This document shows positions 1 to 32,000 of a DNA stretch of 32,000 nt, piece after piece. The translations under genes and the position numbers were made by a program. Source of the stretch: Cylindrospermopsis raciborskii Cr2010. GTDB taxonomy: Bacteria; Cyanobacteriota; Cyanobacteriia; Cyanobacteriales; Nostocaceae. The stretch is taken from positions 780,001 through 812,000 of the forward strand of contig NZ_CP065936.1 of NCBI RefSeq assembly GCF_003367075.2. The letters run 5' to 3'. Position 1 is the stretch's first letter; each line of letters opens with the position of its first letter. The notes beneath the pieces are model-generated. The model ran no database searches and was not told where the DNA came from. It was given only the letters and a program-made list of their open reading frames with translations.

Positions 1-389
1 CGACCTAGCATGAGGATTGATTTACCCGTTTCTACTAAATCTCGGATCATCCCAATAGTACCAAATATGGCTCGACCTACACGGCAAGTTAAGCCAATAA
101 TTTTACCATTGCGGTTGCGTATGGCACTGATACGATGTAAAGTTTGCTCGATACCAGCTCGATTATCTCCGCCAAAATTTCCTACTCGTTGAATACAATC
201 ATCTATTTGGGACTGGGTAACGGGGGACTGACTTAAATACTCAGCAGTACCCGGAAACCGAGCTTCTGGGAGACGCCCTAAATCCAACACCACTTCTACT
301 AAATTATCCCTTTGGGGATGATCTTGCAGCTGTTTTTCCAGGTCTTGGGGTAAAATTTCCAGTAACTTTTGCAGGTCTGTAATCGTCAT
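1..389 (-). CDS. ycf45: Ycf45/SpoIIIAA-like AAA ATPase (R3H-domain family), N-terminal part; continues past the left edge
   Basis: Absent from the ORF track because it is open at the window edge. My translation of the reverse complement from the ATG (complement of 387-389) reads [21 protein letters not shown]...[63 protein letters not shown], with no stop down to position 1. The LTCRVGRA...ILMLGR block just before the expected P-loop is typical of cyanobacterial/plastid Ycf45. Confidence 0.7.
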   Translation of the reverse strand, partial: [129 protein letters not shown]

Positions 390-432
390 GCTTTCTATGG
401 TGGTGACGTTTTTAGAGATAACAAATGAGCTA

Positions 433-1620
433 TTAGAGATCTGACTGTGACTTGATTTGAGATACCAGAGAGCTGGCAAGTTTTACTGCTTGCCAGAGCA
501 GTTCTGGTTCATCCTCTAGCCGTTGACTTTTTCTTAGACTGGTGTTTACCTCCCAACTTTCTAACTGGTCAATCACTGGTGACAGCAATACCCGGGCATA
601 GCTTCCATAAGCAACACCCGCAAGTTGACCCGGGGAATTCTCTAATTTTCCATTCCCTAATATCCCCAGGGTCTTTAATTTGGAAGCGGTATAGTTATTA
701 GTACCGCCTGCCAACTGCACATGTCCCGGTAAGTTTGCTGCTAAAACTTTTTGTCCTAATTTTATCGCAGCTATGGTAGTACCATCCCCTATATCCCCAC
801 TCATAGATCTGCCATCTGTCTGCCAAATTAAAACTTGTGGAAGAGGTACTATCAGATTATAAACTGATTTTAAGTAGTCAATTAAACCCTCTCCATCATT
901 GCAACTGATGGCTAATAACTTTAATTTATTTGCCCAGGGGGCTATTTTCGACCACAAGTCCTCAAACTCTGGCAAACGTCCCACTTTTGTATGAATTTCA
1001 ATGGCATCTATTCCCGTGGACATGATCAAGGGTAGAATTGCTCCTAGAGGTGATAAATGAGAGACTGTGTCAATTATCCCATAAGGACAAATGGGGACAC
1101 AACGTCCACACCCGTAACATTTTTCTGCAATAATTCCTGAAGAACTATCTTTTTGATTGTTAATTTGACTATTAAATACTATAGCCTGAGCAGGACATAT
1201 TTTCTCACAAGGTTTGGAACAATTGTCTGGACAGTCTCTGGGATTGAATTTAGCTTTTCTAAAGTGTGGATCTTCACCGTCGTTGAGACTAACCATTAAT
1301 AAGGGTAAGTTCCCTTGCCAGTTAAATCCTTTTGCTTGTGTTTCTTTTACAAGGGTTTTAGCAACTGAAAAGGCCTGTTTAACCACATCAATTACAGCCG
1401 GATCAGCAGCAACATCTATACAGTCTGCACCTGCTAGGGTGTAAGCCAAGGTTAAACTCCTAACTGATGGTAAATGTTGGAAACTGGCACCACAAATCAG
1501 TTTGAACCAGTTACTTTGTCTAAGGGATCGTAAGGGGGCTAATAGTTCGTTCATTCGAGCCAGGGTGAGAAACTGGTCATTCTTGGGTCGGGTATAGGGG
1601 AGGTGAGTCAATGCCACCAA
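433..1620 (-). CDS. ldpA: LdpA-like iron-sulfur protein (two 4Fe-4S ferredoxin-type Cys clusters)
   Basis: 395-aa ORF. N-terminal WFKLICGASFQHLPSVRSLTLAYTLAGADCIDVAADPAVI resembles my recollection of the LdpA family. Cys clusters are CPDNCSKPCEKICP and CYGCGRCVPICP. The listed start overlaps lepB by 44 nt, so an internal Met (MNELLAPL, start 1554) may be the true start. Confidence 0.6.
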   Translation of the reverse strand: MVALTHLPYTRPKNDQFLTLARMNELLAPLRSLRQSNWFKLICGASFQHLPSVRSLTLAYTLAGADCIDVAADPAVIDVVKQAFSVAKTLVKETQAKGFNWQGNLPLLMVSLNDGEDPHFRKAKFNPRDCPDNCSKPCEKICPAQAIVFNSQINNQKDSSSGIIAEKCYGCGRCVPICPYGIIDTVSHLSPLGAILPLIMSTGIDAIEIHTKVGRLPEFEDLWSKIAPWANKLKLLAISCNDGEGLIDYLKSVYNLIVPLPQVLIWQTDGRSMSGDIGDGTTIAAIKLGQKVLAANLPGHVQLAGGTNNYTASKLKTLGILGNGKLENSPGQLAGVAYGSYARVLLSPVIDQLESWEVNTSLRKSQRLEDEPELLWQAVKLASSLVSQIKSQSDL

Positions 1621-2257
1621 TCTTGTTCAAAGGCCAGAAACGAATTACGGCACGTCCAATAATTTTTTCTCTTGGCACAAGTCCCCAACAACGTCCATCA
1701 TAACTGCTGGGACGATTATCACCTAAAACTAAATAGGAGTTGGGTGGTATGGTTTGTGGTTGGGATAAGAAGGGACGCTGCGAAGTGGTTGTACACACAT
1801 CAATACCTGTGCGCACGGTGGGAAATAAATATTTTTCTTCGGCCAGAGATTTATTGTTAATATAGACTTTGCCATTCTTTAATTCTACCCTTTCACCCGG
1901 TAGACCAATAATGCGCTTGATGAAGGCATCATGGAATTGTTCCTTTTGTAGTTCATCTGTGGGGGAAAATACAACAATATCCCCCCGTTCAGGAGGAGAA
2001 AATTTATATTTCACCTTATCCACAATAATCTTATCCGCTTGCCATTGATCTTGTACACCATGGAGCGTGGGTTCCATTGATCCTGTGGGTATCCACCGCG
2101 CTTCAGCCACTAGGGTACGAACGCCTAAAGCTAATATACCGCTCAGCGCTAACGTTCTAACAACTTCCTTAATCCAGGAATTATTCTTTTTTTCACCGGA
2201 GTTTTGCTCGGACACTTGATTTTGCATGAAATTACTAGGTTTGGCATTGGGAACCAT
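1577..2257 (-). CDS. lepB: Signal peptidase I
   Basis: N-terminal TM segment, catalytic-Ser box IPTGSMEPTL, GDIVVF, KRIIGLPGE and the C-terminal GDNRPSSYDGRCWG box are all classic S26 peptidase motifs. Confidence 0.9.
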   Translation of the reverse strand: MVPNAKPSNFMQNQVSEQNSGEKKNNSWIKEVVRTLALSGILALGVRTLVAEARWIPTGSMEPTLHGVQDQWQADKIIVDKVKYKFSPPERGDIVVFSPTDELQKEQFHDAFIKRIIGLPGERVELKNGKVYINNKSLAEEKYLFPTVRTGIDVCTTTSQRPFLSQPQTIPPNSYLVLGDNRPSSYDGRCWGLVPREKIIGRAVIRFWPLNKIGGIDSPPLYPTQE

Positions 2258-2522
2258 TGACCAGAAATCGGAAAAGGTTGTTGACCAACTGACTGGAACA
2301 GGCCCTAAACCTATTCTGACATAATATTCCCAGTTGTTAATAAGTAGACATTAGTCAGAAAATTTACCCTGTATACAATAAAATCTAAGTATAGCCCTAG
2401 CTAAAAGGCTATATAAGAGGCTGTATATACAAATCTCAACTTGCCTGCCCATTTTCTGCTAGAATGAACTAAGTTAAATTACCGTAATCAAATTTGTTTT
2501 AGTTTTATATATTAATACTAAC

Positions 2523-3845
2523 ATGTCCAATTATCCTAGTTTATTGATTCGTCAAGCCCGTGTGCTGCTACCCAATGGTGATTTTATAACTGGGGATGTG
2601 CTAACCCAAAACAACAAAATAGTACAGGTAAGTTCAAATATATGTGCTGACACTTCTGTTGTGGAAATAGATGCTCAAGGATTAACTTTACTTCCCGGGG
2701 TAATTGATCCCCAAGTGCATTTCCGTGAACCCGGTTTAGAATACAAGGAAGACCTATTTACTGCCAGTTGTGCTTGTGCTAAAGGTGGTGTCACTTCCTT
2801 TTTGGAAATGCCAAATACAAAACCTTTAACTACTAATCAGTCAGCTTTAGACGACAAACTTCATAGGGCATCTCAAAAGTCTTTGGTTAATTATGGCTTT
2901 TTTATTGGAGCAACAGCAGATAACTTAACAGAGTTACTGACGGTTAATCCCACACCGGGAATTAAAATTTTTATGGGTTCTATGCATGGCGACCTATTAA
3001 TTGATGAAGAAGCCATTCTAGACAGAATATTTTCCCAGGGTAGTCGCTTAATAGCTGTTCACGCTGAAGACCAGTCCAGAATTCGTCAACGTCGTCAACA
3101 ATTTGCCGATATTCACGACCCAGCCATTCACTCTCAAATTCAAGACTCCCAGGCCGCTTTAAATGCAACCCAGTTAGCACTAAAACTTTCTCAAAAGTAT
3201 CATAGACGTCTACATATTTTACACTTATCTACAGGAGTGGAAGCAGAATTACTGCGTCAGTACAAACCTAGCTGGGTAACGGCAGAGGTCACGCCACAAC
3301 ACCTGTTGTTAAATACTGAGGCTTATAGCACCATAGGCACCCTAGCACAAATGAATCCTCCCTTGCGATCGCCCGAGGATAATCAAGTGCTATGGCAGGC
3401 TTTGCGAGATGGTGTAATTGATTTCATTGCTACAGATCATGCTCCCCACACCCTAGAAGAGAAAGCCCAGATTTACCCTAACACACCTTCTGGTATGCCA
3501 GGTGTAGAGACTTCTCTTCCATTAATGTTAACGGCAGCAATGGATGGTAAATGTACTGTCTCCCAAGTAGCAAATTGGATGTCTAAAGCAGTAGCTGTGG
3601 GGTATGGAATTCCCAATAAGGGAGAAATTACTCCTGGTTACGATGCGGATTTGGTCTTAGTGGACTTAAATAATTATAAACCTGTAAAAAGGGAAGATTT
3701 ATTAAGCAAATGTGGTTGGAGTCCATTTGAGGGTTGGAACTTAACAGGTTGGCCCGTACAAACCATAGTAGGTGGTCAAATTGTCTATGCCGAAGGGAAA
3801 GTAAACCCACAGATTCGCGGTCAGGCATTAAGTTTTAGTGGTTAG
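2523..3845 (+). CDS. pyrC: Dihydroorotase (amidohydrolase superfamily, class I)
   Basis: 440 aa. Metal-binding DPQVHFREPG near the N-terminus, IATDHAPH, and the C-terminal GYDADLVLVD motif fit the dihydroorotase/allantoinase family. Confidence 0.85.
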   Translation: MSNYPSLLIRQARVLLPNGDFITGDVLTQNNKIVQVSSNICADTSVVEIDAQGLTLLPGVIDPQVHFREPGLEYKEDLFTASCACAKGGVTSFLEMPNTKPLTTNQSALDDKLHRASQKSLVNYGFFIGATADNLTELLTVNPTPGIKIFMGSMHGDLLIDEEAILDRIFSQGSRLIAVHAEDQSRIRQRRQQFADIHDPAIHSQIQDSQAALNATQLALKLSQKYHRRLHILHLSTGVEAELLRQYKPSWVTAEVTPQHLLLNTEAYSTIGTLAQMNPPLRSPEDNQVLWQALRDGVIDFIATDHAPHTLEEKAQIYPNTPSGMPGVETSLPLMLTAAMDGKCTVSQVANWMSKAVAVGYGIPNKGEITPGYDADLVLVDLNNYKPVKREDLLSKCGWSPFEGWNLTGWPVQTIVGGQIVYAEGKVNPQIRGQALSFSG

Positions 3846-3890
3846 CCATCAACCACAATAATTTTTTAGTTTATTTCTTAATCTATTCAA

Positions 3891-4262
3891 TTGTCTATGG
3901 ATCAAATATCGCCCGCTGCTACACACGAAATCAATGCTTACTTGCCATATATTCAGGGTAATAAGCGTAATTTATTACCCTGGGCTATCACCCTCTATCA
4001 AAAGGGTTGTATTGATGGGGAGCGGAAAATAGAAGGTAGTGACAATATTCCCTTCACGGCCAAATGGAATATTAGTACCCTACCTACGGATTTAACTTGT
4101 TGTAGTGTACACTTTCATGCTCCTGGGGAGTTTGCCTATGAAGTAACTATGACTGGCTTTGAATTTGTAGACTTTCTAATTCAAGTCATAGAAAATTATA
4201 AGAGAAATAGAATTGTTGATTTTTCCAAAGCCTTTTACCGTAAACTCCTGTGTCCGGAATAA
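3891..4262 (+). CDS. Hypothetical protein (about 121-123 aa)
   Basis: Clean ORF in the same orientation as its neighbours. The ATG at 3897 is more likely than the TTG at 3891. No motif recognised. Confidence 0.4.
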   Translation: MSMDQISPAATHEINAYLPYIQGNKRNLLPWAITLYQKGCIDGERKIEGSDNIPFTAKWNISTLPTDLTCCSVHFHAPGEFAYEVTMTGFEFVDFLIQVIENYKRNRIVDFSKAFYRKLLCPE

Positions 4263-4268
4263 TGGTTT

Positions 4269-5483
4269 TTGGAAATTATAGCTTTAATTTCAGAGCAAAC
4301 GGTAAGCTCTACCGAGATTACTTGTGGAGTAGGCAAACCCGATAAAAATATCGGACAGTTCAAATTAGGAGCGCAGGGCGTGGCAACATCTGTTAAAAAT
4401 TTTAAGTATTTGCTAATTGGCTCAATAGAGGCTTACAGCGGCAAATCTGCAACCCTGCTGGGGTTATCTTACCAACTAAGACAAAAGGGATTAGGTATAG
4501 CCTATGGCAAACCGCTGGGTAATAGTGCATTCAATCCCAAGATCAATCCGATGGAAGAAGATGTGCAATTTATGATCGAAAGCTTGAAACTGGGTGAAAA
4601 TCTGGTTGCACCGACTCTGTTGGGCTTAAATGAGGTTAGTGTGCAAAAACGATTAACGGGTGAGGATAAAACTAATTACCAGGAACTACTGGTAGAGCAT
4701 TATTTACAAGTCCCACGGGGAGATTTGATGCTCTTGGAAGGGCCAGGTAATTTGAACGAGGGAAATTTATTTGGTTTATCCTTACCAGAAGTTGCTAATA
4801 TCTTAGATGGTGGTGTAATTTTAGTCCACCGTTATCAGTCTCTCCTCTCAGTAGAGACAATTTTATCAGCCCAAACAATTATAGGTTCTAGATTAGAAGG
4901 AATCAGCTCACGCTTGCTTGGTGTAATAATCAATGAAGTCCCCCCAGAACAGTTGAACACTGCCAATGATCTCCTGCGCCCATTTTTGGAAGAACGGGGA
5001 ATTCCTGTATTAGCCATACTGCCAAAGAACGCCTTACTCCGTAGCGTTAGTGTACGGGAGCTAGTCAAACAGTTGAAAGCTGATATTTTATGTCGTGAAG
5101 ATCGCTTAGACTTATTAGTCGAAAGTCTGGCTATTGGGGCCATGAATGTCAATGCCGCAGTTAAATATTTCCGCAAACGTCGTAACAAGGCAGTGGTTAC
5201 AGGAGGGGATCGGGTAGAAATTCAACAAGCAGCTTTAGAAACATCTACTCAATGTCTAATCCTCACGGGACAATTACCTCCTCCACCTTTCATCCTGCAC
5301 CGGGCCGAAGAACTGGAAATTCCTATTTTATCAGTGGATCTTGACACCTTGACCACAGTAGAGATTGTTGATCGAGCCTTTGGTCATGTTCGGTTCCATG
5401 AACCTCTTAAAGTGGAGTGCATAAATAAACTAATGTCCGAACACTTCGATACCAACCGTCTCTTGTCACAACTAGGAGATTAA
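4269..5483 (+). CDS. Phosphotransacetylase-family protein (BioD-like P-loop N-domain plus DRTGG-like C-domain)
   Basis: KYLLIGSIEAYSGKSATLLGL is a BioD/CobQ-like P-loop, and the C-terminal VVTGGDRVEIQQAAL...LILTG resembles a DRTGG domain. The likely true start is the GTG at 4380, preceded by AGGAG at 4367-4371. Confidence 0.6.
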   Translation: MEIIALISEQTVSSTEITCGVGKPDKNIGQFKLGAQGVATSVKNFKYLLIGSIEAYSGKSATLLGLSYQLRQKGLGIAYGKPLGNSAFNPKINPMEEDVQFMIESLKLGENLVAPTLLGLNEVSVQKRLTGEDKTNYQELLVEHYLQVPRGDLMLLEGPGNLNEGNLFGLSLPEVANILDGGVILVHRYQSLLSVETILSAQTIIGSRLEGISSRLLGVIINEVPPEQLNTANDLLRPFLEERGIPVLAILPKNALLRSVSVRELVKQLKADILCREDRLDLLVESLAIGAMNVNAAVKYFRKRRNKAVVTGGDRVEIQQAALETSTQCLILTGQLPPPPFILHRAEELEIPILSVDLDTLTTVEIVDRAFGHVRFHEPLKVECINKLMSEHFDTNRLLSQLGD

Positions 5484-5576
5484 GAAAAAAGATAGAAATC
5501 TGTAACTTCATTTGGCCGATTACCTGCAGGCCATTTGGTACAATAGTTGGGTTGTTTAATCCGATAATCTCTATCT

Positions 5577-6080
5577 TTGAGCCAGTCAACAGAACTGATT
5601 AACCTAGATACTTTAGCACAGGAACTGGCGACAATCCAACAAACTGGTTCCAAAAGAATCGCTCTGTTAGGTTCCCGTCACGTACCAATTACTCATCAAA
5701 ATCTTATTGAAATGATGACTTATGCCCTGGTTTTGTCGGGCAATCGCATTATTACTTCCGGTGCTACAGGTACTAACTCCGCTGCTATCAGAGGTGCGAC
5801 CCGTGCGGATCCGAATTTACTGACGGTAATTCTACCCCAAAGTTTGGAACGCCAACCCTCTGAATCCCGCCAACAACTAGAGCAGGTGATGCATCTAGTA
5901 GAAAATCCTAGTAATGATAATCTTTCCCTGAGTGAGGCTAGCCAGTTGTGCAATAGAGAAATTGTTTCTCGCTGTCAGCAATTGGTGTGCTTTGCCTTCC
6001 ATGATAGTCGTACTCTCTTGGAAACTTGTAAAGAAGCGGAAGAACAAAGAAAAGTGGTAACCTTGTTCTATTTCGATTAA
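5577..6080 (+). CDS. DprA/Smf-like Rossmann-fold protein (short cyanobacterial form)
   Basis: LGSRHVP...LSGNRIITSGATGTNSAAIRGA...TVILPQSL matches the GSR...SG.A.G.D..AH...V layout of the DprA/LOG-like fold. 167 aa; TTG start as listed. Confidence 0.5.
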   Translation: MSQSTELINLDTLAQELATIQQTGSKRIALLGSRHVPITHQNLIEMMTYALVLSGNRIITSGATGTNSAAIRGATRADPNLLTVILPQSLERQPSESRQQLEQVMHLVENPSNDNLSLSEASQLCNREIVSRCQQLVCFAFHDSRTLLETCKEAEEQRKVVTLFYFD

Positions 6081-6240
6081 AATGAGATCATGGCCCCAAC
6101 CACTTACAAGGGGTGGAGTAGGGCCAAAACGCCTACTGATACGAATGACTAATTACCAGTGAGTACTGGGTAATAACTATGATTACTCAGTATTCATCAT
6201 TATTCATTTAAGATAACACTAAAGGTATTATATTTTTCCT

Positions 6241-6732
6241 ATGGCATCTAGTTTTTCTTTCGATATTGTCAGCGATTTTGACCGTCAAGAATTGGTCAAT
6301 GCGGTTGATCAGGTGATACGAGACATCAAAAGCCGTTATGATCTCAAAGATACCCAAACCACCGTGGAGTTGGGGGAAAAAACTGTTACTATTAATACTG
6401 ACAGCAATATGACTTTGGAGTCAGTGCATGGTATACTGCGGGAAAAGGCTGCTAAACGTAATCTATCACAAAAGATCTTTGATTTTGGTCAGGTTGAGTC
6501 TGCTAGCGGTAATCGTGTCCGTCAAGAAATTACCCTGAAAAAGGGCATTAATCAGGATATTGCTAAACAAATATCTAAACTAATTCGTGACAATTTTAAG
6601 AAGGTACAGGCTTCTATTCAAGGGGATGCAGTAAGGGTTACAGCCAAAGCCAAGGATGACTTACAAGCTGTAATCCAAAGCTTAAAAGAAGAGGATTTTC
6701 CTGTAGCTTTACAATTCACTAACTACCGTTAA
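6241..6732 (+). CDS. yajQ: YajQ-family nucleotide-binding protein (UPF0234)
   Basis: The 163 aa length and the N-terminus [24 protein letters not shown] are typical of YajQ. Confidence 0.85.
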
Positions 6733-6753
6733 AACGAGGAATTCCTCTTTCAA

Positions 6754-7314
6754 CTAGTTACTTCTTGCACCTATGGTGTTTTGAAATGCTGGACGAAGGG
6801 AGATGTTATGCATGTAGTTTAAGACTGCTGGGTAGTTACTTAAGTCCAGCTTCAGCATAATGGGGATATAGCTGAGTATAGATCCTACAGCTACATCAGC
6901 AACGGTAAACTGATCCCCTAGTAGAAATGGTTGTTGAGAAAAAATATCATTTAAGGGACCTAATAAACGCGGCATTTCTTTTTCTCGGTTGGTTTCTATG
7001 AATATACCTGTGGCTAAGGTCGAATTAGCAAATAGTACCCACTGGTAAAAGGTTGCTTGGGTCTCTAAAGATGAGGATACCTGACTGTACTTTTGGGCCA
7101 AGTATAACAAAATTGCTCCCGATTCCCAAAGTTTTAACTCACCATCTACAATTGCTGGCACTTTTCCAATAGGATTAATTGCTAAGAAATCTGGTTTTAG
7201 ATGCTCTCCTGCTTTCATATCCAGATTCACAAACTCGTATGGAACATTTAGCTCCTCTAAATACCACTTAATAATTGATGCTCGACTAAAAAGGCTACCG
7301 TATAGTTTCAACAT
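6754..7314 (-). CDS. Glutathione S-transferase
   Basis: Thioredoxin-like N-domain (KLYG...INPIGKVPAIVDGELKLWESGAILLYL) and a helical C-domain; 186 aa. Confidence 0.8.
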   Translation of the reverse strand: MLKLYGSLFSRASIIKWYLEELNVPYEFVNLDMKAGEHLKPDFLAINPIGKVPAIVDGELKLWESGAILLYLAQKYSQVSSSLETQATFYQWVLFANSTLATGIFIETNREKEMPRLLGPLNDIFSQQPFLLGDQFTVADVAVGSILSYIPIMLKLDLSNYPAVLNYMHNISLRPAFQNTIGARSN

Positions 7315-7359
7315 ATTTGACTAATCATTACTCCAAGTTTTTCAAGTGGTAATTTATCT

Positions 7360-7905
7360 TTAAAGCACCTTGTGGGTGTGGGAATGTTGTTTAATATTGT
7401 CTTCTTTGGTAACAATTCTAGCAGCGTTTAATACTCGTTTACGCTCCGTAGAATAATTAAAATCACTTTTAGTTGTGCCAAGGGGAATTAAGCTTTGAGC
7501 TGATTCCCGTCGTTTATAAGTGCGCGTCGCAGAAAATGTTCTTGGCAAAAACTCTTCGCTAAATTGGGCAGTTTCAGGAAATCCAGAGGGTAATAACAGG
7601 TTTTCTCCATCTAGTATGGATCCTAAAGTGGTTGCATAAGCTAGTTTGTATGATGTAGGTATCCCTTTTATTATCGCTTCTAATGCTGCTGAAGGAATTG
7701 GTTCAATAATTTCAAGTTCATGCACCTCTCCATCTTCCTTATAAAAACAAGTCGCTAAACCAATAACTATATAATCATCGGTTCTCAGGTCTAAACCATT
7801 GGGATGGGAAATTGCCGTTGTCATGGAGTTTACTCGGAATGTGAATTTTTCGTGAATTTTTTGGTTTATGCAATAGTAGGGGGTGACACTAGGAGCTGAC
7901 CACAC
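7360..7905 (-). CDS. Conserved hypothetical protein
   Basis: 181-aa ORF. A more plausible start is the internal Met at 7824 (MTTAISHPNG...). No catalytic motif recognised. Confidence 0.45.
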   Translation of the reverse strand: MWSAPSVTPYYCINQKIHEKFTFRVNSMTTAISHPNGLDLRTDDYIVIGLATCFYKEDGEVHELEIIEPIPSAALEAIIKGIPTSYKLAYATTLGSILDGENLLLPSGFPETAQFSEEFLPRTFSATRTYKRRESAQSLIPLGTTKSDFNYSTERKRVLNAARIVTKEDNIKQHSHTHKVL

Positions 7906-8178
7906 AGAGTATTAATCAGCTTTTTGCTTGATTATAACTCCTTACTTCCTCAATTTTGACACACATCCAAATTCTGTCTGGAATTAGTCTTGGGAGTGAT
8001 GTATATGTTTCTGGGTCTATGGCCTAATTGTATAGGTAGTTTGAATTGATTCTCACCTGTTTACTCCTTAATTTCTAAATGGCACACAGATGGCAGTAAT
8101 ACAGTAGTATAATTGAACTACCAGCAAGAAAAATTTTATCGTTTGATTTCATAGGGCAATTAGCTTGAGCAGAAATAT

Positions 8179-8907
8179 ATGGATAGTTACTCTTTTTTAA
8201 ATTCTCACACTCACAATAACCCTTTATATAAAAGAAACAATTGGCAAAGTTCTTACAACTCTTATAACCAAAAAGAATTAGCAGATTCAGATATAGGCAC
8301 TTTAAAGGATGAAAAGTATATGCGATCCTACGCTTTAAAGTTAGCTCATCAAGGAGAGTACACAAAGGCGATCGCCTTGCTGGACCGAATAATTGATAGT
8401 CATCCTGAAAATGCTATTGACTATAATAACAGGGGATTAATCTACTTTCAAAGCGGTCATGCTCAAAAAGCACTTCTGGACTACAATACTGCCATGCAGC
8501 TGAACCCCAGGTTGGCCAGCGTTTATAATAACCGAGCTAACTACTATGCTGCTCGTGGTGATTTAGTTAAGGCACTGTCTGACTATGACCAAGCCTTGGA
8601 TTTAAATCCCCGCTACGTACGCGCCTGGATTAATCGAGGTATTACCTTACGAGAATTAGGAGAGTACAAAGATGCCATTGATGATCTTGAAGTTGCCCTG
8701 CTGTTTGGTCAACTCGAGATTCACATTTGGTCAGAACGGGGTAGGAGTTACCACCTGTGGGGTGATTGGAACTGTGCGATCGCAGATTACCGTAGGGTCT
8801 TATCCCATACAATGTCTTTAGATAAGATAGAGGATATAATCACCTATAGGCTAAGGCTACAAGTGGAAAATTGGTTAGGAGAATTAGGTTTTTCCACATA
8901 TAAATGA
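8179..8907 (+). CDS. Tetratricopeptide-repeat (TPR) protein
   Basis: Successive 34-residue units with the A..YN.RG..Y...G....A..DY..A..L.P signature (for example NNRGLIYFQSGHAQKALLDYNTAMQLNP, YNNRANYYAARGDLVKALSDYDQALDLNP, WINRGITLRELGEYKDAIDDL). Confidence 0.85.
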   Translation: MDSYSFLNSHTHNNPLYKRNNWQSSYNSYNQKELADSDIGTLKDEKYMRSYALKLAHQGEYTKAIALLDRIIDSHPENAIDYNNRGLIYFQSGHAQKALLDYNTAMQLNPRLASVYNNRANYYAARGDLVKALSDYDQALDLNPRYVRAWINRGITLRELGEYKDAIDDLEVALLFGQLEIHIWSERGRSYHLWGDWNCAIADYRRVLSHTMSLDKIEDIITYRLRLQVENWLGELGFSTYK

Positions 8908-8917
8908 ACTAAATATA

Positions 8918-8962
8918 TAAGTGGGTGGGCGGAATTAAATGTAAATTGTGCCTCCCCACTTA
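8918..8962. repeat. Small palindromic dispersed element, copy 1 (intact)
   Basis: TAAGTGGGTGGGCGGAATTAAATGTAAATTGTGCCTCCCCACTTA. The arms AAGTGGGTGGGC and GCCTCCCCACTT pair (10 Watson-Crick, 1 wobble, 1 mismatch). A second copy at 17996-18108 is split by a nested insertion. It lies just after the TPR gene stop. Confidence 0.6.
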
Positions 8963-9370
8963 CTGCGTGGAATCTGGGGGTTCGACAGTTTTTCTGTCCG
9001 GATTAACCAGTATAATTTGCCGCTGGTTAGGTTGTAAGCGGTAGGAGTGTTCTCTCATAATGCTTTGAGCTTGACTAGGATCAAAATTACGGGTAAATTC
9101 TTCTCTTAAGGTGCCAACGCGGTTTTTCATAATCTTAACTTGTGTCTCTATATTTTCTAACTTGTCTTGCTGTAACAAGTAATGGGGGAACAACCGTGTC
9201 AGTGCGGATATTGATACTGAAATAATAAGTAAATTTACTATAATTTTGCCAAAAACTTCCAGTCCCATAATTAAATGCGATCGCTGGCGAAGGTGTCTTT
9301 TCAACTGACGGCGTACAGTTGAAGATGGTTTTTCAGGCTGTAGTGGTGGTATATATTCAAATGCTTTCAT
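8960..9370 (-). CDS. Hypothetical single-pass membrane protein with a short coiled coil
   Basis: 136 aa: basic N-terminus, hydrophobic segment LEVFGKIIVNLLIISVSISAL, then a heptad-like segment QQDKLENIETQVKIMKNRVGTLREEF. The topology resembles FtsB/DivIC-type proteins, but no homology is asserted. Confidence 0.45.
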   Translation of the reverse strand: MKAFEYIPPLQPEKPSSTVRRQLKRHLRQRSHLIMGLEVFGKIIVNLLIISVSISALTRLFPHYLLQQDKLENIETQVKIMKNRVGTLREEFTRNFDPSQAQSIMREHSYRLQPNQRQIILVNPDRKTVEPPDSTQ

Positions 9371-9618
9371 TGTGCTAAATAGCCCTCACGTATCATGCCC
9401 ACCATGGTAATCCATTTAAGCTTCTCCGGTCTAAAGACACGGAGATTTCTGAAGAGTCCATAAACGAACTTTCTGAGGCTGGCTTAAACAGCCTCTACTG
9501 ATTCTGCTAAAATTAATTCTTAGCATCACCGCTACTTTAAGTTGATTTCGAAAGTATAGCTCAGATAAGACTTACTTGTCAATAGCAGCCACAAAATAAC
9601 ATAAAGACAACACTGGAA

Positions 9619-10374
9619 GGCGTTGCATATTTGCGGGATGAATCAACTAAACGCGGGTATTACTTCATACTTTAAATAGTGAAGTAATAATTTAATTGAA
9701 TACCTAAGCATATCTACAGATTTTGAATAGCATAGCGTTTTTCTATGTAGTCGCGCTAAGTAGTGACGTAAACGTGTATTTTCACCCTCTACCCTAGTCA
9801 TATATGTTTTGCTCACAATATGATCCTCTGGCTGAATAAAACTCGGATAAACCCTCCACCCATCAGTAACATAAAAAAAGCATTGCCAGAGTTTAACGAT
9901 GTCCCACAAAGGTTGAAATGCTTGTGAGCTGTGGTCTCCCACAACCCAAGCCAGGATATTTTTACGGAAGTGATTTACTGCTGTCCACAACCATATTTTG
10001 TTTTTTTTTGATCCCACAAAGGTCTCCAACTCATCAAGCTCACCTACCAAGGGTGTTTCCTCAACTGGTGGAGCATCTGGAAGTATGGAACCAATTTGTT
10101 TTAGCCAGTAAATAATAGTTGTATGATGAACGCCTTTATCGCGTTCAATTGCTCTAAATCCCATACCGTTAACATAAGAGCGCAGGCAACTTTGTTTAAC
10201 TTCTTCTGAATAGCCTTTAGGTGGACTATAGACATCGATAAATTGACGACCACAATCAACACAAATGTGATTTTGTTTACCTCGACGTTTGCCATTCTTT
10301 CTGATTTTGGAAGACCCGCAGTTTGGACAATGCACAGTAGATTACCTCAATTCATACCTCTATTATGCAACGCC
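9619..10374 (-). mobile_element. IS1-family insertion sequence (~756 bp)
   Basis: Imperfect terminal inverted repeats: GGCGTTGCATA at 9619-9629 and its complement TATGCAACGCC at 10364-10374, with partial matches extending ~25 bp inward (..ATGAAT..). They enclose a single IS1-type transposase ORF. I could not identify a target-site duplication. Confidence 0.8.
9643..10335 (-). CDS. IS1-family transposase (fused InsAB-type, single ORF)
   Basis: 230 aa with an N-terminal zinc ribbon MHCPNCGSSKIRKNGKRRGKQNHICVDCGRQF, an HTH (GMGFRAIERDKGVHHTTIIYWLKQ) and a DDE-type C-terminal half. An A9 run on the coding strand (T9 at 10001-10009) sits at the InsA/InsB-equivalent junction. Confidence 0.9.
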   Translation of the reverse strand: MHCPNCGSSKIRKNGKRRGKQNHICVDCGRQFIDVYSPPKGYSEEVKQSCLRSYVNGMGFRAIERDKGVHHTTIIYWLKQIGSILPDAPPVEETPLVGELDELETFVGSKKNKIWLWTAVNHFRKNILAWVVGDHSSQAFQPLWDIVKLWQCFFYVTDGWRVYPSFIQPEDHIVSKTYMTRVEGENTRLRHYLARLHRKTLCYSKSVDMLRYSIKLLLHYLKYEVIPAFS

Positions 10375-10487
10375 GAATATTGAAGATCCGCATCACGGTT
10401 AAATATCAAGGCGAATAAATTCGCCGTTGGCACTTCCTGTCTAAAGCCAAGTGGCTTCCGTGCCTTTCGGCGATTTTCTTGTGAGAA

Positions 10488-10529
10488 GCTAAGTGGAAAA
10501 ATATCTATCTTTTGATAGATGCTAAGTGG
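10488..10529 (+). promoter_or_regulatory. Symmetric motif upstream of the island operon: GCTAAGTGG, 7-bp inverted repeat, GCTAAGTGG
   Basis: GCTAAGTGG at 10488-10496 and again at 10521-10529 flanks ATCTATC (10503-10509) tttt GATAGAT (10514-10520). A related AAGTGGCTTCCG at 10449-10460 matches AAGTGGCTTTCCG at 10524-10536. Function unproven. Confidence 0.3.
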
Positions 10530-12814
10530 CTTTCCGCTTGTTTACAGTGTCTGTGTTGTATAAAAGGGGGTATTGGGTTAGCATGAAGGATCTGATTATA
10601 GTTAGTGGGCTTAGTGCGGGTGTGGGTATTGGTGTTATCTTGACGGGTATAGCTAACGGACAAGCTAGTATAGGAGTATTAAGTAGCACTGCTGGTGCTA
10701 TTATGGGAGCTTCTGTAGTTCGCAAGTTGGAAGATGATAGAAATCGGGTCACATTAGTTAAGCTTGAGGAACTAAAAAATCGGGAACTGACAAGACAAGA
10801 ATCAACAAACCTAATCCAACAAATAGAAACTCTTAGGCCAACTGTAAAGCAGTTACAACAAGACCGAGAAAGGGAAGAAGAAAATCTAGTAGTCCTGAGA
10901 GGGAAATTAGGTAATCAGCAAGCTGAGTTAGAATTCATTAGAAGAGAATGGGAGCAAAATCAGTCTAGATTGGAAGATATTACCCAAACAGTTGCCAATC
11001 TGACAGCACAAAAACAGGAATTGGAAAATCGCATCAGTGTGATTAATCAAGAGAATCCTCGTTTATTGGAATTGGAAGAACTCAGACGAGCAATTGAACA
11101 ATCTAGAATTGAGAAAAGTGCTTTAGAAGGAAAAATCAGTGGGCTCACCTCTCAACTGGAATCCTTAGATTCCCGCAGACAAGAAACTGTTTCTATTGAA
11201 TTGGAATTACGGGCTAAAGAAATTGATTTAGAGAAGTTGACCACACAAGTTGAAAATCTGAAAAATCAGTCTCAGGAACTAGAACAACGTGCAGCTGATT
11301 TAGAATTGTTGCGTTTTACCTATGATAATATTATTAAACAAAACCAAGATTATGAGGTAAAAGTTAATCAGTTAAGACCAGAAATACAAAGATTAGAATT
11401 AGAAAAACAACAAATTTTACATTCAATCCAAGAAAATCAAAACGAATACCAAAAAGTCCAAGAATTAAGAGAAAAATTACATAGTTTAAGACTGAGTATT
11501 GCAGACGAAAGCTCAAGGTTAAGAGAGGTAGAAACAGAAACACAGACTTGGCAGGGTAAGAAAGCAGCTTTAGAAGAGAGCAATGGTCATTTACAAGAAC
11601 AAAAACAGGAACTTGAAAGAACAATTAGTAGATACAAACATGAAATTGTAGAAATAGAAAATAGTGCGGAATTAGCCTTACAGCCTTTGAAAGAAAAGCT
11701 TTGGAATAATCTACCACAAATAATTAAACCAAGAAAGCAAGAATCAGAATTTATAGCTGATTTTATTACTAGAATTAGGTCCCAAGGATTAACTTTTTCA
11801 ACTAGAACAGTTAATGCTTTCCACACATCTTTAAAAGTACAAGACATTTCTGCCTTAGTAATTTTAGCAGGGATTAGTGGGACGGGTAAAAGTGAACTAC
11901 CGCAAAGATATGCCAATTATCTTGGTGCCCAATTACTAACATTAGCTGTACAACCACGATGGGATTCTCCCCAGGATTTGCAGGGTTTTTATAACTATGT
12001 AGAAAAGAAATTTAAACCAACTGACTTAATGAGAGGACTATATCAATATGGACAGCCAGACATGCAGGATAGAATAGTCATTGTGTTACTGGATGAAATG
12101 AATTTAGCCAGAGTAGAATATTACTTTAGTGAGTTTTTATCTAAATTGGAAAGTCGCCGTAATCATGCGACTTACTTGGAACTTGATGTGGGTAGTTTAC
12201 GAATTCGTGAAAATGAACGTCGTTTACAAATTCCCAACTCCTTTTTATTTGTGGGAACGATGAATGAAGATGAAACTACGCAGACCCTATCTGACAAAGT
12301 GCTAGATAGAGCTAATGTCTTAACCTTTGGTAGACCCCAAAATTTAAAATTGCGTCAGGAGAATCAAGGAGCAGCAGTTCAACATCACGATTCCAGTTAT
12401 CTACCCTATTCTCATTTTCAATCGTGGGTGAAATTGCCCAATCCCAATTCTGAAATAGTTAGGAGCGTCAAATATTTCCTGAACCAAGCTAATGAGGTAA
12501 TGGAAAAAATGGGACACCCTTTTGCCCATCGTGTTTACCAAGCTATTACTCAATATGTGGTTAACTATCCACAAGTGGAGAGTATTGAATCCCCAGCTTT
12601 TAAATTTGCCCTCGCTGATCAATTTGGACAGAAACTGTTGCCCAAATTACGAGGAGTCATGGTTGACGAAGCTCATGAGCAACTAGAAGAAATGGGCAGA
12701 ATTATTGATGATATCAATGATCAACCATTAATTACAGCCTTTGATAAAGCAAGAAAGGGGCGTTACGGACAGTTTACTTGGCAGGGTTTAGTATATGAAG
12801 ATGAAGAGGTATAA
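10526..12814 (+). CDS. McrB-like AAA+ NTPase with an N-terminal glycine-zipper membrane segment and a ~320-aa coiled coil (CnuB-like)
   Basis: Residue numbers follow the 762-aa ORF. A Gly-zipper/TM-like stretch spans residues 24-65 (GLSAGVGIGVILTGIANG...GAIMGASV). Continuous heptad-rich E/Q/L/R sequence runs ~75-395. Walker A is GISGTGKS (449-456), and Walker B is LLDEMNLARVEYYFSEFLS (521-), matching the McrB DEINRA...FGE block. GTMNEDETTQTLSDKVLDRANV (578-) corresponds to the McrB MNTADRS...ALRRRF block. The likely true start is the ATG at 10583 (MKDLIIV), not the GTG at 10526. Confidence 0.85.
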   Translation: MAFRLFTVSVLYKRGYWVSMKDLIIVSGLSAGVGIGVILTGIANGQASIGVLSSTAGAIMGASVVRKLEDDRNRVTLVKLEELKNRELTRQESTNLIQQIETLRPTVKQLQQDREREEENLVVLRGKLGNQQAELEFIRREWEQNQSRLEDITQTVANLTAQKQELENRISVINQENPRLLELEELRRAIEQSRIEKSALEGKISGLTSQLESLDSRRQETVSIELELRAKEIDLEKLTTQVENLKNQSQELEQRAADLELLRFTYDNIIKQNQDYEVKVNQLRPEIQRLELEKQQILHSIQENQNEYQKVQELREKLHSLRLSIADESSRLREVETETQTWQGKKAALEESNGHLQEQKQELERTISRYKHEIVEIENSAELALQPLKEKLWNNLPQIIKPRKQESEFIADFITRIRSQGLTFSTRTVNAFHTSLKVQDISALVILAGISGTGKSELPQRYANYLGAQLLTLAVQPRWDSPQDLQGFYNYVEKKFKPTDLMRGLYQYGQPDMQDRIVIVLLDEMNLARVEYYFSEFLSKLESRRNHATYLELDVGSLRIRENERRLQIPNSFLFVGTMNEDETTQTLSDKVLDRANVLTFGRPQNLKLRQENQGAAVQHHDSSYLPYSHFQSWVKLPNPNSEIVRSVKYFLNQANEVMEKMGHPFAHRVYQAITQYVVNYPQVESIESPAFKFALADQFGQKLLPKLRGVMVDEAHEQLEEMGRIIDDINDQPLITAFDKARKGRYGQFTWQGLVYEDEEV

Positions 12815-14412
12815 TGAAAATATATTCCAATTTATTTGCCTATCTGAATCAGTCTGAACCGATTTCAAATTCGACTGAATTGAGTGCCAGCGATCGTCCA
12901 ATTATTGTTTTGGAACCACATGAAGATTTATCTTTATCGTCTTGGTTTATCACTATCGTTCCGGGAGTTTATCAAATCGGTTTTCCCTATTTACAACCAG
13001 CTAATTTATCCTATTCTGATGAACATAATTGGCAGGATTTAAGGTCTGTATTGAATTTAGAAGTTTCTAAAAAATCTTATAAGTTACCTATCATGGGTCA
13101 AGTTATGGATCTAGAAACTATCAAAGAGGAAGCAGAAATCGAAGAATGGGAAAATAGATTAGGAAATCGTTTGGATAAAACAGTATCCGAATTAATCCGA
13201 TTATTTATTGGCATGTTTACAGACATATTTAGTGGAGAGAATACCGTAAGATTTAATATGGAATCTCATATTTTGCTCAGTCGAGTACCACAAAAGTTAC
13301 AGTCTGTGAACCTTAAAGATGCCAATTTACCAATTGTAATCAGCTTAGATAAAAAATATCAATTGCGCCGAAAGTTAGAATTAATTGGTGACAAGCTACG
13401 TCATCAACTCAGAAGACAAGCAGAATCAATGCCAGTAGGAAAAATTCAAGAAATGGATAGTTATTGTTTACGAGATTATATTCGTAGACCTGGATTAACT
13501 GCTGTAGAAAAAGCTGGTTCAAAACAAGAACTAATGGGGATTCAAAGATATCAAGATTTTAACACTCCTGAAAATAAATTTCTGGTTTATTTTACTCGAT
13601 ATTTACACTTGAGTTGTTTTCAATATGAAAGAAGTGGAGCAGTTCAGTTTAGGGGAGAAGTTAGAAAAATTAGATTAGTAATTGATTTGTTTCAAAGTCA
13701 GCCAATAGTTAATACCATTCAAAATAAAAACTATCAGTTCACAAAACCAAATTATGTGCTACAGCAAAATGCTACATATAAGAGTTTTTATCAGGCATAT
13801 TTAGAATATGTACGCAAGAGGTATGAAAAAGAGAAGTTATGGAGTTTTAGAAATTCCTTATTGGCGGATGTGGTTTATATTTACTTCACAGCGGCGTTAC
13901 TCAAATTTAATCATGTAAATATAAATGCTGGTTCGCTGGTTAAATCTAACTTAATTGCTGATCAAGGATGTTATTTAACTAGAAATCAAAATGTTACAGT
14001 TAGAGTATTTTTACAGAACCAAGTTTATGTATTTGGCTTGCAGAAACCAGCTGAAATTTCTAGAGGTGATTGGGTGTTAACCTTACAAATTCATCAGTTA
14101 GATTCTAGGGAACTAAATTCCACAAAGTTAGAATTTCCCATTTGGGTATTTTGGTATGTTCCCAGTCAGGATATAATTAGTGAAATGCAAAAAAGGAGTA
14201 GAAGTTTTGATTCATTTTCACAGGCAATTGTATTATATTTACAAGAAAATCCATCAACTTATAATTCGAGTTATGGAGAAAATCATAATCTACAAATTTT
14301 ATCTCCAAATATCAGGTTAATGAAGTTACCAGAAAATTTGACGGAGCAGGGATTTGATCCAACCGTTGAAATAATTAACAGAATGATTACCAATTTGCTT
14401 AAAGGCAATTAA
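12814..14412 (+). CDS. McrC/DUF2357-like partner subunit (CnuC-like); PD-(D/E)xK core apparently degenerate
   Basis: The start ATG overlaps the upstream TAA by 1 nt (TAATG), implying translational coupling. DFNTPENKFLVYFTRYL (residues 248-264) matches the (D)TxxNR(f/i)(l/i)K helix of McrC-type proteins (E. coli NEDTLANRIIKSTL, from memory). YKSFYQAYLEYVRKRY matches the McrC LYQKFLYEFCRR block. At the position of the McrC D...IIDAKYY core I read GDWVLTL...PIWVFWYV. Confidence 0.6.
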   Translation: MKIYSNLFAYLNQSEPISNSTELSASDRPIIVLEPHEDLSLSSWFITIVPGVYQIGFPYLQPANLSYSDEHNWQDLRSVLNLEVSKKSYKLPIMGQVMDLETIKEEAEIEEWENRLGNRLDKTVSELIRLFIGMFTDIFSGENTVRFNMESHILLSRVPQKLQSVNLKDANLPIVISLDKKYQLRRKLELIGDKLRHQLRRQAESMPVGKIQEMDSYCLRDYIRRPGLTAVEKAGSKQELMGIQRYQDFNTPENKFLVYFTRYLHLSCFQYERSGAVQFRGEVRKIRLVIDLFQSQPIVNTIQNKNYQFTKPNYVLQQNATYKSFYQAYLEYVRKRYEKEKLWSFRNSLLADVVYIYFTAALLKFNHVNINAGSLVKSNLIADQGCYLTRNQNVTVRVFLQNQVYVFGLQKPAEISRGDWVLTLQIHQLDSRELNSTKLEFPIWVFWYVPSQDIISEMQKRSRSFDSFSQAIVLYLQENPSTYNSSYGENHNLQILSPNIRLMKLPENLTEQGFDPTVEIINRMITNLLKGN

Positions 14413-14418
14413 CATAAT

Positions 14419-16149
14419 ATGACTTATAATGAGAATTACAACATGGACTTTAGTATGAACTTTAATGAACCTAATGAAACGGAAGAAAATAAAACTGAGG
14501 AACTTGATAGAGGCGGATTTAAAAGACAATTAAAAAAATTAATATATACAGCAGCTGAAATTTCACCTGTTAGCCAAGCACAATGGGAAAAACTATTAGA
14601 GATTTACAATTTTGCCTCATTATCCATAGAATTAATCATACAAACGATCTGTAGGAACAACGCATTTTACTCTCAGGAGCGATTATCCTTAAATTTTCCT
14701 TCCATTAGTCCTAGGATTCCCCTGAGTGCAAATCAACAAATAGCATTGGAAATGGCACTTTCAAATAGTCCTATTACTGTGATTTCTGGAACAGGAGCAA
14801 CAGGAAAAACCTCCATTGCTAAGAATCTTGCTCAAGTGGCTATTGATTCTTCTCATAAGGTGTTGATTTTAGCTCATAATTTGGCATCTTTGTCACCCTA
14901 TTATAATCTAACAAATTATCCGCTGGTACTTTCCCAACAGGGAGATTATTATCAAAAGGTGATCAATCGCTTACGTTATGATAATTTAGCTCAAGCTAAA
15001 ATGGATTATTTGCCATTACATTTGCTACCAGATGTAGAGTTATCAAAATTAAGAACACCAGCAAAATTAGAAAGATGGTTGCCAATTATTGAAAATAACA
15101 GCTATCAACAATTAGCAGATATACTAAAGTTAGAGTCAGAATTTCAAAACTTAACTCAAGCAAGACTACACTTATTAGCTTATCGGTTGAAACAACTATT
15201 GCCTTTTTTACAAGAGCAATTAAGATTAAACCAAATTTATAATCACCTCTCACAAGCAGGAATTGAAGAAATTGCCCGTCAACTTTTAGCCAATCCACAA
15301 ATCACTATTACTGGTACTGTTGCTGAGTTCATGCAGGTGGAAAATAGGCTTTTATGGGAAACTAGTTTTGATATAATCATCGTAGAAGAAGCAAATCGTC
15401 TTCATTGGATACAGCTATTATTTTTGGCAGGATTATGCAAAAAACTGGTTTTATTTGGTGAAGATATCCCTCCAAGATATGGACAACCTAAAAAATCCAT
15501 CCCATATCCTTATAACTGTTTGCAATTTAATTGCTTTCAATGGCTGCAAAGTCATTTATCACCGGCTTATGTTTATACATTAAAGGAACAGTTTAGGCTA
15601 CATTCAGCTATGGCTAAAATTGTCTACCCTTCTATTTGTAATCATTGGGTATATAGTCAATCACATTATATTGATAATAGCCTATCTGGAGTCAACCTAT
15701 CGCAAATTAATAGAAGAGTTGTTTGGCAAGATGTATCTGACACAATGGTAGGGGATAAACCCATAGCAGAAAATATGATTAGATTTTTAGAGAAATTAAT
15801 CAGAAATCACGATGGACAAGTTATGTCCGAAATAGGGATGATTACATTTTCTCCAACCCAGACAGATGCTATTAAGGAAATTTTACCTACAATCTCATCC
15901 ATATATCAGAATCAACTATTTGTTGGTACAGCAGGAGAATGGAGTGGAAAGGAAAGGAAAATCATTATGGTTAATTGTTCAGGTAATCCTAAGGATATTT
16001 CAGTAGAGGATATTAATATAGCCCTAACAAGAGCAAAAGATTATCTATTTTTATTTGGTGACTGTGATGTATGGCTAAGATATAATTCTCCCCTTAAAGC
16101 ATTATTGTATCATCCTGCTGTCTCTCAAGAACGTCAAGTTGTCATCTAA
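14419..16149 (+). CDS. Superfamily-1 helicase, UPF1/DNA2-like (AAA_11/AAA_12 type), with deviant catalytic motifs
   Basis: LSANQQIALEMAL...VISGTGATGKTS is the motif Q-like region plus motif I. VLILAHNLASL is motif Ia. FDIIIVEEANRL is motif II, with EE where DE is expected. LVLFGEDIPP is a shortened motif III. GTAGEWSGKERKIIMV is motif V-like, and INIALTRAKDYLFLFGD is motif VI. The gap to the upstream gene is 6 nt. Confidence 0.75.
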   Translation: MTYNENYNMDFSMNFNEPNETEENKTEELDRGGFKRQLKKLIYTAAEISPVSQAQWEKLLEIYNFASLSIELIIQTICRNNAFYSQERLSLNFPSISPRIPLSANQQIALEMALSNSPITVISGTGATGKTSIAKNLAQVAIDSSHKVLILAHNLASLSPYYNLTNYPLVLSQQGDYYQKVINRLRYDNLAQAKMDYLPLHLLPDVELSKLRTPAKLERWLPIIENNSYQQLADILKLESEFQNLTQARLHLLAYRLKQLLPFLQEQLRLNQIYNHLSQAGIEEIARQLLANPQITITGTVAEFMQVENRLLWETSFDIIIVEEANRLHWIQLLFLAGLCKKLVLFGEDIPPRYGQPKKSIPYPYNCLQFNCFQWLQSHLSPAYVYTLKEQFRLHSAMAKIVYPSICNHWVYSQSHYIDNSLSGVNLSQINRRVVWQDVSDTMVGDKPIAENMIRFLEKLIRNHDGQVMSEIGMITFSPTQTDAIKEILPTISSIYQNQLFVGTAGEWSGKERKIIMVNCSGNPKDISVEDINIALTRAKDYLFLFGDCDVWLRYNSPLKALLYHPAVSQERQVVI

Positions 16150-16163
16150 ATCAACCGTGAATT

Positions 16164-17972
16164 ATGAAAATACAAGTTAGATTATCGGGAAAATTTGAAA
16201 GATTGCTATTAAATGCAACACAAACTACATCCGTATCCTTGAATTATTTAATTCAAGAAGTACAAGCGATATCTACCAAATATCAGAGAAGAACACCTGA
16301 ATTGTTACGTCACTCTTTCGGATTAGATTTTATCCCAGAATCGGTTTTAATTAATTTGTGCAAACAAAGTCGTGGTGCTATGAGAGCAAGTGATATTTAC
16401 CAAGTACCAGCTCTGAAATTGCTCAAACATATAGACTCTCAATTAAATGATCGAGATATTCAGGAATATGCTTATAATTTTGTCTGCGAGGAAGGAAGCA
16501 TTAGTTTAACAGCAGAAGATACACAAATTCCTATTTTTTCTGGTGCTGTTTGTGAACAAATGGGAAATTACCTCCTGACCTTACAAGAATCTGATTACCC
16601 AGGGTTAAACTCAGATTTTATCCAACTACTATGGAATACATCTGAAGATTATTGGCACAATTTACCTGATTTGGAAAAAATTAATTATGCTTTGAAATCT
16701 CATGATTTAAATAATTTCTTTCTTAATTTTGACTGTCACCTATCTAATAATAATTTTCAACAAGTAAAAATTTGGATTTCCATAGAGGAATTACCCCTGA
16801 GATTAAGATCTGCTATTACATTCCTAGGATTTAGTAGTAAAATACAGGAAGATTATATATCAAACTTAACTACAGATGTTCAGTTACTAGTTGATCAATA
16901 TGTGTCAACATACCAACATCAACCCATAGGGTTACCTGATGAAATACAACCAAATCCCTCACATGGGTCTCAAATTAGTTTTGTAATCGATAGTGGTAAA
17001 AATCGGAGAACTATCCACCAAATTATTGACCAAGCAAGTGAGTTTTTACTAGTTTCTAGTTATATTATTGAGGATGAGAACTTAACGGAATTAATTTGTC
17101 ACAAGTCCGCAAAATTACCTGTTTATATATTAACAGATTTAAACAATGAACTTTTAGACCGCATTGATGAACAAATATCAGATTCTATGGTCATACCCGA
17201 ACAATATCAAATAACCGATGAACGTAAAAAATCTTGTTTGAGAATGGTGCTGAGTGAGAATATACCTATTCGCAGTGGTGCTTTTCATTTAAAAACCTAT
17301 ATTTCGGAAAAAGCTGCTTATCTGGGATCCTGTAATCTGACTCGTCGCAGTTTGGACTTTAATACAGAAGCTGGAATAGTGGTTAGTAATAATTCTCAGC
17401 ATGAACACCTAATTAGTTATTTCCAAAACTTTTGGTATAATCACAGTAAAAATGAGGTTATACCTGATGCTAATAGTGATGGGTTTAGGTTGCGCTCCGT
17501 TATTTATCCTCATCAAAGAAAATATAGAAAAAATCATGACAACTTTTTGACATCAGCACAATATCAGCAAGATTTGATAGAAAACCTGCGCAATTTTCCC
17601 CAAAATGAACAGATCAGAATTTATACTCGTAGTTTTCAACCATCTAGGGAAATAGCAGGTTATCTCGGTGCATTAAATACGAGGGTTTTTATTGATTCGA
17701 GTGCGTCTATGAGATATGAAAACTTCTATAGGAAGAGCTTTAATGTTCAGAATATTCGCAAGATTGATAATCTCCATGCTAAGATTACTATCTTAGGGGA
17801 TAAAATAGCTTACATTGGGGGAATTAATTTTAATTTCAATATTGATTTTATTTTCCATAATAATCCTAACTTGAATCATTCAAATTTACATGATTTGATG
17901 TATAAAACTACCAATAAAATGGAAATTAACGAAATCATTGATAGACTAGAAAATCTAAATTTAAAAATCTAA
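16164..17972 (+). CDS. Phospholipase-D-family (double HKD) nuclease with an uncharacterised ~270-aa N-terminal region
   Basis: The first HKD motif is FHLKTYISEKAAYLGSCNLT (H375, K377, GSxN 388-391). The second is LHAKITILGDKIAYIGGINF (H538, K540). Each is preceded by the usual beta-alpha PLD scaffold (EFLLVSSYIIED...LPVYILTD). The gap to the upstream gene is 14 nt. Confidence 0.8.
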   Translation: MKIQVRLSGKFERLLLNATQTTSVSLNYLIQEVQAISTKYQRRTPELLRHSFGLDFIPESVLINLCKQSRGAMRASDIYQVPALKLLKHIDSQLNDRDIQEYAYNFVCEEGSISLTAEDTQIPIFSGAVCEQMGNYLLTLQESDYPGLNSDFIQLLWNTSEDYWHNLPDLEKINYALKSHDLNNFFLNFDCHLSNNNFQQVKIWISIEELPLRLRSAITFLGFSSKIQEDYISNLTTDVQLLVDQYVSTYQHQPIGLPDEIQPNPSHGSQISFVIDSGKNRRTIHQIIDQASEFLLVSSYIIEDENLTELICHKSAKLPVYILTDLNNELLDRIDEQISDSMVIPEQYQITDERKKSCLRMVLSENIPIRSGAFHLKTYISEKAAYLGSCNLTRRSLDFNTEAGIVVSNNSQHEHLISYFQNFWYNHSKNEVIPDANSDGFRLRSVIYPHQRKYRKNHDNFLTSAQYQQDLIENLRNFPQNEQIRIYTRSFQPSREIAGYLGALNTRVFIDSSASMRYENFYRKSFNVQNIRKIDNLHAKITILGDKIAYIGGINFNFNIDFIFHNNPNLNHSNLHDLMYKTTNKMEINEIIDRLENLNLKI

Positions 17973-17995
17973 ATTTATTAAAGTAATTTAGAGAG

Positions 17996-18108
17996 TAAGT
18001 GGGTGGATGGAATTAAATATGAGAGGAACGTAGGTTGGGTTGAAGTATGAAACCCAACGCCCGCATGGGTTTAACCCATCCTACAAATAATTATGCCTCC
18101 CCACATAA
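17996..18108. repeat. Nested repeats: copy 2 of the 8918-type palindromic element, interrupted by a ~61-bp two-hairpin MITE-like element (18030-18090)
   Basis: The outer arms GTAAGTGGGTGGATGGAATTAAATATGAGAG (from 17996) and TTATGCCTCCCCACATAA (18091-18108) match 8918-8962. The inner GTAGGTTGGGTTGAAGTATGAAACCCAACGCCCGCATGGGTTTAACCCATCCTACAAATAA contains the stems GTTGGGTT/AACCCAAC and ATGGGTT/AACCCAT, closed by GTAGG/CCTAC. Confidence 0.75.
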
Positions 18109-18164
18109 TTTAGACCAGGTTCAAAAAAACACAAAAATTTAAAATCAGTAAGGAACAGGAAAAT

Positions 18165-20594
18165 ATGCCTAGATTATTTAATTTACAATCTTATTTTGAT
18201 GCTTGTGAGTATACTTTTTTAGTGAAGGAGGAATCTGATATAGTTCCTCAATCGAGTAGAGACTACAAATCGTTTCTGGATAAATATTCTAATTATCCTT
18301 ATTTAACTGCACCAATAGGTAATAATTTTCTTGCTTCTGAGTTAACTATTAATTCCCAGGAGTTAAATTTCCTATCTATGGGAACTGAACTAAGGGGAGG
18401 AGATAGGGAGCGTTTATTTATCATTAGTGATACTTTAGATTTAATGACCCTGAGTATGAGGTATGGTCTGGGATCTACGGACGGTTATTTATATAGCAGT
18501 GCTTATCATTATTGGAGTCACCGGGAAGCAATAGTTGAAAGACACCTATATAACCCCTCCCCCAAACCATTTAAACCACTAGTATTTATTGATTTCGATA
18601 GTTTTGATATTTCTAGTTTACTTCCAGTTACCTTTATACAACCAGAAAATAGTCCCTACCAAATTCCTATTCTTGATACTAGACATCAGATATCTTTACC
18701 TAGTGTATGCAATTCTCAAGCAACATATTTACGGGTATGTTATTCCATAGCTGAGTTTTTATTACAGCAGCAATTCCCTCAATTATCTACAAATCAGGAA
18801 AGCATTAACCACCTGGGTGATTATTTACGCAAGATTAATTTTTTCAGATTTGTTCAATCTCAAATTGCTCAAGAGTCTATAAGTTTGATTATCGAAGTAG
18901 ACCATGACCACCAAATTTTTTATAAACGAATCACTGTACTTACACTCGATATTGCTAATATTGTTTATCAGCAAATTCAACCGGATATTAACCTTGTCAA
19001 TCAACTTGCTATCCAGTATCCCCAATACCAGTTTGTCTTAATCAGTCAATATAACATTTTTGAGAAAATTTCCTACCTACATTTATCTAACTTTATTTGT
19101 TTCACACCTCAAATCCAAAGGTTTTCAGAGATATGGATCCAAAAAAATCAGCTAGGGTTTCCCTTGTTTGGAATTTATTTAGATCGAATTGAGTTCGCTA
19201 TAGCTATTGATAACCAGGAAGTATGGATTGAGTTATCTGATGAAAAAGATGCTATTTCTTATGAAGGTAAGCTTACAGTCTTAACAGGAAGAATAGCTAG
19301 TAGAGATCAAGACTTTGTGAGAATTCCCCGTGGTAGAAATAGTGCTAATTTACCAATTAGAGTCAATGGTTCTGATTACTCTATCAATGGTGTTCCCCAA
19401 GATTACAGAATTGATATTGAAAACTATCACAATCATCACAGCAACCAAAATGATCAAGAAGTCTTAGTACAAATTCTGTTTTATCTACAACCAGGATCTT
19501 TTCCTAGACTGGAAGTTAAAGACTTGCAAAACCAATATACTATTAAAACTAGTTTGGTCAACAGGGTTAATGTCTCTTATAGCTACATCCCCCCCTCCAG
19601 AATCAGTGAAAATCGTCAACAAAGATCTCTGTCTCAAATTAGACGTTTGAGCGCAAGTGTAGCTCTTGGAAATTTTATGAATTCTTTAAATCAAATCTCT
19701 CAAGTAAATGTCATTAATAGTCGAACTTACGAACAACTAAGTACAAGTTTCAGACAAGCTTATCAACACTTAGGACAGAAACCGAATCCTGATTTGCTAC
19801 AATTTATCGAGGTTTCATCCATTGAGGATGAGGAGATTGTTACAGGGTTGAAACGAAAATTAACAAATTCTCAATTTGACACAGTAATTGATTTTATGAT
19901 TACCACGACTAATCAATATCTAAGACAGAATAGACCTGTAATTTATCACCAGAAAAATTTGCTGATTAATGCAATAATTCTTACTGGTAAATTATATCAA
20001 TTCTCACAATTTATATGTTCACGAGATATGTCAGATAGTTTATTTTCTGACTCCCAGGTGAAATTAATTATTGACAATAGTGGAAGGGACAAAAAAGTGT
20101 CAAATGAGTATTTACAGTGTTTATCAAGAATTGCTGTAACTGAACAACTACAACAAAGATATTTTCAATTATTTGACTTACAATATACATCTGAAACAAG
20201 TCAATACTTGTGGGGGTATGGCAGAATTTTACTTTGGTATTATGATTTTAATAATCCTTCTAACACCTTATTAACTTCTCGTCTATACCTGGAACATTTT
20301 ACAAAAATTATCAACTATTTACTAACTAGACATTATAAAGATTTTGAGTTCCAATACAAACAGAATGCTTTTTTATCTCTTATTTACTTGCTAACTTTTT
20401 GCGCTTATGATGCAAATTTCTGCCGCCCAAATTCAGCAGAATTTCACCTAGCCTTGAGAGTTATTGACAAATTTCAAAATGATAGGATTATTTTGAAAAC
20501 AATTAGTTCTGAAAGACCATTAAATCACTATTTTCAGGAGTTGATTGAAGGACGTTCAACAGAAGATGGCATAGCTAATCTGCTTCAGGGTTAA
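18165..20594 (+). CDS. Large orphan protein (809 aa), function unknown; probable fifth gene of the island
   Basis: Long uninterrupted ORF with an ATG start preceded by AAGGAACAGGAA. Its AT-rich codon usage matches the four upstream genes. I recognise no NTPase, nuclease or protease motif. The C-terminal ~300 aa look alpha-helical and repeat-like. Confidence 0.7.
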   Translation: MPRLFNLQSYFDACEYTFLVKEESDIVPQSSRDYKSFLDKYSNYPYLTAPIGNNFLASELTINSQELNFLSMGTELRGGDRERLFIISDTLDLMTLSMRYGLGSTDGYLYSSAYHYWSHREAIVERHLYNPSPKPFKPLVFIDFDSFDISSLLPVTFIQPENSPYQIPILDTRHQISLPSVCNSQATYLRVCYSIAEFLLQQQFPQLSTNQESINHLGDYLRKINFFRFVQSQIAQESISLIIEVDHDHQIFYKRITVLTLDIANIVYQQIQPDINLVNQLAIQYPQYQFVLISQYNIFEKISYLHLSNFICFTPQIQRFSEIWIQKNQLGFPLFGIYLDRIEFAIAIDNQEVWIELSDEKDAISYEGKLTVLTGRIASRDQDFVRIPRGRNSANLPIRVNGSDYSINGVPQDYRIDIENYHNHHSNQNDQEVLVQILFYLQPGSFPRLEVKDLQNQYTIKTSLVNRVNVSYSYIPPSRISENRQQRSLSQIRRLSASVALGNFMNSLNQISQVNVINSRTYEQLSTSFRQAYQHLGQKPNPDLLQFIEVSSIEDEEIVTGLKRKLTNSQFDTVIDFMITTTNQYLRQNRPVIYHQKNLLINAIILTGKLYQFSQFICSRDMSDSLFSDSQVKLIIDNSGRDKKVSNEYLQCLSRIAVTEQLQQRYFQLFDLQYTSETSQYLWGYGRILLWYYDFNNPSNTLLTSRLYLEHFTKIINYLLTRHYKDFEFQYKQNAFLSLIYLLTFCAYDANFCRPNSAEFHLALRVIDKFQNDRIILKTISSERPLNHYFQELIEGRSTEDGIANLLQG

Positions 20595-20607
20595 ATTCTC
20601 CTCTCAA

Positions 20608-20663
20608 TTATTTGTAGGATGGGTTAAACCCATGCGGGCGTTGGGTTTCATACTTCAACCTAC
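20608..20663. repeat. Inverted copy of the 18030-18090 MITE-like element
   Basis: TTATTTGTAGGATGGGTTAAACCCATGCGGGCGTTGGGTTTCATACTTCAACCTAC equals the reverse complement of 18030-18090 except for a 5-nt indel (CAACC) near one end. Confidence 0.8.
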
Positions 20664-20670
20664 ATTCATA

Positions 20671-20700
20671 TTCATCTTATAGCTGTAGCTATAAGATGAA
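20671..20700. other. Perfect palindrome (14-bp arms) between convergent genes; possible bidirectional terminator hairpin
   Basis: TTCATCTTATAGCT gt AGCTATAAGATGAA. It lies between the 809-aa gene stop (20594) and the sodB stop (20744). No adjacent U-tract on either strand. Confidence 0.35.
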
Positions 20701-20743
20701 CGCTTAAAAGCTCGAACTTTTTATTATTAATGTCTTATCAGAC

Positions 20744-21340
20744 TTAGCCTAAATTTGCAGCAGCAAATTCCCAGTTGGCTAAATTGTCCAAGAAGTTCTT
20801 GATGAATGCTGGACGCGCATTTCTAAAATCTATATAGTAAGCGTGTTCCCATACATCAATGGTTAAGAGTGGCTTTTTACCGTGTACTAAAGGGTTTTCG
20901 GCATTAGGTGTTTTGATTACCTTGAGTGTACCACCATCATCAACTAACCAAGCCCAACCACTGCCGAATTGAGTTGCTGCTGCTGTGGAAAATTCTTCTT
21001 TGAATTTGTCAAAGCTACCAAAGTCTTGACTAATTCTGTCTGCTAATACTCCGGTAGGGACACCGCCACCTGCAGGCTTAAGCGAATTCCAAAAGAAAGT
21101 ATGGTTCCAAACCTGTGCTGCATTGTTGAAAACCCCAGCTTTAGATGCATCTTTGAAGGAAATTTGAATTACTTCTTCAAGAGACTTATCCGCCAAATCT
21201 GTACCTTCAGTGAGCTTGTTTAGGTTATCCACGTATGCTTTGTGATGCTTACCATAATGGTATTCAAAGGTTTCAGCTTTCATGCCGTAACTTTCTAAAG
21301 CGTTAAAGTCGTATGGTAAAGGAAGCTGTGTAAATGCCAT
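20744..21340 (-). CDS. sodB: Iron superoxide dismutase
   Basis: MAFTQLPLPYDFNALE...FEYHYGKHHKAYVDNLN...AQVWNHTFFW...GSGWAWL...DVWEHAYYIDF shows the classic Fe/Mn-SOD metal ligands, and the AQVWNHTFFW context is Fe-type. Confidence 0.95.
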   Translation of the reverse strand: MAFTQLPLPYDFNALESYGMKAETFEYHYGKHHKAYVDNLNKLTEGTDLADKSLEEVIQISFKDASKAGVFNNAAQVWNHTFFWNSLKPAGGGVPTGVLADRISQDFGSFDKFKEEFSTAAATQFGSGWAWLVDDGGTLKVIKTPNAENPLVHGKKPLLTIDVWEHAYYIDFRNARPAFIKNFLDNLANWEFAAANLG

Positions 21341-21523
21341 TTTTTCAAATCCTCTCTTTATGGTTTTCCCGCGTGAGCTATTGTCCCACCTTGGCTAGAG
21401 AAATCCCAAGCTGTGTGGCCACTCGCACCAACTATAACAGAAATTATCAAAAAATACAATAACAATACAGGGTTGTAGAGAGTGAACACCAAATTTAATA
21501 AATTTGAAAGGATTCATGGAGTA

Positions 21524-21551
21524 TTGACAAGTGTGGCATAGGATGTATAAG
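21524..21551 (+). promoter_or_regulatory. Near-consensus sigma70-type promoter facing away from sodB
   Basis: TTGACA (21524-21529), a 16-nt spacer, then TATAAG (21546-21551), with TG just upstream. Sequence match only; no expression data. Confidence 0.35.
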
Positions 21552-21879
21552 ATATACACCATAAGGTGAATTAATGAAATGTAACGCAGTTTATCGATTG
21601 GATTGTAAACAGGCGATTGTGAAGCACTTGCACTCGCGTGCAGGATGCTATTAGTCCAGGTATAGGTCACTGTAGTCATAATTACTCACATGAGTATTAG
21701 TAAAACAATTATAGATGGAACGACTGAAAAGATGATCGCCTTTGTTTCAATATTTAAAACTGAAGATCTACCCTAGGATAGATGCGGAGATAAATTTTGA
21801 TGTATTATAGTGCTTTTGTTTACATTTTATGTAAGGGTTTTGTCTAAGGCTATAATTCCTTCCACTAGCTGAGAATACC

Positions 21880-22482
21880 TTGACTCTTTTACCTAAAAAG
21901 TACCAAGAAACAACATGTATTACCATTAAAAAAGGAAATGTTATTGTGAGAGTCTTGTTAATTTCTACCTTCCTTCTTTCCATAGGGATATTTAATCCAG
22001 CACTTGGTGGTTATAATTATGAGTTTGAGTATGATAGATTTAGTGATTCTAAGAAAGCTACTTTCCAGGCAAATATTGGCAGCGAGTGTAAATTACTTGT
22101 TTCTAAAAAGGGAGAACTGAGATATTGTAGTTTTTCCTACGAGGATCCAAACGAAGGAGGAGTTTACCCAGTGATAGCTGTAGGTACAAGCTCGGATGAT
22201 TGGGATATCACCGACAACGGAAAACCAACATTTTTAGATGATATAAATACCATAATTACCTATAATGATAACACAACATCCAGATTGAAATTGAAGGCTT
22301 CCACCCTAGGACAAGAGATAACTCAGTATAGCATTTTTGCCGAGGTGGTCATGGTTCATCTTGGTCAAATTTTAGATGAGTTAACTAACATTAGGCAAAT
22401 CGAATTTAAATATGGTTCAAATGAGTATTTATTCATTATTGACCAAAAATTACTAAAAAAGACACTGAACTTTGAAAAGTAG
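21880..22482 (+). CDS. Hypothetical secreted protein
   Basis: 200-aa ORF. The likely start is the GTG at 21946, after AAAGGA, which gives a signal-peptide-like N-terminus (M)RVLLISTFLLSIGIFNPALG. No known motif. Confidence 0.5.
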   Translation: MTLLPKKYQETTCITIKKGNVIVRVLLISTFLLSIGIFNPALGGYNYEFEYDRFSDSKKATFQANIGSECKLLVSKKGELRYCSFSYEDPNEGGVYPVIAVGTSSDDWDITDNGKPTFLDDINTIITYNDNTTSRLKLKASTLGQEITQYSIFAEVVMVHLGQILDELTNIRQIEFKYGSNEYLFIIDQKLLKKTLNFEK

Positions 22483-22513
22483 ATCTTCCTTCTCATATTA
22501 GTGAGCCAAAAGT

Positions 22514-22960
22514 ATGTGTCAATTTCTCATCAACGCTTTTCTTCTTCCGACGAACTTGATGATTTCAAATGTTGCGGAATACTGTTCTCCTAGTGAGTAC
22601 GTAAAAAACCAGGAGATGCAAGGTAAAATCAGCTCCGGACAGATTATCAGTCAATTGATAGCTCAAAATAAAAAAACCAGAATCAGATTTGCTAAGGGTA
22701 GTCTTTGTGGTTTTTATTCTGGAAATATCAGTCAAGGTAAAGAATTTGTACTTAAACTGGCGGGTGGACAACTATTTACAAGTAAGAATACAGGACAGGG
22801 GTCTATTCATCATATATACGTAATTGGACCAAAAGGACGCATTACGCCAAGGAGAGAAGCCACGAATACTCTTAGTTACTACATTCCCGTTTCCGGGGAC
22901 TATAGTGTCTATCTTAGGTCAGTGAATTCCTATAGTAATGTGGAGTTTTGTGCTTATTAG
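22514..22960 (+). CDS. Hypothetical protein
   Basis: 148-aa ORF in the same orientation as its neighbours. The start is uncertain because several internal Met codons exist. No motif recognised. Confidence 0.4.
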   Translation: MCQFLINAFLLPTNLMISNVAEYCSPSEYVKNQEMQGKISSGQIISQLIAQNKKTRIRFAKGSLCGFYSGNISQGKEFVLKLAGGQLFTSKNTGQGSIHHIYVIGPKGRITPRREATNTLSYYIPVSGDYSVYLRSVNSYSNVEFCAY

Positions 22961-23092
22961 AAATGTATGCTTACTTGACAAAAGTATCTTACTATAAATA
23001 AAGTAAGGGTAGATTGTCCGTAAAAGAGGTGAGGGTTTATGCAATAATTTTTTTCTATTAATACTCGTTGATACTAAAAAGGAGAGTCTAGC

Positions 23093-24397
23093 TTGGGTAA
23101 AATTGCACAAAAATCAACTAACTACCGAGTTAAGCGAGCAAAAAATAATAGCGTAACCGATGCCAAGTATTTAATACTTATCCTACTAAATAGTATAGTG
23201 GTGGGAGCAATTACCGGTTGGTTTTTCATGACTATTAAACCAGTCAAAAAATTCCCTACTACGCTACCAACTGGTCAAATTAGGAAAGAGGATTCATTGT
23301 TAAAATCCTCAATCAATTCACCACCGGTTAATTCTCCTACTCCAGCGCAATTAACCACACCCCCCATTTCTAATGGATTTAGTAGTTCTCCATTGCCAGA
23401 CAACACATTAGCTCCTAAAGATGTTAATCTTATCAATGGACTAGAAGGGTTAGAAGGTACAATAGAAAAGTTAAAAAATATTAAGGAAATACAAGATCCT
23501 GAACAGGGATTAGAACTCACAACCAAGCTAATAAATGATTTGAGAAAGTCTGAAAGATTAATAGAAACAGCCAAAAAGAACTATCCTGAATCATCAATTA
23601 ATCAACATTTAGATACTATCAAAACTTACCAGGAAATGGTTATTAAATGGCAGTACTATTTTCTGAGCAAACGGCAATTATCAAATCAGGTCATTCAATC
23701 CAATCAACCATTTAAACCGAATAAAAAAAGATCATTTATTAACCTTTCTCTTCAAAATAAAACCAATTTTCTTGGAGCTGTAAAAACAAAATTTATTTCT
23801 TTGACATTTGATGATGGGCCAACCCTGGAGTACACGCCAAAAATTGTTGCTATATTGCAAAAACATCAAGTAAAAGCAACTTTTTTTGTGGTCGGTAAAA
23901 GAGTAGCAAAAAACTGTGAAATTCTGAAAATGATTTATCAAAATGGTCATGAAATTGCGAATCATAGCTATACTCATCCAGTATTTACCCAAATTTCCCA
24001 ACCACAACAACGTAAAGAAATTATTGATACTCAAGAAAGTATAAACAAGTGTTTGGGTTTAGAATATCCTACTCAATGGTTCCGTGCTCCCTATGGACAT
24101 CAAAATGCACAGGTAGTAGAAACTATTGCGCAATTAGGGTTAAATAATGCCCAGTGGGTTGTTGACACTAATGATTGGCGAAAAACTAGTACAGTCGCCT
24201 CCATTAGCGATTCAGTAATTAAGGTCAAAAAACCGGGTGTGGTTTTAATGCATGATGGTTTTATGACTAATCCTAACCGAATTCATCCCCAAGAAAGCTC
24301 TAGTCGTCAAAACACAGTTGATGCTCTAGAACAAATAATTGTCAAACTAAAGAGTAGGGGATTTGAATTCGCTACTCTTAGTGAAACTATCAAGTAA
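23093..24397 (+). CDS. Membrane-anchored polysaccharide deacetylase (NodB homology domain, CE4)
   Basis: The TTG start is preceded by AAAAAGGAGAG. There is an N-terminal TM segment (ILILLNSIVVGAITGWFFM), a Pro/Ser-rich linker, then the NodB motifs TFDDGP, HSYTHP and RAPYG. Confidence 0.85.
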   Translation: MGKIAQKSTNYRVKRAKNNSVTDAKYLILILLNSIVVGAITGWFFMTIKPVKKFPTTLPTGQIRKEDSLLKSSINSPPVNSPTPAQLTTPPISNGFSSSPLPDNTLAPKDVNLINGLEGLEGTIEKLKNIKEIQDPEQGLELTTKLINDLRKSERLIETAKKNYPESSINQHLDTIKTYQEMVIKWQYYFLSKRQLSNQVIQSNQPFKPNKKRSFINLSLQNKTNFLGAVKTKFISLTFDDGPTLEYTPKIVAILQKHQVKATFFVVGKRVAKNCEILKMIYQNGHEIANHSYTHPVFTQISQPQQRKEIIDTQESINKCLGLEYPTQWFRAPYGHQNAQVVETIAQLGLNNAQWVVDTNDWRKTSTVASISDSVIKVKKPGVVLMHDGFMTNPNRIHPQESSSRQNTVDALEQIIVKLKSRGFEFATLSETIK

Positions 24398-25711
24398 AAC
24401 ATTTAAAAAAGTCAGGAGTTGCAGATGATTAGTTTACTCATTAACCGCTATGAAATTATAAATCCCCTAGGATCTGGAGGATTTGGAGAAACCTTCTTAG
24501 CTCGCGATACTCAAATGCCCTCACAACGTCTAGTTGTCATTAAACATCTCAAGCCCGCTCTTCAAAATAGTCATAGTTCTACTGAATTAATTGAAAACCT
24601 TTTTCAAAAAGAGGCAGCAGTATTAGAAGAGTTAGGAAACCATTGTTCTCAAATTCCTCAACTTTACAGCTATTTTTCAGAAGAGGGAGAGTTTTATCTA
24701 GTTCAAGAATATATAGAGGGCAAAAACTTGTCCCAGGTAGGACAAATTAAACCAGAACAGGCTACAGTCATTTTGTCTTCTTTGTTGAATACCCTGAAAT
24801 ATGTCCACAGCAAAAATATTATCCACAGGGATATTAAACCAGAAAATATTATTCTTCGAGATAGTGATAGACTACCTGTATTAATTGATTTTGGTGCTGT
24901 CAAGGAAACTATGGGCGTTGTTACCTTGGGGTCCGGTTCCACAGTTAGTTCAGTGGTAGTGGGAACCAGAGGATTTATGGCTCCCGAACAAACCGCAGGA
25001 AGACCTGTTTTTAGTACGGATTTATATGCCTTGGGGTTAACAATTATTTATGCTTTAACTCAAAAGCTACCCATCGAATTTAGCGTTAGTCAACTAACAG
25101 GAGAAATAGATTGGACAAGTTATGTGCCTAATTTAGATTCAAAGCTAGTACAAGTATTGAATAAGTCTATTAAGATAGATTTAGGGAGCAGATATTTGAC
25201 AGCGGAAGCAATGTATTCTGATTTACATACTTCCTCCGGCATACCACTGTCTACCGTACTAACACCCAAAAGTCAGGAAGATACACTAGTTGTATCACCA
25301 GGTGGCGAAAGTAAAAATCTGATTTCCAGTTTAACCAGTGTAGTATTTAATAAAGTAAAGTCCCAAAACAAGGACACAAAAGTTCCCGTTGACTACACCA
25401 GAGTCGCAGTAATTGTATTAAGTATTTTAGGCTTAGCAGGAGGTTTTTTTGTAACACAACAAATGTTGGAAGCACAGGAAAGGGCGGCGCAATTAGAAAG
25501 GGAAAAAAAGGAAGCAGAGGAGAAAAAAGAAATAGCAGAAAAAGAAAGACTACGAGCTCAACAAAAAGCACTAGAAGCAGAGAATCTCAGACAAACAGCA
25601 GAACAGGAAAGATTAGCAGTCGAGAAAAGACAAGCACAAGAAGAAAGGAGGCGATTAGCGGCTGAGTCGCGACAAGCCAGATTAGAACGCCGAAGACTAG
25701 CCGCAGAAAGA
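24340..25711 (+). repeat. Segmental duplication, copy A (deacetylase 3' end plus the first ~430 codons of kinase 1)
   Basis: It aligns to 26846-28211. From 24421 to 25711 the offset is exactly 2500 bp with no indels and about 39 substitutions by my line-by-line count (~97% identity). Confidence 0.9.
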
Positions 25712-25957
25712 AGACTTTCAATAAATTCCTCTCAAACATCACAAACAGATGCGACAGTTGTAGGACAGCCAGGCTATAAAAATATCCGATCAGGCCCGGG
25801 AACCACTTACAAGGTACTAGGAACTGCAGATACTGGTGATCCGGTTAAAATTTTAGGCAGTAGTTATGATCAGGATAATTATCAATGGTATCAAGTCTAT
25901 CATCCTAACTCTGGTACAACTGGGTGGATTGCCGCTCAATTAATTAATCTTAATTAG
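24425..25957 (+). CDS. Ser/Thr protein kinase: TM, charged helix, C-terminal bacterial SH3 domain
   Basis: Hanks kinase motifs are GSGGFGETFLA, VIKHL, HRDIKPENIIL, DFG and GTRGFMAPE. There is a TM segment VAVIVLSILGLAGGFFV, an E/R/K/Q/A-rich segment of ~80 aa, and a C-terminal GYKNIRSGPGTTYKVLGT...YQWYQV...GWIAAQLI (SH3b-like). The ATG at 24425, after AGGAG at 24414-24418, is preferred over the listed TTG at 24419. Confidence 0.9.
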   Translation: MISLLINRYEIINPLGSGGFGETFLARDTQMPSQRLVVIKHLKPALQNSHSSTELIENLFQKEAAVLEELGNHCSQIPQLYSYFSEEGEFYLVQEYIEGKNLSQVGQIKPEQATVILSSLLNTLKYVHSKNIIHRDIKPENIILRDSDRLPVLIDFGAVKETMGVVTLGSGSTVSSVVVGTRGFMAPEQTAGRPVFSTDLYALGLTIIYALTQKLPIEFSVSQLTGEIDWTSYVPNLDSKLVQVLNKSIKIDLGSRYLTAEAMYSDLHTSSGIPLSTVLTPKSQEDTLVVSPGGESKNLISSLTSVVFNKVKSQNKDTKVPVDYTRVAVIVLSILGLAGGFFVTQQMLEAQERAAQLEREKKEAEEKKEIAEKERLRAQQKALEAENLRQTAEQERLAVEKRQAQEERRRLAAESRQARLERRRLAAERRLSINSSQTSQTDATVVGQPGYKNIRSGPGTTYKVLGTADTGDPVKILGSSYDQDNYQWYQVYHPNSGTTGWIAAQLINLN

Positions 25958-25998
25958 CAGTGGGGTTAATAAATTTCAACTGACAACTAATAAATAAA

Positions 25999-26844
25999 AT
26001 GAAACTCTTTCTATCATTTCTATCATTCTTCAGACATTTTATCCCAACTATGATTCTTATCATCGGTGTGGGAATTTATATGTTGTTGCGACCTTCTGAT
26101 GTTCCAGTCCCCACTACGTTTACTAACTCTTCTCCCGGTTCTTCTAGTTATCAAATTTCTAATCCTCCCCCCCGCCAGGTCACTGAAAGTCTGACAAATA
26201 CCCCTCAATATTCCCTATCTCCTCCGGCTAGTCAAGTTGCAAATGATACTGATATTATACCTCAACCTCTTAGCAAATCTTTTGAACCTACTTTACCCAG
26301 TTCAAGATCTATTCAAAGTCAACCACCAGCTCACTTTCGTTATCCAGAAAATAAACAAAATTTAGTAGAAGTCGGAACCTATTATAACCGCACAGCTTAT
26401 TTGAATTTGGAGGCCGCAACAGCATTCAAAAAAATGAAACTTGCTGCCAACCAAGCAGGAATTAAACTTGCTCCTATATCTGGCTTTCGCTCATTTGTCG
26501 AACAGGAAAAACTGTTTCAAAAACAGATTGAACGTCGGGGTAGCGCGCAAGCAGCCCAACTACTGAGTGCGCCTCCGCGTTTTAGCGAACACCACACGGG
26601 CTATGCAATCGATATCAGTGATGATAGACATCCTGAAACTGACCTTAAATTCGCGTTTGAGTCTACTGAAGCCTATCGGTGGCTAGAAGTTAATGCCTCT
26701 CAATATGGATTTGAACTATCATTTCCAAGAAACAATTTTCAGGGAGTTAGTCATGAACCTTGGCATTGGCGATTTGTTGGTTCCCTTACAGCTAAAGAAA
26801 TTTTTAAGGCAGCCAGGATACAACAAAACTCAAGAAAGTTCTAG
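25999..26844 (+). CDS. M15-family D-alanyl-D-alanine carboxypeptidase (VanY-like)
   Basis: N-terminal TM segment and a Pro/Ser-rich linker, then SGFRSFVEQEKLF, SEHHTGYAIDI (the SxHxxGxAxD zinc motif) and HEPWHWRF. Confidence 0.85.
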   Translation: MKLFLSFLSFFRHFIPTMILIIGVGIYMLLRPSDVPVPTTFTNSSPGSSSYQISNPPPRQVTESLTNTPQYSLSPPASQVANDTDIIPQPLSKSFEPTLPSSRSIQSQPPAHFRYPENKQNLVEVGTYYNRTAYLNLEAATAFKKMKLAANQAGIKLAPISGFRSFVEQEKLFQKQIERRGSAQAAQLLSAPPRFSEHHTGYAIDISDDRHPETDLKFAFESTEAYRWLEVNASQYGFELSFPRNNFQGVSHEPWHWRFVGSLTAKEIFKAARIQQNSRKF

Positions 26845-26845
26845 T

Positions 26846-28211
26846 TCTCAAAATAAAGTTGAGTTCGCTTAGTGAACCTGTTGAATCTGTTAAGTAAACC
26901 ATATAAAAAATTAAGGATTTGCACATGAACAGCTTACTCATTAACCGCTATGAAATTATAAATCCTCTGGGATCTGGAGGATTTGGAGAAACCTTCTTGG
27001 CTCGTGATACTCAAATGCCCTCACAGCGTCTAGTTGTCATTAAACATCTCAAGCCCGCTCTTCAAAATAGTCATAGTTCTACAGAATTAATTGAAAACCT
27101 TTTTCAAAAAGAGGCAGCAGTATTAGAAGAGTTAGGAAACCATTGTTCTCAAATTCCTCAACTTTACAGCTATTTTTCAGAAGAGGGAGAGTTTTATCTG
27201 GTTCAAGAATATATAGAGGGCAAAAACTTGTCCCAGGTAGGACAAATTAAACCAGAACAGGCTACAGTCATTTTGTCTTCTTTGTTGAATACCCTGAAAT
27301 ATGTCCACAGCAAAAATATTATCCACAGGGATATTAAACCAGAAAACATTATTCTTCGAGATAGTGATAGACTACCTGTATTAATTGATTTTGGTGCTGT
27401 CAAGGAAACTATGGGCGCTGTTACCCTGGGGTCCGGTTCCACAGTTAGTTCAGTGGTAGTGGGAACCAGAGGATTTATGGCTCCCGAACAAACCGCAGGA
27501 AGACCTGTTTTTAGTACGGATTTATACGCCTTGGGGTTAACAATTATTTATGCTTTAACTCAAAAGCTACCCATCGAATTTAGTGTTAGTCAACTAACAG
27601 GAGAAATAGATTGGACAAGTTATGTGCCTAATCTAGATCCAAAGCTAGTACAAGTATTGAATAAGTCTATTAAGATGGATTTAGGGAGTAGATATCTGAC
27701 AGCGGAGGCAATGTATTCTGACTTACATACTTCCTCCGGCATACCACTGTCTACCGTACTAACACCCAAAAGTCAGGAAGATACACTAGTTGTATCACCA
27801 GGTGGCGAAAGTAAAAATTTGATTTCCAGTTTAACCAGTGTAGTATTTAATAAAGTAAAGTCCCAAAACAAGGACACAAAAGTTCCCGTTAACTACACCA
27901 GAGTTGCAGTAATTGCATTAAGTATTTTAGGCTTAGCAGGAGGTTTTTTTGTAACACAACAAATGTTGGAAGCACAGGAAAGGGCGGCGCAATTAGAAAG
28001 GGAAAAAAAGGAAGCAGAGGAGAAAAAAGAAATAGCAGAAAAAGAGAGGCTACAAGCTCAACAAAAAGCACTAGAAGCAGAGAATCTCAGACAAACAGCA
28101 GAACAGGAAAGATTAGCAGTCGAGAAAAGACAAGCACAAGAAGAGAGGAGACGATTAGCAGATGAATCACGACAAGCCAGATTAGAACGCCAAAGATTAG
28201 CGGCAGAAAGA
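26846..28211 (+). repeat. Segmental duplication, copy B
   Basis: See copy A. The stretch 26846-26924 is a decayed, indel-containing relic of the deacetylase 3' end and intergenic region (TTGAGTTCGCT.TAGTGAACC...TAAGTAAACC versus TTGAATTCGCTACTCTTAGTGAAAC...CAAGTAAAAC). Confidence 0.85.
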
Positions 28212-28544
28212 TCACGTGTAGCAGCTTTATCGGAAAATTATATAACAAGTAATACACCAGATAATAATACTAGCAGCGAACCAGTATATACAACTAATTC
28301 TAATGTTAGTAGCAGCTGGAGACCAACATGTGGAGATTCATATACATCTGGTTCTCAATGGTGGGCAGTAAAAGGTCCTGCTTCTGCACTCAGTGTAGTT
28401 AAAAATAAATATTGTGGAGATGCATATATTGCCAGCAGGGAAACTCAGGCTGCCAGTTTTAGTTCTGAAAGTGCTGCTTGGAGTTTTGCCAATGCTTTAA
28501 GTTCCGCATCTGGATATCAATTTTGGGTTAAAAAGAGTCGATAA
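26925..28544 (+). CDS. Ser/Thr protein kinase paralog: TM, charged helix, and a different Cys-containing C-terminal domain
   Basis: Over the first ~430 residues it differs from kinase 1 by about nine substitutions. The last ~110 aa are unrelated to it (…SSSWRPTCGDSYTSGSQWWAVKGPASALSVVKNKYCGDAYIASRETQAASFSSESAAWSFANALSSASGYQFWVKKSR). The ATG at 26925 is preferred over the TTG at 26919. Confidence 0.9.
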   Translation: MNSLLINRYEIINPLGSGGFGETFLARDTQMPSQRLVVIKHLKPALQNSHSSTELIENLFQKEAAVLEELGNHCSQIPQLYSYFSEEGEFYLVQEYIEGKNLSQVGQIKPEQATVILSSLLNTLKYVHSKNIIHRDIKPENIILRDSDRLPVLIDFGAVKETMGAVTLGSGSTVSSVVVGTRGFMAPEQTAGRPVFSTDLYALGLTIIYALTQKLPIEFSVSQLTGEIDWTSYVPNLDPKLVQVLNKSIKMDLGSRYLTAEAMYSDLHTSSGIPLSTVLTPKSQEDTLVVSPGGESKNLISSLTSVVFNKVKSQNKDTKVPVNYTRVAVIALSILGLAGGFFVTQQMLEAQERAAQLEREKKEAEEKKEIAEKERLQAQQKALEAENLRQTAEQERLAVEKRQAQEERRRLADESRQARLERQRLAAERSRVAALSENYITSNTPDNNTSSEPVYTTNSNVSSSWRPTCGDSYTSGSQWWAVKGPASALSVVKNKYCGDAYIASRETQAASFSSESAAWSFANALSSASGYQFWVKKSR

Positions 28545-28634
28545 AATCCATCCTCAAAGGATGATGAATAACCAAAGCGATCGCACTTGGTATATTCCTG
28601 ATAATCATGCTCTCCAATCCTGATGTTACGCCAT

Positions 28635-28667
28635 AAAAAAAGCCCCCCACTAGGTGAGGGGCTTTTC
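28635..28667 (-). terminator. Intrinsic terminator of psbA (also positioned to stop the convergent kinase gene)
   Basis: A GC-rich hairpin, AGCCCCCCAC (28641-28650) tag GTGAGGGGCT (28654-28663), forms 9 of 10 pairs. On the minus strand it is followed by a T7 run (A-run 28635-28641). It lies ~20 nt past the psbA stop. Confidence 0.7.
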
Positions 28668-28685
28668 ACTTACCAGTATTGATTA

Positions 28686-29768
28686 TTAACCGTTGATTGC
28701 GGGGGCGGTTAATGCTACAGGAGCTACTTCACCAGCAGCTAGGTCTAGGGGGAAGTTGTGCGCATTGCGCTCGTGCATTACTTCCATACCTAGGTTAGCG
28801 CGGTTGATTACGTCAGCCCATGTACCTATTACACGACCTTGAGAATCAATGATTGATTGGTTGAAGTTGAATCCGTTCAGGTTGAATGCCATGGTGCTTA
28901 CACCCAGTGCTGTAAACCATATTCCTACTACTGGCCATGCTGCCAAGAAGAAGTGTAGTGAACGGCTGTTGTTAAATGAAGCATATTGGAATATCAAGCG
29001 TCCGAAGTAACCGTGTGCTGCTACGATGTTGTAGGTTTCTTCCTCTTGTCCGAACTTGTAACCATAGTTCTGAGACTCGGTTTCGGTTGTTTCTCTTACT
29101 AAGGAAGATGTTACTAAGGAACCGTGCATGGCGCTGAACAAGCTACCACCGAATACACCTGCTACTCCTAGCATGTGGAAGGGGTGCATGAGGATGTTAT
29201 GCTCTGCTTGGAACACTATCATGAAGTTGAAGGTTCCAGAGATACCTAAAGGCATACCATCAGAGAAGGAACCTTGTCCGATGGGGTAGATTAGGAATAC
29301 TGCGGTAGCTGCTGCCAAGGGGGCGGAGAAAGCTACGCAAATCCAAGGGCGCATGCCTAAACGGAAGGATAGTTCCCATTCACGACCTAGGTAGCAGGCT
29401 ACACCAATCAAGAAGTGGAAAATTACTAGTTGGTAAGGACCACCGTTGTATAACCATTCATCTAAGGATGCAGCTTCCCAAATTGGGTAGAAGTGCAAGC
29501 CAATAGCGTTGGAGGAGGGAACAACAGCACCGGAGATAATGTTGTTACCGTACATTAAGGAACCAGCTACGGGTTCACGAATACCGTCGATGTCAACGGG
29601 GGGAGCAGCAATGAAAGCAATGATGAAGCAAGTGGTAGCTGCAAGTAGGGTGGGGATCATTAACACGCCGAACCAGCCAATATAGAGGCGGTTGTTGGTG
29701 CTGGTGATAAATTCACAGAAACGATCCCATACGTTGGCGCTTTGGCGCTGTTGAATGGTGGTGGTCAT
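28686..29768 (-). CDS. psbA: Photosystem II reaction-centre protein D1
   Basis: The 360-aa sequence is unmistakable D1 ([10 protein letters not shown]...[23 protein letters not shown]...[13 protein letters not shown] plus a 16-aa C-terminal extension). Residue 130 is Glu by my count (…CYLGRE130WELS). Confidence 0.98.
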
Positions 29769-29836
29769 GTTTTTATAAATGCGGTTTAACCGAAGGTTTA
29801 TGTATGTTCAGGTAGGTGTTTTTACCTTATGAACTT

Positions 29837-29865
29837 ATATTAAGACAAATGTTTAGTTTTGTAAA
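29837..29865 (-). promoter_or_regulatory. psbA promoter (-35 TTTACA / -10 TAATAT on the minus strand)
   Basis: The minus strand reads TTTACA (complement of 29860-29865), a 17-nt spacer, then TAATAT (complement of 29837-29842). This predicts a ~60-nt leader. The -35 sits inside the inverted repeat TTTTGTAAA ggggt TTTACAAAA (29857-29879). Confidence 0.5.
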
Positions 29866-30226
29866 GGGGTTTTTACAAAATTTTTAATAATTTTGCCAAT
29901 TAGGGATTTCGCCATAAATGGTAGGGGTTTCTGGGTATTAAGTTACTAGTTTTGACGCTCAATTTAGCTTTTAATGATTGTTTTGTGTTAAATGCTATGT
30001 AATTTAAGTTTAATTGAGTTAGCTTTTATCTATACTTTATTATAAGAATTGTGATAAGAAGCGCGATCTGGCGAGTGCTAGTGCTTTCCGATCTCCCATA
30101 GGGAGTGCTTTGTAATCGCGTCTTGATATATAGTGGGTTTACAAAGCTGTGGTATAATGGGTAGAAAAAGTATGAGAACTATAAAAGGCTACGGCACTTC
30201 CAGAGATTTTTTTGTGAAATTCTTAT

Positions 30227-30278
30227 TCTTATTTTAGGATAATGGCAGAAACTAAAATAAGATTAAATCTTATTTTAG
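30227..30278 (+). promoter_or_regulatory. Three-arm repeat capable of alternative hairpins, directly upstream of the Fic remnant
   Basis: TCTTATTTTAG occurs at 30227-30237 and again at 30268-30278, with its exact complement CTAAAATAAGA at 30252-30262. Confidence 0.3.
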
Positions 30279-30285
30279 TTTCAAG

Positions 30286-30486
30286 GTGGAGCAAATGAAA
30301 CGAGGGATTCAGGGACATTATGTGACCATTTCCACAGCAGGTGAGAGGGCGCATGCTTTTATTCCCAAGCCTTTACCTCCTCATCCCGCCATTGAGTGGA
30401 CACAGACACTATCTAGCAAATTTGATCAAGCACTTGTTAGCCTTGGTCGTCGGTGCGATCGCACTCTCAAATTATATAATCCATAA
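30286..30486 (+). pseudogene. Truncated Fic/DOC-family gene (N-terminal ~55 codons only)
   Basis: MKRGIQGHYVTISTAGERAHAFIPKPLPPHPAIEWTQTLSSKFDQALVSLGR matches the conserved Fic N-terminal region (…AFIP.PLPP.P.I…A..ALG.L). The similarity ends at the HIP1 site at 30455-30462, and the frame stops 8 codons later. No HPFx(D/E)GNGR core is present. Confidence 0.6.
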
Positions 30487-30561
30487 ATGCGATCGCACAT
30501 CCTTGGTTAAATAGCAGTATAATGTCAAAGATAATCTTGAGCAAAAGAATGAGATAGTGCA

Positions 30562-30987
30562 TTATAATATATTCAGGTTCCTGTCAGTAACATCCTTGAG
30601 AGTGTAACAGCAATTAACTGGTATCTCCATACCTGTTTCAGCGATCGCATCCAAACGAGCTTTTTGGTAAATCCTATTTAAAAACTCGTCCGTCATATAT
30701 TTTTTAAGACTCGGACTATCGATTAAATAATCCTCAATATTGCTCCTTTCTCTTTGAACAGTCACCAACCAACTTCGCGATCGCAATTCAGGTTGATAGT
30801 CCCACTTGAGTAAGTGATGCAATATTAGTCGCATACTACTTAATAACCGATCTCGTTCTCGTTTCGACAAGTCTCTAATTTCTTCCACTAAGTTTATGAT
30901 ATCTAGCTTATCAAAATGCCCGTTAGCAATTAGATCAGCCATCTTTTCTGACCAGAGAGCAAAATCTTGTTCATACAAGGTTGTCAT
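30562..30987 (-). CDS. DUF29-family protein
   Basis: MTTLYEQDFALWSEKMADLIANGHFDKLDIINLVEEIRDLSKRERDRLLSSMRLILHHLLKW is the typical DUF29 N-terminus, a family abundant in cyanobacteria. Confidence 0.8.
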   Translation of the reverse strand: MTTLYEQDFALWSEKMADLIANGHFDKLDIINLVEEIRDLSKRERDRLLSSMRLILHHLLKWDYQPELRSRSWLVTVQRERSNIEDYLIDSPSLKKYMTDEFLNRIYQKARLDAIAETGMEIPVNCCYTLKDVTDRNLNIL

Positions 30988-31092
30988 AGTTTGTATATCT
31001 GTTCATAGAAATTATCTGTCCCGTCATCATAATTAAGAAATTCCGTCATTTTTTAGCAGTTGCAATTATCATGACTATGACTCCTATAAAAT

Positions 31093-31122
31093 GCTGACTT
31101 TACTATTTTAACAAGCGATCGC
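31093..31122 (+). repeat. 30-bp direct repeat, copy 1 (ends in HIP1)
   Basis: GCTGACTTTACTATTTTAACAAGCGATCGC is identical to 31227-31256. Confidence 0.85.
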
Positions 31123-31226
31123 GAAGTACTCGCTGTGGGCGATCGCATTTATGGTGGGGTAGGTAAGGTGGAAAAAACTGATGGGGGAGTAAACTTTTAG
31201 TTGGGATGAAACCAAATCAAAAAAAA

Positions 31227-31256
31227 GCTGACTTTACTATTTTAACAAGCGATCGC
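31227..31256 (+). repeat. 30-bp direct repeat, copy 2
   Basis: Perfect copy of 31093-31122, 134 bp downstream. Confidence 0.85.
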
Positions 31257-31306
31257 CCAGTGATAGGTTAGAGTACATAGGAAATCATTGCTGAAGAAAC
31301 TAGTTT

Positions 31307-32000
31307 TTAAGGATTAGAACTCGTTATGGCTCTTTTCATGGTTTGAAATATGTGGGTTTGATCCACTAAACCACGTCCACCTGGTATAGTATAGGTAGAC
31401 CCAGTACTGTCTGTAAATTTTACGTTCTGTCCTGCATATATGGTTAAATTACCAGAATAAGCTCCCTGATAATAAACAGGTACAGGTCTTCTAGTATGAT
31501 TGCCCCACAGATACTTTTGGGTGGGATCTGACCCCCAAAAATGACCAGCATCTCTGGGGTTGTGCTTGATAAAGGTAATATCCTTGGCATTATATTTCAA
31601 TCCCCTAGCCATTTTTCCATCTTGGGGAGTTAATTTCTGGGGAAAATCATCGTTTAGTGTCAGATAGTGGTCATGGTCAGCAGTCACAATCAGCAAATTT
31701 TTCTTCCATCCACCATTAGTGTTAATCCAATCAACCACACTTTGAACGGCTTTGTCAAAGTCATTGACTGTACCAATTAAATTATCCATATTATTGTCAT
31801 GAGCTGCCCAGTCAATATCACCACCCTCTACCATTAGCCAGAAACCATCCCTATCTTTACCAAGGACAGTTAGAGCTGCTTTGGTCATTTCCTCTAAGGT
31901 GGGATTTTCGTTGATTTCTCTAGCAATAAAGGAAGCATTGGTTTCACCAGGAGCCAAAGGACGAACAGTATCTGTATTAGCTGAGTTAGCAGTGGTAGGG
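31307..32000 (-). CDS. Alkaline phosphatase (PhoA family), C-terminal part; continues past the right edge
   Basis: GFWLMVEGGDIDWAAHDNN and LLIVTADHDH correspond to the E. coli PhoA blocks VEGASIDKQDHAAN and VIVTADHAH. The listed TTG start at 31957 is an artefact, because the frame stays open (…PTTANSANTDTVRP-LAPGETN) to position 32000. Confidence 0.8.
   Translation of the reverse strand, partial: PTTANSANTDTVRPLAPGETNASFIAREINENPTLEEMTKAALTVLGKDRDGFWLMVEGGDIDWAAHDNNMDNLIGTVNDFDKAVQSVVDWINTNGGWKKNLLIVTADHDHYLTLNDDFPQKLTPQDGKMARGLKYNAKDITFIKHNPRDAGHFWGSDPTQKYLWGNHTRRPVPVYYQGAYSGNLTIYAGQNVKFTDSTGSTYTIPGGRGLVDQTHIFQTMKRAITSSNP

Follow-up and report, generated by a model that had tools for sequence, protein, structure and literature searches.

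Background

Coiled-coil nuclease tandems (CoCoNuTs) were catalogued by Bell, Sahakyan, Makarova, Wolf and Koonin in 2024 (eLife 13:RP94800; PMC11090510), who also describe an NxD clade in which the NxxD signature of McrB-like GTPases is shortened to NxD, usually with E or D as the next residue. Type III-C, which is found mainly in Cyanobacteriota and is known from comparative genomics alone, consists of CnuB, CnuC, CnuH, a double-PLD CnuE and a separate CnuD and lacks TerY-P (PMC11090510). Several properties are given for Types II and III (PMC11090510): the N-terminus of CnuB is described as coiled-coils only, CnuC begins with an Ig-like beta-sandwich and in Types II, III-B and III-C is nuclease-dead, the PD-(D/E)xK motif having been lost and the fold kept, and CnuH carries a large helical insertion after Walker A. 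The CnuE of Type III-C is a standalone protein with a distorted elongated wHTH and a coiled coil ahead of its two PLD domains, and CnuD, encoded by a gene of its own, combines an Hsp70-like NBD/SBD with HEAT-like helical repeats (PMC11090510). On the basis of UPF1/SEN1/IGHMBP2 affinities and of the Hsp70-like CnuD these authors infer RNA as the CoCoNuT target (PMC11090510). Phage protection has been reported for one CoCoNuT only, a Type II system of seven genes, the Obs locus of Pseudomonas aeruginosa PMM16, which protects from PP7 and LeviOr01, both RNA phages, and from the DNA phage MPK7 (bioRxiv 10.64898/2026.04.06.716636).

Here we look at a five-gene locus of Cylindrospermopsis raciborskii Cr2010 which a preliminary description had read as a McrBC-derived accessory cassette of the CoCoNuT class, an assignment that component homology and co-conservation of the genes both support. 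Matched against the published component description, the locus is in our view very probably an intact Type III-C CoCoNuT operon derived from McrBC type IV restriction.

Organisation of the locus

The window analysed is a stretch of 32,000 nt of the chromosome (contig NZ_CP065936.1), within which the cassette spans 10526-20594 as five ORFs, all on the + strand and in the order cnuB-cnuC-cnuH-cnuE-cnuD (Table 1). Successive genes are separated by a 1-nt overlap, a 6-nt gap, a 14-nt gap and a 192-bp gap, and the ORF coordinates agree with the five-gene layout and spacings originally proposed. As homologues of each of the five proteins were found, at 35-99% identity, the ORF set is not a product of chance.

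Table 1 Features of the cassette and its surroundings (coordinates are those of the window)
Feature	Coordinates	Strand	Description
Signal peptidase S26 gene	1577-2257	opposite to cassette	8 kb from cassette, unrelated genes between
IS1 transposase	9643-10335	-	25-nt inverted ends at 9619-9643 and 10350-10374
cnuB	10526..12814	+	ORF of 762 aa from GTG 10526; predicted coiled-coil McrB-like AAA+ NTPase, NxD clade
CnuB residues 20-66	10583..10723	+	pair of hydrophobic stretches rich in Gly, Ala and Ser, LIIVSGLSAGVGIGVILTGI ... IGVLSSTAGAIMGASVV; candidate membrane anchor of helical-hairpin type
CnuB residues ~67-395	10724..11710	+	long coiled coil
cnuC	12814..14412	+	532 aa; predicted McrC homologue, DUF2357
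cnuH	14419..16149	+	576 aa; predicted UPF1-like SF1 helicase
cnuE	16164..17972	+	602 aa; ~280-aa N-domain and two predicted HKD (PLD-family) nuclease domains
55-nt perfect inverted repeat	18038-18092 / 20606-20660		brackets fifth gene (cnuD)
cnuD	18165..20594	+	809 aa; predicted degenerate Hsp70-like NBD/SBD and helical C-terminal domain
Two Ser/Thr kinases	24.4-28.5 kb		beyond SOD, with cell-wall genes (VanY, polysaccharide-deacetylase)

GC content over 1-kb intervals is 31-38% within the island and 37-46% outside, so the AT-richness noted earlier is real and its size is smaller than the ~27-35% versus ~40-52% first stated. Of the borders then proposed the IS1 element stands and the bracketing of the island by repeats does not, the 55-nt pair surrounding the fifth gene only. 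A Fe/Mn superoxide dismutase (SOD) gene lies directly downstream, the cassette sits between housekeeping genes in this chromosome as had been described, and the 32-kb window showed no defence genes beside it. A promoter and terminator scan gave signal no higher than shuffle level and an Rfam search of the window returned zero matches. No TerY-P triad (VWA, PP2C, kinase-Zn ribbon) is present inside or beside the cassette. The downstream Ser/Thr kinases were considered as TerY-P candidates and rejected, as they lie with VanY and polysaccharide-deacetylase genes and show no co-conservation over the 30 loci compared below.

The McrB-like and McrC-like proteins

CnuB is predicted to be a coiled-coil McrB-like AAA+ NTPase of the NxD clade. 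It matches AAA_5 in Pfam at residues 445-595 (E 6.5e-9) and the PADLOC model PDC-M26A (E 2.7e-43), and in an hhalign comparison with E. coli McrB (prob 85.8%, E 5.4e-6) Walker A and Walker B are aligned and MNEDE of CnuB lines up with MNTAD of McrB, all in support of the McrB-type NTPase originally recognised. Walker A (GISGTGKS, containing K455) does not vary among 19 homologues, all of which keep the signature GTMNEDE[T/S]TQ, the shortened NxD form; homologue length ranges from 704 to 1025 aa overall while both motifs stay fixed. Against the PDB the output of a full-length CnuB profile was swamped by coiled-coil matches, and a profile of the AAA+ domain retrieved no McrB chain.

For the long segment ahead of the NTPase domain (residues ~67-395) the matches are confined to the coiled-coil parts of SMC/Rad50/JetC/DndD models and to PDB chains that are themselves coiled coils. 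Pfam and defence-model searches found no DNA-reader or modified-base-reader domain in CnuB, in keeping with the earlier proposal that a coiled coil replaces the N-terminal DNA reader.

The true start of cnuB is probably the ATG at 10583 (M20), which would give a product of 743 aa and is preferred because it agrees with the N-termini of homologues and with 743-aa gene calls in sister genomes. From this start the protein opens with two Gly-rich hydrophobic stretches (Table 1), for which the maximum Kyte-Doolittle value over 19 residues is 2.12, compared with 1.3-2.2 across all 18 of the other full-length homologues, and a LLGSTTGAxxGA motif is conserved at this position in the family. The hydrophobic N-terminus is conserved through the whole clade and is thus a family trait rather than a peculiarity of the present locus. 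It may form a hairpin and possibly a membrane anchor, a topology that we infer; of the N-terminal membrane segment claimed at the outset the Gly-rich hydrophobic stretch is real and conserved, and its membrane nature is that of a candidate. If the hairpin is truly membrane-bound a McrBC-derived machine could survey nucleic acid on entry, or alternatively oligomerisation of CnuB could harm the membrane and so serve, beside the PLD nuclease, as an output of abortive infection. Pore-type damage of this kind is conceivable, glycine zippers being characteristic of segments that form pores. We regard it as unlikely that the Type III-C clade is membrane-tethered, with CnuB working at the cytoplasmic membrane by way of a glycine-zipper-like hairpin of ~45 residues.

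Of the details of the locus only this Gly-rich hydrophobic N-terminus is missing from the published account, since the text of PMC11090510 makes no mention of a hydrophobic or transmembrane CnuB segment for Type III-C. This silence, the published wording of 'only coiled-coils' for Types II and III, and the fact that PADLOC v2 recognises CnuB alone (as PDC-M26A) could be taken to mean that the locus is a new and undescribed CoCoNuT subtype, which is what the preliminary description had suggested. We consider this very improbable, as three of the four oddities on which it was built, namely the dead McrC, the standalone PLD protein with an N-domain and the large 'orphan', which folds like CnuD, all belong to the published definition of Type III-C and so do not make a new subtype. 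The phylum agrees too, and the fourth, the hydrophobic N-terminus, is common to all full-length relatives, which are the described cyanobacterial clade, and is at most an un-noted detail. Corresponding gene for gene to the published description of a catalogued subtype, the system is real and very probably already known.

A hydrophobic N-terminus followed by a coiled coil is also a feature of the CoCoPALM type, where an NxD McrB is fused to an FtsB-like transmembrane segment and coiled coil and is linked to pilus-assembly/signal-peptidase genes, and the window does hold a signal peptidase S26 gene (Table 1). This gene is however distant from the cassette, on the other strand and not co-conserved with it, the presence of CnuH, CnuE and CnuD is a Type III hallmark, and for CnuC, whose CoCoPALM counterpart carries a coiled coil, neither the family models nor the PDB gave a coiled-coil match. 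With no signal-peptidase or pilus-assembly gene conserved beside the cassette across 30 loci we dropped CoCoPALM as an extremely improbable assignment.

CnuC is predicted to be a McrC homologue that does not conserve the catalytic nuclease triad. DUF2357 is matched at 29.1 bits against a Pfam cut-off of 23.3 (E 7e-7), and as neither a CnuC profile against the PDB nor hhalign against E. coli McrC gave anything the link to McrC needed fold comparison. The AF2 model (pLDDT 85.3, pTM 0.83) has a single Foldseek PDB match with E<1e-3, to 6ut7_G, the McrC of T. gammatolerans (E 1.2e-4, prob 0.98), over the whole chain. In this model the N-domain is rich in beta structure (six strands within residues 1-94), a helical DUF2357 domain comes next and an alpha/beta C-terminal PD-(D/E)xK-like domain, modelled at high confidence, is last; matches of single domains to PD-(D/E)xK nucleases were weak (E 0.1-0.4). 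In the C-terminal 160 residues an alignment of 41 sequences contains one invariant acidic residue (D419), no invariant or near-invariant Lys/Glu and no conserved (D/E)xK, so that both the McrC/DUF2357-like partner and the degeneracy of its nuclease, as first described, are upheld. A canonical McrBC type IV enzyme was also considered and rejected, CnuB having no reader domain and the triad of CnuC not being conserved.

Helicase and nuclease

CnuH is predicted to be a SF1 helicase similar to UPF1, DNA2 and IGHMBP2. Pfam matches are to AAA_12 (E 1.5e-10), AAA_11 and AAA_30, and a profile search of the PDB returned a 5'-3' RNA helicase-like protein, DNA2, IGHMBP2/SMUBP-2, UPF1 and SEN1 with E from 8e-16 to 3e-8, as expected for the UPF1-like SF1 helicase proposed before. 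In the homologue alignment G129, K130, T131, D318 and R538 are invariant, and the 188 residues between K130 and D318 are aligned by no PDB helicase.

CnuE, predicted to be a double-HKD nuclease of the PLD family, matches PLDc_2 over two stretches (E 7.4e-20) and PLDc at 536-558 in Pfam, with DrmC and DpdK as its best defence models. Against the PDB its profile is closest to a poxvirus nicking-joining enzyme, followed by the PLD3/PLD4 5'-3' exonucleases (E 3e-7 to 1e-4), and residues 1-280 have no family match in Pfam or among the defence models. H375, K377, H538 and K540 are invariant among homologues, which with the two PLDc_2 stretches agrees with the double-HKD reading made initially. The residues singled out in the preliminary description, K455 of CnuB, K130 of CnuH (invariant, as above) and H375/H538 of CnuE, are all present at the positions it gave.

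The 809-aa protein

Sequence searches confirm that the last protein of the cassette is without a recognisable motif, with no family match in Pfam, NCBIfam or PADLOC, nothing beyond weak coiled-coil noise for its profile against the PDB and nothing from hhalign against E. coli DnaK. Pfam was also run on its most distant relatives in search of CnuC-CnuD fusions or HSP70 domains and found nothing. Its AF2 model (pLDDT 77.6) passes from an alpha/beta part through a beta part to 330 residues of helical structure, and the best 50 Foldseek PDB matches of the model are all Hsp70-family chains, including DnaK, BiP/GRP78, Sse1/Hsp110, Ssb, Ssz1, mortalin and Hsc70. The best of these is 4b9q_A (E 1.8e-7, prob 1.0, >500 aligned columns), and TM-scores to Hsp70-family structures are low at 0.16-0.28. 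Two of the 50 sit in ciliary-complex entries and are not named there as Hsp70-family.

From this Hsp70-like fold (NBD/SBD at about residues 110-466) followed by a helical C-terminal domain (477-809) we identify the protein as CnuD, a predicted degenerate Hsp70-like protein whose likeness is structural alone. It is thus not the orphan it had been called, given the Hsp70-family fold matches and a published counterpart. The family, which has only some 113 representatives in a set of 1.84 billion proteins, is 'hypothetical' in all the database entries examined, and the model offers independent support that it represents Hsp70-like CnuD.

Distribution and conservation of the cassette

A neighbourhood comparison covered 30 loci, 29 of them cyanobacterial and one labelled Candidatus Obscuribacterales. 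Of the loci whose upstream flank was long enough, about three in four carry all five genes in unchanged order and strand and the others are partly degraded, so that the five-gene co-conservation across cyanobacteria called for at the start is seen in most of them. cnuD is directly downstream of cnuE in 29/30 loci, and cnuH adjoins cnuC, conserved, in 23/30. The cassette is found across Nostocales, Oscillatoriales and Pleurocapsales, all named homologues are cyanobacterial with the closest in Cylindrospermopsis/Raphidiopsis, and no conserved sixth gene or linked defence system was found across the 30 loci. Among strains cnuH is interrupted by an IS in one sister strain, R. brookii D9 has a decayed copy, and divergent variants of the cassette also occur. 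Disruption by IS elements and decay are typical of accessory defence genes, and the accessory status first assigned to the island agrees with its patchy distribution, unrelated neighbourhoods and lower GC.

The eight sister genomes with an identical SOD all retain the cassette at the same position, which, along with the housekeeping flanks and the lack of defence neighbours in the window, would suit a module of the host for RNA/protein quality control or stress, made up of a UPF1-like helicase, an Hsp70-like protein and a nuclease, with a McrBC-like motor and no role in defence. Such a module should hardly be so patchy and rare, with flanks unrelated between genera, a GC content below its surroundings and strain-to-strain differences by IS disruption, decay and divergence; with a related CoCoNuT (Obs) giving phage resistance (bioRxiv 10.64898/2026.04.06.716636) we judge a purely host function very improbable.

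Proposed mechanism

On the Type III-C assignment a mechanism can be proposed that draws on Bell et al. 2024 and on existing knowledge of McrBC, of UPF1-like helicases and of PLD nucleases. CnuB would form an NTP-driven AAA+ ring with hydrolysis under the control of CnuC, itself a nuclease-dead adaptor or nucleic-acid binder, and the coiled coil of ~330 residues on CnuB could act as a scaffold that recruits CnuH, CnuE and CnuD. The target, probably viral or aberrant RNA and possibly at the ribosome, may be recognised by CnuD or by the dead nuclease domain of CnuC. CnuH would then translocate along and unwind the single strand and CnuE, as the only predicted active nuclease with one active site made from two HKD halves, would degrade it, while the Gly-rich hydrophobic hairpin of CnuB may keep the complex at the membrane. 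The expected outcome would be protection from phage, either direct or by abortive infection.

PLD-family nucleases include DNA enzymes, and the same components could instead carry out DNA restriction as in type IV/McrBC systems, the helicase-PLD pair degrading invading and possibly modified DNA. Several matches point this way: the best defence models of CnuE (DrmC and DpdK) belong to the DNA-directed DISARM and Dpd systems, its best PDB match is to a DNA nicking-joining enzyme and DNA2 is among the best matches of CnuH, and the Type II Obs locus also blocks a DNA phage (bioRxiv 10.64898/2026.04.06.716636). Against it CnuB offers a coiled coil only in place of a DNA- or modified-base-reader domain, the McrC nuclease motif of CnuC is not conserved, and UPF1/SEN1/IGHMBP2 affinities with a Hsp70-like CnuD are the very basis of the RNA inference (PMC11090510). 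None of these points is decisive, and we hold DNA restriction to be unlikely while still giving it appreciable weight beside the RNA-directed mechanism.

Comparison with known systems

As its type was defined in 2024 the biology of the locus is not new in kind. It provides an intact and compact 10-kb example of Type III-C from the bloom-forming toxic Cylindrospermopsis/Raphidiopsis (Nostocales) lineage, with clear catalytic residues that suit mutant controls, and is a good candidate for testing rather than a discovery. What it adds to the published architecture is small and testable, namely the conserved hydrophobic N-terminus of CnuB.

E. coli K-12 EcoKMcrBC shares with the locus an AAA+ NTPase that carries the McrB signature region, a McrC-family partner and overlapping reading frames. 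It differs in having an N-terminal methylcytosine DNA reader, NxxD and a McrC with active PD-(D/E)xK, where the present locus has a coiled coil, NxD, a predicted dead nuclease and three extra proteins. With the PADLOC-DB v2 candidate PDC-M26 the overlap is limited to CnuB, the other proteins of the locus matching no PDC-M26 model. Type II CoCoNuTs likewise pair CnuB with a nuclease-dead CnuC and have the helicase CnuH and an effector, CnuE; unlike the locus they use a HEPN RNase as effector, carry SmpB-like and RNase-toxin-like domains on CnuH and the TerY-P triad, and have no CnuD. Type III-B, mainly of Alphaproteobacteria, is similar in its CnuB/CnuC, UPF1-like helicase, separate CnuD and lack of TerY-P, and departs from the locus in fusing its effector, a Vsr-like PD-(D/E)xK nuclease, to the helicase and in encoding CnuA as a distinct coiled-coil protein, whereas the locus has a standalone double-PLD protein and no CnuA. 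Type III-C has the same five components, no TerY-P and a host in Cyanobacteriota, none of the features compared speaks against membership, and to this type as published the present locus and its relatives add the Gly-rich hydrophobic, putative hairpin of CnuB.

Components of the cassette

The preliminary description placed the five genes cnuB-cnuC-cnuH-cnuE-cnuD in the coiled-coil nuclease tandem (CoCoNuT) class, and this assignment is borne out by an NxD-type CnuB, a DUF2357-containing CnuC whose model has a fold match to McrC, a UPF1-like CnuH and a double-PLD CnuE. The five ORFs and their spacing, with a 1-nt overlap, gaps of 6 and 14 nt and a final gap of 192 bp, stand as first described.

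Coordinates of the cassette, neighbouring features, variants in relatives and parts of the CnuD model
Feature	Sequence	Positions	Strand	Remarks
Possible DprA-like ORF	window	5577-6080		167 aa
IS1-family transposase	window	9643-10335	-	DDE_Tnp_IS1, 230-aa ORF, ~150 bp upstream of cnuB
cnuB ORF	window	10526-12814	+
cnuC ORF	window	12814-14412	+
cnuH ORF	window	14419-16149	+
cnuE ORF	window	16164-17972	+
55-nt element, first copy	window	18038-18092		in the 192-bp gap
cnuD ORF	window	18165-20594	+
55-nt element, inverted copy	window	20606-20660		3' of cnuD
Fe/Mn superoxide dismutase (SOD)	window	20744-21340	-	convergent with the cassette 3' end
Three ORFs	window	21395-22960		94 aa (-), 200 aa (+), 148 aa (+)
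Deacetylase/kinase/VanY cluster	window	23093-28544	+
cnuB, length variant	L012, relative	1416-4493
cnuB, length variant	L004, relative	3012-5501
cnuB, length variant	L005, relative	2527-5013
Interrupted cnuH	L038, sister genome (GCA_001676585.1, LYXA01000001.1)	15192-18077
Divergent cassette variant	L001, Raphidiopsis brookii D9 (ACYB01000019.1)	1480-11323
Ill-defined N-terminus	CnuD model
Alpha/beta part	CnuD model	residues ~110-330
Beta part	CnuD model	residues ~335-466
Helical C-terminal third	CnuD model	residues 477-809

CnuB matches Pfam AAA_5 (E 6.5e-9) and the PADLOC candidate model PDC-M26A (E 2.7e-43), and over residues ~67-395 its matches are confined to the coiled-coil parts of the SMC, Rad50, JetC and DndD models. 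Alignment of its AAA+ profile with E. coli McrB using hhalign (probability 85.8%, E 5.4e-6, 198 columns) pairs the Walker A motif GISGTGKS with GPPGVGKT, Walker B LLDEMN with IIDEIN and the signature MNEDE with MNTAD. The CnuB signature is of the 'NxD' form, one residue shorter than that of McrB and then followed by Glu, and MNEDE (GTMNEDE[T/S]TQ) is kept in all 19 full-length homologues. The real start of cnuB is probably ATG 10583 (M20) and not GTG 10526, as M20 agrees with the N-termini of the homologues and with the 743-aa calls in the eight sister genomes that share an identical SOD protein. Homologues are 704 to 1025 aa long, and the AAA+ domain keeps its Walker A and NxD motifs throughout; the extra length of the longer proteins probably sits in the coiled coil, and such a variable-length 'ruler' or scaffold might be relevant to function.

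In all 19 full-length CnuB proteins a pair of hydrophobic stretches rich in Gly, Ala and Ser opens the chain, and a charged segment separates the pair from the coiled coil (consensus DWxIVGxxTxGVGxTxS...GLLGSTTGAxxGAxxSSK; Kyte-Doolittle 19-residue maxima 1.3-2.2). From its sequence the pair can reasonably be taken as a candidate helical-hairpin membrane anchor with both ends cytoplasmic. As this is a trait of the whole clade it does not make the locus atypical.

CnuC carries DUF2357, the McrC N-terminal domain, with a score above the Pfam cut-off; its sequence profiles gave no McrC match against the PDB or E. coli McrC. An AlphaFold model built from a 41-sequence alignment (pLDDT 85.3, pTM 0.83) has as its sole significant fold match in the PDB the McrC of Thermococcus gammatolerans (6ut7 chain G, E 1.2e-4, probability 0.98). 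In the C-terminal alpha/beta domain D419 is the single invariant acidic residue across the 41 sequences and neither Lys nor Glu is fully or nearly invariant at any position, hence the PD-(D/E)xK triad is not conserved.

CnuH belongs to the UPF1-like SF1 helicases and has Pfam AAA_12, AAA_11 and AAA_30; its profile matches a 5'-3' RNA helicase-like protein, DNA2, IGHMBP2, UPF1 and SEN1 (E 8e-16 to 3e-8). No substitution of the Walker A Lys or of the motif VI Arg occurs among the aligned homologues. The start codon of cnuH is uncertain, given that sister genomes call proteins of 576 or 564 aa. Separately, the first ~30 residues (14419-14520), which are Asn/Glu-rich, have no equivalent in the homologues of other genera, whose alignments begin at query residues 29-34. 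CnuE contains two HKD/PLD domains (PLDc_2, E 7e-20, plus PLDc) with H375, K377, H538 and K540 invariant in the homologue alignment, and among solved structures the closest in sequence are a poxvirus nicking-joining enzyme and the 5'-3' exonucleases PLD3 and PLD4.

The 809-aa CnuD had been regarded as an orphan without recognisable motif. Searches of Pfam, NCBIfam, PADLOC and the PDB indeed returned no sequence match, yet its model folds like the Hsp70 family. All of the best 50 Foldseek matches in the PDB to the four-part AlphaFold model (35 sequences, pLDDT 77.6) are Hsp70-family chains (DnaK, BiP/GRP78, Sse1/Hsp110, Ssb, Ssz1, mortalin and Hsc70), led by 4b9q_A (E 1.8e-7, probability 1.0). 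The alignments run co-linearly over >500 columns spanning the NBD and SBD, and TM-scores are low (0.16-0.28). No match to DnaK was obtained by hhalign and the likeness, resting on the predicted model, is distant and structural only; the family was likewise recognised through structural likeness in the literature. It is small and essentially cyanobacterial, with 54 clusters of relatives found by word-indexed search, all labelled 'hypothetical'; an exhaustive search of 1.84 billion proteins yielded 113 representatives, of which about 40 were full-length.

Conservation and genomic context

Using a CnuD profile we obtained 30 loci, 29 cyanobacterial by title and one labelled Candidatus Obscuribacterales. 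Full-length homologues of all five genes were present in 19 of the 30, and the order B-C-H-E-D on a single strand was held wherever the genes were detectable, in taxa including Anabaena, Dolichospermum, Nodularia, Calothrix, Tolypothrix, Trichormus, Mastigocoleus, Arthrospira/Limnospira, Planktothrix and a Pleurocapsales member. Neither flanking genes conserved between genera nor a conserved sixth gene were found among these loci. Within Cylindrospermopsis/Raphidiopsis the cassette adjoins SOD in 8/8 genomes with an identical SOD protein. In one sister genome (L038) cnuH is interrupted by a DDE_Tnp_1 transposase gene into fragments of 508 and 86 aa, a natural knockout of the system. Other strains carry a 56-67% identical variant at a different genomic site, which implies two distinct Type III-C lineages among C. 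raciborskii strains, and in R. brookii D9 this variant (56-68% identity) appears to be decaying, judging by its short cnuC, cnuH and cnuE ORFs (357, 360 and 392 aa). Unrelated flanks, IS disruption and decay are what a mobile accessory defence module would be expected to show, and this pattern argues against a housekeeping role.

The island had been described as AT-rich; GC is lower inside it, but the contrast (31-38% against 37-46% outside, in 1-kb windows) is smaller than first estimated. Upstream lies an IS1-family element (9619-10374); its inverted ends, each of 25 nt (9619-9643 and 10350-10374), are imperfect, and it may influence the operon promoter. A promoter scan of the window was uninformative, with signal at shuffle level. 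The repeats said to fill the 192-bp gap proved to be one copy of a 55-nt element, which has a perfect inverted copy 3' of cnuD so that the pair flanks this gene. Both copies occur in 4/8 sister genomes and only the cnuD-SOD copy in the other 4/8. As cnuE-cnuD spacing in other genera is ~3-20 bp, the 192-bp gap reflects a lineage-specific insertion of the element. The element is predicted to form a hairpin (dG -22.8 kcal/mol, z -2.4) and could serve as a stem-loop terminator or stabiliser, or permit cnuD to invert.

Three ORFs without Pfam match separate SOD from the polysaccharide deacetylase gene; of these, the 200- and 148-aa ORFs are kept in some sister genomes (L036, L038, L039). The cluster beyond encodes the polysaccharide deacetylase, a Ser/Thr kinase with SH3, a VanY D-Ala-D-Ala carboxypeptidase and a further Ser/Thr kinase. 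Its gene content suggests a link to the cell wall; the cluster is rearranged among sister strains and is not conserved together with the cassette. At the other end of the window, a 167-aa ORF with a sub-threshold DNA_processg_A match (E 6.5e-6, 25.9 bits against a cut-off of 29.6) could be a member of the DprA/Smf family that is truncated or has diverged.

Proposed mechanism

With the parts list and the conserved and lost catalytic motifs established here, we infer a mechanism in which CnuB would form an NTP-driven ring and CnuC, its nuclease lost, would serve as an adaptor controlling hydrolysis, with the CnuB coiled coil as a scaffold holding the remaining subunits. The target would be recognised by CnuD and/or the dead CnuC nuclease domain, CnuH would thread the strand and CnuE is the predicted sole active nuclease. 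RNA is the favoured target, based on the argument of Bell et al. (PMC11090510) and the affinities of CnuH to UPF1, SEN1 and IGHMBP2; the PLD affinities of CnuE and the DNA2 affinity of CnuH point to DNA as a less likely alternative. The one experimental data point for the class is a Type II system (Obs) that shields P. aeruginosa from PP7 and LeviOr01, which are RNA phages, and from the DNA phage MPK7 (bioRxiv 10.64898/2026.04.06.716636).

Comparison with described CoCoNuT systems

CoCoNuTs form the coiled-coil clade within the NxD branch of McrB GTPases, in which the McrC nuclease is often dead and another nuclease lies alongside (PMC11090510). Their Type III-C comprises a CnuB with coiled coil and GTPase, a CnuC with Ig-like domain, DUF2357 and inactivated PD-(D/E)xK, a UPF1-like helicase CnuH, a CnuE with distorted elongated wHTH, coiled coil and two PLD domains and, as a separate gene, a CnuD with Hsp70-like NBD/SBD and HEAT-like repeats; it is without the TerY-P module and 'primarily found in ... 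Cyanobacteriota' (PMC11090510). The locus had been put forward as atypical and possibly a new subtype. This is not supported. The features tested here (NxD signature and coiled coil of CnuB, DUF2357 partner without conserved nuclease triad, UPF1-like helicase, double PLD, separate Hsp70-like CnuD, no TerY-P module, cyanobacterial hosts) all agree with the published definition, and the cassette is, by its component features, a member of the catalogued, computationally defined Type III-C. The one detail missing from that text is the hydrophobic N-terminus of CnuB, which in Types II and III is described as 'only coiled-coils', the related CoCoPALM clade and ShdA being the sole cases for which transmembrane helices are mentioned (PMC11090510). 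The value of the locus is as a clean candidate with which Type III-C could be put to experiment for the first time and the possible membrane anchor checked.

Follow-up and report, generated by a model that had tools for sequence, protein, structure and literature searches.

An 809-residue protein bracketed by inverted repeats in Cylindrospermopsis raciborskii is probably the Hsp70-like CnuD of a Type III-C CoCoNuT

What is the large protein that Cylindrospermopsis raciborskii encodes between two inverted copies of the same repeat, and do the repeats act on it? The open reading frame in question (18165-20594, + strand, 809 amino acids) is present as the initial annotation had described it, in the whole 32-kb stretch of DNA that was analysed, referred to below as the window. 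Most probably this frame is the cnuD gene of a Type III-C CoCoNuT (coiled-coil nuclease tandem), encoding an Hsp70-like protein, with the repeats being a selfish mobile element that stands outside that machinery.

Gene content and context of the operon

The operon to which the frame was assigned comprises five genes:

10526-12814, + strand: cnuB, long N-terminal coiled coil fused to an McrB-like AAA+ GTPase
12814-14412, + strand: cnuC, McrC-like protein with a DUF2357 N-terminal domain; its start overlaps the cnuB stop
14419-16149, + strand: cnuH, SF1 (UPF1/IGHMBP2-like) helicase
16164-17972, + strand: cnuE, nuclease with two PLD (HKD) domains
18165-20594, + strand: cnuD, predicted Hsp70-like NBD/SBD fold (about residues 1-540) and all-helical C-terminal domain (about residues 545-809)

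The five genes range from 32 to 37% in GC content and from 24 to 28% in GC3, and the codon usage of the fifth correlates with that of genes 2-4 at 0.84-0.90, bearing out the earlier remark that the 809-residue gene matches its four upstream neighbours in codon and composition bias. Five of nine other ORFs measured (sodB, TPR, GST and two more) had a GC content of 39-48%; the other four overlapped or nearly overlapped the operon range. The suspected membership of the gene in the operon was upheld by comparative data: in each of the nine homologous loci examined, a member of the family closes the same operon of five genes, at identities from 96% down to 18%, and a coiled-coil McrB-like gene, whose co-occurrence had been proposed as a check, is part of that operon in nine of nine. 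The relative with 18% identity, which has the same operon, probably originates from outside the cyanobacteria.

The translation of CnuB contains a Walker A motif (GISGTGKS) and a Walker B motif (LLDEMN), then a stretch FVGTMNEDETT with the signature MNEDE (NxD followed by E). McrB-like GTPases of CoCoNuTs are described as having an NxD rather than NxxD signature, after which an E or D usually comes (PMC11090510), and the N-E-D-E of CnuB conforms to this. Pfam AAA_5 was matched at residues 445-595 and PADLOC PDC-M26A at 2.7e-43, while residues roughly 40-425 (mostly 80-395) matched coiled-coil regions of SMC, Rad50, JetC and DndD in PADLOC and NCBIfam, which points to a long coiled coil N-terminal to the GTPase, as in CoCoNuTs. 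CnuC, whose place in the operon is unchanged across all homologous loci, matched Pfam DUF2357 at 7.3e-07 (29.1 bits against a cut-off of 23.3). The McrC homologue of Type III-C has been described with DUF2357, an IG-like N-terminal domain and an inactivated PD-(D/E)xK nuclease (PMC11090510), and no obvious D...ExK motif was seen when the CnuC translation was read by eye.

CnuH matched Pfam AAA_12 at 1.5e-10 and, more weakly, AAA_11 and AAA_30; together with a partial match to the NCBIfam IGHMBP2 family and PADLOC matches to MkoA/MkoC helicases, this argues for a UPF1-like SF1 helicase. In CnuE, Pfam PLDc_2 was located at residues 285-424 (7.4e-20) and a PLDc HKD motif at residues 536-558 (2e-07), with DrmC-like matches in both PADLOC and NCBIfam, consistent with an effector with two PLD domains.

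Type III-C CoCoNuTs are primarily cyanobacterial, possess a two-PLD CnuE and encode CnuD separately (Bell et al. 2024, eLife, PMC11090510), the last being described as an Hsp70-like NBD/SBD protein with HEAT-like helical repeats (Bell et al. 2024, PMC11090510). The window operon, cnuB-cnuC-cnuH-cnuE-cnuD, has the same gene content as the systems defined by Bell, Sahakyan, Makarova, Wolf and Koonin (PMC11090510), shares with them a cyanobacterial host and the lack of a TerY-P module, and shows no difference in the protein features compared. Peculiar to this lineage are a cnuE/cnuD junction that is no longer tight after nested MITE insertion, a partner copy lying inverted beyond cnuD, and an IS1-family element inserted upstream of cnuB. 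Operons of this kind and CnuD have been described before, and the system is a known one. No experimental test of any CoCoNuT was found in the literature searched, so the defence role, the RNA targeting and the part played by CnuD are all predictions.

Fold and proposed role of CnuD

The initial annotation had been able to name no motif in the 809-residue protein and had considered it an orphan. Its first statement agrees with our searches of Pfam, NCBIfam, PADLOC and PDB sequences, none of which gave anything significant: Pfam and NCBIfam returned no match for CnuD, Pfam was equally empty for nine distant relatives, hmmsearch of the PDB with the CnuD family profile found nothing significant, and hhalign of that profile against E. 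coli DnaK gave a probability of 0.03%. The second has to be abandoned, as there were homologues in 54 clusters at 90% identity and 113 representatives at 50% identity, the family having lengths of roughly 780-810 aa and coming mostly from filamentous cyanobacteria, and the protein matches the published Hsp70-like CnuD.

The structural half of the suggested remote-homology check was productive where profiles were empty. An AF2 model built from a 60-sequence alignment (pLDDT 87.2, pTM 0.64) was compared with the PDB using Foldseek, and the best 50 matches all belonged to the Hsp70 family (DnaK, BiP, Hsp110, Ssb, Ssz1), with a best E-value of 8.6e-8 and 420-600 aligned columns. TM-scores were low (0.27-0.39) because of domain arrangement. 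A first model from a 30-sequence alignment, in which residues 1-107 were unmodelled, led to the same Hsp70 result. In the model, a β-sandwich at residues 336-466 is followed by long helices at 477-536, and the whole of residues 477-808 is helical. The predicted architecture accordingly has the Hsp70-like NBD/SBD and the helical domain of the Type III-C protein. Given the lack of Pfam and NCBIfam matches and the hhalign result, CnuD would be Hsp70-like in fold while lying outside the Hsp70 sequence family (PF00012).

Canonical Hsp70 chaperones (DnaK, BiP, Hsp110/Sse1, Ssb, Ssz1) share the predicted fold order of CnuD, from an actin-like ATPase domain through a β-sandwich to a helical lid; sequence identity, however, is 6-10%, with no detectable similarity. 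CnuD has an extra C-terminal helical domain of ~260 residues, and its phosphate-binding motifs appear degenerate. The gene sits in a nuclease operon and not alongside DnaJ and GrpE. The gene is under purifying selection (dN/dS = 0.25 and 0.19).

Following Bell et al. (2024), CnuD would act as a poorly hydrolysing Hsp70-like ligand-binding adaptor, recognising an infection-associated ligand, for which RNA of aberrant, viral or ribosome-associated kind has been suggested. It may then dock, via its helical or coiled-coil part, onto the complex of the coiled-coil CnuB GTPase and CnuC, and this docking would direct or license the CnuH helicase and the double-PLD nuclease CnuE, leading to destruction of invader nucleic acid. 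The operon as a whole would represent an McrBC-derived defence system resembling Type IV restriction.

The same gene identity and operon are compatible with a different ligand. In this alternative, which we regard as possible though distinctly the less probable, the SBD binds a polypeptide that is unfolded or encoded by a phage (abundant capsid or scaffold proteins and stalled nascent chains are examples) and thereby activates the CnuBC/CnuHE nuclease machinery. The only fold relatives of CnuD are bona fide protein chaperones, including the ribosome-associated Ssb and Ssz1, its β-sandwich and following helices reproduce an SBD-beta plus lid layout, and Pfam and NCBIfam revealed no canonical RNA-binding domain in it. 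Against a protein ligand, degenerate Walker A-like motifs have been argued to imply very low ATP turnover, which suits RNA binding better (Bell et al., PMC11090510); in a tentative alignment, moreover, the first strand of the CnuD family reads RLFNLxSY as opposed to IGIDLGTT in Hsp70, with an invariant Asn in place of the catalytic Asp.

Structure and distribution of the flanking repeats

Inverted copies of a repeat had been reported at 18030-18090 and 20608-20663; they are real, and these positions are essentially right. The perfect arms (18038-18092 and 20606-20660) measure 55 nt, are 100% complementary and are separated by 2513 nt, the repeat lying 74 nt before the cnuD start and about 12-14 nt after its stop. 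A 29-nt core of the inverted repeat did not occur in any of 100 dinucleotide shuffles. The features of the two spaces adjoining cnuD are:

17996-18108, + strand: outer MITE-like element of 113 bp with imperfect terminal inverted repeats (TAAGTGGGTGGATGGAATTA... / ...TAATTATGCCTCCCCACATAA)
18030-18084, + strand: inner element, a tail-to-tail pair of short hairpins with GTAGG...CCTAC termini, nested in the outer element
20606-20663, - strand: downstream inverted copy, with the perfect arm at 20606-20660 and the inner unit at 20614-20663
20671-20700, no strand assigned: AU-rich hairpin with a perfect 14-bp stem, then a T-rich tract, between the convergent cnuD and sodB

The description of the repeats as nested holds in that the inner unit sits within the 113-bp element, which itself occupies most of the 192-nt cnuE-cnuD spacer; around the downstream copy only remnants of the outer element are present. 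The inner unit occurs twice in the window, in copies of unequal length (55 nt upstream, 50 nt downstream, the latter without TTGGG), and the perfect arm extends over a further 8 nt (AAATAATT) that belong to the outer element around it. The cnuE stop codon lies within a 14-bp tandem duplication (17950-17977), and a consensus scan of the spacer detected neither a sigma-70-like promoter nor a terminator. Elhai and co-workers are said to have described nested small dispersed repeats in cyanobacteria in 2008.

Read from the sequence, the inner unit is GTAG-GTTGGGTT...AACCCAAC, and on the other strand GTAG-GATGGGTT.AAACCCAT(G). As an inverted pair of short palindromes with GTAG tags it appears to be a GTAG-tagged REP doublet of REPIN-like type. 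It resembles GTAG-tagged REPs and REPINs (PMC3733652; PMC3116915) in its two short imperfect palindromes, inverted and with GTAG at the outer ends, and in being intergenic, dispersed, strain-variable and nested in another small repeat. GTAG REP families have been reported from filamentous and unicellular cyanobacteria (Di Nocera et al. 2013, PMC3733652); the inner unit was matched to no named one, and no RAYT transposase was linked to it.

The outer element has the properties of a putative MITE: it is non-coding, shorter than 600 bp, bounded by terminal inverted repeats, present at multiple unrelated loci and polymorphic for presence or absence. Its ends, TAAGTAGGTGGGTGGAATTA and (as reverse complement) TAAGTAGGGAGGCACAATTA, are common to about a dozen Microcystis loci with unrelated flanks. 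Like MITEs already known from cyanobacteria (MaeMITEa-h of Microcystis aeruginosa NIES-843, PMC2779907; Nezha of Anabaena), the element is non-coding and has imperfect terminal inverted repeats, here of ~20 nt; its copies sit at many unrelated loci in Microcystis, whose genomes are known to be MITE-rich (PMC2779907). MaeMITEs are 176-429 bp long, in contrast to about 113-125 bp for the outer element, for which no named family was matched. A TA or TTA target-site duplication would fit the flanks of the element, which are too short for proof, and no transposase with matching ends was identified. In an Rfam search of 17800-20900 the repeats matched no family; a DUF805b match within the reading frame stayed below threshold (21.5 bits, gathering score 35.6) and was taken as chance.

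The composite element with the same ends was recovered in 15 stretches, almost all from Microcystis, and near-identical composite copies were present in the Microcystis phages Ma-LMM01 and MaMV, the outer element being near-unchanged across Microcystis, its phages and Cylindrospermopsis. The family also contains internal-deletion variants and stand-alone inner units, the latter found at two loci (L015 and L009) where the outer element is missing. Contigs of representative genomes were additionally scanned with an exact 30-nt repeat pattern, which matched Microcystis, a single Leptolyngbyaceae and a single uncultured bacterium; among the representative genomes of Cylindrospermopsis and Raphidiopsis none matched this exact pattern, and high copy number in the genus is thus not demonstrated.

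Among close relatives the repeats were variable. C. curvispora has three full or partial copies within 22 kb, of which one (1761-1825) has no counterpart at that place in the window. Upstream of cnuD it retains the outer element only, the inner unit being missing from an otherwise conserved site; this 51-bp difference may reflect an insertion in the window or a deletion in C. curvispora. Downstream it has an orthologous copy that includes 33 extra bp of outer element and is 88% identical, although its flanks are 95.7% identical, and cnuD is bracketed there as well, by outer-element sequence forming a perfect inverted repeat of 22 nt. R. curvata NIES-932 has no repeat on either side of cnuD, the outer element being missing at the spacer site, and two C. 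raciborskii assemblies carry a 4-nt duplication within the upstream arm.

The two window arms are 100% identical over 55 nt, as against the diverged C. curvispora orthologue. This hints at recent copying or gene conversion in C. raciborskii, with neutral decay alone being insufficient.

Consequences considered for the repeats

The gene 4/5 junction is much tighter elsewhere, measuring -8, -4, -4, -1, +3, +3 and +13 nt in other lineages, +60 nt in R. curvata (no repeat), +123 nt in C. curvispora (outer element only) and +192 nt in the window. Since genes 4 and 5 overlap or are 3 bp apart in other genera, the 192-bp gap is derived, which fits the earlier suggestion that the gene was once contiguous with the operon and that repeats later colonised both spaces. 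We therefore favour a scenario in which a nested selfish small mobile element, comprising a GTAG-tagged hairpin doublet in a MITE of about 113-125 bp, would have landed in the only two non-coding spaces adjoining cnuD, so that a structured spacer of 192 nt now separates cnuE and cnuD where the two genes ancestrally overlapped. We infer that the repeats are neutral and stand outside the defence machinery.

A regulatory role had been suggested in which the two copies pair on a read-through transcript, forming a dsRNA stem of ~50 bp that loops out the whole frame and serves as an RNase III site or as an expression switch. With the arms as defined here, the stem on a cnuBCHED transcript would measure 55 bp, and as an RNase III site or a translational switch it would set CnuD dosage separately from the other four genes. 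Both arms do lie within the sense transcript, before the hairpin at 20671-20700, a probable bidirectional terminator that is built partly from outer-element sequence (ATAAGATGAA). The region 20595-20743 folds with z = -4.9; a consensus terminator scan did not call the hairpin because its stem has too few G-C pairs. The inter-arm duplex was calculated at -106 kcal/mol versus -23 (upstream inner unit) and -18 kcal/mol for the local folds, the arms are fully identical although the orthologous C. curvispora copy has diverged, and cnuD in C. curvispora likewise lies between the arms of the 22-nt outer-element repeat. However, each arm self-folds co-transcriptionally, with 2.4 kb of translated mRNA between them; R. 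curvata lacks the repeats, as do all other genera, in which translation of cnuD is coupled to that of cnuE; C. curvispora lacks the inner arm upstream; the 4-nt duplication interrupts one arm in two C. raciborskii assemblies; and the element, which matches no Rfam family, belongs to a family scattered over unrelated loci. Such a switch is thermodynamically possible, yet comparative data lend it no support, the repeats being missing from most orthologous operons, variable among close relatives and part of a dispersed selfish family, and we consider it very improbable.

Slightly more doubtful still is an extended version, in which the MITE-borne doublet was recently copied or gene-converted to both sides of cnuD in C. 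raciborskii and now acts as a long-range RNA clamp, its 55-bp dsRNA being cut by RNase III or blocking the cnuD ribosome-binding region. If true, the level of an Hsp70-like sensor would be uncoupled from that of the nuclease and helicase subunits, and a domesticated selfish repeat would tune the trigger threshold of a defence system.

Least likely is that the repeats drive DNA rearrangement, with recombination inverting cnuD as an on/off phase switch or the elements mobilising it as a composite transposon: with 55 bp of perfect identity, the inverted arms have the length that RecA-dependent inversion requires, and short-read (Logan) assemblies break inside both arms to give 2573-bp contigs from which orientation is not readable, but such breaks are de Bruijn assembler behaviour at any repeat, no site-specific invertase gene adjoins cnuD, the arms are not kept perfect in the two assemblies with the 4-nt duplication, and every assembly resolving the region, namely the complete genomes CP060822.1, CP195152.1 and CP091284.1 and several drafts, has cnuD co-oriented with the operon. 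Composite-transposon cargo was rejected, as cnuD is fifth and in the same orientation in nine of nine loci, nearly all of them without repeats, and is hence not carried by the MITE.

The selfish-element reading leaves the repeat bracket as a lineage-specific by-product of MITE/REP activity, which matters in practice mainly by interrupting short-read assemblies at each of the two arms. That Cylindrospermopsis, Microcystis and Microcystis phages carry the composite element in near-identical form is a slight though genuine indication that co-blooming cyanobacteria exchange repeats. In bloom-forming Cylindrospermopsis/Raphidiopsis, a large 'hypothetical protein' unseen by sequence profiles can be annotated as CnuD, and its operon of five genes as a Type III-C CoCoNuT. 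What an Hsp70-like subunit does in an McrBC-derived system is a question for the published family as a whole, reaching beyond the window.

Gene content and conservation of the operon

Five co-oriented genes occupy 10526-20594, the first four assigned by profile searches:

10526-12814, + strand: gene 1 (cnuB), long coiled coil plus AAA_5 McrB-type domain
12814-14412, + strand: gene 2 (cnuC), DUF2357, the McrC N-terminal domain
14419-16149, + strand: gene 3 (cnuH), SF1 helicase (AAA_11/AAA_12), IGHMBP2-like
16164-17972, + strand: gene 4 (cnuE), two PLD nuclease domains
18165-20594, + strand: gene 5 (cnuD), 809-codon ORF

The cnuB product matched PADLOC candidate PDC-M26A (2.7e-43), and its translation contains the Walker A motif GISGTGKS, the Walker B motif LLDEMN and, as signature, MNEDE (NxD followed by E). 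Two features define the CoCoNuT (coiled-coil nuclease tandem) clade, the NxD form of the McrB signature and fusion to a coiled coil; its Type III-C, "primarily found in... Cyanobacteriota", has a CnuE effector with two PLD domains (PMC11090510). The initial annotation had noted that the composition and codon bias of cnuD resemble those of the four upstream genes, and this was borne out: GC content was 32-37% and GC3 24-28% across all five genes, and cnuD codon usage correlated with that of genes 2-4 at 0.84-0.90. Among nine other ORFs measured, five (sodB, TPR, GST and two more) had a GC content of 39-48%, and four overlapped or nearly overlapped the operon range.

Genomic context was checked for nine cnuD homologues (96% to 18% identity), from Crinalium PCC 9333, Planktothrix PCC 11201, C. 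curvispora GIHE-G1, R. curvata NIES-932, Calothrix NIES-22, Limnospira, Trichormus NMC-1, a paralogous C. raciborskii system and a remote relative. Whether such homologues ever neighbour McrB-like genes elsewhere had been posed as a test, and in nine of nine loci they did, the cnuD homologue being the fifth and last gene of an operon unchanged in order and orientation, while the genes flanking it were unrelated among loci.

The remote relative (18% identity; contig L035 of Logan SRR6056609, genes at 2119-11256) retains the five-gene arrangement, with no recorded AAA_5 match for its first gene. Because this contig also carries flagellin, its source is probably not cyanobacterial, and the CnuD family and operon probably extend outside cyanobacteria. 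The paralogous Type III-C-like operon of C. raciborskii strains (L006 1-12412, JAPTYE010000003.1; CnuD 56% identical) has an extra coiled-coil AAA_5 gene directly upstream of cnuB and an SMC_N/AAA_15-type ATPase gene downstream.

Differences from C. curvispora were seen within and near the operon. An insertion of ~1 kb (9416-10481) ends ~45 bp before cnuB begins and may have displaced or replaced the operon promoter in the window strain; it holds an IS1-family transposase ORF (9643-10335, - strand; PF03400, 1.7e-26) bracketed by 25-nt inverted repeats (9619-9643 and 10350-10374, 84% complementary). Across the cnuE stop codon, a perfect 14-bp tandem duplication (AAAATCTAAATTTA x2, 17950-17977) is single in C. 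curvispora, so that the two CnuE proteins (602 aa vs 600 aa) differ by two residues at the C-terminus.

Family, predicted fold and selection of CnuD

Neither Pfam, NCBIfam and PADLOC nor a profile search against PDB sequences gave a match for the 809-aa protein. It had been described as an orphan, a label that no longer applies: a search of 5.8 billion proteins returned 54 clusters of homologues (E 0 to 2e-66), whose named members were all from filamentous cyanobacteria (Cylindrospermopsis/Raphidiopsis, Nodularia, Anabaena, Dolichospermum, Trichormus, Tolypothrix, Hassallia, Calothrix, Limnospira/Arthrospira, Planktothrix and Crinalium) and all annotated "hypothetical". A protein identical to that of the window carries the annotation "MULTISPECIES... 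Cylindrospermopsis". The family is small: among 1.84 billion representatives, an exhaustive profile search found just 113 members.

A first AlphaFold2 model (30 sequences) was of moderate quality (pLDDT 75.7, N-terminus unmodelled); a second, built on 60 sequences including relatives at 16-30% identity, reached a pLDDT of 87.2 (pTM 0.64). The predicted regions were:

Up to residue ~335: alpha/beta region
Residues 336-466: beta-sandwich
Residues 477-536: long helices
To residue 808: all-helical domain

With both models, the top 50 Foldseek matches in the PDB were Hsp70-family chains only (DnaK, BiP, Hsp110/Sse1, Ssb, Ssz1, mortalin; best E 8.6e-8, 420-600 aligned columns), at 6-10% sequence identity, and hhalign of the CnuD family profile against DnaK gave no match (probability 0.03%). 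As structure comparison finds Hsp70 where sequence methods are blind, CnuD is predicted to be Hsp70-like in fold and to lie outside the Hsp70 sequence family, which is likewise how CnuD was characterised by Bell et al. (PMC11090510). In the literature searched, the name was confined to that paper and its preprint, and no experimental work on CnuD was found. The gene is under purifying selection (dN/dS 0.25 vs C. curvispora, 0.19 vs R. curvata).

Nested mobile elements around cnuD

That cnuD lies between inverted copies of one repeat was confirmed, with 55-nt arms that are 100% complementary; a 29-nt core of the repeat occurred in none of 100 dinucleotide-preserving shuffles.

17996-18108: outer element, a MITE
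18030-18084: upstream unit, 55 nt, GTAGGTTGGGTTGAAGTATGAAACCCAACGCCCGCATGGGTTTAACCCATCCTAC
18038-18092 and 20606-20660: perfect inverted arms, each running 8 nt (AAATAATT) beyond the unit into surrounding sequence
20614-20663, other strand: downstream unit, 50 nt, lacking TTGGG
20671-20700: strong AU-rich hairpin with T-rich tail, probably a terminator common to cnuD and the convergent sodB

A 30-nt core, scanned against representative genomes, was found in 15 stretches, nearly all from Microcystis (the others being one Leptolyngbyaceae and one uncultured bacterium); representative Cylindrospermopsis/Raphidiopsis genomes had no match to the exact pattern. Aligned, the stretches form a composite whose ends match those of the window copy, TAAGTAGGTGGGTGGAATTAAATATAAGATGAAC followed by the GTAGG...CCTAC unit and AAATAATTGTGCCTCCCTACTTA. 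This composite is a MITE of ~113-125 bp whose 20-nt terminal inverted repeats are imperfect, and the spacer upstream of cnuD is a nested mobile element. Its inner unit consists of two small hairpins, each with a GTAG tag at the outer end, an architecture matching the GTAG-tagged REPs and REPIN doublets on record for cyanobacteria (PMC3733652). The two layers are separable modules: the inner unit stands alone in two of the stretches (L009, L015), and the outer element alone upstream of cnuD in C. curvispora. Elsewhere in the family there are additional nested insertions, copies in tandem or internal deletions. Neither repeat matched an Rfam family.

The composite occurs nearly unchanged, with the same ends, at many Microcystis loci, and a related copy (74-76% identity) is present in Microcystis phages Ma-LMM01 and MaMV-DC/DL (NC_008562.1 18149-18271; KF356199.1 20196-20276). 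The sharing may stem from an exchange of repeats between genera that bloom together, perhaps via phages.

The distance between genes 4 and 5 varied among loci as follows:

-8 nt: remote relative
-4 nt: Crinalium; Planktothrix
-1 nt: Limnospira
+3 nt: Calothrix; Trichormus
+13 nt: paralogous C. raciborskii system
+60 nt: R. curvata, no repeat
+123 nt: C. curvispora, outer element only
+192 nt: window

Since most other loci have junctions of -8 to +13 nt, tight cnuE/cnuD coupling is ancestral and the gap derived; the series fits the earlier suggestion that cnuD was originally contiguous with the operon and that repeats later colonised its spacers.

Positions 10482-21464 of the window are collinear with C. 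curvispora at 95.7% identity. Downstream of cnuD, C. curvispora has an orthologous but diverged copy of the repeat with an additional 33 bp of the outer element, and R. curvata has unrelated sequence. Another C. curvispora copy (L003 1761-1825), between a TPR gene and a 136-aa gene, faces an empty site at ~8944-8959 in the window, a direct presence/absence polymorphism in the direction opposite to the cnuD site. This copy and the 9416-10481 insertion are mobile-element events too. Past sodB, synteny stops after ~120 bp (window 21464 on, L003 13336 on), and C. raciborskii assemblies also differ among themselves there, which suggests that a rearrangement hotspot adjoins the defence operon.

Role of CnuD and influence of the repeats

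We conclude that cnuD most likely encodes the Hsp70-like ligand-binding adaptor of a Type III-C CoCoNuT. The analysis itself contributes the predicted fold, the invariant operon membership, the purifying selection and the identity of the partners (a GTPase with NxD, a helicase and a double-PLD protein). Following the published hypothesis (PMC11090510), CnuD would turn over ATP weakly and bind aberrant, viral or ribosome-associated RNA, its helical part would contact the CnuB coiled coil, and it would direct the helicase (CnuH) and the PLD nuclease (CnuE) onto nucleic acid of the invader. Protein instead of RNA as the ligand, as in true Hsp70s, is a serious alternative.

The repeats are probably selfish passengers that have likely broken cnuE/cnuD translational coupling and added structured RNA to the spacer and 3' end. 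A promoter scan of the spacer found no sigma-70-like consensus, which is weak evidence against a promoter of its own for cnuD.

The initial annotation had further envisaged a dsRNA stem serving as an RNase III site or expression switch. This is physically possible, as a read-through transcript would carry both arms ahead of the 20671-20700 hairpin and the inter-arm duplex (-106 kcal/mol) is far more stable than either local hairpin (-23 and -18 kcal/mol). The window arms show no difference from each other, yet the C. curvispora orthologue of the downstream copy has diverged at 12% of positions (88% identity) inside 95.7%-identical flanks, which keeps a small probability alive; we take the identity to mean that family members were recently copied or underwent gene conversion, though this is not a full explanation. 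The comparative evidence, however, speaks against selection for a function: most orthologous operons lack the repeats, the family is scattered over unrelated loci, and the repeats vary among close relatives. Six C. raciborskii assemblies with identical CnuD share them, but in two (CP195152.1 and a JGI contig) the loop of the upstream copy's first hairpin holds a 4-nt duplication (GAAT; GAAGTATGAATGAAACCC), so perfect complementarity is not maintained.

The proposed inversion of the gene found no support, cnuD being in operon orientation in every assembly that resolves the region, including three complete genomes. De Bruijn assemblers normally break at repeats, and we rejected as inversion evidence four independent short-read contigs (L031-L034) of exactly 2573 bp with cnuD as the sole gene, which end inside the two arms (102 nt upstream, 41 nt downstream). 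The repeat systematically fragments short-read assemblies of this locus, and gene orientation is not readable from such contigs.

The bracketed gene is therefore a real observation explained by known things, namely a published, computationally defined defence component and ordinary nested MITE/REP elements. What remains of interest is the biology of CnuD in general, together with a small chance that the perfect arms influence cnuD expression.
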